From Pyrinomonadaceae bacterium (GTDB lineage Bacteria; Acidobacteriota; Blastocatellia; Pyrinomonadales; Pyrinomonadaceae), in NCBI GenBank assembly GCA_036003745.1, contig DASYSD010000019.1, positions 1,500 to 65,499 of the forward strand: 64,000 nt of DNA, written 5' to 3'. Both the position numbers and the translations under genes were made by a program. Positions 1 through 64,000 of the stretch are shown here, one piece after another (positions within the stretch are counted from its first letter, which is position 1; every line of letters starts with the position of its first letter). The notes under the pieces are model-generated. The model was not told where the DNA came from. It saw only the letters and a list, made by a program, of their open reading frames with translations, and ran no database searches.

Positions 1-1286
1 TCGAGCAGGCCACTGCTGCGATCCAGAAGCTTTCGAAGCCTGTTAAGGGCGACGCGATTGCCCAGGTCGGAACAGTTTCCGCTAACGGCGATCAGACCAT
101 CGGCAACATCATTGCTGAAGCAATGAACAAAGTCGGCAAAGACGGCGTCATCACCGTTGAAGAGTCGAAGACGATGGACACTTCGCTCGAGGTTGTGGAA
201 GGAATGCAGTTCGACCGCGGTTATCTCAGCCCATACTTCGTCACCGATCCGGAGCGGATGGAAGCAGTGCTAGACAATCCGCTGATTCTCATCAACGAGA
301 AGAAGATCAGCTCTATGAAGGATCTGCTGCCTTTGCTCGAGCAGGTTGCCAAGCTCGGCAAGCCGATGCTGATCATCGCCGAGGACGTTGAAGGCGAAGC
401 GCTCGCGACCCTCGTCGTGAACAAGCTGCGTGGCACCTTGAACATCGCGGCCGTGAAGGCACCAGGATTCGGTGATCGTCGCAAGGCGATGCTCGAAGAC
501 ATAGCGATTCTGACTGGTGGTAAAGTGATCAGCGAGGATCTCGGTATCAAACTCGAGAACGTGAAACTCGAAGATCTCGGCCGCGCCAAGAAGATCACGA
601 TCGACAAAGACAACACCACGATCGTGGAAGGCGCCGGCAAGCAGTATGACATCGAAGGTCGCGTCAAGACTCTGCGCGCGCAGATCGAAGACACCACTTC
701 CGACTACGATCGCGAGAAACTTCAGGAGCGACTCGCGAAGCTCGTCGGTGGCGTTGCGGTGATCAAGGTTGGCGCTGCAACTGAGACCGAGATGAAAGAG
801 AAGAAGGCCCGCGTCGAAGATGCTATGCATGCGACACGTGCTGCGGTCGAAGAAGGAATCGTTCCCGGTGGCGGCGTCGCACTCGTGAGAGCGGCCAAGG
901 CCCTCGAGAAATACGAGGTCAGCAAAGACGGCGAAGGCGATCCTGACGAGCAGATCGGTGTCAACATCGTTCGTCGCGCATTGGAAGAGCCGCTGCGTCA
1001 GATCGTTCAGAATGCCGGTAAAGAAGGCGCAGTGGTTGTCGAGCGTGTTCGTTCTGAGAAGAACGAGAACACCGGTTTCAACGCTGCAACCGAGCAATAT
1101 GAGGATCTGGTGAAGGCCGGCGTTATCGATCCGGCGAAGGTCACTCGCACAGCTCTGCAGAACGCAGCTTCAATTGCCGGCCTGATGCTGACGACTGAAG
1201 CGATGGTCTCGGAGCTTCCTGAAGACGATAAGGGTAGTCCCGCAATGCCGGGCGGTATGGGCGGCATGAGCGGCATGGGCATGTAA
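1..1286 (+). CDS. groEL: Chaperonin GroEL (Cpn60), 5'-truncated by the window edge
   Basis: The frame is open from nt 3. The translation reads [17 protein letters not shown]...[19 protein letters not shown]...[11 protein letters not shown] and ends in the GroEL-type GGM tail ([12 protein letters not shown]). Confidence 0.97.
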
Positions 1287-1352
1287 GCCACGGACTTTCA
1301 CAGATGACACGGATTACATAACCAGTTCTTTGTAATCCGTGTTATCCGTGGC
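1287..1352. repeat. Palindromic hairpin element (CACGGAT-type sub-repeats), probably a bidirectional terminator after groEL
   Basis: Inner 12-bp perfect stem ACACGGATTACA (1307-1318) / TGTAATCCGTGT (1331-1342). Outer 8-bp stem GCCACGGA (1287-1294) / TCCGTGGC (1345-1352). Confidence 0.6.
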
Positions 1353-1547
1353 TAAAACTTCTTCTGGCAGCACATCCTCCAAAATCTCTTCAATCAGCTT
1401 CGCAGACATATCGAGAGCCGTAAGCAATGGATGCAACGACGTGTTCTCGCTGACGTATCCTTTGGCGACGTCCTGTGCAAACGCCAGCGCAACATAAGCG
1501 CGCGCAAGGCGGCGACTGTCTATGTTTCCCCAGAACGGTGTGCTCAT
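1314..1547 (-). CDS. Hypothetical 77-aa protein, possibly a remnant of a four-helix-bundle (23S rRNA IVS-type) protein
   Basis: This is the internal Met of the 123-aa track ORF and starts 8 nt after the stop of the M50 gene. Its C-terminus is encoded by the hairpin repeat. Similarity to four-helix-bundle proteins is weak and judged by eye only. Confidence 0.25.
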   Translation of the reverse strand: MSTPFWGNIDSRRLARAYVALAFAQDVAKGYVSENTSLHPLLTALDMSAKLIEEILEDVLPEEVLATDNTDYKELVM

Positions 1548-1555
1548 CTCAAGTT

Positions 1556-2056
1556 TCAGGCGTTTAGAAAAGCGCGGACCATGACGGCCAGCGCGATAGC
1601 TCCACCACCAAGCGTGAAGACCCATTCTACGACTGGACTCGGTCGTCCAAAGATTCGCCGGCAGATGACCATCCCACCCTTCCATCCGTCGAGCTGATAG
1701 AGTGGAATTAGATTTCCGATAGCTAGCGCAAGATTTAATGCGCCAAATAGTGATCCCCAGGTCAATACGCAGAGTACGAGATTCACGGCGATGCCGGCTC
1801 CGAGTACAAACAACTGCTGCGAGAGTGGCCGGCGTTGCAATGCCTTCATATCCATCTGCACATAAGCACCAACCGGTAACAGACGCAGCTGGTAATCAAC
1901 CTGACTCAGTCGCACTCCATAAATTTTCGGTCCCCATCCTAATCCCGCTTGTTTAATCGGAACCGCACACATGCGCGCCGCGAAGTAATGGCCCAACTCG
2001 TGCAGCACGAGTGAGGCGAAAAAACTCACAATGGCGTTGATGATGAAAAGATTCAT
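1556..2056 (-). CDS. Minimal M50-family site-2 metalloprotease (no PDZ domain), 166 aa
   Basis: HELGH zinc motif in the first TM segment, NLIPLYQLDG (NxxPxxxLDG) motif, and four hydrophobic segments. Confidence 0.8.
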   Translation of the reverse strand: MNLFIINAIVSFFASLVLHELGHYFAARMCAVPIKQAGLGWGPKIYGVRLSQVDYQLRLLPVGAYVQMDMKALQRRPLSQQLFVLGAGIAVNLVLCVLTWGSLFGALNLALAIGNLIPLYQLDGWKGGMVICRRIFGRPSPVVEWVFTLGGGAIALAVMVRAFLNA

Positions 2057-2058
2057 GT

Positions 2059-2280
2059 TTATGAATTCAAGCGCAGAAGTTTGGAGACGTTTTGTTCGAG
2101 CTCCTTCAACATGCTCAGTTCCGATTTCAGCTCTTGCAGATCGCTTCTAACGTCCAGGATCAAATAAAAAATTGCGCAGGTAACAACGGTTCCTTCAAGA
2201 ACTCCGAGGCCGCGATTTGCGAGCACCAGGATCAGAAACAGTAGCGTCAACGCCGAGATGTAAAGCCTGATAGTTAGCAC
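2059..2280 (-). CDS. Small membrane protein (two TM segments plus a C-terminal coiled coil), 73 aa
   Basis: Its stop lies 2 nt before the M50 start, which implies an operon. Hydrophobic N-terminal half, with heptad-like DLQELKSELSMLKELEQNVSKLLRL at the C-terminus. Confidence 0.55.
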   Translation of the reverse strand: MLTIRLYISALTLLFLILVLANRGLGVLEGTVVTCAIFYLILDVRSDLQELKSELSMLKELEQNVSKLLRLNS

Positions 2281-2467
2281 TGTGTTTTGATTTATCCGAC
2301 CAAGAGAAACAAGTAATGCGGGTCCGGTTCCAGTCCACAGATTTCATAGCTACCTTTGTGGAGTCTGTGGTCCAAAGTCTAGAATGACTGTCCAGATGCT
2401 GGACGAATAACGTGTGAACAACAACTTTTACTGTGTTTTCTTAAGGAATTGTGCGAAAAGAAATATT

Positions 2468-2491
2468 GCAATTTGATGGCCCCCGGATTGC
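2468..2491. promoter_or_regulatory. Back-to-back sigma-54-like -24/-12 motifs in the divergent intergenic region
   Basis: Plus strand: TGGCCC-CCGGA-TTGCT (2477-2491). Minus strand: GGGCCA-TCAAA-TTGCA (reverse complement of 2467-2482). Both have GG-N10-GC spacing. The minus-strand -24 box is weak. Confidence 0.3.
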
Positions 2492-2644
2492 TTAGTTGTC
2501 ACGCGGATATACGCGTCCAAGTGTAAGGCTACGAAGGAACTGTTCGAGTTAGCGAAGTTCTAAGCATTACCTAAAACCGTTCAGGTCTCGCCCAGTTCTC
2601 TTTATCCACTCGTAAAAAAGATGACGTTTCTCCGCCCCCAAGGC

Positions 2645-2827
2645 CGAAGGAGTGTACGTTGTCGATGAAGAACTCACGCTCCGTTGTTTGAGATGGCGGC
2701 CAGGATTCGGAACATCAAGTCGTTTAGACGTTTTGTTATTCCAGTCTCGAAGGAGTGCTCCCGTGCTCTTACTCCTTCAGAGACAGATTTAAGCCGCAAC
2801 TTGAGCAAGGATTTAACCCGAAGGAGT
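2645..2827 (+). promoter_or_regulatory. 5' leader carrying three CGAAGGAGT (SD-like) copies and one exact anti-SD
   Basis: CGAAGGAGT occurs at 2645-2653, 2748-2756 and 2819-2827; the last copy is the RBS of the activator gene. ACTCCTTC at 2771-2778 is the exact reverse complement of GAAGGAGT. Confidence 0.45.
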
Positions 2828-2837
2828 TAGTTAATTG

Positions 2838-3959
2838 ATGCCCCTAGCAACTCCCACGGCTATCGATGGCTGGTCCAGCAACCACGCCAGGTCCACAGCG
2901 ATAGCAAACGACAAGCAGGAAAGTCTTAGAACAAACAATTCCAAAACTCCCCCTCTCATCGGCCAATCACCGGTGATGAGAAAGCTTTTTTCCGTGATCG
3001 AACGTGTGGCGCCAACCGACGCTTCTGTCCTCGTCACTGGTGCGACTGGAACTGGTAAAGAACTTGCCGCTCGCGCTATCCACGATCTCAGCCCGCGACG
3101 CGACCACGCCTTCGTCGATATCAACTGCTCTGCTATCCCGGAAACATTGATCGAAGCCGAACTCTTCGGACATCAGCGTGGCACCTTCACTGGCGCACAC
3201 GAGAACCGCAGTGGACTGTTCGAAAAGGCTTCCGGCGGTACGCTCTTTCTCGACGAAGTCGATGCGTTGAATCTTTCAGCCCAGGCAAAGTTACTGCGCG
3301 TGCTACAGGAGCGCACGGTACGAAGAATTGGTGCGCGCGCGAATATCGCGATTGACGTGCGCATTATTTCTGCGACTAACTGCGATCTTGCCCAGGCAGT
3401 CGCTGAAGGTCGTTTTCGTCCGGACCTTTATTACCGGTTGCGAGTTTTGCCGTTGCACGTGCCGGAGCTCTGCACGCGTGGCGACGATGTGAGACTGCTG
3501 GTTGAACACTTTCTCAGAGTGAAGTCGGAAAGGAATGGTCAGCCGCTCAGAAAGTTCACACCGGAAGCGATGCGTGCTCTTTGCGAGTATCCGTGGCCTG
3601 GCAACGTTCGCGAACTCGAAAACACGATCGAATATGCGCTCGCGATTGGTCTTGAAGACGACTTAGGCACGGCGGATCTGCCCCCCGAGATTTTGTCAGC
3701 GCAGGCGCAACCCAGCGCAGATGATTTCAGGCAGGTGCTTCAGGCTTACATGAACGACACGGTTCCGCTTGCCGAGATCGAGAAGCGCTACATTCTTTCA
3801 GTTCTACAGCAGTTTGGTGGCAATCAGGTGCGAGCCGCAGCTGCCCTCGGAATCGATCGCAGCAAACTCTATCGCCGTCTGAAGCAGTATGGGGTGATGG
3901 CGGTAAGGTTTATTCAGGAAGAAAACTTAGACGGGCACCAACTTCTGTCAAGGCATTGA
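2838..3959 (+). CDS. Sigma-54-dependent transcriptional activator (bEBP) with no N-terminal sensory or receiver domain
   Basis: Walker A GATGTGKE, a GTFTGA variant of the GAFTGA loop, an AAA+ core and a C-terminal Fis-type HTH (QVRAAAALGIDRSKLYRRLKQYG). Only ~45 aa precede the AAA+ domain. AAGGAG lies 11 nt upstream of the ATG at 2838; a TTG at 2835 is an alternative start. Confidence 0.92.
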   Translation: MPLATPTAIDGWSSNHARSTAIANDKQESLRTNNSKTPPLIGQSPVMRKLFSVIERVAPTDASVLVTGATGTGKELAARAIHDLSPRRDHAFVDINCSAIPETLIEAELFGHQRGTFTGAHENRSGLFEKASGGTLFLDEVDALNLSAQAKLLRVLQERTVRRIGARANIAIDVRIISATNCDLAQAVAEGRFRPDLYYRLRVLPLHVPELCTRGDDVRLLVEHFLRVKSERNGQPLRKFTPEAMRALCEYPWPGNVRELENTIEYALAIGLEDDLGTADLPPEILSAQAQPSADDFRQVLQAYMNDTVPLAEIEKRYILSVLQQFGGNQVRAAAALGIDRSKLYRRLKQYGVMAVRFIQEENLDGHQLLSRH

Positions 3960-3983
3960 GTTTCCAGCCCCGACCGTTCGCAC

Positions 3984-4022
3984 GGGTGGTCTCACGCAAG
4001 TGAGACTACCCGCCGCGTTTTT
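3984..4022 (+). terminator. Probable intrinsic terminator
   Basis: Stem GGGTGGTCTCAC (3984-3995), loop GCAA, stem GTGAGACTACCC (4000-4011), followed by a T-run at 4018-4022. Confidence 0.55.
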
Positions 4023-4081
4023 AGCCACAAAAAAGCACAAAAGGCACAAAGGACATCTTGTAAATCCTGTCCCAATAATTC

Positions 4082-7000
4082 TCAGCGCACAATACTGATC
4101 GACGGTTTATTACCCGTCGTCCCACGGAAGGTGATGCTGATGCGATAGTCGCCCTCCAATTCAATCGAATCGGGCAGCTTCACTACAATCTGCGTGAGCC
4201 AATCGAAATTCGGGACCTTGCGCACGTCTTCCACGACGAGCGGATAACTGCGATTGAGAAGATCGTCAATCTGGACGGTGATCGCCGAAGCGCTTTCATT
4301 CGTCATCAGGTCAACGCCCGTGGCGAAGAGCACAATTCGGGTCCGCTGGTCCAGGCTAAAATTGTGAATGGTTGTAAGCGGGAATGGTTCGCCCATGAGC
4401 GTTACAGAATCCAGCGCCACCGCTCTTCCAGTACTCTCTTCCGTAACGATCAGCGGCTTGTCATCATCGAGGATCGTGATCGTGCTTGTGAACGGACTTC
4501 CCTCCATGACTCCATCCACAGACGAACTCAACGCGAGGTTAATAGTCTCAGGACGCTCAATCGTCTCATCGTTAACTATCGGCACGACGAAAGACTTAAC
4601 CGTTTCTCCGGCGGCGAACTGAAGCAAGCCGGGACTATTGGTGTAGTCATTAGGTTGAGTAGCTGTGCCGTTGCTGGTGGCATAGTTGATCGTGACAGGG
4701 TTTGTAGTGTTACCGATCCTGGTAACGTTTACGGTGACACTTCCGGCATTCTCATTGACGATGTAACTGGTGGCGCCAAACTGAACGCTCATTGCGGACA
4801 AAGACGAGGCAAACTGACCACGAATCTCTCCTGCGGTGAAATTGCCACTGTGAACATTGACGTAAAACAAACCATTCTTCAGATCCTGCACCTGCGTGGG
4901 CGTCATGTTGATCTGAAAATCACTGATCTGGCCCAACGGCAGCGGGAAAACCGGAGGCGCGCTCACGCCGAGTATCGCTGGTCCATGAATGTGAGCGTCG
5001 GTTTGTGCACTCGAGAGACCGTTAAAGACGAGTGAGACACGCGCCGTCTTTTCATCGGGACTGAGAAGAAGTGTCGCTCTTCCCGTAGCCGTGGAATTAT
5101 TCGGTGGAGTTTCCTGCGAACCAGTTAGATTTGCGACAAACAAAGTTCTGGGTTTCGACTTGATCTCGTAGATCGCGCCATTGGAGAGTGAAACAACAAA
5201 CACGTCGCCGTTCGGCCCCGTTTGAATGTCAGTCGTGATGCCAAAGTCCTTTCCGATCAACAGACTCTCACTCTCGGTTTGATCAAACTTATCTGAGTTG
5301 TCCGCCACGCGATCTGCCAGATGCGGATCACTAAAGGAAAAGTGCTGGCGATCGGCGGTCAACTTAAACCGGAACAAAAACCCATTGAGTAACGTCGTGC
5401 GTGACGCGCCGACGAATAGATCTCCTTCAAACTGCGGGCCGAGTCCCCTTCCCCTCACAAAACCAATCGGCGACGGGGCCACCGCATATTTCCAACTGAA
5501 CTCCGGATCGACGTATTGCGCGCCGGGGAACATGCCCATGCGGATTAAAGCCAGCTGCGGCAAGGTCTGCGTGTTGCTCGGCGGCCAACGGAGCTGCTGC
5601 AGGTTTCCTGCGCCGTAACTCATCTCGATCGAACGAAATTCGTCTACACGACTCAGCGGTCCCATTGCCTGTATCCAGCCGCCATTGAAACCGGACGTAA
5701 CACGATTGATCTCGTCAAACGCATCGTCGCCGTTTTCCTGTGTCCACAGCGCGCCACTCAGAGGATCGAAATCCATGCCGAAACTATTCCGGATGCCATA
5801 GGCAAAGATCTTCCTTACATTGACAGCGATCTGGTCCGTCTGGGTTGGTGGAAATGCATTGAGGAATGGATTATCCGGCGGTGTAGAACCATCGTCATTG
5901 AGTCTGAGGACGACGCCGGTCAGATGCGCGTCGTCAGGTTCTGGTCCACCAAACTGGTCGTCAGGATTTGGCCCACCAGTGACAAGGTTTTGCAGGAAGC
6001 CGCGTCTGCCGTTATCACCGAAAATGATGTAAAGCTTGCCGTCGGGACCAAAGCGCAACACGCCACCGTTATGATTGCCGCGTGAAGGCTGGCCGGCGTC
6101 CTGCTGTAATGCTCGCAACTTGATCAGGTTTCGATCGAACGTGAGGGTAGTTCCATTCCAAACGTAGCGATCCACACGATTTCCAAGTAGAGACACCTGA
6201 TCGACGTTTGCCGTATCTGTTCCTGTGCTGCTTTCGGTCCAGAAGAGGTACACGAAGCCGTTTTGCGCGAAGCTGGGATGCAAAGCGATGCCGAGCAAGC
6301 CACGTTCGGACGCGTTATTGACCGCCAGATCAAGCGCCGTGCTGTGCAACACGCCGTTAACGACTCGCTGCACCTTACCCGTAGCTTTTTCCAAAACAAA
6401 GAAATCGTTTGCGCCGATAAATGCAAGACTGGTCGGTTGATCGAGTCCGGTGATTACTGTGCTTACAGTCAGGTTGTCGTCCAGCATAGTGGGCGACGAT
6501 GCTGCGGGTTGGATCACAGTCGTGATTGCCGCCGTGTTGTTAGTCGTGTCTGAGTCTGTCTCGTTGGCGCTAACCGTCGCGGTATTCGTTATCTGTCCCG
6601 CGGCGGAAGGTGTGATAACAATTATAACGATAGCACTACTGTCGACATCTAGACTGCCCAGGTTGCAAGTAACAGGTCCACTACCATTGCAGTTGCCCTG
6701 TGTTGCCGTCGCCGAAACAAATGCCACACCCGCGGGCAGCGTATCGACGACAGTCACGTTTGTCGCGGGCTTTGGTCCGTGGTTTGTGGCAATGATGCGA
6801 TACGAGAGGGTGACGCCGGCCTGCCCTGGATTTGGTGAAGCAGTCTTGGTGATCGAAAGGTCCGCGCTCGTCGGACTGACGACATTCAACGAAGCCGGGA
6901 TCGAATGTGATGTTGTGCCTGACTGTCCGTTGATGTTGACGGTGTGATTGTTTACCGGAGTGTTTGGACCGCTGCTCAAAGTCAGAGTTGTGGTCTTCGA

Positions 7001-7807
7001 GTTCGCATCCGTAATGTTGACTGATACCGGATCGAAAACGGCCGTTACGCCTGTGGGAAGATTGTTAGCGGTGAAATTTACCTGTCCGGTGAACCCGGCA
7101 AGCGGTGTTACCGTCACCGTGTAAAGTCCGCCGCCACCCGGCACAACGCTTCTCGACGTGGGATTTACGCTGAGCGCAAAGTCGGGAGTCGTCGACGCCG
7201 GAGCCGAGGCGACAAAGGTTTTATAGATGTAATCGCCTGAAGTGTTACCGTCGTTGTTAGCCTGATTACCGGCAGCGTAGAAACTTACTGGACCAACGTC
7301 TGTGGGAGGTGCAGTCCAGTTGAACGTCCAACTGGCGCCATTCTGTTGGCCGATGAACGTTCCGGCAGCAGTGTGTTCGATGTATTGACGCGCCGAGTTT
7401 GGACCAGCGTTATTCAGGACTTGAGTTAAACCATCGGTGCTTTGCAGTGTGCCGGCTTTTTCGTCTGAGGCTGTGTCGAGCACCGTGAGTTCAAAACCCC
7501 AGCGAAGTCGTGTCGGATCGGGATTCGTGTGCGTAACAGTGATGGCGTAGGTCTGTCCGGGAACGTAGGTTTGAGGCGCGGTAATGGAGATCTTGCCTGT
7601 GCCCGCATCTGGCGGTACGTGACATTCGGCGCAAGCCTCGGGCTCTTCCTGCGGCGCACCCGTGTAACCAGCCGGTGGTCCAGCAGAGAATGCATGCACG
7701 GGACGAGTGCCCGCGTTGTGAGACAGCAGAAAACCGGCAAGAGCTGCGAGCAGAGACGCGAGGACGATGAGTCGGATTCGTTCCGAGTGTCCTAGGCTTC
7801 GAGGCAT
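4082..7807 (-). CDS. Secreted 1241-aa multidomain protein: N-terminal CxxCH module, Ig-like/DUF11 repeats, PQQ-dependent sugar dehydrogenase beta-propeller, CHRD, Calx-beta and a C-terminal ~125-aa module
   Basis: Signal peptide. CAECH motif. DUF11-like segment ADLSITKTASPNP...TNNTA. GSDH motifs GLLGIALHPSF and NHNGGVLRFGPDGKLYIIFGD. CHRD motifs AHIHGPA...YVNVHS...GEIRGQF. Calx-beta motifs NENAGSVTVNVTR...ATSNGTATQPNDY. Confidence 0.9.
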   Translation of the reverse strand: MPRSLGHSERIRLIVLASLLAALAGFLLSHNAGTRPVHAFSAGPPAGYTGAPQEEPEACAECHVPPDAGTGKISITAPQTYVPGQTYAITVTHTNPDPTRLRWGFELTVLDTASDEKAGTLQSTDGLTQVLNNAGPNSARQYIEHTAAGTFIGQQNGASWTFNWTAPPTDVGPVSFYAAGNQANNDGNTSGDYIYKTFVASAPASTTPDFALSVNPTSRSVVPGGGGLYTVTVTPLAGFTGQVNFTANNLPTGVTAVFDPVSVNITDANSKTTTLTLSSGPNTPVNNHTVNINGQSGTTSHSIPASLNVVSPTSADLSITKTASPNPGQAGVTLSYRIIATNHGPKPATNVTVVDTLPAGVAFVSATATQGNCNGSGPVTCNLGSLDVDSSAIVIIVITPSAAGQITNTATVSANETDSDTTNNTAAITTVIQPAASSPTMLDDNLTVSTVITGLDQPTSLAFIGANDFFVLEKATGKVQRVVNGVLHSTALDLAVNNASERGLLGIALHPSFAQNGFVYLFWTESSTGTDTANVDQVSLLGNRVDRYVWNGTTLTFDRNLIKLRALQQDAGQPSRGNHNGGVLRFGPDGKLYIIFGDNGRRGFLQNLVTGGPNPDDQFGGPEPDDAHLTGVVLRLNDDGSTPPDNPFLNAFPPTQTDQIAVNVRKIFAYGIRNSFGMDFDPLSGALWTQENGDDAFDEINRVTSGFNGGWIQAMGPLSRVDEFRSIEMSYGAGNLQQLRWPPSNTQTLPQLALIRMGMFPGAQYVDPEFSWKYAVAPSPIGFVRGRGLGPQFEGDLFVGASRTTLLNGFLFRFKLTADRQHFSFSDPHLADRVADNSDKFDQTESESLLIGKDFGITTDIQTGPNGDVFVVSLSNGAIYEIKSKPRTLFVANLTGSQETPPNNSTATGRATLLLSPDEKTARVSLVFNGLSSAQTDAHIHGPAILGVSAPPVFPLPLGQISDFQINMTPTQVQDLKNGLFYVNVHSGNFTAGEIRGQFASSLSAMSVQFGATSYIVNENAGSVTVNVTRIGNTTNPVTINYATSNGTATQPNDYTNSPGLLQFAAGETVKSFVVPIVNDETIERPETINLALSSSVDGVMEGSPFTSTITILDDDKPLIVTEESTGRAVALDSVTLMGEPFPLTTIHNFSLDQRTRIVLFATGVDLMTNESASAITVQIDDLLNRSYPLVVEDVRKVPNFDWLTQIVVKLPDSIELEGDYRISITFRGTTGNKPSISIVR

Positions 7808-7851
7808 CTTAAAACAATTCAGGCATTACGTAGTGGGCGCCACAGGTGTCT

Positions 7852-9273
7852 TCAACCAAGAAATCCCAGATTCGGTGTAGCGAAGCGGCCAATCAATGGA
7901 AACACCACCGATAAATCTGCTGACGACAAGCCGTACCACGTCGCGAGAGTTGCCGCATACTGTTCGACAGACGTCGTCGGTATCCAGCGGCCACGCGGAT
8001 TCGATCCACCATCGGTATCATCGGGACCACCGAGCGCTAAGGTCGGGTAAGCCCCGTACAACGTATGGCCCAGCACTGCGCCACCGACGATGAGCTGGTG
8101 ATTACCCCAGGCGTGATCGGTGCCGACTGTATTGAGGCCGGTACCCGCCGGCTGTAAAGTGCGGCCAAAGTCCGACATCGTAAATGTCGTGACCTTGTCT
8201 TGAACACCGAGCTCGACAGTCGCCGCGTAAAAGGCGCTGATCGCCTGACTCACTTGCTGCATCAAGCCGCCCTGTCCGGGGATCTCCGCCGAATGTGTAT
8301 CAAAGCCGCCGATTTGCGTAAAGAAAATCTGGCGCTTCATGTTTATTCCGGCAGTCGCATCGGTGCACGCCTTTATCAAAAGTGCGACCTGTTTTAGCTG
8401 GCGGCCAAGCGATGTGTTCGGGAACACTGTTGCGAGCGTTGGATTCACGCTGCTGAGCGCATTGTCTGTTTGAATCGAGCTCGAGCGCGTGTCGCTTGCG
8501 GCTTTCACGAGTTTGAAGTTGTTATCTAGAGTACGCAGTTCGTTGAACGAAGCAAGTCGCGAGGCCTGCTCGGCTGTCGTACCCGTCATGATCAGTTGCA
8601 GAACGTTTGCCAGCGTCGTGCCGGAGTCGGCTACGGCAAGTTGTCTCGTGTCGACACCGCTTAACAACAGGTTAATTCCGGCAATCGAGATGTTGCTCGG
8701 AAAGGTCGCTGAACCATTCAATCCCTGCGTCTTATCGGCGACCCTGCCTCCCCAGCCGGTTTGACTGACGGTGTTCGCGATCGCGGTTTGGAACAAACCG
8801 ACCTGATCGGAATGGGAGAAGAGTTGGAGCGGTTTCTTGCCGGTTCCATTCTGATACGTAGTTCTGGTCAGTGGTTCGACGAGTGGACCATTGTTGCAGA
8901 GCACTGCCAGTTTTCCCTGATTGAAGAGATCGCGCACCTCCGGCATGTTTGGGTGAAAACCATACGAGCCGCCGCTGACTGGTGAAACCGGGAGCAAACT
9001 CGCCTGCGCAATCGCAAGACCTGAAGCAGCGCGTATATTCGAATAGCCTGTTGTGAGGCTACCCGCCGGACCGTCGTACTGGTCCAGGGACACCAACATG
9101 TTGTTGCCGTCGTTTCCACCATTTAGAAAAACGCAGACAAGTGCTCTGTAATCGGTTGCGGCCTGCGGTGTAAGCGCATGAACGACGCTGAAGGTATCGA
9201 TACTGGAAGCCAGCGCCGCACTACCAACCGCGCATGCACTTGAACGTAAGAAATCTCTTCGTGTTATCGCCAT
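7852..9273 (-). CDS. DUF1501 family protein (sulfatase-like fold) with a Tat-type signal
   Basis: MAITRRDFLRSSA twin-arginine leader. Motifs DYRALVCVFLNGGNDGNNMLV, GGFDTHS and GTDHAWGNHQLIVGG are typical of DUF1501. Confidence 0.9.
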   Translation of the reverse strand: MAITRRDFLRSSACAVGSAALASSIDTFSVVHALTPQAATDYRALVCVFLNGGNDGNNMLVSLDQYDGPAGSLTTGYSNIRAASGLAIAQASLLPVSPVSGGSYGFHPNMPEVRDLFNQGKLAVLCNNGPLVEPLTRTTYQNGTGKKPLQLFSHSDQVGLFQTAIANTVSQTGWGGRVADKTQGLNGSATFPSNISIAGINLLLSGVDTRQLAVADSGTTLANVLQLIMTGTTAEQASRLASFNELRTLDNNFKLVKAASDTRSSSIQTDNALSSVNPTLATVFPNTSLGRQLKQVALLIKACTDATAGINMKRQIFFTQIGGFDTHSAEIPGQGGLMQQVSQAISAFYAATVELGVQDKVTTFTMSDFGRTLQPAGTGLNTVGTDHAWGNHQLIVGGAVLGHTLYGAYPTLALGGPDDTDGGSNPRGRWIPTTSVEQYAATLATWYGLSSADLSVVFPLIGRFATPNLGFLG

Positions 9274-9278
9274 GATAG

Positions 9279-11528
9279 TTATCTCTGAACGTCGTACTGA
9301 GAAGAAGTTGCGACCAGGTAGACCGCTGCTCGTGCGCGCTTCTGGTTACGTGTCGTGACGTTTGCATCGTTGATCGCATTCATCGACGTGATAATCGAGC
9401 TGCGCATCTGGGAATGCATCGTGCCATGCAGGAGCAATGTGTCGAGCGCGTTCACTACGTCGACCGGATTGCCTGCGAGGGCCTCGAGATTTGCGATGTC
9501 GATCGATGTGCCACGCGGTCGATCGGGACTGGCGGGCGTGGGCGTCGTGTTGTTGATGGGCACGCCGCTATAGATCAACCTGTCGATATTATTGGCGCGA
9601 CGCAACGTGGTGGTCGTCGAAAGAATGCCGAATGCCGGGCCCAGTATTTTTATTCCCGGCACTTCATATGCCGGCTGGTAATAGCTGAACACAGTCGGCG
9701 GCTGGAATATCGGCTGGTCCAGAGTGCCGGTGAAGTCTCTATCGTTAGCTCTGTTTCCAAGAACGCCGTCACTGGTCGATGTTTTGTCAAACGATTTGAC
9801 GTTGAAGGCACGCAGGAAACCGGTGATGTACTGCGCCGGTTCGCGCAACTTGCCGTAGTTTGGATCAGTCTTCAGATCGCCGCGTGCTTCCGGATCGAGG
9901 AGTATCGCCTGAACGACGAGCTTCAGGTTTCCGCGAACATTTGAACAGCCCTGCGGATAGAGCCCGCTGCAATCGTTGTTGAAGACTTTTGCGACACGCT
10001 CAACATAAGCCGGACTAGGATTACTCGTCACCAGATGTTGAATTAACTGTTTGCCGATGAATGGTCCAACATTTGGATGATTAGCCAGGTGATTCATCAC
10101 CGCTGTCATGTCTGACTGGGCACAGGCAATGTTTGCAGTCCCGTTTGGACTGTTGCACGCCGGGATGCTGAAGCCATTCAAAAGCGTCTTTGCGCCTGGA
10201 TCGTGATTCTGACCACCACGCGGAAACATCGGATCGCGGTAGTTAGTAATGCCGGCACTAATTGCGGTCGCGAAATTCCAACCGGTAAACACGCGCGTAA
10301 ACTCATTCACATCGGCCTGCGTGTAGGTCGGAATCGTGTTGCCTTGTGCGTCACGTTGCGGCGTTCCGTCTGGATTGAGAACGTCGGTGCCGATCGAGAA
10401 GAGCTGCAGCACTTCCCGCGCAAAGTTCTCGTTCGGACTTGTTCGCGTGCTGAGACGCATGTCGAGATACTCACCCATCGCAGGCGTGAGAGTGATCTCG
10501 TTAAGCAGCGTCTGGTAACTACCAAACGCATTTCGATCCAGCGCTTGCAAATAGACAGTCATCCAACTCGGCCGATTGACCTCGCTGTTTGCGGAAACCA
10601 CCAGAATCTGGTGTAAGGCAAAGGCCACACGTTGTCGCAACTGGTCGTTTCCATAAAGTGCATTGCTGAAGAATGTACGGTGCAGCGGATAGATCGTGTA
10701 GAAATCACGAAGACAAACCTGCTGGTTGTAGTTCGGATCAATAGAAGTTGTTGGACACTGCTGGTTCGAATCGTCGAGCGGGAAGGTTAAATCGGGATAA
10801 TTTGAACCCTTTGCAGCGTTACTCGGTGGCAGACTGAACTGTTCGTTGAGGTAAGCCATGAAACCCATGGCTTTTACGCGTGCGACTTCAGCAGACGTTG
10901 GTCCCCAACTAGCTTGTTCAAGAAAACGAACCGTGTCGGCGTCAGAAGCTGGGCCGGTAAACGGATCCGGAACCAATACTGCATCGGCGCCGGGCGGAGT
11001 CTGTGGAGCTGGAGTCGCAACAGCGCCTAAATCGTCGGCTGGTCCACCGCCCTCGTGTCCAATCGCAACTCTTACTCGATTACTCGCCATTCCGTGGAGA
11101 TTGAGACGTAGTAAAACGTCGCCCACGTCGCCGAGGTCATCTGCAAGTCTGACGACGATCATCGTGATTCCGGGGAAGTTTGGGACCTGGCCAACATATT
11201 CGACACGCAGTGGATAGACCTTTCCGCTCGCGTCCTGAGCATCAGACGTAAAAGCGTTCGCGCCTTCTCCCGGTAGGAGCTCGAGGTCCATAGCGAAAAT
11301 GCAGATTCGGGTTCGTGTATCGGTGCTCGTCAGAGGCAAAGATGAAATTACGGAAAACGGTTCGGCCTTAAACGAAACCGATTCGAAAGCTACGGCCCGC
11401 GTACTTGCCGTCTGGCTAATCAGGACTGGTTTCTTATTGGTGGCGGCGTTTGCTGTGATAAAGCAGGCAAACAGAAGAAAAGGGAAGAAAAAGCCCTTAA
11501 CAGCGCAGCGGAGACAGCTGGTTCTCAT
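9279..11528 (-). CDS. DUF1800 family protein with an extra N-terminal ~130-aa module
   Basis: Signal peptide. DUF1800-like blocks FLEQASWGPT, MGEYLDM, ENFAREVLQLFSIG and YTQADVNEFTRVFTGW. The gene ends 5 nt upstream of the DUF1501 gene. Confidence 0.85.
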   Translation of the reverse strand: MRTSCLRCAVKGFFFPFLLFACFITANAATNKKPVLISQTASTRAVAFESVSFKAEPFSVISSLPLTSTDTRTRICIFAMDLELLPGEGANAFTSDAQDASGKVYPLRVEYVGQVPNFPGITMIVVRLADDLGDVGDVLLRLNLHGMASNRVRVAIGHEGGGPADDLGAVATPAPQTPPGADAVLVPDPFTGPASDADTVRFLEQASWGPTSAEVARVKAMGFMAYLNEQFSLPPSNAAKGSNYPDLTFPLDDSNQQCPTTSIDPNYNQQVCLRDFYTIYPLHRTFFSNALYGNDQLRQRVAFALHQILVVSANSEVNRPSWMTVYLQALDRNAFGSYQTLLNEITLTPAMGEYLDMRLSTRTSPNENFAREVLQLFSIGTDVLNPDGTPQRDAQGNTIPTYTQADVNEFTRVFTGWNFATAISAGITNYRDPMFPRGGQNHDPGAKTLLNGFSIPACNSPNGTANIACAQSDMTAVMNHLANHPNVGPFIGKQLIQHLVTSNPSPAYVERVAKVFNNDCSGLYPQGCSNVRGNLKLVVQAILLDPEARGDLKTDPNYGKLREPAQYITGFLRAFNVKSFDKTSTSDGVLGNRANDRDFTGTLDQPIFQPPTVFSYYQPAYEVPGIKILGPAFGILSTTTTLRRANNIDRLIYSGVPINNTTPTPASPDRPRGTSIDIANLEALAGNPVDVVNALDTLLLHGTMHSQMRSSIITSMNAINDANVTTRNQKRARAAVYLVATSSQYDVQR

Positions 11529-11784
11529 AAAGGGATCCGCTCCAACACGATTTCCGAAAATGACTCTAGGTTCAGGTGAGGTAATTCACTCGTTCGAGGG
11601 GCCACCATGGTCCGTAACCAGGTTGAAGTCAATATACCATTTTGGCTTCGGACCTCATCAAGAAATTTTTGACGAGCCCGGATGATTAGACGAAACGCAC
11701 CATGTACTGGTCTGAATTTTGTTTCCGGTGAACAAAAACCTACCCACCCGCTTTTGCGGGGGATACCGCTTTGCACGAGAGGCA

Positions 11785-11816
11785 AAAATCCCACCGACTA
11801 CCGCCGGTGGGATTTT
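11785..11816. terminator. Symmetric terminator-like hairpin (AAAATCCCACCG / CGGTGGGATTTT) between divergent genes
   Basis: 12-bp perfect stem with an 8-nt loop, flanked by an A-run and a T-run. The stem sequence is related to the hairpin at 63857-63886. Confidence 0.4.
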
Positions 11817-11908
11817 CTGATTCTTGTGCAAAACGGGGCTGTACTGACCGGTCTAAAAATTCGCCAATAAATAGTGCTTAAAACAACCCCAAAAAACCGA
11901 ACTTCTTA

Positions 11909-11938
11909 TTGACAGCAATCTGTCAACTGCTCTAAGGT
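11909..11938 (+). promoter_or_regulatory. Candidate sigma-70 promoter with an overlapping operator-like palindrome
   Basis: TTGACA (11909-11914), an 18-nt spacer, then TAAGGT (11933-11938). The -35 box sits inside the perfect palindrome TTGACAG-CAAT-CTGTCAA (11909-11926). Confidence 0.3.
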
Positions 11939-12219
11939 CCTTCACCGTTGGTTCGTATCGAACATTCGTCGAATTAAGACACGCTTTCTTCCCAGAAAAG
12001 CCCAGCCCTCGCAAGTGTCTGAATCCGCGATCTACTCGATCCTGAGTCTCCTTCCAGCTCAGGCTCCTGTCAAAGTTTACGCTCCGGTTAGGTCTCTTTG
12101 ACTGCTTGTAAATGAACTCGGCGGGAACTCCGAGCGGCGTTCCTACTATCTACAACCGTATTTATTTTACCGAAACGTCCAAGTTGCAAAAGTGAATACC
12201 CCCGATTGAGGAGAACTGT

Positions 12220-12684
12220 ATGAAGTGCCTGCTTCCCATCTTCCTGCTTTCGCTGACAACGCTGGTCTCAACCCACAGTGCTACGACCTACAACGGCACC
12301 GTAAACGGCAGTCAAACTGCATCGGCTGAAAGTGGAAGTGTGGTGTTTAATCTCAGCGCAACTGGTGAACTCCCCGGCATGCTTAGCCTCACCGTCAGAC
12401 ACGAAGGCGGCAACATTACCGGCGGTACATGGAAGTTAACTGTCCTTCCCGCAAATGCGGATGCCACCTCGAGTGAAAATGGCACGCTAACGGGAAGTTT
12501 TTCAGCCGGTACGTTAACGCTCGATGCGAATGGCATCGCCACTGCGGCCAGTTCGGTCCAACTCAACGTGCAAAGCGGAACTGGACAGTTCGAAGCGATC
12601 ACCGGCGGCACCGGAACCCTGAGCCTTTCAGCAGATCCTGAAAACTCGAGCAAACTCGGCGGTCCACTCGCACTCAGTTTTTGA
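12220..12684 (+). CDS. Small secreted protein (154 aa), Ser/Thr/Gly-rich, first gene of the RHS locus
   Basis: GAGGAG RBS upstream of the ATG. Signal peptide MKCLLPIFLLSLTTLVSTHSA. No recognisable family. Confidence 0.7.
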   Translation: MKCLLPIFLLSLTTLVSTHSATTYNGTVNGSQTASAESGSVVFNLSATGELPGMLSLTVRHEGGNITGGTWKLTVLPANADATSSENGTLTGSFSAGTLTLDANGIATAASSVQLNVQSGTGQFEAITGGTGTLSLSADPENSSKLGGPLALSF

Positions 12685-12763
12685 AGTTTTAGATCACTAA
12701 ACCAAACAGATTCACCCTTTGGCGTGTCCCCCCGACCGCGCCTTTATCAATAAGGAGCCCGAA

Positions 12764-15700
12764 ATGTTCCCCACCCCTCAGAGAACAAACACTCGTCAAC
12801 CGTCTGCTTTCATCGCACCGCGCTTCATCGCCCTGCTGCTGATCTACGTTCTCGTGATGCAGACGCTTGCACCCCCCGCTTTCGCGGCTCCAAAGCCCGG
12901 TTTTGCGTTCTCGTGGCCTGACAGCCACAACTCGTTACTCTCCATTTTCAAAAAGCCAAAGGCAAACAAACCAGCGACGGCAGCGACCATACCTATGGTC
13001 CAGCCTGCGACTGAAGAGTTCGGCGTCGTTCTGACACCGCTAAACACGTCATTCGCCGGACACGTCGGTATCGAACATCATCAGCCATTACGCAAACTAG
13101 TGGTCTCGGCCAACAACCCGAGCGGGATGCCCAATAACTTCGAGTCGCTCGATGCCGATGGCACGCACCGGCCGCACTCGAACGTCGCCGGACTTACCGG
13201 CGGTTTGAAGATCGCGACGGCTCGCGACAGCGGCACGGGCATGAGTCTTGGCGGCTTCAACCCAGGGGAGTTGTTTAGTGGCACGGGTGTGCCTGGAGTT
13301 ATTGCGCGCATCGCTGCTGATGGAGCCACGATACAAAATCCATGGGTCACACTCGACGACGAAACCGGACTCGACGGCGGTCTGTTTATTGATCGCACTG
13401 GTGTCTTTGGTGGCGACCTCATCGTTGTGACTTCGATGGGTGGAGTGTGGCGTGTTACTGCCGCCGGCGCAGCTACACGCATCGCGAATCTCAACACGCC
13501 GCTGGAAGGCGTCACGACAGTTCCAAACGACGAAGCCAACTATGGTCCATGGGCCGGCAAGATCCTGGCGGGCGCGAAAACGCAGAACGCCATCTACGCC
13601 ATCGACGCACAGGGCGCTTCCACCAGTTACCCGATCAGCATCTCGCCGCAGGATATCCAGATCATTCCGGCACATGAGAATTTCTACGGTATCGATCCGG
13701 CAGGAAGCAAAATCTGGGGCGCACCTGACGACGCTTTCGCCGGCATCATCGGCGACATCCTGATCGCGCAAGGATCGCCGGGCGTGCTGCTGCGCGTCAG
13801 TTGGAACGGTTCGGAGTTTGAAGCCGGTCAGATCGCTCAGGTATCGAGTTGGAAACAGATCACTTTCTCACCTGCTGCTCTTTCTCAAATCGAAGGTGTC
13901 AAACAGTTCTACGACAAGATCGCAGTTGTACGGCACGCACCTGAACTCAACAGCGGCCGTGTCGAAGGCGCACTATGGCAACTCCTGCCTGAGAATCTCG
14001 CTCTGGATGGCACTGATGTCATCACCTCCGATCTGCTCGTTCCGGGTACACCTACTGTAACGATTGGCAGCGGAAACCCGACTTTCGGCGGCGTGATACC
14101 GGGTGTGGAAAACACTCAGCCCACGGGCTACTCGATCACAATCAGCAATAACGCTCACTTGCGTCATGTCATTACGCGCACCAATCCGATCAGTCTGATG
14201 CCGATTCTTTTGCCGCCCGCTCCCAGCGGCACGCGCGATGTTTCGTTGACTGAGGCCGACGAAACGATCGGTGATCCGGCGACGTTGCGCCATCTTAGTA
14301 TTTCAGGTAAGGCCGGTGCAGTTGTCGTCCCACCAGGCACGTACGGCAGGTTCGCGGCCAGCGGCCACACGGCTTTTGTTCTCGGCGTCGAGGGAACCAC
14401 TGTGCCCAGTGTCTACAACCTCGAGGAGTTGTCGCTGCTGGGCGGCAGTGAGTTACGTGTAGTTGGCCCAGTCAAGCTCACGGTAAAGACAAACGTGACT
14501 CTGGTCGGCTCTGCAGTCGGCGCGCCGGACGATCCAACGCGATTATTGCTGCAGGTGGCCCAGGGCACGGTCAGTGTTTCCGGCAATGCCGTGCTCTACG
14601 GCATCATCCGCAACCCGCAGGGCATGGTCAGTATTCCCGGCACTGGACGCATTCGCGGTACTGTCACCTGCGATCGACTTTTTATCGACGGAAACGGCAT
14701 CCTCCAAATTGTTTACAGCGACGTGGCGCCTCCGCCGGTTAATCGTCCGCCTACAGTCGATGCCGGACCAGATCAGACCATCACACTGCCGACCGACACA
14801 GTCAGTCTGAACGGCATCGCCACCGACGATGGCTTGCCGGTGCTGAGCACGCTGGTCACTACATGGACCAAAGTATCAGGCCCCGGTCCAGTTACTTTCA
14901 GCAATCCAGACAATCCAGTTACATCGGCGACTTTCACCGAGCCGGGCACTTACGTGCTCCGTCTCACAGCAAACGACTCACTGCTTACTGTCTTCGACGA
15001 GATGTCGGTTGAAGTCATTCCGCGTAATCAGCCACCAGAGGTAAACGCGGGACCCGATCAAACCATTGAACTTCCACATACGGCGACGATGGCCGGCGTG
15101 GTGACTGATGACGGATTGCCGCGCGGCTCGACCGTGACCAGGACGTGGAGTGTCGTAAATGGCCCTGGTGCGGTTACGTTTGCGGACGTTCATGATCTAT
15201 CGACTGTCGTCACCTTCGCAGCACCCGGCGACTACACCCTGCGTCTGACTGCAAACGATACCGAATTCACTGTGAGCGACGACGTCGTCATCACGGTCCA
15301 TCCGGAGAATCAGCCGCCGGTTGTTAATGCCGGACCAGACCAAACTGTGCGTCTCCCGGCCGCCGTCACTCTCAATGGCAGCGCAACCGATGATGGTTGG
15401 CCGTTTGGCAGCACTTTGACTACAAGTTGGACCAAAGTCTCAGGTCCCGGTGCGGTTACTTTCGCTAACGCCGCATCACCAGTAACCACCGCGCAGTTCA
15501 GTATCGAGGGAACCTACGTTCTCCGTCTCACGGCCGATGACTCACGCTTCACTGTCAGCGATGAGTGCACTATCACCGTGCTACCAGCGAACACTCCGCC
15601 GGTGGTCAACGCCGGTCCGGATCAGCAACTCACCTTCCTGCAATCGGCGACACTCAACGGAACCGCGAATGACGACGGATTGCCCGTGGGAAGTGTGGTC

Positions 15701-18700
15701 GAAGTTGGCTGGACCAAGGTGTCTGGTCCAGGCACCGTTACTTTCGGCAGTCCCGAAAACCCGATAAGTCAGGCCTCTTTCAGCGCGCCCGGCACCTACG
15801 TTCTGCGCCTGACAGGCACTGACAGTCAATTCTCTGCTGAAGACGAAGCGACAATTGTCGTCAATCCACTACCACATGCTTCTAAAGTCTACACGCTGAA
15901 TGCTGACTTCGATCTCGGCAGCATGATCAACCTCACACACAACCCGGCCGAACAATTGCAACTCGACGAGACAAGCCACAGCTTCAAATTTATGTGGGTC
16001 GCCGTCTCGACGAAGGGCACGGTAGTAAAGATCAACACTGAGACCGGACAGATCATCGGCGAGTACTTCACTTCGCCCAACGGCCAGCCGCGCGATCCAT
16101 CACGCACCACTGTGGACCACAATGGCAACGTTTGGAACACCAATCGCGCCGGCAACAGCGTCGTACATATCGGACTGGTTGAAAACGGCCAATGTGTTGA
16201 CCGCAACGGCAACGGCGTGATCGATACGTCAACCGGCTTCAACAACATCCGCCCATGGACCAACGCCGGCAACGCGGATACTAACGGCGGCGTTTCCACC
16301 GCACAGGACGAGTGCATACTGCACTACACGCGCGTCAACTCATTCGGCACACGGCACGTCGCTGTAAACACGGACAACGATATCTGGGTGAGCGGCACGA
16401 GCGGTCAACGCTTCGATCTGATTGACGGCGTGACCGGCCAGATCAAACGAGCTGAACTCTCCGTGGGCTTCGGCGGTTACGGTGGGTTGATCGATCGCAA
16501 CGGTGTGATCTGGTCGGCGAACCCCATGCTGCGTTGGGACACCAGCAAGCCTCTGAACGGGCCGAACGGAGTGAACTGGCGTGGTTACAGCCATCCCAGT
16601 TATGGACTCTGTATCGACAGCCTTGGCAACGTCTATAACACGTCGTATGGCAACGGCACGATACGCAAGTTCTCACCGGACGGCACCCTCATCGGTTCAT
16701 TCAACCAGGGCTCACCCTGGTCGCAGGGATGCGTTGTCGATCGGAACGATCACGTCTGGATCGCTCATTCGCTCAATACAAACACCGTCGGACACATGAA
16801 GAGCAACGGTGTTTACATCGGCACGATCACTGTGGGCAGTGGTCCAACGGGCGTGGCGGTAGACGGCGACGGCAAGATCTGGTCAACAAACTACAACAGC
16901 AGAACTGTTTCGCGCATCAATCCTGCGCTTGGTCCAATCGGCGGCGATGGCGTGACGCGCGTTGGCGCGGTTGAGTTCACCACCATCGATCTCGGCGGTA
17001 ATCCCTACAACTACAGCGACATGACTGGCAGCACGCTGACCGGCGCACCGAATACGGGCACCTGGTCGGTTGTTTTCGACAGTCAGCTAGCAGGTGCTGA
17101 CTGGAGTCGCATTGGTTGGACTACACAAGTCTGCAGCGACGGTCTAATCACCGTTTCGCTTGCGACCAGCACGGACAACGTCAACTTCAGTACGCCTGTC
17201 ATCGTCTCGAACGGCGCAGATCCTGTCGTTCCGAACGGACGCTACGCCCGGATTACGGTCAGGCTTGACCGAGCCACGACTGGCGAGACCCCGATCCTTT
17301 ACGACCTTTCGATCGGTACCGTCGGCTTCCCGCTCGATGTTCCCGCCAATGTCGCGCCGGGTGTCGACGCGGGACCGGATCAGACCCTCGACGGGGTTAC
17401 TCAAGCAACCCTGAATGCTTCGGTCTGCGATGACGCGCTGCCCAGCAACCAGAAGCTCTCCATGACCTGGTCCAAGGTTAGTGGTCCAGGCACGGTCACA
17501 TTCGCCAAGCCAAACTTGCCCGACACCACGGCTACGTTCAGCGCTATCGGCACTTATACGCTGAGGTTTACGGCAAGTGATTCGGTACACACGACCAGCG
17601 ACACGCTCGTCGTTACTGTATTGCCTGGTAACCAGGCGCCAGTTGTAAACGCAGGGGCCGATGTAACAGTCGACTCATGTAACGCAACCTTGAACGGCAC
17701 GGTTACTGACGACGGTAAACCGGCAAACGGAACGCTGCTGATCACATGGAACAAGCTTAACGGTCCCGGCGTCGTCACGTTCGCTTCTCCAAACTCCGCT
17801 TCCACCGGCGTCACCTTCAGCAAGGCGGGGGTTTACGTACTACGACTGTCAGCCGGCGATGGGGCCCTGGGCGGCAGCGACGACGTGATCGTTACGGTGC
17901 GGGCCAGTGGTGCGCCGTTCTATTACGAACTGACAAACTATCTGAGCGTAAACAACAGTCCGTTCAGAAATCTCAACAATACTTATTTCCATCTAGAGAA
18001 TTTCGAGGATCACCTTTTCAACACCCCCGGTGTGACTACCAGTGCCGGCGGTGTCACCAGTGTTGTCTTTGGTCCAAGTGCTCACGATTCTGTAGACGCC
18101 GACGATGGCGCCATCGACGGCACCAGCCTGGCAGGTGACGGCTACTTCAGCGCTAATGCCGCCGCCGGTATCAAGTTCACCTTTAACGCTGCTGTGCTCG
18201 GCTCGTTGCCCACGCACGCGGGACTTGTTTGGACGGATGGCGCGGGTACGGTGAGCTTCGAGGCCTTCGATAGTCAGGGCGTCTCGATGGGAGTTCGCGG
18301 TCCCTTCAACCTTCCTGATGGTTCGAACTTTGGAACGACTGCTGAGGACACTTTCTTCGGCGTGTATAACCGCGGTGGTATTTCCGCGATCAGGATTCTT
18401 AACACCGTTGGCGGAATCGAAATCGATCACTTGCAGTATGGGTTCGAGCATTCCGATAACAATGCACCATCAGTAAGTGCGGGCGAAGATCAGGCGATCT
18501 ACTTGCCCGACACCAGCGTGACCCTGAACGGATCCGGTGTCGATGATGGCTTGCCGGCATGCGGCGGTTCACTGACTTACGCGTGGACCAAAGTTAGCGG
18601 TCCGGGAACGGTCACGTTTGCGCCGGCTAATGCCGCCGTGACTACCGCGACCTTCAGCACACCTGGCGTTTATGTACTTCGCCTGACGGGTTCCGACTCG

Positions 18701-21700
18701 GAGCTTTCAAACTTTGATGAGGTGACCGTCAGATTCAACCAACCCAATCAGGCCCCGGTGGTTAATGCCGGCCCTGATCAAACAATCGCGCTGAACGGAA
18801 CCGCAAATCTAAACGGTTCTGTCACCGATGACGGTCTCCCAATCAACTCCACGGTCCAAGCAAGCTGGACGATGGTTAGCGGTCCTGGTCTGGTCAACTT
18901 TGACCATTCGGCGTCTGCTGTAACCACCGCCACCTTCACCGAGGCCGGCGTATACATCCTGCGTCTCAGCGCTACTGACTCTCTACTGAGTGCAAGCGAT
19001 GAGACGGTCATCACCGTCACACCACCCAACGGTGCCCCAGTAGTCAACGCAGGCGCGGATCTTGCGGTCACGCTTCCTGGTACAGCGCGATTGAACGGTA
19101 GTGTCACAGACGATGGACTGCCCACTGGCGGCGCGTTGACGGTCGCGTGGTCTCAAGTGAGTGGTCCGGGTACCACTACGTTTGCCAATGCCGCTGCGTC
19201 AGTGACTACTGCGACTTTCAGTGCCGCAGGTACTTACGTCTTGCGCCTGTCAGCCAGTGATTCGGAACTGACGGGTAGTAACGACGTCACCGTGACGGTC
19301 AATCCGGCTGCGCCCAACCAGGCCCCGGTCGTTGAAGCCGGCGCGAATCAGTCCGTTCAATTGAACGCTAATCTGGTTCAGAACGGTGGCAACGATGAAT
19401 CGCTCGTCAACGGCGAGATTCGTGCGTGGACTGAGGCAGTTGGTACGACCTGGACACGTGCGGCTTCGGGCGCGAATGGTTTTCCGGAAAGCGTCAATGG
19501 CGGCTTCTTCTTCTACGCCGGCGAAACTGCTTCGGCTGAACTGCGTCAGGACATCGACGTATCGACGTTTGCGGCCACAATTGCCGCAGGCACACAGGCG
19601 TTCGCGTTGAAGAGCTTCGTGCGCTCAGGTGCGGAGGCGACTCCTGATACGACGCGCGTCATTCTTGAGTATCGCAACGCTGCGAATACAACGATGATCG
19701 CTCGACTTGACTCGGGCGAAGTGTCATCAACCAGCGCGTGGCAATTAATTGAAGACACGCGCATCGTTCCCGCGGGCACTGGTTGGATTCGCATCCGCCT
19801 CATCGCCACGCGTCGCTCCGGAACCATTAACGACGCCTACTTCGATGCGCTTTCCTTCCGACCAGTCACAGGCTCGGGAGTAAAACTCAATGGCGTTGTC
19901 ACCGACGATGGCCTGCCGGCCGGCGGAGCATTGACCGTTACATGGTCCAAGGTCTCCGGTCCGGGTACGGTTACTTTCGCCAATGCAAACGCTGCTTCGA
20001 CGTCCGCAGTCTTCACCGACGCAGGAACCTACGTTCTGCGTTTGACTGCTGATGATTCCGCTTTCACGAACAGTGATGAGCTGACTGTTACAGTTGAAGC
20101 TGCCAACCTCGCGCCGGTCGTAAATGCCGGTGCAGATCAAACAATCACGTTGCCTGCAAATGCATCTTTGAGTGGTAGTGTGACTGATGATGGCAAACCT
20201 GCGGGCGCAAGTGTAACTTCAAGCTGGTCCAAGGTCAGCGGTCCCGGCACGGTCACATTCGCTGACGCGAGTGCTGCAAGCACAACCGCCACGTTCAGCC
20301 TACAGGGCACCTACGTGCTGCGATTGACTGCCGACGACACCGAGTACATCAGCAGCGACACCATTACGGTAACGGTCAATCCTGTTCCACCAAACCAGGC
20401 GCCCACGGTTAATGCCGGCGCAGATCAAGTTATCCAGCCTCCGGCAACAAGCGCCACGTTGGTTGGAACAGTCAACGACGATGGTCTGCCTCCGAGCAGC
20501 TCGCTGACATACTTGTGGACCAAGGTGAGCGGCCCTGGAAACGTCACCTTTAGTAATCCGACGTCGCTGACTACCAACGCCACGTTTAGTGAAGCTGGCG
20601 CCTACATCCTGCGCTTGACGGCAAACGACTCAGCGTTGTCAGGCAGCGATGATGTACGCGTCACGCTCAACGGTACGAACAAAGCACCGGTTGTGAATGC
20701 CGGTGCAGATCAGACGGTGGCCCACCCGACCACTGTTAACCTCAACGGCACTGCGACCGACGATGGCCTGCCGGTTGATAGCACCCTCTCATTTAGCTGG
20801 TCCAAGGTATCAGGTCCAGGCACAGTGACGTTCGGGTCATCTTCAGCCTTCCAGACGACGGCGGCCTTCAGCGTTGCGGGAACCTACGTTCTCCGTCTGA
20901 CAGCGACCGACACGGCGCTCTCAACCTCGGACGACCTCGTCATTACGCAAACTGCACCGCCCACGGCGAACATCAACTCCCCTGCGAGTGGCTCGACCAT
21001 CACTGGGGCAACGAACTTCATCGGGACCGTGAGTGACGGAAGTACCTGGCGTCTCGAATACAGTCTCAACGAAGACGGCGTCGCGCCTGTTTGGACCACC
21101 GTTGCTTCAGGCAATACGCCGGTGAACAACGGTCTGCTGGGCATATTCGATCCGACGGTTCTTTTGAACGGTATCTATACCGTCCGGCTCGTCGCTACCA
21201 ATAGCTCCGGTCAAACCACCACAACTTCGGTTACAGCAGTCGCTGACGGTGAGCAGAAGGTGGGTAACTTCTCACTCTCGTTCCGCGACCTTAGTGTGCC
21301 GGTTGCGGGTATCCCGATTGACATCATCCGCACGTACGACAGCCGCGACAAGCGCGTCGGTGACTTCGGTGTGGGTTGGAACATCGATATCCGTAATGCG
21401 CGACTTCAGGAAAGCACAGTGACTGGTACAGGCTGGGCCACCACGGTCAGCGGCGGTTTTCTGCCGAGCTACTGCGTACAGGCGACACGGCCTCACATCG
21501 TGACCATCACGATGTCAAACAATGAAGTCTTCAAGTTTGAGGTCGCGCTGACTCCACAGTGCGGTCAAGTTTTCCCGCTGCGCGAGACGACCATCGGATT
21601 CCGCGCTCTGCCTGGCACTAACGCCACGCTTACACCCGTCGGTGACGCGACGGTATTTATCAATGCCAGTTACCCAGGCGAAGCCGATCTGCTCGACTAC

Positions 21701-24700
21701 AGCACGTTCGAGCCGAAGGACTTCGATCAGTACCGGCTGACTCTGCCCAGCGGTGACACGATGCTCATCGATCAGCAGGGCGGTATCAGGCAGTTGACCG
21801 ATGCAAACAACAATACGCTGACCATCAACAGCAACGGCATCACACATTCCAGCGGCAAGAGCGTAACGTTCACACGCGATTCTCTGGGCCGCATCACGCA
21901 GATCACTGACCCCGCGGGCGTGTCAATGACTTACTCCTACGACGCGCGCGGCGATCTCATCACATTCAAGGACCGGGAGACTAATCAGAGCACCTACACC
22001 TACAACTCCAGCCACGGCTTGCTGACGATCACAGATCCGACTGGCAACCAACCGCTTCGCAATGAGTACGATGAAAACGGCAGGCTGGTGCGGCAGATCG
22101 ATGCGTTTGGCAAGATCATCAACATCAACGTCAACCCTGCACTCAGGCAGGAGGTTGTTACCGATCGCCTTGGCCACTCCACAATCTTCGAGTACAACGC
22201 GCGCGGACAGGTGGTGCGAACCACCGACGCGAACGGCGGTGTTACCACACGCACGTTCGATAGTCGTGACAACTTGATCAGCGAGACCAACGCTGAGGGC
22301 AAAGTCACCACCTACACGTACGACGCGTTGGACAACCGCCTGAGCGAAACCGATCCGCTCGGCAATATCACACGCTTTACTTACAACAGCCGGCGCCAGT
22401 TGCTAACTGTGACTGACGCTCTGGGTCGTGCCACCACTTGTATCTACGACACGAATGGCAACCTGACGTCCGTCCGCGACACGGCCGGTAACACAACGAC
22501 TGCCACTTACAACTCGCGTGGGCAGAAGGTGACGATGACCGATCCGCTCAACCGGACAACAACCTTCGAGTACGACACTGCAGGCAATCTGACGAAACAG
22601 ACAGATCCTTCCGGCAACGTCGTCACCTTTACTTATGACGCGAATAACAATCGCCTTACTGAGACTGTCGTACGTGGCGGTGGTCTGCCAAACCTCACGA
22701 CGACGTACGAATACGATCGCCTCAATCGTCTCGTTAAGACAACGTTCCCGAACGGCACGACCAACCAGAGTGTGCTGGACAGTGCCGGCCGCCGAACTAA
22801 ATACACGGATGCGCTTGGCAACGAGACGGACTACGGCTACGACGCGGTTGGCCAGCTCACCAGCACAACATATGAAGATGGACTGAGGCAGGAGTTTACC
22901 TATGATGCACAGGGTCGCCGCACGAAGGTCATAGACCGCGCCGGACGAGCCACTGACTACACTTACGACGCGCTGGGACGCATTACCAAGACGACCTTCG
23001 CCGATGGAACGTTCACATCGCTCACCTATAGCAACATCGGACAGATTCTTTCGTCCGCCGACGCTTTAGGAAACCTGACTCGATACGAGTACGACGCTGC
23101 CGGACGACAGACAAAAGTTACCGACCGGCTCGGCAACGTCACCACGTTCACCTATGACGGCAACGGCAATCGCACCTCGATGCTTGATGGAAGAGGGCAA
23201 CTCTACCGTTACGAGTACGACGCTTCTAATCACCAGACGAAGATCATTTACCCGAACGGATCAACACAACTCACCGCCTATAACACCGTCGGACAAGTAA
23301 TCTCAAAGACCGATCAGGCGGGCCGTGTCACCCAGTTCGAGTACGAGGCACAACGAGGCAACATCGCAAAGGTGATCGATGCGCTGAATGGGACTACCAC
23401 CTTTACCTACGATCAACTCGGCAACCTGCTTACACAAACGGACGCCAACAATCACACCACCCGTTATGAGTACGACGCGCTGGGCCGGCGCACGAAGCGA
23501 ACGCTGCCTGTTGGTATGTTCGAAACGTTCGCTTACGACAACGCGGGCCGGCTCACGAGCCGCACGGACTTCAGAGGCAAGACGACTACTTACGCCTACG
23601 ACGTGATGAATCGTCTGATGTCGAAGACGCCCGACGCGAGCCTCGCTGAACCAAACATCACCTACACCTACACGGCAACCGGACAGCGCGCTACGATGAC
23701 GGATGCTTCGGGCCAAACGACTTACACCTACGATTCGCAAGATCGTCTGACCAACAAGCAGACTCCACAGGGAACGCTTGTATACACCTACGATGCTGCC
23801 GGCAATGTTCTTACGCTTCGTTCGTCGAATGCAGACGGGGTGTCAGTCGACTACACGTACGATGCACTTGGCCGGCTGGCTTCAGTCAAAGACAACCGTT
23901 CCGCATCGGCGCTGACCACTTACACCTATGACGGCAACGGCAACCTCGCCAGCACCCTACTGCCGAACGGGGTACAGACCAGCTATACGTACGACACGCT
24001 AAATCGTCTGACGCAACTGGGCACGACGAAAGCCGCGGCCACTGTTGCCAACTACTCGTATACGTTGGCGCCAAACGGTCTGCGACTCTCTGTCGCCGAG
24101 CATGGAGGACGTAACGTCAGCTACACCTACGACGCCTTGAACCGTCTGACTTCGGAGGTAGTGACGGGCGATGCGTCAATCAACGGCTCGATCGGTTACA
24201 GCTACGACGCTGTTGGCAATCGACTCACGCGCACTTCGACGATCGCCGGTGTGCCTGCAACGACTGCGACGTACGACGCTAACGATAGGCTTAACTCGGA
24301 CACTTACGATCCGAACGGAAACACGCTGGCCTCAAACGGCTCGAGCTATACCTACGACTTCGAGAACCGTATGACTGGTGCGGCCGGCGGGACAATCACG
24401 ATCGTCTACGACGGCGATGGCAATCGTGTGGCTAAGACATCCGGCGGAGTAACTACACGTTACCTTGTCGACACCAATAACCACACGGGCCACGCGCAGG
24501 TGGCCGAAGAGTTGCGCGCTGGGCAAGTGGTCCGGCAGTACACCTACGGCCACGATCTCATCAGTGAACGGCAACAAATCAGCGGTCAGTGGCAGACGAG
24601 TTACTACGGCTACGACGGCCAGGGTTCGGTCAGGTATCTCACTAACGCCGCCGGCGCCGTGACGGATACTTACACCTACGACGCCTTCGGAAACCTCACC

Positions 24701-25651
24701 GCGCGTGTAGGAACAACTCCGAACGATTACCTGTTCGCCGGAGAGCAGTTCGATCCGGACCTCAACCTCTACTATCTGCGAGCGAGGTATCTAAACCAGA
24801 GCACCGGACGATTTGTCTCGGCTGACACCTTTGAGGGCTTCAACGAAGACCCGCAGTCGTTGCACAAGTACACCTACGCGCACAACGACCCGGTCAACTT
24901 CGCTGATCCGAGTGGCAATTTCGAGTTCAGCATCGCCGGTCTGACGATGAACATCTCGATCCAGTCGATCCTCAGCGGCATCGCGATCGGTGCGCTTCGT
25001 GGAGCGGTCTTCGGAGCGATTATCGGCGCGGCGGATGCGGCGCTTGCCGGTGACGACATCGTCGATGGGTTCATTAACGGATTAGCGATGGGTGCCTTAC
25101 TTGGACCACTCGCGCGTGTGAAGGTTGTTCTACCGATCCTTCAACTCTTCGGTCTCTACACCGGTATCACGAGTGCGGCTGACTCCTTCGCGGAAGGCAA
25201 CTCCGCGCAGGGCGTCTTCCGGGCCGGCCTTGCCGTCTTCACGGGGCTGGCGCTCTTCCGCACGATCTCCGGGCTTTTGCGAGCGCCAGGGTTCGTGCGT
25301 GCGCCGCAGGACATCGGCAGGGAGTCGAATTATCCGAACCCACCGCCAGCCAACGACGGCGCGGGAACGATCGGCACCAATGCGAACCGGACGGCGTCTC
25401 TTGAACGCGACGTAAGGATCGCTCGCTTCCTGCGTGCGACTGACATTCGCGTGAATCAGGAGCAGGTGAATGCACAAGGCACGAGAGTCGGTGTGAATCG
25501 ACCCGATCTGCAGTTCACGCTTTTTGGCAGGTTGAGAGTCTACATTGAATATGACCCGACCAACCCCGTGGGTAATCGTGGGCCGGGACACAATGCCAGA
25601 ACTCTCTCGAACGACCCGGGCGGGCTCAGTATATTGAAGACCCTCGACTAG
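12764..25651 (+). CDS. Giant (~4295 aa) secreted RHS/YD-repeat polymorphic toxin with 13 PKD-like repeats, beta-propeller regions and a variable C-terminal domain
   Basis: AAGGAG lies 6 nt upstream of the ATG at 12764; the track start at 12719 is probably too early. Sec-type signal ending APPAFA. Repeated [27 protein letters not shown]...[10 protein letters not shown] modules. Many YD repeats (Y.YDA.G.L). RHS core ending [23 protein letters not shown]. Confidence 0.95.
14747..15873 (+). repeat. Coding tandem array: PKD-like repeats 1-4 (~95 aa each)
   Basis: Four consecutive units beginning PP.V(D/N)AGPDQ. Confidence 0.85.
17354..17905 (+). repeat. Coding tandem array: PKD-like repeats 5-6
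   Basis: Units beginning [11 protein letters not shown] and [11 protein letters not shown]. Confidence 0.8.
18464..20950 (+). repeat. Coding tandem array: PKD-like repeats 7-13. Repeat 10 is interrupted by a ~170-aa inserted domain (about 19364-19879).
   Basis: Units beginning [60 protein letters not shown] and [10 protein letters not shown]. Confidence 0.85.
21260..24915 (+). other. RHS/YD-repeat shell plus RHS repeat-associated core domain of the giant protein
   Basis: Runs from [30 protein letters not shown] through dozens of YD repeats to [10 protein letters not shown]...[19 protein letters not shown]...[11 protein letters not shown]. Confidence 0.9.
24916..25651 (+). other. Variable C-terminal (toxin) region: Gly/Ala-rich hydrophobic segment, Pro-rich linker and an ~85-aa terminal module
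   Basis: Lies immediately after the DPSGN core boundary. Contains [25 protein letters not shown]...GLAMGALLG, then [11 protein letters not shown], then [12 protein letters not shown]...NRPDLQF...RVYIEYD. Confidence 0.7.
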
Positions 25652-25705
25652 GACGAGGGGGGTCCAGCCCTCTTGGTACTGGCTGGTAGTGCCCCAATTT
25701 CAATT

Positions 25706-25807
25706 TTTCTCTGTGCAATCTCTGTGTTCTCTGTGTCTCTGTGGTTATAGGAATGCACGATACGACAACCACAGAGTCACAGAGAACACAGAGATTGCAC
25801 AGAGAAA
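25706..25807. repeat. Long palindromic element (CTCTGTG sub-repeats)
   Basis: 41-nt arms at 25706-25746 and 25767-25807 with one mismatch, separated by a 20-nt loop. Weaker complementarity extends further outward. Confidence 0.85.
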
Positions 25808-25881
25808 TCCAAAATAGGGCACCACCTACTGGCTCTCTCCCTTGTGACGGCGTCAGAAGTGATGATAGGTTTTGCAATTTA

Positions 25882-26595
25882 ATGAAATATTTGCTCGATA
25901 ACAGACTCGCTCCTTTCACCTTCAACTGGGGCTTTCTCGAAGCCCCGGTTGACGCTGTCAGGAACGCTTATTTGCGATGGCAAAAAAAAATTCTGCAGTC
26001 CGTCAAAGTCACGGACATTGATCTTCCCCTCGCGGACGCGCTCCGGCGTTTGGAGCCTCTCGATACCGGCAGCCAACGGATTCTCTTCTTGAGCACGAAG
26101 GGACGGTGGACCGCCTGTTTCGACAACGGTGCTAAGGGAGGCAATCCCTCAACCTTTGTTGGGGAATTATCTGAACAGATGAAGTGTCGCGGCGTCACCT
26201 GCGGCTGCATACCCAATACCTTAACGAAAAACGACAGGGGGAAACGCGGGACGTGGGGCGCAGTGAAGTTCACACTCTTCGCTCCAGAGCAGCGCGAGTT
26301 TCTTAATATCGAGCGGAGTGTTTCAGTCATTAACGACGTGCGCGGTTGGGATTTCAAAACCGTCGGCAAGGTGCAGGAGTTCGAGCAGGTCGATCGCTAC
26401 GCCGCGCGGCTGATCGCGGATCGCTTCACGTCCGAAATGCTTGAGGACTACTGTCGCGCACTCGGTATCAACCTGTTTGACGATGAGTTCTACGGTGGGC
26501 CTGGATTCATCATTCATTCGTATCCGTGGTTCCTTCCGAAACTGCCAAACGTGAGTCTGGCAGAAGCGCGCAAGGAATTGGGATTGAGCGATTGA
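25882..26595 (+). CDS. Hypothetical cytoplasmic protein (237 aa), candidate immunity protein for the RHS C-terminal domain
   Basis: First ORF downstream of the toxin on the same strand, with no signal peptide. The start is taken at MKYLLDNRL because the track's N-terminal extension (25741) reads through the palindromic element. Confidence 0.6.
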   Translation: MKYLLDNRLAPFTFNWGFLEAPVDAVRNAYLRWQKKILQSVKVTDIDLPLADALRRLEPLDTGSQRILFLSTKGRWTACFDNGAKGGNPSTFVGELSEQMKCRGVTCGCIPNTLTKNDRGKRGTWGAVKFTLFAPEQREFLNIERSVSVINDVRGWDFKTVGKVQEFEQVDRYAARLIADRFTSEMLEDYCRALGINLFDDEFYGGPGFIIHSYPWFLPKLPNVSLAEARKELGLSD

Positions 26596-26628
26596 AGAAC
26601 GCCCTTCCTCCTTTTGGATCCTTAAATT

Positions 26629-27585
26629 ATGAGTCTCACAAGAACAGCGAGAGCTTTAACCCTTGCGGTCGGCGTTACGCTTTTGGTTACTGCCAATGCG
26701 CAAACCAAATCTGATATTGAACAGGACCGCCTGGTCGGCCCGGTTCAGATTGTAAAAACTGAAGTGGCTGAGTTCACGGCTAAAGATGGCAAGAATGTCG
26801 AGGGCCAGCACACACTTGTGCAAACCACAACTTACGACGCGCGTGGAAATCGACTTAAGCGCGTTGACTACAATCGCGACGGCTCAGTGGCGCAAACGCT
26901 CGTTTACACCTACGACGCCGAAGGCCGGCGCATCGGTTACGAAGATTACACGCCCGGCCTCAGCACCTCGCGCAAACACGTTTATCTTCTCGACTCAAAA
27001 GGCAATCGCGTTGAATACAAGATCATTCAACCGACCGGCTCCGAGGCTGACGAAAAGTATCTCTACAAGTACGACGCAAATGGGAATAAGGTAGCGGAAG
27101 AGCTTTACCACAAAACCTCATTGATCAGTCGGAACGAAAACGCTTATGACGCTCAGGGCAGACTCGTCTCCCAAACCATCTACAACCCTGACGGCTCCAT
27201 CTCGTCGCGAATACAAAATGCGATCGCGGCAGACGGCAAACCAACTGAACGTACCAGGTACGATGGTGACCTTCTCACCTACAAAGTGCGATATAGATAT
27301 GACCAAAAAGGCAAGTTAGTAGAGCTGGAAACCACCGGATCATATGTCGAGACAGATTCCGACTCGGAAGGATACATCACCGGCAAAGTGGTCTATGTAT
27401 ATAAAGGTAAGGATCAGCCGAAAGAAACGTTAGTTTTTAATCCGGACGGTTCATTACGCGAAAAGATTGCAGTTGACTACGACTCACGCGGAAACTGGAC
27501 CAGGAGGACGCACCGGGTCCGTTCCGGTCAGACGGGAAAAGAACTCCCGCAGCAAATCGAGTATCGCACGATAACCTACCACTGA
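26629..27585 (+). CDS. Secreted 318-aa protein made of degenerate YD-like repeats
   Basis: Signal peptide ending TANAQ. Repeats include [66 protein letters not shown] and [13 protein letters not shown]. Confidence 0.8.
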
Positions 27586-27588
27586 GCG

Positions 27589-27658
27589 GCCACAAAAAGG
27601 GAACAAAGAGCGCAAATTTCGAGAAGCCAAACTTGTGCTTTTTGTGCTTTTTTGTGGC
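27589..27658. repeat. Imperfect palindromic element (GCACAAAA sub-repeats), a likely terminator
   Basis: GCCACAAAAAGGGAACAAAGAGCGCAAA ... CTTGTGCTTTTTGTGCTTTTTTGTGGC. A half-copy (GCCACAAAAAAGCACAAAAGGCACAAAGGA) is present at 4024-4053. Confidence 0.6.
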
Positions 27659-27682
27659 TTACTATGCCTGAGGAATCGGCAA

Positions 27683-28318
27683 ATGAAATCTACTTTACCC
27701 GATGAGGCGCTCGCGCAAATATTTCTCGAGGCGCGGACTTACAACGGCTGGCTCGATAAGCCAGTCACGGACCAACAGGTTCGGCAACTTTACGATTTGA
27801 TGAAATGGGGCCCAACGAGCGCCAACGGCAGCCCGGCGCGATTCGTTTTCATTCGTTCACCCAGAGTGAAAGAGCGTCTACGACCAACGCTCGCTCCGGG
27901 AAACGTCGACAAAACGATGGCTGCGCCAGTCACGGTGATCGTCGCTTACGATCTGCTTTTTTACGAGAAGTTACCAAAACTATTTCCGCACAAGCCGGCG
28001 ATGCGCAATCTTTACGCTTCTAATCCGCAACTTGTTGAGGAGACGGCAAGACGGAACTCTTCACTTGAGGGGGCGTACATGATTATCGCTGCGCGCGCTC
28101 TCGGACTCGATTGCGGTCCGATGTCTGGCTTTGATAATGCGAAGCTGGATGAAGAGTTCTTTGGCGCTGGCAAGGACTGTGAGGGCTGCGAGCAGGAGTT
28201 CTTCCCTGCCGGCCACGTCAAATCGAATTTTCTGTGTAACATCGGGTATGGGGATGCGTCGACACTCACGCCACGGCTACCGCGGCTGGAGTTCAACGAA
28301 GTCTGCACGATTCTTTGA
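27683..28318 (+). CDS. RutE-like nitroreductase-family protein (malonic semialdehyde reductase family)
   Basis: [33 protein letters not shown] and NIGYGD...LPRLEFNEV closely parallel E. coli RutE. The start is taken at MKSTLPDE because the track start at 27635 lies inside the hairpin repeat. Confidence 0.88.
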
Positions 28319-28616
28319 TTAAGGGGAGGCTCGGGACGACAGGGCGCCACCGGACGTACTGTTGGGGCGCCAGTGTTACAGACGTGAGAAACCTGAATTA
28401 ATTGCCGCATTAAAAAAACAAAATGATGTCGATTTCGAGGCTGCGCATTCGACGCACAGGTAGAAGGATTTGACAAGATTAACAGGATCGGAGCATCGTA
28501 ACAGGCCAATCTGGTTTGAGTTCGAAAATTTGGGCATTTCTACGAACCTTTAGGCGGCTGGTGCGTACTCACTCTACCGTCCACAGCTCGGCGTTTCGAA
28601 AATAAGGTGACTACTT

Positions 28617-29756
28617 ATGAAATATGCAAAGCTGATCTTTAAGAACATCCTGCGCAACAAGAGACGAACGCTTCTGACTATTTCGAGTCTGGTCGTCTCT
28701 CTTTTCCTGATCATAAGTTTGGCCACCATCCTGACGGAGTTTGACCGCGGCACCGAGGAGTCGAGTCCGGTGCGGCTGGTGACGCGTCATGCGGTCTCTC
28801 TAACGTTCACGCTTCCCATGGCGGACCTGGAAAAGATCAAGGCTGTTCCCGGTGTAAAAGAAGTTACACCCTTCAGTTGGTTTGGCGGCATTTACAAAGA
28901 TGAGAAAAACTTCTTTGCAAACTTCGCTGTCGATCCACGCAAGATGCGGGAAATAATGTCTGAACTTAAGATGTCAGACGCGGAATGGCAGGCTTTTATC
29001 AACGACAGGCAGGGAGCGATTGTAGGGCAGAAGATCGCCAAGCTTCATGGTTTCACGCCCGGACAACGCATCACGTTAAAGAGTCCCATCTATAACGCGA
29101 GCGTCGAGTTCATAATTCGCGGCGTTTGCACCGGCGGAGATGAACGGACACTGTTCTTTCACTATGATTACATGAACGAACTGGTTCCGGAGTGGGCCAA
29201 AGACAAAGTCGGTACGTTCAGCATCCTGGCGAACACGCCTGAAGACGTACCGCGCATAGGCCAAACGGTCGATTCGCAATTTGCAAATACAGATGCACCC
29301 ACAAAAACTGAAAGCGAGCGGGAATTCGCCTTGAGTTTTCAGACCATGATGGGTGGAGTGAAACAATTCCTCTACGCCATCATGGGCGCAATCACGTTTT
29401 CGCTATTGCTGGTTATGGGCAACACGATGGCGATGACTGTCCGTGAACGCACTAAGGAAGTTGGCACCTTGAAGGCAATTGGTTTTCAGCGTGGCACGAT
29501 TGCCGCTCTATTTCTTGGTGAGGCATTGATAGTCGCGTGCATCGGCGCAGCAATTGGAATTGGTGGCGCCGTTTTGATTTTCCGCTCGATAGATCTGAGT
29601 TTCTTCATTCCCTTCGTCCAGTCCTTTATTCCCACTGGCCAGACGTTGGCAGCCGCGTTCGCCTTATCAATTCTCGTCGGCTTTATCAGCGTAATCTATT
29701 CGGCTTATCGTGTCTCAGGTCTGACAATTGCCGAAGCCTTGCGGAGCACTGAATAA
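28617..29756 (+). CDS. ABC transporter permease, FtsX/MacB-type
   Basis: N-terminal TM segment, a large periplasmic loop and a C-terminal FtsX-like 3-TM bundle (KEVGTLKAIGFQRGTI). Confidence 0.9.
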   Translation: MKYAKLIFKNILRNKRRTLLTISSLVVSLFLIISLATILTEFDRGTEESSPVRLVTRHAVSLTFTLPMADLEKIKAVPGVKEVTPFSWFGGIYKDEKNFFANFAVDPRKMREIMSELKMSDAEWQAFINDRQGAIVGQKIAKLHGFTPGQRITLKSPIYNASVEFIIRGVCTGGDERTLFFHYDYMNELVPEWAKDKVGTFSILANTPEDVPRIGQTVDSQFANTDAPTKTESEREFALSFQTMMGGVKQFLYAIMGAITFSLLLVMGNTMAMTVRERTKEVGTLKAIGFQRGTIAALFLGEALIVACIGAAIGIGGAVLIFRSIDLSFFIPFVQSFIPTGQTLAAAFALSILVGFISVIYSAYRVSGLTIAEALRSTE

Positions 29757-29757
29757 A

Positions 29758-30918
29758 ATGGCACTACCACTCAAGTACAACATTCGAAACCTGATTGTCA
29801 GAAAGGGCAGCACTTTTGCTACTGCCTTTACCATTGGTTTGACCGTCGCGGTCTTTTTAATGGTAATGGCGCTGGCCCGGGGTATCGACTTAACACTCTC
29901 AAACAGCGGCGAACCGTTGAATGTGATCGTTCTGCGTGAGGGCAGTACGGCAGAGCTGAACAGCTCACTGACAAAAGAAAATTTTAAGGATCTGATCTTC
30001 CTGGATGGTGTCGAACGCGAAGGCGACCAACCCCTCGCTACCGCGGAACTCATTACCTTGATCTATAAAGCGCGCAAGGGAATGAGCCAGGGTTCAAATG
30101 TTACCGTGCGCGGCGTTGGTCCAGGATCGTTTAAGTTGCATTCGGGATTCAAAACTATCGCCGGCAGGCTTTTCCAGCCAGGCCTGACCGAAGCGGTTGT
30201 TTCAAAGCGAATTGCCGAACGCTTCCAGGGTCTCGATATTGGAGACAAGTTCCGCATTCAAACAACTGACTATACCGTTGTCGGTTTGTTTGACTCTGCC
30301 GGCAAGGCTTTTGAATCGGAAATCTGGGTTGATATCAATTCACTCGCCAGCACCACGAACCGCCCCGACTACACGTCGGTACTGCTGCGCGCGAAAGATC
30401 TGAATGCTTTGACTGCACTTACCAAGCGGATCACAGACGATCCTAAACTACACTTGAAAGCTCAGGCCGAACGTACTTTCTACGAGGATCAACAGGGAGT
30501 CGCTTCCGGCGCGTTGAAGGGATTGGCGGTCTTCATCTCGTTCATCATGGCTGTCGGCGCGGGCTTTGCGGGGATGAACACGATGTATGCCGCGGTGGCG
30601 CGACGAACGAAAGAGATCGGGACATTGCGTGTGCTTGGATTCAGCCGCTTGAGCATCCTCGTCGCGTTTCTTTTAGAGTCGGTCGCGATTGCGTTGATTG
30701 GAGCTGCGATCGGGATCGTGCTCGCGCTGCCTTTGAATTTTGTTTCTACCGGAACGTCAAATTGGGTGACGTTCAGCGAGATCGCTTTCAACTTTAGAGT
30801 CACGTTTGATTTGATGATCTTCGCGTTGATCTTTGGTGGAATCATCGGGTTCGTGGGATCGCTGCTGCCGTCCATACGCGCCTCACGATTCCGGATCGTC
30901 GATGCTTTGCGCGCTTAG
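29758..30918 (+). CDS. ABC transporter permease, FtsX/MacB-type (paralog)
   Basis: ATG at 29758 lies 2 nt after the previous stop. Contains KEIGTLRVLGFSRLSI and has the same topology as the upstream paralog. Confidence 0.9.
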   Translation: MALPLKYNIRNLIVRKGSTFATAFTIGLTVAVFLMVMALARGIDLTLSNSGEPLNVIVLREGSTAELNSSLTKENFKDLIFLDGVEREGDQPLATAELITLIYKARKGMSQGSNVTVRGVGPGSFKLHSGFKTIAGRLFQPGLTEAVVSKRIAERFQGLDIGDKFRIQTTDYTVVGLFDSAGKAFESEIWVDINSLASTTNRPDYTSVLLRAKDLNALTALTKRITDDPKLHLKAQAERTFYEDQQGVASGALKGLAVFISFIMAVGAGFAGMNTMYAAVARRTKEIGTLRVLGFSRLSILVAFLLESVAIALIGAAIGIVLALPLNFVSTGTSNWVTFSEIAFNFRVTFDLMIFALIFGGIIGFVGSLLPSIRASRFRIVDALRA

Positions 30919-30924
30919 CTTAAA

Positions 30925-31125
30925 ACGCCGAAGGCGTTGGCTAATTCCAGCCCAGGGTTGGAGCGGAAGCGACAACCCTGGGTCAGATAGTTAAAAGATC
31001 GGTTCAACCCTGAAAGGGTTCGTTCCGGGGCAAACCCTTTCAGGGTTGATTAAGAATTTAATGGTAAACCCAGGGTTGTCGCTTCGCTCCAACCCTGGGC
31101 TGACATTAGCCAACGCCTTCGGCGT
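30925..31125. repeat. 201-bp nested palindromic element inside the ABC operon
   Basis: The outer ~58-nt arms (ACGCCGAAGGCGTTGGCTAAT..CAGCCCAGGGTTGGAGCG.AAGCGACAACCCTGGGT) are inverted copies with 2 mismatches and 1 indel. Each arm holds its own small palindromes. The central pair is CAACCCTGAAAGGGTT / AACCCTTTCAGGGTTG. Confidence 0.85.
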
Positions 31126-31141
31126 ATTAGATTGTAGAAAA

Positions 31142-32521
31142 ATGGTCACCAGTCCCTCGTCAAAAGAAACTCAAGACGATCTCAACAAGCGTCTACGCAG
31201 TCTGAAGATCGATCGCGGTCCTGCCCCCGTACGCTCGGCGAACAATCGCTCGCCAAAACTGTTGCTGCTCGGCGTGGCGGTCGTGCTCGCGCTCGCGGCG
31301 CTCGGCTACATCTTTCTCTTCTCGAGCGCCAAGACGATCTCGGCAGCTCCGGTGAGAGTTGAAACTGGTGGCGGCGCATCTTCAGCCGAGAGCGTTCTGT
31401 CGGCTTCCGGCTACGTGGTGGCCCATCACAAGATTGCCGTCGGTGCGAAAGTGATGGGACGCGTCGCCTGGATCGGCGTCGAGAAGGGCGACAGTGTTCA
31501 GGCCGGGCAAGTCCTCGTTCGGCTCGAAGATAGTGAATTTCGAGCCCAGGTAAATCAGGCCCAGGCAAATCTGGCGGCAGCTCAGGCACGATTGGATCGT
31601 CTCCGCACGGGCTCACGACCTGAGGAAAAGTTGAAAGACAAAGCCACCGTTCTACAAGCGGAAGCAAACCTCAAGAACGCCGAAGCAGAGTACCAGCGTG
31701 CCGAGTCACTCTATCGCTCCGGTGTTGCTTCGAAAGCTGAATACGATCGCGCACTTGCCCAGCGCGACTCAGCTCTGGCTAACGTTCAGGCAGCGCGTCA
31801 GTCCAGTACCATGACCGACATTGGCCCACGCAAAGAAGACATTAATGCGGCCCAGGCTGAGCTGAACCAGACGAAAGCGGCCCTCGATTATGCCAACACG
31901 CAACTCGCGGCCACCGAGATCAAAGCGCCGGTATCCGGAACTGTGCTCGCGCGAAGCGTGGAGCCTGGTGAGATGGTTAGTCCGTCTGCATTTGGCGGCT
32001 CTGGCGCCCGAACTTCAGTTGTCGACCTCGCCGATCTGACAGATTTACAAGTCGAGTTGGATATAAGTCAAACTGAATTCGCGCGCTTGAAACCAAATCA
32101 ACGCGCCGAGATCGTTCCGGAGGCTTATCCGAATCTGCGATTCACGGGCTTCATCGAAGAGATCGCGCCTGAGGCAAATCGCGCAAAATCGACGGTCCAG
32201 GTGAAAGTGAAGGTTGAGAGTCCCAACGAACAGTTGCGACCCGAAATGAACGCTCGCGTCAACTTCCTGTCTGACAAAGCCGCTTCGTCTGACAACAAGG
32301 CGGTTGCGCGCGTGCTCGTTCCTAAAACCGCCGTTGTCAAAGCTGACAACAGCGCGCATGTTTTTGTGGTGAAGGGTAATAAGGTCGAGCAACGCACGAT
32401 CCGCACCGGCGAAGAGTCGGGCGATGCTTACGTCGTTCTCGATGGATTGAGTGGTAATGAAACAGTAGCGATTGCCGGCGTCGACAAGTTACGCGATGGC
32501 GATCGAGTAAAAGTTCAATAG
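31142..32521 (+). CDS. Efflux periplasmic adaptor subunit (HlyD/MacA family)
   Basis: N-terminal TM anchor, biotinyl-lipoyl-like motif (GQVLVRLEDSEF), a long coiled coil and a beta-barrel. The start is taken at MVTSPSSK because the track start at 31046 reads through the palindrome. Confidence 0.88.
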   Translation: MVTSPSSKETQDDLNKRLRSLKIDRGPAPVRSANNRSPKLLLLGVAVVLALAALGYIFLFSSAKTISAAPVRVETGGGASSAESVLSASGYVVAHHKIAVGAKVMGRVAWIGVEKGDSVQAGQVLVRLEDSEFRAQVNQAQANLAAAQARLDRLRTGSRPEEKLKDKATVLQAEANLKNAEAEYQRAESLYRSGVASKAEYDRALAQRDSALANVQAARQSSTMTDIGPRKEDINAAQAELNQTKAALDYANTQLAATEIKAPVSGTVLARSVEPGEMVSPSAFGGSGARTSVVDLADLTDLQVELDISQTEFARLKPNQRAEIVPEAYPNLRFTGFIEEIAPEANRAKSTVQVKVKVESPNEQLRPEMNARVNFLSDKAASSDNKAVARVLVPKTAVVKADNSAHVFVVKGNKVEQRTIRTGEESGDAYVVLDGLSGNETVAIAGVDKLRDGDRVKVQ

Positions 32522-32541
32522 CTTGAGGATGAAAAACTACT

Positions 32542-33252
32542 ATGTCTGAACCGATTGTGAGAGTTCGAAATGTCAGCAAGCGTTTCTATCGCGATGGATT
32601 TGAAGTGGTCGCTTTGGACCAGGTTGATCTCGAGTTGCACCAAGGCGATTTTCTGGCGCTGATGGGACCAAGTGGATCGGGCAAGTCGACGCTCTTAAAT
32701 CTGCTCGCCGGCATCGATCGCCCGACCGAAGGCGAAGTCGACGTGATGGGAACACAACTAACACGAATGAGTGAAAGCCAGCTTGCGGTTTGGCGCAACG
32801 CTCACATCGGTTACATCTTTCAAACTTTCAATCTCGTTCCGGTGCTGACCGCGTTTGAGAATGTCGAGCTGCCCTTGCTGTTGACGAAGTTGTCGAAGGC
32901 AGAGCGGCGCAAGAATGTTGAGACGGCGCTCGATCTCGTGGGATTGAGTGAACGCATGCATCACCAGCCGAAGCAGTTGTCGGGCGGTCAGGAACAGCGT
33001 GTCGCAATCGCGCGAGCGATCGTCACCGATCCGGATCTGATTCTCGCGGACGAACCAACCGGAAACCTCGACGCTCGCTCGGGTGAGGAGGTCATGCAGA
33101 TACTCTCCACCCTCAACCGCGAGTTGAACAAGACAATCATGCTTGTTACACACGACCCACACGCTGCGGCTTTCGCATCCGAGCAGATGCATCTTGAGAA
33201 GGGGGTGCTGACGGACCTGGAACCGGTGGCCTCGCGGCAGGTCAGCGTCTGA
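32542..33252 (+). CDS. ABC transporter ATP-binding protein (MacB/LolD-type)
   Basis: Walker [10 protein letters not shown], signature LSGGQEQR, Walker B ILADEPT. Confidence 0.95.
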
Positions 33253-33261
33253 TACCACGGC

Positions 33262-33612
33262 TCAATTTGCCGTTTTGCGTCTCTTGAAATAGAACGCGGG
33301 GTCAGTGGGTGGTCCTGCTACTGTCACGAGTTCCCAACCGTTTTTCCCGAGCCTGTCCATGTGCTGCTCGAGAACGTAAGCCTCGCGTGCGAAACCTCCA
33401 TTCGATTCCTTTCGCACACTACCGGAGCCAGTGTCCGCGAAGTTTGTCGTAGACGGACCAGCAACAACGAGGTATTCCCATACCAATTTATTCGCCGAAT
33501 CGTTGGATTCCGGCTCCTTTCCTGAGGTCTTCACGACCGCTAATGAGACCGCGACCAGGAAAAGAGCCAGCGCCGTCAACAATCCTCTTTTAAGAACTCT
33601 GCTTCGTTCCAT
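33262..33612 (-). CDS. Small membrane-anchored protein, DUF4177-like
   Basis: N-terminal anchor. The pattern WEYLVV...[11 protein letters not shown] resembles DUF4177. Confidence 0.5.
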
Positions 33613-33691
33613 ACGACCTCCAGTTTGTGCAGGTAGGCAAGCTTACGACCATTCAACGTCTGAGTATCAGGCAGCGTTCCTTTAATTTCCT

Positions 33692-34477
33692 TTACTCTGT
33701 TGGTTTGTAGCGTGAAGCAAGCAGACCGGTGGCCGCTGCCAGATCCAGATCTGCGAAGAGGAGACCTTCTTTTCCGTATGGTTGATAACTGAGCAACGTG
33801 CCATCGGGATGTGCCACTGCCGAAGTAGTCGGCGATCCGGTACTCGCATAGTTCACGGTTGCGAAATAACACGTATTCTCAGCCGCACGACACAACACCG
33901 CTTTTTCATGAAATGAATTCTGTGACTCTGCGTAACTGGCAGGAACATAACTTCCGAGTGCACCCTCATGAAACTGCGGATGGAATACCACCTGCGCTTC
34001 GCGTCGTGCGGCCCAGCGCACTGTTTCCGGATAACGCCAACCTTCATGGCAGATCACAACGCCAAACTTCAGTGGACCACTTTGAAAAATCTGTCGTCCT
34101 GAGCCAGGCGCGTAGATCGTGTCTTCAGAAGGGTCGAGTTGGACCTTGTCCTGAAAGCCCGCGACACTTCCATCTCGATTGATGACGAGTGCGGTCGCTA
34201 ACACACCATCGTTGACCACACGTTCCGTTCCGAGAATCACCGCGACGTTTGCGGTTGCGGCAACTTCGGCAATGCGAGCCCACGCGCGTTCGAGGAATTT
34301 AGTATCGGGCGGCGGCACGCCCTTCCCCGGCGCTCGATAACCAGGCACAAAACATTCAGGAAAACAAATGATCTTCGCGTCACCACGCCCGGCCTCGGCG
34401 ACCGCCTGCTCAGCCAACCTGATTGACTCCTCAGGAGTTTCCGGGAATCGAATATTTGCGAGTGCAATGCGAACCAT
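33692..34477 (-). CDS. Carbon-nitrogen hydrolase (nitrilase superfamily) protein
   Basis: CFPECFVPGY (catalytic Glu region), VVICHEGWRYPE (catalytic Cys region) and the overall length. Confidence 0.9.
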   Translation of the reverse strand: MVRIALANIRFPETPEESIRLAEQAVAEAGRGDAKIICFPECFVPGYRAPGKGVPPPDTKFLERAWARIAEVAATANVAVILGTERVVNDGVLATALVINRDGSVAGFQDKVQLDPSEDTIYAPGSGRQIFQSGPLKFGVVICHEGWRYPETVRWAARREAQVVFHPQFHEGALGSYVPASYAESQNSFHEKAVLCRAAENTCYFATVNYASTGSPTTSAVAHPDGTLLSYQPYGKEGLLFADLDLAAATGLLASRYKPTE

Positions 34478-34521
34478 ACTCTTAGAGCATCAGTTCTCAC
34501 GGAACGAAATATATATAGTCT

Positions 34522-35160
34522 CTATGGTGTCTTGGTCTCGGCTGGCTTCTGCGGTGGTTCGGTGATCGCTTCAACTCTGCTCTTATCAAGAAACGAAACA
34601 ACACCACTTCGTCTAAACCAAATTCCCTGCGAATCTTCCCACGCAGCGTCGGCTTCAAGTGACGATCCATCCTTCATCTTTATGATCGCGCCATTTGCCA
34701 GAGCTTTGCCACTGGTCGCTATTGGACCACGGTTGAGTGCCGCCGGTGGCGGTGTGGCGGCGGGCGCAGCGGGACTTGCTGCTGGACTTGCTTCGGCCTC
34801 GGCAGGACTTTCGCTTTCAGTTGGCGACGCCGTCTCGCTCGGCCGTACCTCACCGGCCGGCACGACCGCTACCTGATTAGATCTAGGAGCAGTAGTTTCA
34901 GTGTTCTGATTGTTGGAACGATCCTGCTGTGCGGTTTCGCGGCCCGGCGCAAGAAACACAAGGTACAGCAGCACGCAGACAATGATGCCAATGAGCCCGC
35001 CGATCACGCCGGTTACCCAAACGGATCCCGCTGCGGCTGATGTATCAGTCTCACTAATCGCACGTGGGGAGTCAGTCAACTTCACTAGCTCCGCCCCATC
35101 CATATCGCAGAAAGCCTTCTGATTATCGAAAACCTCATCACATTCAGGACACTGTTTCAT
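34522..35160 (-). CDS. Zinc-ribbon membrane protein with a C-terminal ~40-aa DG..W..G.W module
   Basis: CPECDEVFDNQKAFCDMDG zinc ribbon, one TM segment, a Pro/Ala-rich linker, and the C-terminal IIKMKDGSSLEADAAWEDSQGIWFRRSGVVSFLDKSRVEAI. Confidence 0.7.
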   Translation of the reverse strand: MKQCPECDEVFDNQKAFCDMDGAELVKLTDSPRAISETDTSAAAGSVWVTGVIGGLIGIIVCVLLYLVFLAPGRETAQQDRSNNQNTETTAPRSNQVAVVPAGEVRPSETASPTESESPAEAEASPAASPAAPAATPPPAALNRGPIATSGKALANGAIIKMKDGSSLEADAAWEDSQGIWFRRSGVVSFLDKSRVEAITEPPQKPAETKTP

Positions 35161-35230
35161 TTCTTAATACCTCAGCCACATTAATGAGCCTTGTACTTGG
35201 TGTAGTAACAAAGTTCTAAGCACTAATCCA

Positions 35231-37456
35231 CTACTTTAACAAACTGAGAATGTTGGAGAAGTCGTCCGTCCAAACTATATCACCTTGCACTCGGCTCCAG
35301 CGCGAGTCACTTGCTATCGGTCCCAAATCGGCGTCCTTGCGCGCCATCACCACCCACACTGACGGATATTTACCAACTAAACTGCGCTCTTGATCCCTGC
35401 GAATGAAGGCGGCGAGTCCAGCGCGTCTCGACAAACCCGAGAGCAGTGGCTCGAGATTCAAATAACGGTTGCTGATATGAAATGCAAGCATTCCGTCACC
35501 CGAGAGCTTGCCAAGATATAGATCCATCGCCTCGGTCGTCAAAAGATGCGCGGGCACAGAGTCGGAACTGAACGCGTCCATGATCAGCAATCCATATTTG
35601 CCAGCCGGCGCCTCACGTAACCTTAAACGTGCGTCACCGAGAATCATCTTGTACGAACCCTTCGTGCAATCGCTGATAAATGTGAAATAGCTGGGCTCGG
35701 AAGCAATGCGCACGATCGCGGGATCGATGTCGTAGAAGTCCCACTGCTGACCTTGCAAAGAATACGTTCCAATCGTACCGGAGCCCAGCCCGGTGGCCGC
35801 AACCGGCAGATTCGCCGGCTTGCTATTGTAGACGTCGAAAATATCGCCCACTGGTCCGGTCCTGTGATAGTACGAAGTCGCCTCACACTTTCGCGCTTCA
35901 TCGTTCAACTGCACACCATGAACCGTGCTGCCGTGATAAAGGCGGCGAAATTCTTCATTCGGACTAGTGGTTACACGCCAAACACCAAAAAAGTTTCGCT
36001 CAGTTGCCAGCGTTTGCACTGTGGCATTCGTGTATGGGATCGACGCAAACATCAATGCCGCAAGCGACAGTGCAAATACAAACGGACGCCGGAAAGTAAA
36101 CACAAAGCAGAGCGCGAGTGGGACCAGCAGCACCACCCCATTCTCAACTTTTCCCGAGAGCTGCAGCCGGGGAATTGTCAGCGCAAGAGCAAACGTCAGC
36201 ACGAAGATGAAGACTGGAAACGTGATTCGCATCAACGACTTCGTCTTCTGTTCCTGGTTTGTCACCGGACGTATGAGACACGCCAGAATAATCGCTGCCG
36301 GATATTCGAACGGCGTGGAAAAAACCATCGGCGCAACGAGGGCGTTGAAAACCCCACCCAGAACACCGCCTACTGCGATCCAAAGATAGTATTCCGGCAA
36401 CTTGCTCACGTGCGGCCGGCTCTGAGCCAAGCGTTGATGACTGACGAGGGCGGCGAGGAAGAAGACGAGCAGGTGCAGCGTGATTGTTACCCAAACTGAA
36501 ATCGGTGGCGACAATATTATGAATGCCCCGAGCACGACCAGCGCAATCGAAAACAAGATCGATACCACCGGCACCTTGATGATCTGCTTGTTTCCGAAGG
36601 CAATGATGAACGTCAAAAGATAAAGTGCTAATGGAATGATCCAGATGAGCGGCACCGACGCGACATCAGTTGCGATGAAAGTCGTCACGCCAAGCATCAA
36701 GCTCGAGGGAACAAACGCAAACAGAACCCATTCAAACCGTTGCGGCGTTTCAATCGTTATCTCGGGTTGTTCGACTGCGACTTGAGTCTGATCCGAGACA
36801 GCTCTCCGGGAGTTGAGCAATAACGCGCAGGCGATGATGAGTGCAACCAGCGCGACGTAGCCGACCGACCAGATGACGCTTTGAGTCCTGATGGCAAAAG
36901 CCGGTTCAAGCAGGAATGGAAAGCCGAGCAAAGCGAGCATGCTGCCGGCGTTACTGACGGCATAAAGAAAATAAGGATCGCGAGCCGCTTTATGTGTCGA
37001 GTGTGAAAACCAGCGCTGTAACAGTGGCGCCGTCGCTGAAAGCAGCAGGAATGGTGGTCCAACAGTTACGGCCAATGTGGTCAGGAGCCAGAGTATCGGA
37101 CTGCTCTGCGTAGGCAGTGAAGCGAGCACACGCTCCGACAACGCGAACGGTAAAACCAACCCTGCAGCCAGCAGCAGAACGGCGTGAACAATCGCCTGGT
37201 TTCTCAACGACAGCCGCTGAGAAACGAATAGCGCGTAGGCATAGCCTGCCAGTAATAAGGACTGAAAGAACAGCATGCACGTGTTCCAGACCGAGGGTGC
37301 GCCGCCCAGTAACGGCAGCAGCATCTTTGCAACCAGTGGCTGTACCCAGAAAAGCAGCGCGGCGCTTGTGAACAAAGCAAGTGCAAATACCGGCGCCAGT
37401 GCGGTCGCACGTGCAGCGGTGGTGTTAACTCGATCCACTTCGACGTCGATGTTCAT
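35231..37456 (-). CDS. Fused polytopic membrane domain / spermidine synthase-like (class I methyltransferase fold) protein
   Basis: ~470 aa of TM segments followed by NFFGVWRV...YHGSTVHGVQ...GLGSGT...FYDIDP...LIMDAFSSDSVP. Confidence 0.85.
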   Translation of the reverse strand: MNIDVEVDRVNTTAARATALAPVFALALFTSAALLFWVQPLVAKMLLPLLGGAPSVWNTCMLFFQSLLLAGYAYALFVSQRLSLRNQAIVHAVLLLAAGLVLPFALSERVLASLPTQSSPILWLLTTLAVTVGPPFLLLSATAPLLQRWFSHSTHKAARDPYFLYAVSNAGSMLALLGFPFLLEPAFAIRTQSVIWSVGYVALVALIIACALLLNSRRAVSDQTQVAVEQPEITIETPQRFEWVLFAFVPSSLMLGVTTFIATDVASVPLIWIIPLALYLLTFIIAFGNKQIIKVPVVSILFSIALVVLGAFIILSPPISVWVTITLHLLVFFLAALVSHQRLAQSRPHVSKLPEYYLWIAVGGVLGGVFNALVAPMVFSTPFEYPAAIILACLIRPVTNQEQKTKSLMRITFPVFIFVLTFALALTIPRLQLSGKVENGVVLLVPLALCFVFTFRRPFVFALSLAALMFASIPYTNATVQTLATERNFFGVWRVTTSPNEEFRRLYHGSTVHGVQLNDEARKCEATSYYHRTGPVGDIFDVYNSKPANLPVAATGLGSGTIGTYSLQGQQWDFYDIDPAIVRIASEPSYFTFISDCTKGSYKMILGDARLRLREAPAGKYGLLIMDAFSSDSVPAHLLTTEAMDLYLGKLSGDGMLAFHISNRYLNLEPLLSGLSRRAGLAAFIRRDQERSLVGKYPSVWVVMARKDADLGPIASDSRWSRVQGDIVWTDDFSNILSLLK

Positions 37457-37566
37457 TTAGTTTGTCCTACGCGAAAGACTTTGGTGTGATCCGCGGCTTG
37501 GCGCCGGGTTAAGCAAGCATAACAGGGTTTAACCGGATTCGGGTGGTAAAAAATGCGGGTGAACAG

Positions 37567-37603
37567 GTGCTCGCTGGCGAGCACTTGTCGTCAAATAGCG
37601 CAG
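37567..37603 (+). repeat. 37-nt repeat containing the palindrome GTGCTCGC-TG-GCGAGCAC (copy 1)
   Basis: GTGCTCGCTGGCGAGCACTTGTCGTCAAATAGCGCAG, with 4 mismatches to the copy at 38651-38687. Confidence 0.8.
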
Positions 37604-37706
37604 CCTCAAACCCAGGGATCTAAGCAAAATGCGCCATTTCCCCCGGCATATTTATTGCTCAGCCCTTGCTACCACGGTTCAATGTGTCCAGCGTCCAGGA
37701 GTTTCC

Positions 37707-38624
37707 ATGCGAACCAGGCATTGGTTGGAATTCACCTTCCTGTTTCTGCTTTTGACCAACTGCTCTGCAGCACTCGGCCAGAACCAAAAACCTGCATTGA
37801 CGCAAGTTCGCGCGTTGACCAACAACGACGTGATACGGATGGTGGAACGGGGAGAGAAGCCCACCCAGATCATCGGCAGGATTCTCACTTCACACTGTAA
37901 TTTCGACGTTTTTCCGCCTGTTCTTCAGGACTTAAAGAGACGCGGTGTGCCCGACACGGTTTTGGTGGCAATGACGTCGGCCCCGTATGGTCCGCCGTCA
38001 CTGTCTGATGTTGACTCAAAAATCTCGCAATTGGCGTCGGTAGTTCAGCTTCCCGAAGGGATGGTAATCGAACTGGAGACGGTTCGCGCCACTTCTTCGG
38101 ACAATGCGCCAGTGGGAAGTCCGATCACTTTTGTCGCGACGCGCAGAGTCTACGTCGATAACACTTTGATAATTGAGCGAGGCGCAGTCGCAAAGGCTCG
38201 CGTGGTTAAAGTCCAGCGTGCGCGTGGATGGGGACGAGCCGGCATGCTTGCCTGGGAGTTGGAGTACGTCGTTGGGGTTGATGGCACACGGATTCCGGTC
38301 CAGCTTAAGGGTCAACAGATGGGCAAGAGTCGCGCAGCCGCTGTTGCCGGCAGCGCTGTGGCAACGGGCGCGTTGATTTTTCCCTACAGTTCTCCGGTGG
38401 CTTTGATCTGGGGACTCAAGAAGGGCGACGAAGCTGTGCTGCGTGGCAATAAAGTCGTCTCGGTAATCGTAAAAGCAAAAACAGAAATCGCGGGTTTTCA
38501 GCCCCGGCCGGGCGGGACTATCTTTCATGACATGGAAACGGTGAAGGCTAGTACCGCCCCTCTAACGAATACAACTTTTGATCGGGGCAGCGTCAGGTTC
38601 AGCGGCCTCAAGTCAAATCGGTAA
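37707..38624 (+). CDS. Secreted hypothetical protein (305 aa) with an N-terminal LTN..V...G...II...FD....LK..GV...AM module
   Basis: AGGAG RBS before the ATG at 37707. Signal peptide ending CSAALGQ. The module LTNNDVIRMVERGEKPTQIIGRILTSHCNFDVFPPVLQDLKRRGVPDTVLVAM is shared with the 59372 protein. Confidence 0.7.
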   Translation: MRTRHWLEFTFLFLLLTNCSAALGQNQKPALTQVRALTNNDVIRMVERGEKPTQIIGRILTSHCNFDVFPPVLQDLKRRGVPDTVLVAMTSAPYGPPSLSDVDSKISQLASVVQLPEGMVIELETVRATSSDNAPVGSPITFVATRRVYVDNTLIIERGAVAKARVVKVQRARGWGRAGMLAWELEYVVGVDGTRIPVQLKGQQMGKSRAAAVAGSAVATGALIFPYSSPVALIWGLKKGDEAVLRGNKVVSVIVKAKTEIAGFQPRPGGTIFHDMETVKASTAPLTNTTFDRGSVRFSGLKSNR

Positions 38625-38650
38625 TTTCAGCAAAAATCCTGTGATTTGAA

Positions 38651-38687
38651 GTGCTCGCTGGCGCGCAGTTGTCGCCAAACAGCGCAG
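38651..38687 (+). repeat. 37-nt repeat (copy 2, palindrome degenerate)
   Basis: GTGCTCGCTGGCGCGCAGTTGTCGCCAAACAGCGCAG. Confidence 0.8.
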
Positions 38688-38786
38688 GGACGAGACGATA
38701 ATTCTTCCGAAAACGCTTATTCTTCTGAGGCACATTGGTTGCTGACTCTTGATGCTTTCGTAAGCGTTTAATCCGGATTTGGCCTA

Positions 38787-40001
38787 TTGAGCACCATGAC
38801 ATCTCCAGCCCCCATTTACGATTCACAACCGGTAATTGACCGCGACTCAATTGAGCTGTCGGTAATCATGCCCTGTCTCAACGAGGCGGAAACTCTCGCC
38901 ACGTGCATCAAGAAGGCGCAGAGATGGATGACCAAAAACGACGTGTCGGGTGAGGTCATAATCGCCGACAACGGCAGCACCGACGGCTCACAGAGAATCG
39001 CCCAGGTAATGGGAGCTCGACTGGTCGACGTACCTGAAAGAGGCTACGGCGCAGCATTGCGTGCGGGAATTGAAGCAGCACGCGGCACTTATGTGATCAT
39101 GGGTGACGCCGACGACAGCTACAACTTTGCCAACCTTGGGCCATTTCTCAACAAGCTGCGTAGTGGTTATGACCTTGTTATGGGAAACCGGTTTGCCGGT
39201 GGGATTGAACCGGGAGCAATGCCTCCGCTGCACAAATACCTTGGCAATCCGGTGTTGACCGGCATTGGTCGGCTTCTGTTTCGCAGTCCTTGCCGTGACT
39301 TCCATTGCGGACTGCGTGGTTTTTCAAAGAAGGCGGCATTAAAGATGGACCTGCGCACGCCGGGCATGGAGTTCGCCAGTGAGATGGTTGTGAAGGCGAC
39401 CTTGAATAATTTGAGGATTATCGAGGTTCCGACGACTCTCTCCCCCGACGGCCGCAGCCGCGAGCCCCACCTGCGTAGTTGGAGAGACGGTTGGCGTCAC
39501 CTGCGATTTCTTTTGCTCTACAGCCCGCGCTGGCTTTTCTTCTATCCGGGGGCTTTGCTTATGCTGGTGGGATTAGCTGTCGGCCTGTGGCTGTTGCCTG
39601 GTCCGCGTGCCCTAGGCAACATCACACTCGACGTTCACACGCTACTCTACGCTGCAGCAGCCGTTATCACCGGTTTTCAGGCGGTTAATTTTGCCGTGTT
39701 CACAAAGATTTTTGGCGTGACCTCGGGCTTGCTTCCACCCGATGCGAAGCTTGAGAAGGCTTTTAAGTATGTCACGCTTGAATCGGGTCTCATTGTGGGA
39801 CTGGTGTTGTTTTTCGCGGGTTTGGGCCTGAGCGTTTTTGCGGTGACCAATTGGGAAGCGCATTCGTTTGGCTCCCTCGATCCAACAAAAATTCTTCGCC
39901 TGGTAATACCCGCAGTGACCGCAATGATGCTGGGAAGTGAAATCGTGCTGTCGAGTTTCTTTCTGAGCGTGTTGGGGTTGACAAAGCGTCGAATGAATTA
40001 G
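38787..40001 (+). CDS. Family 2 glycosyltransferase with a C-terminal membrane domain (polyprenyl-phosphate sugar synthase type, ArnC/GtrB/DPM1-like)
   Basis: LSVIMPCLNEAETL, IIADNGSTDGS and MGDADDSY (DxD) motifs, followed by about four TM segments. TTG start at 38787; an ATG at 38796 is the alternative. Confidence 0.88.
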   Translation: MSTMTSPAPIYDSQPVIDRDSIELSVIMPCLNEAETLATCIKKAQRWMTKNDVSGEVIIADNGSTDGSQRIAQVMGARLVDVPERGYGAALRAGIEAARGTYVIMGDADDSYNFANLGPFLNKLRSGYDLVMGNRFAGGIEPGAMPPLHKYLGNPVLTGIGRLLFRSPCRDFHCGLRGFSKKAALKMDLRTPGMEFASEMVVKATLNNLRIIEVPTTLSPDGRSREPHLRSWRDGWRHLRFLLLYSPRWLFFYPGALLMLVGLAVGLWLLPGPRALGNITLDVHTLLYAAAAVITGFQAVNFAVFTKIFGVTSGLLPPDAKLEKAFKYVTLESGLIVGLVLFFAGLGLSVFAVTNWEAHSFGSLDPTKILRLVIPAVTAMMLGSEIVLSSFFLSVLGLTKRRMN

Positions 40002-40031
40002 TACCTGCTGGCATCAGCAACGAGATTTGTT

Positions 40032-41504
40032 ATGGCGACCACACCGAAAAAGAGAATAGGCATCTTCGTCATAGCCTACAACGCTGTAAACAAACTCGAC
40101 TGGACACTTGATCGCATTCCAGAAGAAGTTTGGGAAAAGGTCGAGGAGGTTTTTCTCTTCGATGATTGCTCGACTGATAATACCTACTATGCTGCGATCG
40201 GTTATAAGCATGTAAGGAAACTGGAAAAGCTGACCATACATCGCAACAAACGCAACCTTCGATATGGTGGTAATCAAAAGCAAGGATATCAATACGCTAT
40301 TGCGCGAGACTTGGACATAGTTGTCATGCTCCACGCGGATGGTCAATATGCTCCAGAGTCTTTGCCGAAACTACTGGAACCTCTCGAGCATGACGAAGCC
40401 GACATGGTGTTTGGATCGCGCATGGCGGAAGGAGGCGCGCCGCTCCAGGGTGGAATGCCTCTATACAAATTCATTGGCAACAAAATCCTAACGTGGCTGG
40501 AGAACAAGATCACCGGAATGAAGTTGTCGGAATTTCATTCGGGGTATCGTATCTATTCGTGTGCGGCACTGAAACGGATACCATTCTTGTTGAATTCGAA
40601 CGAGTGGCACTTCGACACCGATATCCTTATTCAATTTCATGAAGCTGGCATGCGAGTAGTAGAGGAGCCGATTCCCACCTATTATGGCGATGAAATCTGT
40701 TACGTAAATGGGATCGCTTATGCGTTTAATTGTTTGAGATCGGCGCTAACGTATCGCTTACATAAAGCGAGATTACTCCACGTGCAAAAATATGAAATAA
40801 AACCCAGCCAGTATGTTTACAAGCAGACCGACCCCTACAGCAGTCATGCACAGATTCTCAATTGGGTAAAGAAACAGCGGCCAGAAGAAGTGTTAGAGGT
40901 AGGAACAGCGTCGGGTTACCTTACTGCGGAGATGGTGAAACTCGGTTGTAGAGTCACTGGCGTCGAGCAGAATGTCGAAATGGCCAGCCTTGCGGAACAG
41001 TATTGCAACAGGATGTTGATTGGAGACATCGAGTCACTAGAACTTAATAGTCTCGGCGAATACGACGCAATAATTCTTGGAGATATTCTTGAACACGTGC
41101 GCAACCCGCGAGCCGTCCTGCAAAAGGTCAGTAAACACCTTCGGCCCGGCGGCAGAGTCTTGATCTCACTTCCTAATGTTGCAAACATCTGGGTGCGGCT
41201 TAACCTGCTGCTGGGCCGATTCAACTACAGCCGAGTTGGCATTCTCGATGAATCGCACCTGCGGTTTTTTACTCTGCATACCAGTAAGAAACTGGCCCAC
41301 GATTCCGGCCTGGATGTGATTGGGATAAATACTACACCGATTCCACTACCTTTGCTGCTTCCAGCAACACAGAGAGGTCGATCTCTCAGTTTTCTTCACG
41401 GTTTAAATTGGGGGCTGGCCAGACTCAGGAAAACTCTGTTTGGCTATCAATTCATCCTCGTTTGCCGAGACCCCAATAATCTGGAAGAGGCCAAAGCCCC
41501 ATAA
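40032..41504 (+). CDS. Bifunctional family 2 glycosyltransferase / class I SAM-dependent methyltransferase
   Basis: The N-terminal half has IGIFVIAYNA...FLFDDCSTDNT...MLHADGQY. The C-terminal half has VLEVGTASGYLT...ILGDILEHV...LRPGGRVLISLPN. Confidence 0.9.
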   Translation: MATTPKKRIGIFVIAYNAVNKLDWTLDRIPEEVWEKVEEVFLFDDCSTDNTYYAAIGYKHVRKLEKLTIHRNKRNLRYGGNQKQGYQYAIARDLDIVVMLHADGQYAPESLPKLLEPLEHDEADMVFGSRMAEGGAPLQGGMPLYKFIGNKILTWLENKITGMKLSEFHSGYRIYSCAALKRIPFLLNSNEWHFDTDILIQFHEAGMRVVEEPIPTYYGDEICYVNGIAYAFNCLRSALTYRLHKARLLHVQKYEIKPSQYVYKQTDPYSSHAQILNWVKKQRPEEVLEVGTASGYLTAEMVKLGCRVTGVEQNVEMASLAEQYCNRMLIGDIESLELNSLGEYDAIILGDILEHVRNPRAVLQKVSKHLRPGGRVLISLPNVANIWVRLNLLLGRFNYSRVGILDESHLRFFTLHTSKKLAHDSGLDVIGINTTPIPLPLLLPATQRGRSLSFLHGLNWGLARLRKTLFGYQFILVCRDPNNLEEAKAP

Positions 41505-41509
41505 TCAGT

Positions 41510-42766
41510 GTGTTCTTTAAGCGGAAAGGAATTGCTCGACCGCCAGCTGCCCGCCTGGGTCAAAGATTTGCCCTGCTTTGGGAAAGACCCGTAGTAAGCC
41601 TGGTACTAGCGCTCACGATCTACACATTATTTGGTGTGGGCCACAGCTCAACTCTGGAAGCGTCTGCCGTACCGTACTACAACTATCTCGCCGATGCCTT
41701 CCTCCACGGTCAACTACATCTCAGATTGATTCCCAAATCAACCCTAGATTTAAGCTATTTCAATGGTCATTTTTATCTCTATTGGGCTCCCCTGCCAGCC
41801 GTACTCCTAATGCCATTCGTGGCCCTCTTTGGAGTGGGTTTTAGCGACGTGGCATTCACATTACTTGTGGCTGCTGCGAATGTTTTCCTCGTTGCCATTT
41901 TGCTAAGGAAACTGTGTGTTGTTCGGATTGCAAGGGTCTCAAGAGTCAAACGGGGAATTTTGGTGTTGTTTTTTTCTCTTGGCACTGTACACCTAACACT
42001 TGCTCCGTTTGGGCGCGTCTGGTCCACGGGACAACTCGTAGGATTCCTCTGCGTCATTCTCGCTTACTTAGCCAGCATTAGCGTTCACTCGCGTTGGGCC
42101 TTCGCGTTTACGGGATTAGCCATCGCGGGTGCAGTGCTCACGCGAAGTCACCTTATCTTCGCCGCTCTCTGGCCGTGTATCTATCTTTGGAAGCAATACT
42201 CTTCTGCAGGAGTGAGGAAGAAGGTTGGATTGTTTCTCTTAACTCTGTTGCCGATCCTCGCCGCTATAGCGCTGCTAGGAATCTACAATTGGTTGAGATT
42301 CGGAAATATACTCGATAATGGTATTCCCCATCATGCAATGCATGCCGCATTTTCCAAATCCTACCAACAGTATGGCGCATTCAACATCCACTATGTACCG
42401 ATCAATCTGTTTTACCAATACATCGCTTATCCTCTACCCATTCGACCGAGTAGCTATTACGGAGGAAGCCTGTTTTTACTGAGCCCTGTCTTCGTTGCCG
42501 CATTTTGGTCCCCTGGCGGGAAATCTGCTTGGATTCGCTGGGGCCTACTCGCCAGCATCGTGTTAGTAGGGATTCCTATTGCCCTTTTGATGGGGACAGG
42601 ATGGGTTCAGTTTGGGCCACGCTATACGCTCGATTTCACAGTGCCATTACTCATGCTTACGGCAATCGGAAGTCGTAAATGGTCTACCTCGACATTGTCC
42701 TTTTTTACACTGGTCTCTATTGTCCAATACTTCGTTGGAACTTTGAGCTTGATGGTTAGTCTCTGA
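41510..42766 (+). CDS. Polytopic membrane protein, GT-C-like (ArnT/PMT-like) putative glycosyltransferase
   Basis: GTG start 5 nt after the previous stop. About 11 hydrophobic segments. The first periplasmic loop has YYNYLADAFLHGQLHL. The family assignment is tentative. Confidence 0.65.
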   Translation: MFFKRKGIARPPAARLGQRFALLWERPVVSLVLALTIYTLFGVGHSSTLEASAVPYYNYLADAFLHGQLHLRLIPKSTLDLSYFNGHFYLYWAPLPAVLLMPFVALFGVGFSDVAFTLLVAAANVFLVAILLRKLCVVRIARVSRVKRGILVLFFSLGTVHLTLAPFGRVWSTGQLVGFLCVILAYLASISVHSRWAFAFTGLAIAGAVLTRSHLIFAALWPCIYLWKQYSSAGVRKKVGLFLLTLLPILAAIALLGIYNWLRFGNILDNGIPHHAMHAAFSKSYQQYGAFNIHYVPINLFYQYIAYPLPIRPSSYYGGSLFLLSPVFVAAFWSPGGKSAWIRWGLLASIVLVGIPIALLMGTGWVQFGPRYTLDFTVPLLMLTAIGSRKWSTSTLSFFTLVSIVQYFVGTLSLMVSL

Positions 42767-42791
42767 ACTGAAGCATGTGTGACACGTGAAG

Positions 42792-44261
42792 CTATCTTCT
42801 CTTCCGCACAAAGACGACTGCGATTTCGTCTTCAAAGACGATTTCAAACTGTGGATCCAGACGGAGCAATTGCGTCAAAGCGAAATCTCTATTTGCAATG
42901 ACAAGATTGGAGGCTAAGAGCTCTTGATCCAACGACCACCCAGGCTTCCCATACCAGACATCGAAATTTTGCCTTACTCGATCCGGATAATGGATATTGC
43001 TGCGGCCATCCATGGACACCGGTAAGCTCGGCAGACGCCAAATAAGGTATCCGCCCCAGTTGAAGTGGTTGTACAAGGGTCCGGACAACTGTCGTTCTTC
43101 AACAAAAGCGGCGGCAGCGGACGGATAGCTCTTACCAATTATTTTTTGGAGTTCTGGATTTGATATGTGATATGCGCTCACAGACAGGGCCAGCAAAAGA
43201 GCAACGGTTACCAGAACCACAACCCTCAACCGACTAGTTAACTGGAATCGCTGAGATGCATGGTCTCCGGAGTAACGCGCAAATATGGTGACGGCGACAA
43301 CGACGACGAACCATACGTCGCGATTGCCGCGAAACGAAACAACGGCAGACCCCACAAATAGTAATAACCAGAACGGACTCACTCTTTGTGCACGACCAGC
43401 CATGAACGCAGCCGCAGCTACCAAAAACAGGACCAACCAATCTGGAAAACTTCGGAATGGCAGGGCTTGGAGTTCGCTGACGAGACCGTAAAGCCCGCCT
43501 AGACTCATGGTTTCGGCGAGTATCCAGTAAATCTGGATGTGATATGGGTTAGCCGCCAAGGCAAGAACACAGCCAATAATTGTGAGCACCATCAAACGAG
43601 CCGGAAAGGGTTTATCTGTATCGCCGATGTTCCAGTGACGAAATAGACGCATCACAGGTTCTTCGATCGCGGCAGCGCCAAGCACACAGAATCCGTAAAC
43701 AAATTGAATGTGTAGATTCCCCCACAATGCAAAGAGTGGAAGCAACCATAAAAGGCGTTTGAAATTGCGTGAACGCCGAACACTCACCAGGATATTCAAT
43801 TCGATGCAGAAGAAGAGGATTGTGAATAACCAGGGCCGCGGGCTACATGTTCGCGTCATCGCAACCAAAGCCAGTGCGGTTAGACCGACCGACTGCGCCA
43901 ATCGATGCTCAAATTTTCTGATTAGAGAATGAAGTGCAGCGGTGATTGCTAACACCAGACCGTAGGTGAAAATGAGAATTCCGATCAGTCCAAAGCGAGT
44001 CAAAAAACCGTAGATCAGCACTTCGAATAGCCAGCTGTACGCAGCCCAGGGTTTTCCCATTCCGGTCCAGGAAAATGAATCTGAGTGCGGCACAGCACGG
44101 TGTTGGACGATCCACTGACCAGTACGAAGATGCCACCACATGTCGGGGTCCAGAACATTTACAGCGGCAATGATTAGGAATGGCGGGATAGCGTATACGG
44201 CAATCAGCAGGGCACACTTGCGGAATTGCTCTTCCAACGAAGAGGACGAGGAATCGGTCAC
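42792..44261 (-). CDS. Polytopic membrane protein (489 aa) with a C-terminal soluble domain, possibly a GT-C-like transferase or polymerase
   Basis: About 11 hydrophobic segments and a ~130-aa C-terminal hydrophilic domain. Convergent with the 41510 gene. Confidence 0.7.
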   Translation of the reverse strand: MTDSSSSSLEEQFRKCALLIAVYAIPPFLIIAAVNVLDPDMWWHLRTGQWIVQHRAVPHSDSFSWTGMGKPWAAYSWLFEVLIYGFLTRFGLIGILIFTYGLVLAITAALHSLIRKFEHRLAQSVGLTALALVAMTRTCSPRPWLFTILFFCIELNILVSVRRSRNFKRLLWLLPLFALWGNLHIQFVYGFCVLGAAAIEEPVMRLFRHWNIGDTDKPFPARLMVLTIIGCVLALAANPYHIQIYWILAETMSLGGLYGLVSELQALPFRSFPDWLVLFLVAAAAFMAGRAQRVSPFWLLLFVGSAVVSFRGNRDVWFVVVVAVTIFARYSGDHASQRFQLTSRLRVVVLVTVALLLALSVSAYHISNPELQKIIGKSYPSAAAAFVEERQLSGPLYNHFNWGGYLIWRLPSLPVSMDGRSNIHYPDRVRQNFDVWYGKPGWSLDQELLASNLVIANRDFALTQLLRLDPQFEIVFEDEIAVVFVRKRR

Positions 44262-44370
44262 GAGTTCATTAATCTCCAGTTCTCGACCAAACCGAGTATC
44301 GAGACTGCTACTCAGTCTTAGAGCGCGCCCAAAGATAGAACTGAAAATACGTCAGCGGAGGGCCCAATCT

Positions 44371-44457
44371 TTAGCCGCTGCGTCGGCGCATAAAAAGAAA
44401 ACCCACGAGTGCCACGATCACAATGATCGCGGTGATGGTCATCCAGTTTAGCTGCAT
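44371..44457 (-). CDS. Possible 28-aa single-TM micro-protein (MQLNWMTITAIIVIVALVGFLFMRRRSG)
   Basis: GAGGA lies 9 nt upstream of the ATG. The peptide is a hydrophobic core followed by RRR. It sits ~110 nt upstream of the 489-aa membrane protein gene on the same strand. It is below the track's length cutoff. Confidence 0.3.
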   Translation of the reverse strand: MQLNWMTITAIIVIVALVGFLFMRRRSG

Positions 44458-44620
44458 TAAACTAGTCCTCTTCAGGGGGAGTACTCGAGCGTTGGAGCTC
44501 GCTTTTATAGTATTAGGACTCGACTAGTCAATACATTTCCCACTAATTTCAGAACGGCACCGCTTCGCTTATTCCCGTTCGCGGTCCAAACGGGGAGAAT
44601 CCAGCATTCTTCTGCCGCAA

Positions 44621-44638
44621 CTGCTCGCAAGCGAGCAG
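44621..44638. promoter_or_regulatory. Perfect palindrome CTGCTCGC-AA-GCGAGCAG: candidate bEBP upstream activating site, or a REP-like motif
   Basis: Centred ~140 nt upstream of the flp-1 -24/-12 element. The same motif occurs at the same spacing upstream of flp-2. Confidence 0.4.
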
Positions 44639-44768
44639 TGTTGAACGTGAATAACATGGTGGCAATCCGATGTGTTTGCCTCATCGATCAGGAAACTTCA
44701 TTTTTTACACCAATCAAACATTGAGATTCATTCAATCACGTACGGCGAAACATGGTCCCAGCCCGTCA

Positions 44769-44783
44769 CGGCACGAGCATTGC
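44769..44783 (+). promoter_or_regulatory. Sigma-54 (-24/-12) promoter candidate for flp-1
   Basis: CGGCACGAGCATTGC matches the GGCACG-N4-TTGC consensus with GG-N10-GC spacing. Confidence 0.55.
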
Positions 44784-44796
44784 GGAAACGGACCCT

Positions 44797-44860
44797 GCAC
44801 TCGAAATGTTGCCGTGATCGGCAGGAGCGATCACTCAGGTTTCCTGAGATGACGCCTTCA
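44797..44860 (+). promoter_or_regulatory. Conserved structured 5' leader block of flp-1
   Basis: 64 nt with 4 substitutions and 1 indel relative to 45456-45520. Hairpins TGCCG-TGAT-CGGCA and CTCAGG-TTT-CCTGAG. Confidence 0.5.
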
Positions 44861-44942
44861 CTTCCGGTGCAATCCTTACCCGTACAGTCTTTAAAAACGC
44901 CGGGTAAAAACAAAAAAAATAAAATCCTAAGGAGAATAAATC

Positions 44943-45113
44943 ATGATTAAGAGATTTCTGAACGACGAGTCGGGTATAGAAACAATGGAATACGCGATCA
45001 TCGCCGCCATCGTCGCTGCTGTTGCGATCCTGGTCTATGGTGCAGGCTGGGGACAAGCACTCAGAGACAAGCTATTGGGTGCGGCGAACGTTAGCACGAA
45101 CGTTGGCCTGTAA
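44943..45113 (+). CDS. flp: Flp-family type IVb pilin (56 aa), paralog 1
   Basis: AAGGAG RBS. MIKRFLNDESG/IETMEYAIIAAIVAAVAILVYGAG... carries the Flp G/xxxxEY processing motif and a hydrophobic core. Not in the ORF track because it is under 60 aa. Confidence 0.9.
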   Translation: MIKRFLNDESGIETMEYAIIAAIVAAVAILVYGAGWGQALRDKLLGAANVSTNVGL

Positions 45114-45124
45114 ACCATCTCAGT

Positions 45125-45175
45125 CTTCTGTCAACGTGGGCGCCCATTTCGCAAACGTTGACAGAAGCGTTTTCC
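45125..45175 (+). terminator. Intrinsic terminator after flp-1
   Basis: 13-bp perfect stem CTTCTGTCAACGT (45125-45137) / ACGTTGACAGAAG (45155-45167), followed by CGTTTTCC. Confidence 0.7.
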
Positions 45176-45282
45176 ATCCGTCCTCCGCAAAACTCATCTC
45201 CCAACTTATTTGTCCAACAAACCGCCTACGCGGCCAGGCTTGGCAATCATTTTATCTACCGTCGGGCAGTGTTCTGCCGCAA

Positions 45283-45300
45283 CTGCTCGCAGGCGAGCAC
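45283..45300. promoter_or_regulatory. Palindrome CTGCTCGC-AG-GCGAGCAC: candidate upstream activating site, or a REP-like motif (flp-2 copy)
   Basis: Centred ~138 nt upstream of the flp-2 -24/-12 element. The flanks (TTCTGCCGCAA ... TGTTGAAC) are also shared with the flp-1 copy. Confidence 0.4.
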
Positions 45301-45428
45301 TGTTGAACCGGAAAAAACCAATAGAAGGTTGCAATGTGTGTCGGTAACAAGCCTCCAAACCTGTCATTTACTGCGGAAAAACTCGAACCTGATGCAGCCG
45401 AATTTATTTTGGACCAAGGCCACAGAAT

Positions 45429-45443
45429 TGGCACAACCCTTGC
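45429..45443 (+). promoter_or_regulatory. Sigma-54 (-24/-12) promoter candidate for flp-2
   Basis: TGGCACAACCCTTGC is an exact TGGCAC-N5-TTGC. Confidence 0.6.
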
Positions 45444-45455
45444 CATTCACAGTAC

Positions 45456-45520
45456 GCACTCGAAATGTTGCCGTTATCGGCAGGAGCGGTCGTTCAGGTC
45501 TTCCTGAGATGACGCCTTCA
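45456..45520 (+). promoter_or_regulatory. Conserved structured 5' leader block of flp-2
   Basis: Paralogous to 44797-44860. Hairpins TGCCG-TTAT-CGGCA and TCAGG-TCTT-CCTGA. Confidence 0.5.
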
Positions 45521-45590
45521 GTTCTGTATTGCCCGTACGGTCCATGGGACATCGGGTGTAAACCAAATTAACCCTTCTAAGGAGATCAAA

Positions 45591-45761
45591 ATGATTAAGA
45601 AGTTTCTGAACGACGAGACAGGTATCGAAACGATGGAGTACGCAATCATCGCGGCCATCGTAGCAGCCGTTGCCATCCTGGTATATGGCGCGGGTTGGGG
45701 CCAAGCCCTCCGAAACAAACTGCTGGGCGCAGCCAACGTAAGCACAAACGTGGGCCTTTAA
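45591..45761 (+). CDS. flp: Flp-family type IVb pilin (56 aa), paralog 2
   Basis: AAGGAG RBS. MIKKFLNDETG/IETMEYAIIAAIVAAVAILVYGAGWGQALRNKLLGAANVSTNVGL. Not in the ORF track. Confidence 0.9.
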   Translation: MIKKFLNDETGIETMEYAIIAAIVAAVAILVYGAGWGQALRNKLLGAANVSTNVGL

Positions 45762-45780
45762 TGCTCATGACCCAGTTAAA

Positions 45781-45814
45781 GACGAGTTTGGCTGCATCGT
45801 CAACCAAACTCGTC
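45781..45814 (+). terminator. Hairpin after flp-2: a probable attenuator or partial terminator ahead of the assembly genes
   Basis: 11-bp stem GACGAGTTTGG (45781-45791) / CCAAACTCGTC (45804-45814), followed by ATCTCTCTTGT. Confidence 0.5.
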
Positions 45815-45861
45815 ATCTCTCTTGTAATGGAATCTAGTTTGCGCCAAGGACACACACCGAA

Positions 45862-46389
45862 ATGTCGGCTACTCAAAACGTCGCCTTAGTCCTCCTTTTT
45901 ATCCCGATGGCACTCCTTATTATTTACATGGATGTGCGATACAGGCGAATTCCAAATAAGTTGGTACTAGTCATTTTAATAGGTGGCGTCACCTTAAATA
46001 CGCTTTTCGGCGGAACTCACGGCCTCGTTGCAAGTCTTGGCGGCTTTGCTCTCGCGTTTGCAGTGATGTTTTTCTTTCACGCATTCGGAACTATGGGAGC
46101 GGGTGATGTGAAGCTATTCGCCGCCGTAGGCGCAATCAATGGAATTTCACTCGTGCTGCCCACCCTTCTCGTTGTCGCCCTTACAGGGGGCGTGATGGCC
46201 ATCATCAAGATGGTCTATTCAGGACGAGCGAAGGCCACGATGTTTGGGGTGCTGCAGTTCTTTTACGGACTGCTACCCGGTCAGACGGTTCCGCGCTTCG
46301 CAATTCCAGCGGACCGTAGTTACACGCTGCCATACGCCGTGCCGATCTGCTTCGGAAGTCTACTGGCGTTTTTACTTTTTCATGCCTGA
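45862..46389 (+). CDS. cpaA: Prepilin peptidase CpaA/TadV (A24 family)
   Basis: Polytopic protein with the DVRYRRIPN and GAGDVKLFAAVGA aspartyl-protease motifs. Confidence 0.88.
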   Translation: MSATQNVALVLLFIPMALLIIYMDVRYRRIPNKLVLVILIGGVTLNTLFGGTHGLVASLGGFALAFAVMFFFHAFGTMGAGDVKLFAAVGAINGISLVLPTLLVVALTGGVMAIIKMVYSGRAKATMFGVLQFFYGLLPGQTVPRFAIPADRSYTLPYAVPICFGSLLAFLLFHA

Positions 46390-46440
46390 GGCATGGCCTC
46401 GGGTTCTCGATGCAAATTACTTCGGTCTGGAGAGTGAGTA

Positions 46441-47346
46441 ATGCGAAATAAACGTCTCATCCTCGCGCTATGCGGCGCAGTGATTTGTGGGTTGCTCGCG
46501 GTCATGCTGGTAACCCGCTATGTGGCGAGCGTACAAACGTTCACAAAGGAACTAAACAACGTCGTCGTGGCGAAGGTTGAAATACCACTGGGCGCGAAGA
46601 TCACCGTTGAACAACTCGGACTGGCACCCATACCCAATGGATCCGCGCCTGAGGGAGCGTTTCGCAAATTGGAAGAAGCCGTTGGCCGGGTCACCGTCAC
46701 ACCAATCGGTGTTCGTGAACCGATTACAAATCTGAAACTCGCGCCTGAAGGTGTGGGGGCAGGCCTGTCCGCAGTCATTCCTGAAGGCTATCGCGCTATG
46801 ACTGTGAAGGTTGATGACATTGTCGGTGTTAATGGTTTCGTGATGCCCGGCTCTTATGTCGACGTCGTGGCCGTAATCGTCCCCGTTAATCAAAGCACCG
46901 CCGCGCAGGGCCCGATCTCCAAGATCGTGCTGCAAAATATCAAAGTCCTTGCAAGTGGTACAAAGATCGATTCCCCTCAGGATCAGCGTCAACCAACTGA
47001 CTCCAAGGCAGTGACCCTCCAGGTAACACCGACAGAAGCCGAGAAACTTGTACTCGCTGCAAACGAAGGCAAATTACAACTCGTAATGCGGAATTACACG
47101 GACCAGGAAGACAGCGCGACCACCGGCGCGAACAAGCAGTCGCTGCTCAATGGTGAGTCAGTCAAGCTCGACTCCGGTCCGACCACCGAAAGAACAGTTA
47201 AACCAGTCGTTTCCAAACCAGTAAAACGCGTCAAGGCGGCGGCTTCTCATGTAGACCTAAAACCGATCGACATCGCACAGCCCGTCGCTCGTAAGTACGT
47301 CGAATTGATTGAAGGATCAAAGAGACGCGACGTCGATGTTCCGTAG
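46441..47346 (+). CDS. cpaB: Flp pilus assembly protein CpaB/RcpC
   Basis: N-terminal anchor, a SAF-like domain (VVVAKVEIPLGAKITVEQL) and an RcpC-type beta domain. Confidence 0.88.
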   Translation: MRNKRLILALCGAVICGLLAVMLVTRYVASVQTFTKELNNVVVAKVEIPLGAKITVEQLGLAPIPNGSAPEGAFRKLEEAVGRVTVTPIGVREPITNLKLAPEGVGAGLSAVIPEGYRAMTVKVDDIVGVNGFVMPGSYVDVVAVIVPVNQSTAAQGPISKIVLQNIKVLASGTKIDSPQDQRQPTDSKAVTLQVTPTEAEKLVLAANEGKLQLVMRNYTDQEDSATTGANKQSLLNGESVKLDSGPTTERTVKPVVSKPVKRVKAAASHVDLKPIDIAQPVARKYVELIEGSKRRDVDVP

Positions 47347-47433
47347 TAGTGGAGTAGCTACCGCTTGGAAGGCCTGCAGAAAATGCTACACCGCTTGCGT
47401 CAAACGATTTCACCACCAGCAAGGAGCGAATTC

Positions 47434-48954
47434 ATGCACTCGCGTAAATACTTTTCTTTCGTTGCTATCGTGGCAACGCTTCTACTCGGGGCCATGCCTC
47501 TCTTCGCGCAGGACCAGAGCACAAACGCCACTTTCGGCACTAAAGAAGTCATCCCCGTCAATGTGCTTGTGGGCCAGTCGAAGCTGATCACTTTCGATAA
47601 TCCGATCGAACGTTTCTCAGTGTCCAACCCGGAAATTGCCGAGGCAGTACTCGTCACGAATAACCAGGTCGTGGTAAACGGCAAATCATTTGGCCAGATC
47701 AATTTCATTGCCTGGGAAAAGAATACGGGACGCTTTCTCGTTTTCGATGTTTACGTCAGGACAAACCTGAATTTAATCGATTCTCAGGTTCGTGCCCTGT
47801 TTCCTAAAGATGACATTCGGCTGAGCCAGGCTAACGGCTCTGTTGTCATCTCAGGTTCGGTCAACGATCCTAGCATCGCGACACAAGTGGACGCCGTCGT
47901 TCAGGCCGCAGGGTTTAAGACGGTTAATCTGCTCCAATCACCTGTGAAGAATGCAATGCAGGTGCAGCTCATGGTGCGTGTGGCCGAAGTCTCCAAGAAT
48001 CGCATGCGTGACCTGGGAACCTCCTATGCGTATCAGTCATCAGCCGGTGTCGGAGGTTATGCCAACAGCGGCCAGGGACCGAGTTCGCTTGGTGGCGTTG
48101 AGGGCGGACTTCTCACCGGGACTATTTCAAACTCGCTGAATCTATTTCTAATGGGTGGAAACACGCTCGCGTTCCTTCGAGCCTTGCAGCAACAGGGTGC
48201 ACTACGCGCGCTTGCGGAGCCAAATCTGATTGCGATGAACGGTCAGGTCGCGAGTTTCCTCGCAGGAGGTGAGTATCCTGTGCCGGTCGTGCAGAGCGGT
48301 AGTGAGCGTTCAACCGTAACGATCGTATTTAAGGAATATGGCGTGCGTTTGAACTTTAAGCCGACCATCATCGACGAAGATCACATTCGTTTGGAACTCG
48401 AGCCCGAAGTCTCGACTCTCGATTTCGCGAATGGTGTGAAGCTTGAAGGCTTTTCAATTCCAGCGCTTCGTACCCGTCGCGCAAAGACTGGTATTGAATT
48501 GCGTGATGGCCAAAGTTTCGCGCTGGCAGGACTCCTGGACAACAACGAGACTCAAACTATTTCGAAGGTGCCAGGCATCGGCGACATTCCTATTCTCGGA
48601 AACCTGTTCAAATCAAAGTCGTTTCAGAAGAATGAGACCGAATTAATGTTTATCGTCACGGCACAAATAGTCAACCCTGTAAACCGGGACGATCTGCCAA
48701 AGCTCCCAAACGTGGATAGCCTGAAAAATGGATCGCTACTTGGTGTTGAACCGAAGAGTGGTGGGCTCACTGGACCAACGGGCTTCAGCCTGAAACCCGC
48801 GGGTGAGATTGGACAGTCTGAGACATCAGATCCAACTAAGGAAACAAAGGGAGTCGCTGCGTCGGCTGTTACAAAGACCGCGTTGCCGACCGCACCGCTT
48901 GCGCAACCAGTCTCTGCAACGAAGCAAGATGCAAAGGCAACGCCAAATCCGTAA
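47434..48954 (+). CDS. cpaC: Tad secretin CpaC/RcpA
   Basis: AAGGAG lies 7 nt upstream. Signal peptide. BON/pilus-formation N-domain. Secretin core LAEPNLIAMNGQVASFLAGGEYPVP...VPGIGDIPILGNLF. Confidence 0.92.
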   Translation: MHSRKYFSFVAIVATLLLGAMPLFAQDQSTNATFGTKEVIPVNVLVGQSKLITFDNPIERFSVSNPEIAEAVLVTNNQVVVNGKSFGQINFIAWEKNTGRFLVFDVYVRTNLNLIDSQVRALFPKDDIRLSQANGSVVISGSVNDPSIATQVDAVVQAAGFKTVNLLQSPVKNAMQVQLMVRVAEVSKNRMRDLGTSYAYQSSAGVGGYANSGQGPSSLGGVEGGLLTGTISNSLNLFLMGGNTLAFLRALQQQGALRALAEPNLIAMNGQVASFLAGGEYPVPVVQSGSERSTVTIVFKEYGVRLNFKPTIIDEDHIRLELEPEVSTLDFANGVKLEGFSIPALRTRRAKTGIELRDGQSFALAGLLDNNETQTISKVPGIGDIPILGNLFKSKSFQKNETELMFIVTAQIVNPVNRDDLPKLPNVDSLKNGSLLGVEPKSGGLTGPTGFSLKPAGEIGQSETSDPTKETKGVAASAVTKTALPTAPLAQPVSATKQDAKATPNP

Positions 48955-49064
48955 GCAAAGGTTCCCCGACGAGCTTCGGTTTGTTGCTGCTAACCTCTTT
49001 GGTTCAACGAGCAACAAACTGAAGTTTATCGGACATTGAACGTTTTCTTCTCAAGTCATCATAC

Positions 49065-50237
49065 ATGCGCGGGAAGGTTTGGCAGATGTTATTACACAAA
49101 GAACAGCGAAGCGACGGGCAGAGCAACGAGCGCGGTTCAATCAGTATTATGACCGCCATTTTTGCGCTGCTTTTATTGCTCATGGTCGGTCTGACCATTG
49201 ATATATCGCGTATCTATGTGGTCCGCAGCGAACTTCAAAACGCAGCGGATATGGCAGCACTAACGGCAGCCCGCGAATTAAATGGCGGGCCCGGAGGTAT
49301 TGATAACGCATACGAACAAGCCGTTAATGTGATCGCCAACAGCCAGGGGCTTAAAACAAAGACAAATGTAACAATCGACTCCGTACAATTTGCTGCCAAT
49401 CTGTATGATGATCCTTACATGAGTGTTGGCGACGCCAGGAACAACGCTGCCGGCATTCGCTTTGTCAAAGTTATTACCGCATCAACTTCTACGACGATCC
49501 TTTTTGCCTCCAGTGCAATGGGCGCGTCGCATACCGAATCAAGAGAGGCTGTGGCCGGAATGTCGGTGCCTCTCGCCGGACTCTGCGACTTCTTCCCTGC
49601 TGCTGTCGGTCTAAATACTGGCACCCCCACTCCCGGCACTCTCATGACGTTGAAATTTGCGCAGGGCACAGGAACAACCGCGACAATCAACGAATTCGAC
49701 TATATCGTCCTTGACGTGAATTGCATCCCTGGCAATGGCGACACCGAGACCGCGAAGCTCGCCGCTGGTGAACCGTGCGAGTGCGCTAAGCTTGGGGATT
49801 TTCTTCATATGACCCCGAGTTCGAATTTTTCCAATGGAGGCAGCGCTGCCGGCGATGGGATGAATACTCGTTTTGGCCTTTACGCTAACGGGTACGGAAA
49901 CAGCCTCAATGCATCCAATTACGCATCTGACACCAACACGACTGACGACATTTCATATTCTGATTACATTAGCGACATTCCAACAGGCGGCAATAGCCGG
50001 CGGGTGATTACGATGCCCATCGTTACACCAAAAGATTATCCGGCCGACACGAACGGAGAGATCATAGGTTGGGGAAAGTTCTTCATAAAGAAACGAATGT
50101 ACGTGGTAAACGGCAACTGTGCGAATAATGCACCTTGTGGCGACATGACCGTGGAGTACATAGGCCAGGCAACTGTAGGGGCAACCGGCGCAGTTTCGTG
50201 CAATTCAGGTATCCGTACGGCTGTTCTCTACAGGTAG
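49065..50237 (+). CDS. tadG: TadG-like pilus assembly protein (pseudopilin-like N-terminus)
   Basis: The N-terminal segment GSISIMTAIFALLLLLMVGLTIDISRIYVVRSELQNAADMAALTAAREL matches the TadE/G-like N-terminal pattern. Confidence 0.75.
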   Translation: MRGKVWQMLLHKEQRSDGQSNERGSISIMTAIFALLLLLMVGLTIDISRIYVVRSELQNAADMAALTAARELNGGPGGIDNAYEQAVNVIANSQGLKTKTNVTIDSVQFAANLYDDPYMSVGDARNNAAGIRFVKVITASTSTTILFASSAMGASHTESREAVAGMSVPLAGLCDFFPAAVGLNTGTPTPGTLMTLKFAQGTGTTATINEFDYIVLDVNCIPGNGDTETAKLAAGEPCECAKLGDFLHMTPSSNFSNGGSAAGDGMNTRFGLYANGYGNSLNASNYASDTNTTDDISYSDYISDIPTGGNSRRVITMPIVTPKDYPADTNGEIIGWGKFFIKKRMYVVNGNCANNAPCGDMTVEYIGQATVGATGAVSCNSGIRTAVLYR

Positions 50238-50245
50238 GGCACAAA

Positions 50246-50794
50246 ATGAATCGAATCAAAATCCCAACATACATGAGAGAGCTGCTGACGCGAATGACTC
50301 GGCGCGAGGATGGTTCTTCAGCCATTGAACTCGCGATCGTATTTCCCACACTAATCCTGCTGTTTGTAGGGATCGCCGAGTTGGGTCGCTTGTTTTACAC
50401 CTACACGACGCTTGCTAAGGCAACCGCTGTGGGAGCACGCTACCTCTCGACTTCAAGAAACGCTGTCAACGGTACTACCACCGAAAAGAATAACGCCAAG
50501 CAAGAAGCGAAGAATCTGGTAGTGTGCGGAATCAAAAGTACATCTGCAACTGCTTGTAACGGCCCGACGCCAGTCGTTACTGGACTCACAACCGCCAACG
50601 TTCGGATCTGCGACAACTTCTCTACCGCCTGTTCGCCCGCTTTAGCAGGCGGACCAATAAAGTATTTCCGGGTGGAAATTACAGGCTATACCTACTCGGC
50701 GGGGCCTTTTAACATCGCCACCATGTTAGGCCAGACAGCGACAGATTTTTATTTCGCACTGAGTCCGGGTACCGAAGCACGCTCTATGCAGTAA
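50246..50794 (+). CDS. tadE: TadE-like pseudopilin
   Basis: GSSAIELAIVFPTLILLFVGIAELGRLFY TadE N-terminal motif. The start is taken at MNRIKIP. Confidence 0.8.
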   Translation: MNRIKIPTYMRELLTRMTRREDGSSAIELAIVFPTLILLFVGIAELGRLFYTYTTLAKATAVGARYLSTSRNAVNGTTTEKNNAKQEAKNLVVCGIKSTSATACNGPTPVVTGLTTANVRICDNFSTACSPALAGGPIKYFRVEITGYTYSAGPFNIATMLGQTATDFYFALSPGTEARSMQ

Positions 50795-51348
50795 TGGACG
50801 GTACGAAACAGGGGATTTCAAAAATGAAGCGCCGAATTAACAAGACAGGATCTGAAACCGGCACGGCCCTCGTCGAATTTGCGATAACCGCCTCATTCTT
50901 CTTCATGATGATAGTCGGCATTGTCTCCGCCGGTCATTTGTTCTTTACGCATAGCGCGCTGGTTGAGTCCACACGACGCGGCGCACGCTACGCTGCAACA
51001 CTGGCTAAACCGTCCACAGAATCCTGCACCAATAGTTCAACTACAGTTGATCCCGTTAAGAACATGGTTCTGTATGGCACCACGACGGCGGGTTCATCGA
51101 CATTGGTCACCAACCTTCAAGCGTCGAATATCACTGTTTGCTACAGCAATGACTACGGTGTGGGCCAGGGTACCGTGTCAGTCAAGATCGAAGGCTATTC
51201 GTACACCTTCGCGGTCGGAGCATTCAGCATAAATATGCCTGCATACCAGACTACGGTCGTAGGCGAGAGCGCGGGCACGATACCGGGGGTTACTTGTCAG
51301 CTTTTCGATAAGTATGTCTACGAGTTAATAGAACAATCGCTAGGGTAA
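50794..51348 (+). CDS. TadE/TadF-like pseudopilin
   Basis: The ATG overlaps the upstream stop (TAATG). Contains GTALVEFAITASFFFMMIVGIVSAGHLFF. Confidence 0.8.
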   Translation: MDGTKQGISKMKRRINKTGSETGTALVEFAITASFFFMMIVGIVSAGHLFFTHSALVESTRRGARYAATLAKPSTESCTNSSTTVDPVKNMVLYGTTTAGSSTLVTNLQASNITVCYSNDYGVGQGTVSVKIEGYSYTFAVGAFSINMPAYQTTVVGESAGTIPGVTCQLFDKYVYELIEQSLG

Positions 51349-51360
51349 AGAGTTAATACG

Positions 51361-52581
51361 ATGCAACCACTGACTTTCATAACATTGAGCAAGGACCAGG
51401 AAACGTCGCTGGAATTAAAAACCGCCCTTCAAGGAAGTGGCCGGGCACGGCTTTTGACTGCTTGTGACGGTGCAGAACAGTTACTGAATGAGGTAACACG
51501 ACTGCGCCCGTCCGCTACGCTCTTCCATGTAACCACTGCAACCGCAGATAAAGACTTTGCTTTCATTAAGCAGTTACTTGCGAAGAATCCAAACACGGCT
51601 GTAATCACCGCCTCTTCTGAGGCTGTGCCATCGCTTATTCTCGGAAGTCTGCGCGCAGGCGCTCGCGAGTTTCTTCAGTTGCCTGTCGTACCTGACGAAT
51701 TTCGGACTGTGATGGATCGCGTGGTCGAGTTCTCCTCGAAGCTGGAGAGCTCGACATCGAAACGAGCGCATTTCGTCGCAACCTTCTCAGGCAAGGGCGG
51801 CTCCGGCGTGTCATTCCTCGCGACAAATCTTGCAGCAGCCATGCCGGAATCAACATTAATCATCGACCTGAATTTGCAAACCGGTGATGTGGCTTCGTTT
51901 CTTGGACTTGATGTCAGGTATTCAATTTCAGACTTTGTTCGCAACCGCGTCAGATTGGACGATGCTTTAATGACGAGTCTCGTGACGCCGTACTCAAATA
52001 ACTTAACCGTACTGGCGGCACCGCTGGAAGCACATGAAGCAGAGGACGTCAAACCGCAGGACCTTGCTGAGATCCTATATTTGCTGGGCCAACGATACGA
52101 CCACATTATTCTCGATTTGCCGCATACATTTGATCCGGTAACCGTTGCGGCTCTCGACCTGGTCGACGACATTTTCCTCGTGCTCACACTCGACATTCCC
52201 GGTATCCGCAGTACCAAACGTGCTCTCAAGGTGTTCGACAACCTGGGTTATCCACGTCAGAAAATCCGCGCAATAGTCAACCGATGGAGCAAAAACATCG
52301 ATGGTGAGTTGCAGAAGGTGGAATCTCATCTGGGCGAGCGACTGATTGGCTTTGTGCCGAATGACTACCGTAGAGTGATGGACTCAATAAACCTCGGTCG
52401 CCCGCTGGTACAAAGCGATCCTACATCCAAAATAGCATTGGAGATAAAACGAATCGCGGCGTTAATCACCGACAAGAGTACACAGTTTTCACTGCCACGA
52501 AAGAAGTTGTTACGGTCGATTTTTGGAGGCAAGGGTTCGACCGCAGCTCTTGAGTTTTCGGCTGTGACAGATAACGCATAA
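51361..52581 (+). CDS. cpaE: CpaE/TadZ: receiver-like domain plus a ParA/MinD-type ATPase
   Basis: N-terminal receiver-like fold and a deviant Walker A FSGKGGSGVSFLATNLA. Confidence 0.88.
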   Translation: MQPLTFITLSKDQETSLELKTALQGSGRARLLTACDGAEQLLNEVTRLRPSATLFHVTTATADKDFAFIKQLLAKNPNTAVITASSEAVPSLILGSLRAGAREFLQLPVVPDEFRTVMDRVVEFSSKLESSTSKRAHFVATFSGKGGSGVSFLATNLAAAMPESTLIIDLNLQTGDVASFLGLDVRYSISDFVRNRVRLDDALMTSLVTPYSNNLTVLAAPLEAHEAEDVKPQDLAEILYLLGQRYDHIILDLPHTFDPVTVAALDLVDDIFLVLTLDIPGIRSTKRALKVFDNLGYPRQKIRAIVNRWSKNIDGELQKVESHLGERLIGFVPNDYRRVMDSINLGRPLVQSDPTSKIALEIKRIAALITDKSTQFSLPRKKLLRSIFGGKGSTAALEFSAVTDNA

Positions 52582-52628
52582 TCAATCGGATTGAACGTCA
52601 GAAAGTTCGACCAAGGGAACAATGAAAC

Positions 52629-53954
52629 ATGGCACTACGTGAGAGATACATCAGAGATAACGGCGATGGCACGGCCACACGCCTTGAAGAGACGGTTCAG
52701 GTAAACCACACTTTTCAAGAAGTCAAAGCCCGCCTGCACCGCGCCATCATCACGCGCATGGATTTGACGAAGCTGAACACGCTTTCGCCAGACCGCGTCC
52801 ATTCCGAAGTCTCCCGATTGGCGGAAGAACTGCTCTTAGCAGAGAATCTTCCCCTCTCCACACTCGAACGAGATCGCCTGGTAAGCGAGGTGAACCATGA
52901 ATTATTTGGTCTTGGCCCACTCGAGCCACTACTCGCCGATCCGACGATTTCCGATATTCTCGTTAATTCGCATTCCAACGTCTACATCGAGCGGCGTGGC
53001 AAGCTCGAAAAAACCACGATCACCTTTAAAGACGACGAGCACTTGATGCGAGTGATCGAACGCATCGTCTCCACTGTGGGAAGGCGCATCGACGAAGCTC
53101 AACCCATGGTTGATGCTCGACTGCCTGACGGCTCTCGCGTTAACGCAATCATCCCACCATTGTCCATCGATGGACCAACACTTTCTATCCGCCGTTTCGG
53201 TGCTGATCCGCTCAGGATGGCCGCGCTAATTGAAAATGGCGCGCTGACGAAAGAGATTGCCATCCTGTTTGAGATGTGTGTGAAGGCACGTCTGAACATC
53301 ATAATTTCCGGCGGCACCGGCGCCGGCAAAACAACGCTACTGAACGCACTCTCAGCTTTCATTCCGCACGATGAACGAATCGTCACGATTGAAGACTCCG
53401 CCGAATTACAACTGCAACAGCCGCATATCGTGAGACTGGAAACGCGGCCTCCGAATATCGAAGGCAAGGGTGAGATAACGCAACGCGATCTGGTGAGAAA
53501 CTCACTGCGTATGAGACCAGATCGAATCGTAATCGGTGAGGTTCGTGGCGGCGAAGCGATCGACATGCTGCAGGCCATGAATACCGGCCATGACGGATCG
53601 CTTACCACCATACACGCAAATTCCCCGAGAGATGCTCTGTCGCGCATGGAGACAATGATCCAGATGACGGGAATGAGACTGTCTGATCGAGCAATGCGAC
53701 AGCAGATTGCTTCAGCCGTAAACATGGTAATTCAGGTGGCGCGCTTAACGGATGGAACGCGCCGGATTACGTCGATTTCAGAAATCACCGGAATGGAAGG
53801 CGAGACGACCACGATGCAGGAGATTTTCCAATTCGAGCGCACCGGCATCGATGCCAAAGGAACGGTGATGGGCCGGTTCCGTACAACCGGTATTCGGCCA
53901 CGCTTTGCGGAGCGACTCAAACAGTACGGCATGCAGTTACCGGCGTTTTTCTAG
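52629..53954 (+). CDS. cpaF: CpaF/TadA secretion ATPase
   Basis: Walker [10 protein letters not shown], the [10 protein letters not shown] Asp box, and the His box [12 protein letters not shown]. Confidence 0.95.
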
Positions 53955-53963
53955 GAGGCAAAG

Positions 53964-54929
53964 ATGTTAGTTTCGACGACAATTCTCCTCTTCTTTCTCC
54001 TGCTCACTTACGCGCTTTTCCTGTTATCGACACGTAAGTCGGAAGCCCGCAGTGCTCGGCTACAACAACGCCTGGCCGAAGTACTTCAGGAATCACGCAT
54101 GCTTTCGGAAAACGAAGCAGTGCAGATAACGCGTGACGATTCAATCGGCGGAAACCCAACTCTTAGCCGGCTGCTATCGCCACTCGGGTTTGTTAAGAAA
54201 CTGGATCGTAATATCAGCCAGGCCGATATACACATTACAGTAAGCCGGCTCCTGGCCTTCTGTTTGTTCGCTGGCCTGTTGGCGGGCTTTGCAGCTTACA
54301 CGGTCTTTAACATTGTGGTTGCTGTTGGTATTGCATTCATTGCTGGTTTTCTGCCACTTCTACATGTCAGCCGGACCAGGCGCAAACGCTTGAATAAGTT
54401 TAATGCCCAGTTACCCGACACTTTGGATCTCTTGAGTCGCTCTCTATCAGTTGGTCATGCCTTCTCGGAATCGTTAAATCAAGTTGCCAGTGAGATGCCA
54501 GACCCTATTGCTGGTGAATTTCGCATAACTTTTGAAGAACAAAAGCTGGGTCTTTCAACGAAGATAGCGTTGGATCGCCTGGCTGATCGGATCCCACTTC
54601 CCGACCTGCGCCTTTGCGTTACCGCAATGCATATCCAACGTGAGACGGGTGGCAATCTTGCGGAGATCCTCGAACGAGTCGCGCAAACAATTCGCGAGCG
54701 CTTCAAACTGATGGAAGACTTTCGGACGATGACGACGAGCGCGCGTGGCTCCGCATGGATATTGTGCGGATTGCCTATCGTTTTAGTCCTGGTGCTAACG
54801 GCTATTAACCCGGACTACATGGCGGTATTGCTTTATGATCCAAGGGGTCACGCCGTGATAGCAGTCGCCATAGTTTTGCAGCTTACGGGTGTGCTCTTAA
54901 TCAAAAAAATCCTGAGCATTAAGGTTTAG
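53964..54929 (+). CDS. tadB: TadB (T2SS F-domain inner membrane platform protein)
   Basis: Topology and a T2SSF-like region (LPDTLDLLSRSLSVGHAFSESL). Confidence 0.88.
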   Translation: MLVSTTILLFFLLLTYALFLLSTRKSEARSARLQQRLAEVLQESRMLSENEAVQITRDDSIGGNPTLSRLLSPLGFVKKLDRNISQADIHITVSRLLAFCLFAGLLAGFAAYTVFNIVVAVGIAFIAGFLPLLHVSRTRRKRLNKFNAQLPDTLDLLSRSLSVGHAFSESLNQVASEMPDPIAGEFRITFEEQKLGLSTKIALDRLADRIPLPDLRLCVTAMHIQRETGGNLAEILERVAQTIRERFKLMEDFRTMTTSARGSAWILCGLPIVLVLVLTAINPDYMAVLLYDPRGHAVIAVAIVLQLTGVLLIKKILSIKV

Positions 54930-54969
54930 ACCAACATATTGAACCATCCGTGATACCGGAGAAATACTC

Positions 54970-55875
54970 ATGTTTACTTTGATCATAGTCTTTACATTCG
55001 CCTCGCTGGCACTGATGGTGATGAGTGTGTACTGGATTTTTGCTCGCCCGCAGAGCACGGTTACGGCACGGCTCGAAAGCATGGATCCCTCCTTGGCGCT
55101 CGTGGAAAACAGTCCAGTGACGACGATGGCCGAGAAGGTAGCTGAACCGCTCAATCGTATCGTGCCGATTTCGGCTCTCGAAGCCCTGAAGTTACAAAAG
55201 AAAATGTTGCAGGCTGGTTACCGATCACCAGACGCAGCAATGGCCTTTCGTGCTGTCCAGATCAGTCTGACGTTAGCTGTTCCCAGCATTGTCATGACTG
55301 TCTGTTTCCTGTTTGATGGATCGTTGAACTCTTTTCTGGTGTTGAGTCTCCTGGGTGCAGGAATCGGATTCTATCTGCCACGTTTAGTACTGAGCAAAAT
55401 TATAACTAACCGGCAACTGCGGATCACCTGGGGACTTGCTGACGCGTTGGATTTATTGGTGGTCGCTGTGGAGGCGGGTCTCGGACTCAATGCTGCCCTT
55501 AATCGCGTTGGCGACGAATTGAAGAATAATCATCCCGACCTGCATAACGAACTGGATATTGTCAATCTTGAGATTCGCGTCGGTCGAAGTCGAGAAGAGG
55601 CGCTACGCAATCTCGCGGAACGAACGGGCGTCGAAGACATCCGCAGCTTCGTTGCTTTGCTGATTCAGGCGGACCGCTACGGGTCATCGATTGCTAAAGC
55701 AGTTCGCATATTTGCCGAATCACTTAGAACCAAGAGAAGGCAAAGAGCCGAGCAGGCATCGCAGAAGGCCGCATTGAAATTAATTTTTCCGCTGACGGCC
55801 TGTCTCTTCCCTGTGATTATTCTCGTTATTCTCGCTCCGGCAGTTCTAAATATTATCGATCTGCTTTTCAAGTAG
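54970..55875 (+). CDS. tadC: TadC (T2SS F-domain inner membrane platform protein)
   Basis: Topology and a T2SSF-like region (LADALDLLVVAVEAGLGLNAAL). Confidence 0.88.
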   Translation: MFTLIIVFTFASLALMVMSVYWIFARPQSTVTARLESMDPSLALVENSPVTTMAEKVAEPLNRIVPISALEALKLQKKMLQAGYRSPDAAMAFRAVQISLTLAVPSIVMTVCFLFDGSLNSFLVLSLLGAGIGFYLPRLVLSKIITNRQLRITWGLADALDLLVVAVEAGLGLNAALNRVGDELKNNHPDLHNELDIVNLEIRVGRSREEALRNLAERTGVEDIRSFVALLIQADRYGSSIAKAVRIFAESLRTKRRQRAEQASQKAALKLIFPLTACLFPVIILVILAPAVLNIIDLLFK

Positions 55876-55919
55876 CTCCGGGACAATCTCTTTGGTGGTC
55901 TATAAAGCTGGAGGAACTC

Positions 55920-56939
55920 ATGGCTAAAAGCACTTTCGCTTCTTCTTTGATGGCAATCTTTCTCGTACTCGCGTTGGTGCCGTATCACCGAATTGCGACC
56001 GCGGAAAGTTTTGACTGGGCAGCGCTCGCGGCTGCGGAGGCTGCTGCCGAAGCCGGCGAGGCTGAGATCGATCAGGAGACGACCGAAGCAACGCAGAAGA
56101 AGAAAGGCAGCAGCTTTGCCCGGGCTCTCGGAGCGCCGTTCCGCGCACTCGGCCGTCTCTTTGGTGGCGGCAGTAAGAAAACTGAGAGTAAGAAAACCGA
56201 GCAAACATCAGCACGCAAGCCGAGCGCGAAAGACGTCGAAAAATTTGAGAGTGCAAAGGTTGTTCGCATCGTAGATGCTCGCACCGAGGCTCCGAAATCA
56301 GTTGTCACCGTCACGAGTGCTCCGGTGGAAGTACATCTGCAAAGAGGCCGTGAACTGTTGAATGCCGGTCAGGTCAACGAAGCTCTCGCAGAACTGACCG
56401 CCGCACAAGCAGCAGATCCAAAATCCGCCGAGCTCCAGAATCTGCTCGGTGTTACCTATAGCAGCATGGGCATGCCGGATCGAGCCCTGAAAGCGTTTGA
56501 AGCGGCAGTCAAAGCTGATAAAGACAACGCACAGTATCTCAACAACTACGGTTTCCTTCTCCTCAAGACCAGCAACTTCGAATCTGCAGCGAAATACCTG
56601 AAACGCGCAGCAAAACTCTCCCCATCCGATGCGCGCATCTGGAACAACCTTGCCGTCGCTCAATGTCAAAGAGGAAAGTTTGACGATGCCTATGTGAGTT
56701 TTGTGCAGGCCGTCGGTGAGTTTGACGCGCGTGTAAACATGGCTGCCCAACTCCTGAGTCAGGGTATGGGCCAGGAAGCCATCAAGCACCTGGAAGTGGC
56801 CCATGCCCTGCGGCCCAACTCAATTGAGGTTTTGACCAGACTCACCGGTCTTTACAACATGACCGGCAGAATCTCAGATGCGGCAGTTGCTCGAAGGACG
56901 CTTTTGGCACTGCAGACATCTGCTGAAGTGCAAAAGTAA
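55920..56939 (+). CDS. TPR-repeat protein, TadD-like
   Basis: Signal or anchor segment, a charged low-complexity region, then several TPR units (GRELLNAGQVNEALAELTAA...LGVTYSSMGMPDRALKAFEAA...). Confidence 0.75.
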   Translation: MAKSTFASSLMAIFLVLALVPYHRIATAESFDWAALAAAEAAAEAGEAEIDQETTEATQKKKGSSFARALGAPFRALGRLFGGGSKKTESKKTEQTSARKPSAKDVEKFESAKVVRIVDARTEAPKSVVTVTSAPVEVHLQRGRELLNAGQVNEALAELTAAQAADPKSAELQNLLGVTYSSMGMPDRALKAFEAAVKADKDNAQYLNNYGFLLLKTSNFESAAKYLKRAAKLSPSDARIWNNLAVAQCQRGKFDDAYVSFVQAVGEFDARVNMAAQLLSQGMGQEAIKHLEVAHALRPNSIEVLTRLTGLYNMTGRISDAAVARRTLLALQTSAEVQK

Positions 56940-57009
56940 TTTCGCCCACTTCATCAACGACATTCGCGAGCGTCGAACTCAGGAGTCGACTACAACAGGA
57001 TCAACCGCG

Positions 57010-58350
57010 ATGGGCCTGCTGAATTTTTTAACCCGAACCGAACTGGAAAAGTTTGGCCCACCGACCCCGGAAGAGTTCAGTGAGATCGGCGTATCACCGA
57101 CACTTCTGGGTGATCTTGCACTCAAACACCTTTCACTCTTACAAAACCCGACCGCAGTATCTATCGCGGCAAAGCTTCATCTTCCTCCAGCGCTGATCGA
57201 AGAACTCCTCTATCAACTCTATCGAGAGAAGCTGATCGAGATGCGGCTTCAGAGCGCCGGCGATAATACGCGCTATGCAATGCTGGACCAGGGTTGGGAA
57301 CATCTTGCACAGCTTAAAGCCCAGTGTGGCTATCTTGGACCAGCGCCAGTTTCGCTCGAAGACTACGCTTTCATGATGCGACTCCAGGCAGGGCCTTCGA
57401 GTCCGGCATCGATCGAAACCGTGCGACGCGCCTTCGCTGATCTGGTGCTGCCGGAATCTCTGCTCCAAACACTCGGCTGCGTCATAAACTCGCGCTCAGC
57501 GCTGTTCCTCAGTGGTCCACCGGGCTCCGGTAAGACCGCAGTCGCGGAACGAATCAACGCAGTCCTGGCGGGATCCATTTGGATTCCTTACGCGGTGGAA
57601 GCAGAAGGTGAAATTATTCGCATCTACGATCCACACTGCCACACGCGAGTCGTGGAAAAAGCGACGGAACGTGATTCACGCTGGGTCGAAATCGAACGGC
57701 CTCTCATCATGGTCGGGGGTGAGTTGACACTCGAGAATACCGGACTGTGGTGGTCTGACTCCGCAAGATTCTATGATGCCCCTGTTCAAATAAAATCCAA
57801 CGGCGGCACGCTCGTAATTGACGACTTCGGCCGCCAGCGCATCGATCCACGCGACCTGCTCAATCGCTGGATTCTGCCCCTGGAACGAAGAGTCGATTAT
57901 CTTTCTCTGCGCAGCGGGAAGAAGATTGAACTGCCCTTTGAACAGTTGGTAGTATTCTCGACGAATCTCGACGAAGACCGCTTAGTTGATGAGGCCTTCT
58001 TGCGCCGTTTCGGTTATCGTGCACGCATTGAATCGCCTTCAATCGCTGATTACACCGAGATATTTAAGCGCGCCGCGGCCAGACGCCAAATAGCGTTTGA
58101 CCAGGCGAGCCTGTCGCATCTGTTGAAGAAATACGTGGAGGAAGGCCGGGCGCCAAAATCCTGTGAGCCGCGCGATCTGCTGAACCGAGTCAGCGACATC
58201 TGTCAGTTCAGAGGCCTGGCGCCGCATCTGAGTTCTGAACTGATCGATCTCGCTTGGAACAATTACTTCGGTCGCGCTTCAGTTCCGCAGCAGGCCTCAA
58301 GGGTCGCGACGATACAAGCGACAGCAGAACCAACGGTAGTCACTAGCTGA
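57010..58350 (+). CDS. AAA+ ATPase of unknown function (447 aa) with an N-terminal winged-helix-like region
   Basis: Walker A SGPPGSGKT, Walker B LVIDDFGRQ, and an arginine-rich sensor region FLRRFGYR. The start is taken at MGLLNFL because the track start at 56878 overlaps the TPR gene. Confidence 0.8.
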   Translation: MGLLNFLTRTELEKFGPPTPEEFSEIGVSPTLLGDLALKHLSLLQNPTAVSIAAKLHLPPALIEELLYQLYREKLIEMRLQSAGDNTRYAMLDQGWEHLAQLKAQCGYLGPAPVSLEDYAFMMRLQAGPSSPASIETVRRAFADLVLPESLLQTLGCVINSRSALFLSGPPGSGKTAVAERINAVLAGSIWIPYAVEAEGEIIRIYDPHCHTRVVEKATERDSRWVEIERPLIMVGGELTLENTGLWWSDSARFYDAPVQIKSNGGTLVIDDFGRQRIDPRDLLNRWILPLERRVDYLSLRSGKKIELPFEQLVVFSTNLDEDRLVDEAFLRRFGYRARIESPSIADYTEIFKRAAARRQIAFDQASLSHLLKKYVEEGRAPKSCEPRDLLNRVSDICQFRGLAPHLSSELIDLAWNNYFGRASVPQQASRVATIQATAEPTVVTS

Positions 58351-58355
58351 GTTTT

Positions 58356-59342
58356 ATGAGAACAAGGATGGTCCAGTCTCTCACTCTAATCGGCGCATTA
58401 CTGCTTTGCGCGACAGTGACGTGTGCGCAAACACAAGCTCGCAAAACAGCGAAGCAGAAGGATACCGGCACTGCCGTGTCTGGTGAAGTTGCGACAGCTG
58501 AAGTTGTGGGCAAACGAATCACGCTGGTTGATGGCAGGACCATCGTCGTTGACGAAGCCTGGAAACAGGGTACGGTGGTTTGGTACACGCGCGGCGGCCT
58601 CACCCAGAGCCTTGAGAATGTATCGAAAATTGAGCCTGTTTATGCCGCACCCAAAGCAAACGAGAGTAGCAAGCGCACCGAACCTAAAAGCGAAGCTCCA
58701 CCGGCGAAACCCGCTGGCGAAAAATCGATCTGGATTTATCTCGTGGGTGGCGCTCGCTTCAAGGTCGACGACGTAAACGAGAGCGAAGCGGGCGCCTGGT
58801 ATCACCGCGGCACCATCTCTGTCTTTGTGGACCGTGAACGGATTGCGCGCATCGAACGCGAGGATCCTTCGTCAACACCTTCGGGTTTCAGGGGCAGAGA
58901 TTGGACCTCCGGAAGCGCAAACATCGATCAGTTGATCAAATCAAATGCTGAGCGGATGCGACTCGATCCTTATCTGGTGTTCCTCGTTATCGAGCAGGAA
59001 TCGCAGTTCCGAGTTCGCGCGCGAAGTCCGAAAGGCGCTCAGGGTTTAATGCAACTCATGCCCGGCACAGCGCGCCGGCTTGGTGTGCGGCGTCCGTTTG
59101 ACGCGGCCGAGAACATCCGTGGCGGCACACAGTATCTGCGCGAGCTGATGGACATGTTTGGCGGACAGGTCAATCTGGTCCTGGCGAGTTATAATGCCGG
59201 CGAAGGCGCCGTAATGAAGTATGGACGTAACGTGCCTCCTTATCGAGAGACTCGTGAATATGTAAAGAAGATTGGCAAACGCTATGGCTTGAGCGGGCGC
59301 CAACCGCAGGATGACAGCAATGTGCCGGGTCCGCGGAGGTAG
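58356..59342 (+). CDS. Lytic transglycosylase (SLT domain) with two N-terminal ~40-aa DG..W..G.WY modules
   Basis: Signal peptide. SLT motifs IEQESQF, GAQGLMQLMPGTA and SYNAGEGAV. Confidence 0.88.
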   Translation: MRTRMVQSLTLIGALLLCATVTCAQTQARKTAKQKDTGTAVSGEVATAEVVGKRITLVDGRTIVVDEAWKQGTVVWYTRGGLTQSLENVSKIEPVYAAPKANESSKRTEPKSEAPPAKPAGEKSIWIYLVGGARFKVDDVNESEAGAWYHRGTISVFVDRERIARIEREDPSSTPSGFRGRDWTSGSANIDQLIKSNAERMRLDPYLVFLVIEQESQFRVRARSPKGAQGLMQLMPGTARRLGVRRPFDAAENIRGGTQYLRELMDMFGGQVNLVLASYNAGEGAVMKYGRNVPPYRETREYVKKIGKRYGLSGRQPQDDSNVPGPRR

Positions 59343-59371
59343 AACTTGAGGCACTGAAAGCAGGTGACAGC

Positions 59372-60109
59372 ATGACATTATTTTTAGTACGCAGCCTCCT
59401 TGCAGTCTCCCTGGTATTTACTCTATCGGCGACACTTCTGGCCCAGCAGAGCCAGAAGCAGCAGCCTCTGACAAACGCGGCGGTAGTAAAACTCGCCAAA
59501 GCCGGGTTCAAGGAAAAAACGATCATTTCGATTATCTCCGCGCGCATTCCCGCATTCGACCTCTCACCGGATCGAATGATCGATCTCAAGCGGAGCGGCG
59601 TCACGGAAAAGATAATCGTCGCAATGCTCGCTCGTCAGGAAGGAATGGATCCGTTTGACGATGACACGTGGGGCGACGATTCGTCTCTTGGAAGCACGTT
59701 AGAGATGCCCAAGGGCTCAAGCCCGAATGGCGGATCCGATCCGGGTACCAACATTTTCGGTTCCAGCGGAGGATCGAAAGGTCAAACCAGAAGCCGCGGT
59801 GGAAATGCATCTGCTTCCGGCGACACGGTCACAACCGGTAGTGCCACCGTACGTATCCTGCGACCACCTACCGAAGCCGGCGGCAACGGATCAACCAAAC
59901 TCGAAAAAGCGAAGACGCTGACAAATGATTCGATTGTGGAGCTGGTGGAAGCAGGTTTTTCCGAAGGGACCATCATTCGCAGAATCGAGCAGTCGCCTGT
60001 CGAATTCGATCTCGCTGTTCCGAAGTTGGAAGAACTGCGAAAGCAGCGAGTCAGCGACAAGATCCTGGCGGCCATGAAAGCCGCAATGGGCGACGAGTCG
60101 ATCAAGTAG
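59372..60109 (+). CDS. Secreted protein with two copies of a ~55-aa LTN..V..L..AGF...II..I....FDL....LK...V...I.AM module separated by a Gly/Ser-rich linker
   Basis: Signal peptide. The internal duplication is visible by eye between LTNAAVVKLAKAGFKEKTIISIISARIPAFDL... and LTNDSIVELVEAGFSEGTIIRRIEQSPVEFDL... Confidence 0.75.
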   Translation: MTLFLVRSLLAVSLVFTLSATLLAQQSQKQQPLTNAAVVKLAKAGFKEKTIISIISARIPAFDLSPDRMIDLKRSGVTEKIIVAMLARQEGMDPFDDDTWGDDSSLGSTLEMPKGSSPNGGSDPGTNIFGSSGGSKGQTRSRGGNASASGDTVTTGSATVRILRPPTEAGGNGSTKLEKAKTLTNDSIVELVEAGFSEGTIIRRIEQSPVEFDLAVPKLEELRKQRVSDKILAAMKAAMGDESIK

Positions 60110-60180
60110 CCGCTTTGGATCCGAACACATTATTTTCGGAAATCAGTGACTGTTCGTCATTTCCACAATCTTGGAGAGAG

Positions 60181-60250
60181 ATTTCTCCCGCAAAGGCACA
60201 AAGCGCTGCCGCGTTTCTAACGGTTTTCTTTGCGCCTTTGCGGGAGAAAT
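60181..60250. repeat. Palindromic hairpin element (CGCAAAGG-type)
   Basis: 23-nt arms ATTTCTCCCGCAAAGGCACAAAG (60181-60203) / CTTTGCGCCTTTGCGGGAGAAAT (60228-60250) with 1 mismatch. Confidence 0.8.
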
Positions 60251-60279
60251 TCCCCCAAGAATAAGCTCAGGGTTGCGTC

Positions 60280-61452
60280 ATGAGACCGGCAGGTAAAAAA
60301 AGACTTTCAATCCGAACCATGCTGCTGTTTAGCATGGCAGCTTTTCTTTTGTTGTCTCTATGCCTGGATGACGCTGGGCTGATTTCCAGTGCCCAGAAAA
60401 ACCCGCAACAGAAACCCAGGCCTTCCGCCCGAACCAAGGCCGCTCCTACGCCGACTCCATCTGCCACTGACGCTCTTGGTGCACCGCCTCCCGTTCCCAC
60501 TTTGAAGAAACAACCGGAACAGGAAGTAACTCCCGGCGACGTAATCTCGGTAATGACCACAGAGGTGTTGTTGCCGGTAACCGTGCGCGACTCGAGTGGG
60601 AGGTTGGTAAAGGATCTAACCCGCAACGACTTTCGGGTGTACGAAGATGGCAGCCAGCAACCGGTGAATGATCTGGCGCTGAGGGAAGTGCCTGTCGATG
60701 CTGTACTGATGGTTGATGCCTCATCGTCAGTTGCCACTAACATCGACGACTTTCGTCGTGCCGCCGAAGGCTTTGCCGCGAGACTGAATGAGGACGATCG
60801 CATCAGCCTGATCAAGTTTGATGATCGCGTAGAGTTGCTGCAGGACTGGACTCGCAGTCGTTTTCAACTGCGGCGGGCGCTGGCTCGAATCGAGCCCGGA
60901 ATGTTCACTCGGTTCAATGACGCGCTGCTGTTGGCCTCCCGCGAACAGTTTGGCGACACAAAGTCGCGCCGCGCCGTGATTGTGCTAACGGATGGCATCG
61001 ATAGTGGCCGCGGAACTACGACGCTTGCAGGCGCTCTTGAAGCTCTGCTTCGGGCGCAAGCCACGATCTATGTGGTGAGCAATACGGAGATTTCACGCGC
61101 CGCCAAACGTGCCGAGTTGGATAATCTACTGAATGGATCCAGCAGTACCGTGCGCTTTAACCAAATACGCATTGATGATCTGAAAGAGGGCTTAAAGGTC
61201 CTGGACCAAAGCGAAAAAAACCTTGAACAATTGGCCGATGCAACAGGCGGCCGTCTTTACAAGCCGCTTACGTTTCAGGCTCTCGACTCGACCTACGCCG
61301 AAGTTGCTGATGAACTGAGACATCAGTATGGCCTTTATTATCCTCCCTTGAATAAGACCCGTGATGGTGGTTTTCGGCGCGTGCGAGTGGAACTCACCAA
61401 TCCGGCCTACAAGGCCCACACCCGCGTCGGATATTTTGCACCGGCTCGTTAA
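60280..61452 (+). CDS. VWA domain protein of the acidobacterial VWFA-related type
   Basis: Signal or anchor segment. The N-terminal block VLLPVTVRDSSGRLVKDLTRNDFRVYEDGSQQPV is followed by the VWA MIDAS-like motif VDAVLMVDASSSV. The pattern resembles TIGR03436 from memory; no search was run. Confidence 0.8.
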   Translation: MRPAGKKRLSIRTMLLFSMAAFLLLSLCLDDAGLISSAQKNPQQKPRPSARTKAAPTPTPSATDALGAPPPVPTLKKQPEQEVTPGDVISVMTTEVLLPVTVRDSSGRLVKDLTRNDFRVYEDGSQQPVNDLALREVPVDAVLMVDASSSVATNIDDFRRAAEGFAARLNEDDRISLIKFDDRVELLQDWTRSRFQLRRALARIEPGMFTRFNDALLLASREQFGDTKSRRAVIVLTDGIDSGRGTTTLAGALEALLRAQATIYVVSNTEISRAAKRAELDNLLNGSSSTVRFNQIRIDDLKEGLKVLDQSEKNLEQLADATGGRLYKPLTFQALDSTYAEVADELRHQYGLYYPPLNKTRDGGFRRVRVELTNPAYKAHTRVGYFAPAR

Positions 61453-61475
61453 AGCGAGTGTAAGGGAGCTCTCCG

Positions 61476-63140
61476 TTGGAACACGGAACGACAGACAGCA
61501 TATTCTCGACTACCGGTGTCTCGTCCGATAGGTGGATCGACCTGCGGATGATTTCGACGATGCGGCTGGTACTTGCCGCATCGGCGCTATTCATCAACAT
61601 GCTCCAACCCACCGAAGCAAGCGCGCTTTCCGGAGCGAACATAGCGCTCGGTTTTTATACTGTTTACGGTCTGGTGGTCTATGTACTGTCGATCAGACGC
61701 AGCGCCCTGCTCCCGCAAAGAATTCTGCATTGGCTCGATCTGCTTTGGTATGTACCTCTGATCGCCCTGAGTAGCGGCACTAATAGTATCTTCTTTTTCT
61801 TTCTCTTCTTTTCCATCCTCGTGGCCTCATTTGGGTGGGGTTTTACCGAAGGGATACGGATCACGCTCGTTGCCGCCTCTCTTTTTACGATCGTGGGCGT
61901 GGTAACTCGGACGGACAATACGTTTGAGTTGGAGAGATTTCTGCTGCGGCCAACTTCTCTTCTTATTTTGGGCTACATGATTGCTTACTGGGGTGGCTAC
62001 GAAGTAAAGCTAAAGCGCCGCCTTGGACTACTGAAAGATATCTCCGCCTTCTCGGATCCGCGCTTTGGGTTAGACCATACTGTGAGCCGGATGATGGACA
62101 GCCTCCGTCGTTTCTATGCAGCCGATTCGTGTCTTCTCGTGGTCCAGGTTCCGGGAGGAAGCTTCCAATTGCGGAAAGTCAGTGCTACCACAGCAGGCGA
62201 GTGCATCGTGAAAACTGTACCTGATGAAATGGCCGCTATCTTGCTGTCGCCATCACCTCCTGCAGCTCTGATCTTTCATAAACGGAAGTCAAAGAGGCTG
62301 CTCTACGACGTTCGAACAGGGCTATCCTCTCACGATGTGTCAGCAACTTTCGCGACGATTGCAAACACGTTGGAAGCAAACGAGTTCATGTCGTTGCCGC
62401 TCTATTACCAGGGCAGGCCGGTGGGGCGCTTCTATCTCGTCGACTCTTCGCAGCCTCTCGACGATTCAGATATTGCATTTGTGCTCCAATTGATTGAGCA
62501 CGTCATTCCGGCCCTCGACAACATCCGCCTCGTTGATCGGCTCGCATCAGAAGCAGCAGAATACGAACGCCAACGAATCGCGCGTGATATACACGACGGC
62601 GTAATTCAGCCTTACATCGGACTTCAATTAGGCCTTGCCGCTATTCGTCAGAAAATGGAGCGTGGAGATACCGACGTTGCCCGCGACGTTAAAGAGCTTA
62701 CGGCAATGACGATGACAGAAATTGAAGAACTGCGTCATTACATTCGCGGACTTAAAGCGAGCGAGCGCCACGACACTATGCTCTTGCCGGCAATTCGACG
62801 CTTTGCCTCAAAGTTTTCGGCCGCCACGGGAATTGCGGTCGACGTGAAGGCTACGAACCACATCGGAATCAAAGACCGGCTGGCGGCGGAGATCTTCCAG
62901 ATGGTTACCGAGGGTTTCAGCAATATCAGGCGGCACACTCATTCACCTCGAGCCGAGGCGGAATTGGACTACAGTAAAGGTGTCTTTGTTTTAAACATTA
63001 AGAATTCTAACGACAATGGAACTCGTGCGGCTTTTCATCCTCGTTCGCTCGCTGAGCGAGCCGTCGCGCTCGGAGGTAAGCTCGAGGTCTATACAGACAA
63101 TATGAATCAGACAGTTGTAAGTATCCACATTCCCTTATAA
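61476..63140 (+). CDS. Membrane sensor histidine kinase (HisKA_3 / NarX-type) with a GAF-like middle domain
   Basis: Several N-terminal TM segments. H-box RQRIARDIHDGVIQ. HATPase_c region with N- and G-box-like motifs. The start (TTG 61476 versus ATG 61548) is uncertain. Confidence 0.85.
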   Translation: MEHGTTDSIFSTTGVSSDRWIDLRMISTMRLVLAASALFINMLQPTEASALSGANIALGFYTVYGLVVYVLSIRRSALLPQRILHWLDLLWYVPLIALSSGTNSIFFFFLFFSILVASFGWGFTEGIRITLVAASLFTIVGVVTRTDNTFELERFLLRPTSLLILGYMIAYWGGYEVKLKRRLGLLKDISAFSDPRFGLDHTVSRMMDSLRRFYAADSCLLVVQVPGGSFQLRKVSATTAGECIVKTVPDEMAAILLSPSPPAALIFHKRKSKRLLYDVRTGLSSHDVSATFATIANTLEANEFMSLPLYYQGRPVGRFYLVDSSQPLDDSDIAFVLQLIEHVIPALDNIRLVDRLASEAAEYERQRIARDIHDGVIQPYIGLQLGLAAIRQKMERGDTDVARDVKELTAMTMTEIEELRHYIRGLKASERHDTMLLPAIRRFASKFSAATGIAVDVKATNHIGIKDRLAAEIFQMVTEGFSNIRRHTHSPRAEAELDYSKGVFVLNIKNSNDNGTRAAFHPRSLAERAVALGGKLEVYTDNMNQTVVSIHIPL

Positions 63141-63158
63141 CATTCCAATTTCGAATAA

Positions 63159-63842
63159 ATGTCAGCCCCCGATCCAACCTCATCCCCAATTCGAATTCTG
63201 ATAGTCGACGACCACCTTGTGGTGCGCGCCGGACTCCACATGCTGATAGATAATCATCCGGGAATGAGCGTGGTGGCGATGGCGAGCAATCGCTCTGAGG
63301 CTCTTGAACTTGCCGCCAGTACTTCACCGAATTTGATACTTCTGGATCTGGATCTGGGAGGTGAAAACGGGTTGGATTTCATCACGCAACTGCGCGAAAC
63401 AACACCGAGCGCTCGAATCCTGGTCCTAACCGGTGTGCGCGATACAGATGCGCACCGCCAGGCCGTACAACTCGGCGCGATGGGAGTAGTCCTTAAGGAG
63501 CACGCCCCGGATGTGCTGATCAAGGCTATCGAGAAGGTCCATGCCGGAGAGATTTGGCTCGACCGTCCGACGCTGGGTCGAATACTGCGCGAGATGTCAC
63601 TAAGGGACGAAAAAGAGATTGATCCAGAGGTGGCCAAGATAGGGTCTCTGACTCAACGAGAACGAGAGGTCGTGGCACTTATCGCTGAGGGACTCAAAAA
63701 TAAACAGATCGCCCAACGACTGTTCATCAGTGAGACTACAGTTACACACCACCTCAGTTCCATCTACTCAAAGCTGGGCGTTTCAGACAGACTCGAATTA
63801 GTAATCTACGCGTTCGCTCATAAGCTCGCCGGCAAGCCCTAA
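63159..63842 (+). CDS. Response regulator, NarL/LuxR family
   Basis: Receiver domain (ILIVDDH...LILLDLDL) and a LuxR HTH (LTQREREVVALIAEGLKNKQIAQRLFISETTVTHHLSSIYSKLGV). Confidence 0.93.
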   Translation: MSAPDPTSSPIRILIVDDHLVVRAGLHMLIDNHPGMSVVAMASNRSEALELAASTSPNLILLDLDLGGENGLDFITQLRETTPSARILVLTGVRDTDAHRQAVQLGAMGVVLKEHAPDVLIKAIEKVHAGEIWLDRPTLGRILREMSLRDEKEIDPEVAKIGSLTQREREVVALIAEGLKNKQIAQRLFISETTVTHHLSSIYSKLGVSDRLELVIYAFAHKLAGKP

Positions 63843-63856
63843 CCATAAAAACTCAG

Positions 63857-63888
63857 AAATCCCACCAACGGCAGTTGGTGGGATTTTT
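63857..63888. terminator. Bidirectional intrinsic terminator
   Basis: 13-bp stem AAATCCCACCAAC / GTTGGTGGGATTT with loop GGCA and a following T-run. An A-run on the left side serves the convergent gene. Confidence 0.75.
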
Positions 63889-63918
63889 GACTTTTTTGTG
63901 CAAAGCCGGCTTTAGGTT

Positions 63919-64000
63919 TTAGATAAACATTCTTGCGACGGCCCACGCGATGAGCAGGCTGACGAATCCTCCCGAGAACGTAAACGCACGCTCGGCAGGT
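63919..64000 (-). CDS. C-terminal end of an unidentified, probably membrane protein, truncated by the window edge
   Basis: The minus-strand frame is open to the window edge and ends ...FSGGFVSLLIAWAVARMFI*. The fragment is too short to classify. Confidence 0.3.
   Translation of the reverse strand, partial: PAERAFTFSGGFVSLLIAWAVARMFI

Follow-up and report, generated by a model that had tools for sequence, protein, structure and literature searches.

Tad/Flp pili mediate surface attachment and biofilm formation in many bacteria, and their regulation is known for a few cultured species only. The stretch of DNA analyzed here (the window, 64,000 nucleotides) carries two flp genes in tandem, raising the question of how the expression of their pilins is controlled. 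All the features described below lie on the forward strand, apart from the palindromes, to which no strand is assigned. The first gene, flp1 (44943-45113), encodes a 56-aa Flp prepilin with the processing motif SG/IETMEY, a PF04964 score of 32.3 bits (cut-off, 32.2) and a Shine-Dalgarno sequence AAGGAG at 44929-44934 preceded by an A/C-rich spacer; a protein search with Flp1 retrieved 100 homologues. The second, flp2 (45591-45761, AAGGAG at 45579-45584), encodes a 56-aa protein 95% identical to Flp1. Their domain, size, processing motif and adjacent tad/cpa genes (tadV, cpaB, cpaC, tadG/E/F and tadZABC follow) identify them as Flp/Fap pilins (type IVc). Upstream of both genes we found what appears to be a single conserved module, made of a putative activator-binding palindrome, a predicted sigma-54 promoter and a folded leader of about 75 nt. 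It seems likely that each flp gene is its own transcription unit with two levels of control, one exerted on transcription by sigma-54 and an enhancer and the other, post-transcriptional, by the leader RNA.

The three elements had been described upstream of each gene in a sequence-only reading of this DNA, and direct reading of the sequence confirmed every one of them and all their coordinates. Pairwise alignment and a repeat finder resolved the two upstream regions into three islands of identity with unalignable sequence between them. Identity reaches 35/38 positions in the palindrome block and 63/70 in the leader, and is 69/121 in the interval from palindrome to promoter. A conserved block (44797-44860 versus 45456-45520) differs by 4 substitutions and 1 indel and includes both hairpins of the leader. 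The coding sequences differ in 29 codons, 26 of them synonymously, and their fourfold sites are saturated (7/28 identical), so that the proposal of a leader better conserved than the synonymous sites is strongly borne out. The locations of the palindrome and the leader also held, but both had been drawn too short: the conserved palindrome block spans approximately 44610-44657 and 45272-45316, while the leader reaches approximately 44870 through a 12-bp closing helix (44797-44808 with 44859-44870).

The same module (CTGCTCG-N4-CGAGCAG, GGCA[CT]-N5-TTGC and then the leader) is found 5' of flp in about 100 metagenome loci. Loci were collected from protein homologues and the contigs that encode them, plus one DNA-pattern scan of metagenomes. 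The metagenome pattern fixed GGCAGGA and GATGAYGCCTKCA; hence, divergent leaders are under-sampled and those columns are invariant by construction. Every genuine leader among the approximately 100 metagenome loci examined is followed by a flp ORF and, as in the two window copies, always lies between a sigma-54 promoter and that ORF, with two Flp subfamilies represented. Among the matches listed in a contig scan with Flp1, only one distant Hyphomicrobiaceae locus appeared. The leader is absent from the extra flp paralogues of four related loci (flp1-2 of L002/L008, flp1 of L024 and flp1 of L025). In viral contigs, the pattern matched four times and none of the matches was accepted as a leader by the covariance model, and flp genes on phage-like contigs are devoid of it. 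In about 100 metagenome loci from soil and rhizosphere, the main pilin gene is marked by this uncatalogued structured RNA, whose covariance model could serve to annotate flp regulation in metagenomes.

The predicted promoters are located at 44769-44784 (CGGCACGAGCATTGCG, with the element CGGCACGAGCATTGC at 44769-44783) and 45429-45444 (TGGCACAACCCTTGCC, with TGGCACAACCCTTGC at 45429-45443). Both have GG and GC exactly 10 nt apart within TGGCAC-N5-TTGCW. In the window alone, GGCAC-N5-TTGC is not significant (3 matches versus 0.7 expected; 7/100 shuffles reach 3), so the weight of the promoter call comes from the comparison with other loci. The -24/-12 match ends 34 to 38 nt (rarely 41 to 42) before GGCAGGA in 96 of the 99 loci with at least 60 nt upstream, and this position and the GG/GC spacing are kept while the promoter flanks are unconserved. 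No sigma-70-like promoter was found between 44200 and 46000 (0 sites versus 1.3 expected). These data support the assignment of the -24/-12 elements as sigma-54 promoters; RNA polymerase with sigma-54 would bind the GG-N10-GC element, and flp transcription from it would depend on RpoN. The rpoN gene is not in the 64-kb window, although a sigma-54 activator gene is, which implies that the genome has RpoN.

Transcription from sigma-54 promoters starts about 12 nt after the -12 GC, and the enhancer usually lies 80 to 200 bp upstream, on a fixed helical face. The palindromes fit the role of such upstream activating sequences (UAS). UAS 1 (44610-44657) has the core CTGCTCGC-AA-GCGAGCAG at 44621-44638, with the conserved flanks TTCTGCCGCAA ... 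TGTTGAACGTGAATAACA, and UAS 2 (45272-45316) has the core CTGCTCGC-AG-GCGAGCAC at 45283-45300. Of the loci that bear the promoter, 71 have 330 nt or more of upstream sequence, and every one of these contains the dyad with at most 2 mismatches. Its half-sites are invariant there and its central bases free; the family consensus is GTTcTGCc.CAAcTGCTCGC..GCGAGCAGTg. The distance from the dyad center to the -24 element clusters at 62, 105, 116, 129, 140, 152 and 164 nt, with a best period of 11.3 to 11.4 bp that only 1 of 5,000 random sets equaled. The palindrome thus behaves as an enhancer for a sigma-54 activator, in line with its earlier treatment as a candidate binding site. Bound some 140 bp upstream at the 18-bp dyad CTGCTCG-N4-CGAGCAG, such an activator would act by DNA looping. 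Matches to the IHF consensus of the E. coli type are not enriched between enhancer and promoter (1/70 versus 0.6 expected).

Only four strong enhancer sites exist in the window, and a sigma-54-like promoter follows each of them. Besides the two at flp, one (37567-37659) consists of the UAS GTGCTCGCTGGCGAGCAC (37567-37584) and the promoter CGGCATATTTATTGCT (37644-37659), with 69 nt from UAS center to GG, and precedes a gene (37707-38624) for a 305-aa protein with a signal-peptide-like N terminus. The other (38651-38743), with the UAS GTGCTCGCTGGCGCGCAG (38651-38668) and the promoter AGGCACATTGGTTGCT (38728-38743), precedes a GT2 glycosyltransferase operon (38796 onwards), and L025 is arranged alike. 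These two UAS have 2 mismatches over 18 nt, with the core TGCTCGC-NN-GCGAGCA intact or one base off. Neither of these transcription units has a leader. Since the same enhancer and promoter pair would drive the putative secreted-protein gene and the glycosyltransferase operon, flp probably belongs to a small cell-surface regulon, which would tie Flp pili to a glycosyltransferase operon.

The candidate activator is a 374-aa sigma-54 enhancer-binding protein (2835-3959) with an AAA+ sigma-54 interaction domain (PF00158, Sigma54_activat, E=1.4e-69), AAA_lid_14 and a Fis-type helix-turn-helix (HTH_8, E=1.9e-13) in Pfam, with no N-terminal sensory or receiver domain. Its translation has the variant GTFTGA in the GAFTGA loop, and no NCBIfam equivalog reaches its cut-off. 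We consider this receiver-less AAA+/HTH_8 protein the most likely activator to bind the flp enhancer dyad because its orthologues (67 to 90% identity) adjoin leader-bearing flp genes in five loci (L151, L051, L101 and L025/L026), 0.4 to 4.2 kb upstream, synteny being the one line of support for the pairing. A distance of 41 kb separates the activator gene from flp in the window, and in many loci it is absent from the 4 to 8 kb of upstream flank available. Autoregulation was considered and rejected, as the upstream regions of five activator genes contain neither a dyad nor a -24/-12 element. The module thus provides a defined enhancer sequence together with a candidate dedicated activator.

Sigma-54 control of Flp pilins has a precedent in Desulfovibrio vulgaris Hildenborough, where the sigma-54-dependent response regulator DVU2114 has the Flp-type pilin genes and the tad operon next to them as targets (PMC3333781 Rajeev 2011; PMC4641369 Kazakov 2015). 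In both systems, Flp-class pilin genes are followed by cpa/tad assembly genes and preceded by a site, predicted in our case, for an enhancer-binding protein that depends on sigma-54. However, DVU2114 belongs to the two-component response regulators and has a receiver domain, which is missing from the activator found here; as far as reported, the two binding motifs are unrelated, and no structured leader RNA is described there. The combination of a sigma-54 promoter and a structured leader had been put forward as undescribed at Tad/Flp loci; given DVU2114, only the leader is new. A Pectobacterium flp/tad paper was also checked as a possible sigma-54 precedent and is not one. In Pseudomonas, Myxococcus and Geobacter, the PilS/PilR system, also cited in PMC3333781, drives type IVa pilA through sigma-54, and PilR has a receiver domain phosphorylated by PilS. 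The resemblance lies in a major pilin expressed from a -24/-12 promoter with an upstream activator site; the pilin here is of the Flp type instead of type IVa, and the PilR systems are not known to have a conserved leader RNA. PilR, invoked earlier as a model, is unsuitable for an activator without a receiver domain. Alike in domain layout are PspF and HrpR-HrpS, enhancer-binding proteins without an N-terminal regulatory domain, which like our candidate have only the AAA+ sigma-54 interaction domain and a C-terminal HTH. However, the candidate scores far below the PspF NCBIfam cut-offs (256 and 207 bits versus 444 and 529), and no PspA- or HrpV-like antagonist was identified near it.

Leader RNA 1 (44797-44870; minimum free energy [MFE] fold z = -3.1; covariance model score, 93.8 bits) is composed of P1, a 12-bp helix (44797-44808 with 44859-44870) that closes around both hairpins; the hairpin P2 (44810-44823); the junction J2/3, GGA (44824-44826); and the long hairpin P3 (44827-44855), with its apical stem at 44834-44848. 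In leader RNA 2 (45456-45530), the 5' strand of P1 (45456-45467), P2 (45469-45482) and P3 (45486-45515) are recognizable. Its local P1 3' strand (45519-45530) is degenerate, lowering the score to 65.2 bits, and in the MFE fold 45456-45463 pair with 45551-45558 instead. The first P1 pair lies 12 to 14 nt after the -12 GC, and transcription is predicted to begin with the first nucleotide of this RNA of about 75 nt. Rfam 15 gave no match at the gathering score in the whole window and a single irrelevant match at E<=10 in 44560-45600. The leader is, judging from these searches, a previously uncatalogued structured RNA.

Across 80 leaders, compensatory double changes were found at 9 of the 12 P1 pairs. 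The whole structure has 134 compensatory cells, a value reached by none of 500 shuffles, and slid controls gave 11 to 52. RNAalifold on a MAFFT alignment did not recover P1, its strands having been aligned by sequence rather than by register; the helix emerged once the leaders were anchored on their conserved core and a covariance model was applied. Mutual information over all column pairs was dominated by clade structure and revealed no tertiary contact. The sequence-only reading had noted that the stems of P2 and P3 are kept while their loops differ and had looked to these hairpins for covariation. The former is true of the two window copies, but there is no compensatory change at all in P2 or P3 among the 80 leaders; the covarying helix is P1, which had gone unnoticed. 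Changes in P2 and P3 are limited to G-C/G-U and U-A/U-G exchanges at six stem pairs, with seven U-to-C cells at pair 48/74 as the one recurrent exception. Their pairing hence rests on thermodynamics and on wobble-compatible substitutions only. The stems contain 66 G.U versus 11 A.C cells, which fits an RNA made from the sense strand, and selection on the leader itself, as had been proposed, is supported at the RNA level. Another possible conserved hairpin 3' of P1, with a GUGCGGA loop, occurs in only 21/77 leaders and was left outside the core motif.

With P1 drifting by compensatory change around frozen hairpins and junctions (31 alignment columns are invariant), we infer that the folded leader is recognized sequence-specifically. 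The invariance of P2 and P3 suggests a trans-acting factor, be it protein or small ligand, that would bind the core and thereby adjust how stable the main pilin mRNA is or how well it is translated. The Shine-Dalgarno sequence of this mRNA lies 60 to 90 nt beyond the leader, within the A/C-rich spacer. A short leader with a covarying closing helix and an unusually frozen core is a tractable object for the discovery of a ligand or protein partner.

A more specific reading, which we entertain tentatively, is that the leader is a new riboswitch-class aptamer or the docking site of a dedicated RNA-binding regulator, toggling between the two-hairpin fold and an H-type pseudoknot formed by these same invariant nucleotides. 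As a small-molecule riboswitch, a version we hold to be possible but doubtful, P1, P2, P3 and the junctions would form the aptamer for, e.g., a second messenger governing surface attachment. The ligand would shift the RNA toward the pseudoknot, where GUGAUC in the P2 loop would base-pair with the GAUCAC of P3, and (U)UCCUG with CAGGA(A) of the junction. The architecture, in which a variable P1 encloses a strongly conserved core of several helices right where the mRNA begins, is riboswitch-like, and a second possible partner for the invariant segments would explain why the stems are unable to covary. The alternative helix requires a U as the final nucleotide of the P3 loop, and 67/80 leaders have one there; one double change from A-U to G-C (L042/L064/L080) fits the pairing of the P2 loop with P3, and the divergent leader of L102 retains P1 and a GGGAAG:CUUCCU helix. 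However, the alternative fold rests on that one evolutionary event and on invariant bases, stems of riboswitches normally covary, unlike P2 and P3, and no ligand can be named from the sequence. Nor does the leader resemble any Rfam family, including both c-di-GMP classes. We found no terminator after P1, the flp Shine-Dalgarno sequence is not obviously sequestered by the leader (predicted mean unpaired probability of about 0.56), and no expression platform of either kind (terminator/antiterminator or Shine-Dalgarno sequestration) is linked to the leader, which sets it apart from riboswitches as usually defined. A pilin gene with such a device is known: pilA1 of Clostridioides difficile has an upstream c-di-GMP-II riboswitch that controls a terminator. 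Both cases would share a structured 5' leader as a second, post-initiation layer of control; the pilA1 riboswitch differs in having no sequence or structure similarity to the flp leader (no Rfam match at E<=10) and in acting on a terminator, which is missing here. If the riboswitch or docking-site reading were true, a cellular signal, e.g., a second messenger of surface attachment, would be coupled to the production of the major Flp pilin, and this coupling would operate in abundant, uncultured soil bacteria.

The leader could also be a mere 5'-terminal stabilizer, its paired 5' end shielding the pilin mRNA from 5'-end-dependent decay without any sensing, which we judge unlikely. With P1 beginning at the predicted +1, the transcript would have a paired 5' end; pilin mRNAs need to be abundant; and the lack of an expression platform fits this idea as well. 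Yet a stabilizer needs structure, not sequence, whereas the 31 invariant columns include unpaired junctions and stay invariant even though P1 has adopted four different pair types in the lineages concerned; moreover, other flp paralogues with the same promoter type manage without a leader. More improbable still is that P2 (TGCCG-N4-CGGCA) and P3 (CTCAGG-N3-CCTGAG) act at the DNA level, as operators to which dimeric repressors bind shortly after the start site, their invariance then being due to contacts of protein with DNA and not to RNA. Both are palindromes in DNA and neither shows compensatory change, but the substitutions seen most often in them preserve pairing in RNA, as G.U, while breaking the symmetry of the DNA dyads (U.G at pair 54/68 in 42/80 leaders, G.U at pair 27/33 in 15/80). 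The excess of G.U over A.C cells is a strand asymmetry unexpected for duplex DNA, the non-palindromic junctions are equally invariant, and the helix around both hairpins shows clear covariation as RNA. We also rejected, as having a very slim chance, the idea that the conserved GATGACGCCT encodes the beginning of an upstream ORF with a regulatory role (MTP...): the leader does contain a conserved ATG, which opens ORFs of 33 and 20 codons in the window, but the ORFs measure anywhere from 5 to 98 codons, the residues imposed by the search pattern are the only conserved part of the peptide, a suitably spaced Shine-Dalgarno sequence is missing, and the downstream codons are the covarying 3' strand of P1. 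That the upstream similarity simply reflects a recent tandem duplication or gene conversion of flp instead of selection, as the arrangement of flp1 and flp2 as tandem paralogues 648 nt apart might suggest, is refuted to near certainty by the saturated fourfold sites, the unalignable sequence between the islands and the recurrence of the same islands in about 100 unrelated metagenome loci.

The flp genes are also followed by hairpins. One with 18-bp arms (inverted repeat I2, 45125-45167), just after the flp1 stop codon and followed by GCGTTTTCC, is likely a terminator or 3' stabilizer, although a simple terminator scan did not flag it. The other (inverted repeat I4, 45781-45814), between flp2 and the prepilin peptidase gene (45862), is possibly an attenuator of read-through into the tad operon. 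The tad locus of Aggregatibacter actinomycetemcomitans is expressed through a termination cascade from a sigma-70 promoter, with no known 5' leader motif. Both of these latter traits differ from the locus described here, whose hairpins have no strong U tracts; as in that cascade, however, the hairpins directly after flp could limit read-through into the assembly genes.

The products of both flp genes of the window are Flp prepilins of 56 aa that carry the motif G/IETMEY; flp1 (44943-45113) was scored with Pfam (PF04964), and flp2 (45591-45761) was assigned through the 95% identity of its product to that of flp1. Pairwise alignment and a repeat finder resolved their upstream regions into three near-identical islands with unalignable sequence between them. 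Direct reading placed the palindromes (44621-44638 and 45283-45300), the -24/-12 elements (44769-44783 and 45429-45443) and a 64/65-nt block (44797-44860 and 45456-45520) where a sequence-only reading had put them. Between the two copies, the leader is identical at 63/70 positions and the palindrome block at 35/38, against 69/121 in the interval separating them. The coding sequences show 26 third-codon differences and only 7/28 matching fourfold-degenerate sites; hence, the duplication is old, the leader is indeed conserved beyond synonymous sites, and recent duplication or gene conversion is excluded as the source of the similarity.

A protein search with Flp1 found 100 homologues (64-96% identity), almost all from metagenomes and three from NCBI assemblies. 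Leaders were gathered from the contigs encoding these homologues and from a metagenome DNA scan with the pattern GGCAGGA-N19-25-GATGAYGCCTKCA, anchored on unpaired leader bases; of the sequences recovered, about 100 were genuine leaders and about 40 were chance matches. An flp ORF of one of two subfamilies (...ESG[IM]ET[ML]EYA... and ...ETGAELAEYAV...) lies 64-110 nt 3' of each genuine leader. Promoter, dyad and leader recur in these related loci, which confirms the upstream module and generalises it beyond the window. In some loci (flp1/flp2 of L002/L008, flp1 of L024 and of L025), extra paralogues lie 5' of the leader-bearing flp, which is the last flp before the assembly operon; they have their own sigma-54-like promoters, in some cases a dyad, and in none a leader.

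The leader is an RNA without catalogued counterpart: no Rfam family matched it, and a text search of the literature returned nothing on an flp riboswitch or flp leader motif. Single-sequence folds (z about -3) show a helix, P1, closing two hairpins, P2 and P3. RNAalifold on the sequence alignment did not recover P1; a core-anchored register and covariance-model alignment of 80 leaders did. Compensatory double changes occur at 9 of its 12 bp, where a position can show as many as four pair types, and the whole structure accumulates 134 compensatory cells over the 80 leaders, a value reached by 0/500 shuffles (slid controls, 11-52). Selection at the RNA level is thus upheld, but the original account, built on P2 and P3, was incomplete and overlooked the decisive helix. 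Neither P2 (UGCCG/CGGCA) nor P3 (GCG-UCA-CUCAGG/CCUGRG-UGA-CGC) has any double change in the 80-leader alignment. Their commonest substitutions are G-C<->G-U and U-A<->U-G, at six stem pairs, and the asymmetry of 66 G.U versus 11 A.C cells points to sense-strand RNA and not duplex DNA; the sole recurrent exception is seven U-to-C cells at pair 48/74.

The alignment has 31 invariant columns, junction bases among them. The search pattern fixed some of these, but imposed nothing on the P2 loop, the P2 5' strand or any part of the P3 hairpin. A role as a mere 5' stabiliser would fit a closing helix, but P1 drifts freely while the core is frozen, which argues against it and favours a role in which a protein or ligand recognises the leader sequence-specifically. 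No terminator was found 3' of P1, the Shine-Dalgarno lies in an A/C-rich spacer with no obvious sequestration, and a uORF in the leader was excluded. In the flp2 leader (45456-45530) the local P1 is weakened (65 versus 94 bits with the covariance model), and a segment further away, 45551-45558, may serve as the partner instead. In another locus, L102 (reverse strand, 10666-11115), the first flp gene of two has a dyad, the sigma-54-like promoter TGGTATAACTCTTGCC and a leader that has diverged, with P1 kept and P2 and the P3 5' strand absent; this leader has either decayed or represents a variant of its own.

Invariant segments could also pair in a second way, GUGAUC of the P2 loop with GAUCAC of P3 and CAGGA(A) of the junction with (U)UCCUG, suggestive of an alternative H-type pseudoknot that the leader could form. 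Consistent with it are the U at the last P3 loop base in 67/80 leaders, one A-U to G-C double change in the P2-loop pairing, and the L102 leader, which of the helices keeps only P1 and a CAGGAA-like one.

Of the leaders, 99 had 60 nt or more of sequence 5' of them, and in 96 of these GG[CT]A[CT]-N5-[CT]TGC ends 34-38 nt upstream of GGCAGGA, a constancy that bears out the sigma-54-type promoter; no sigma-70-like promoter was found in 44200-46000. The first P1 base pair falls 12-14 nt after the -12 GC, and P1 therefore begins at the expected sigma-54 transcript start. This part is already known in kind, since it has been described for type IVa pili, where sigma-54 control is classical, and for Flp/Tad of Desulfovibrio vulgaris. 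There, control is exerted via DVU2114, with the regulon DORF39640-DVU2129 (PMC3333781; PMC4641369). The earlier interpretation is thus partly supported: promoter, enhancer and RNA-level selection hold, and novelty at Tad/Flp loci belongs to the leader RNA and was wrongly claimed for sigma-54.

The palindrome behaves as an enhancer should. CTGCTCG-N4-CGAGCAG, with up to two mismatches, is present in all 71 loci that have the promoter and 330 nt or more of upstream sequence, its half-sites invariant, central bases free and flanks conserved. Measured from the centre of the dyad to the GG at -24, the spacings cluster at 62, 105, 116, 129, 140, 152 and 164 nt, and their best period (11.3-11.4 bp, matched by only 1/5000 random sets) fits a face-of-helix constraint on DNA looping. 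Strong dyads number only four in the window, two of them 5' of flp1 and flp2. The remaining two, at 37567 and 38651, are both spaced 69 nt from a sigma-54-like promoter. One, in the stretch 37567-38624, precedes the gene for a 305-aa secreted protein of no known family; the other, in 38651-42766, precedes an operon for a GT2 glycosyltransferase, a GT2-methyltransferase fusion and a 418-aa membrane protein, and this GT2 arrangement is also found in L025. These shared elements suggest that Flp pili may be co-regulated with a glycosylation or exopolysaccharide function.

The best candidate activator, on synteny, is a 374-aa enhancer-binding protein (2835-3959) with Sigma54_activat and HTH_8 domains, a GTFTGA loop and no sensory domain; orthologues (67-90% identity) lie 0.4-4.2 kb 5' of leader-bearing flp in L151, L051, L101 and L025/L026. 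It would share sigma-54 control of Flp/Tad with DVU2114, from which it is distinguished as receiver-less.

A complete tad locus lies 3' of the two genes, with tadV (45862), cpaB (46441), the secretin gene cpaC (47365), tadG/E/F, tadZ, tadA, tadB and tadC, and genes for TPR, AAA-like and VWA proteins and an SLT transglycosylase. It ends with a GAF-HisKA_3 histidine kinase and a NarL/LuxR-type response regulator (61476-63842), resembling PprA/PprB, which control tad in Pseudomonas. Strong hairpins immediately 3' of the stop codons of flp1 (45125-45167) and flp2 (45781-45814) may be terminators or attenuators that set how much pilin is made relative to the assembly machinery. Divergent from flp1, a small ORF (44457-44371, minus strand) with a good Shine-Dalgarno encodes the 28-aa hydrophobic peptide MQLNWMTITAIIVIVALVGFLFMRRRSG; at the equivalent position, L011 and L023 have a 51-aa ORF 5' of a gene for a 489- to 507-aa membrane protein. 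Elsewhere in the window, 12719-25651 is one 4310-aa ORF, followed by an RHS-repeat protein (26629-27585).

Phage-like contigs (L010, L019-L022 and L031) also carry flp genes, with 73-88% identity to Flp1, whose neighbours are an integrase, a CI-type repressor, a tRNA 3' end and large tail-like proteins. No leader precedes these flp genes; their sigma-54-like promoters lie 64-74 nt upstream, and the accompanying dyad, GTGCGCGC-TG-GCGCTCAC, is a related one. L020 and L021 come from opposite ends of a single JGI contig of 67 kb, and the recurrence of one flp pair at both ends suggests a circular element.
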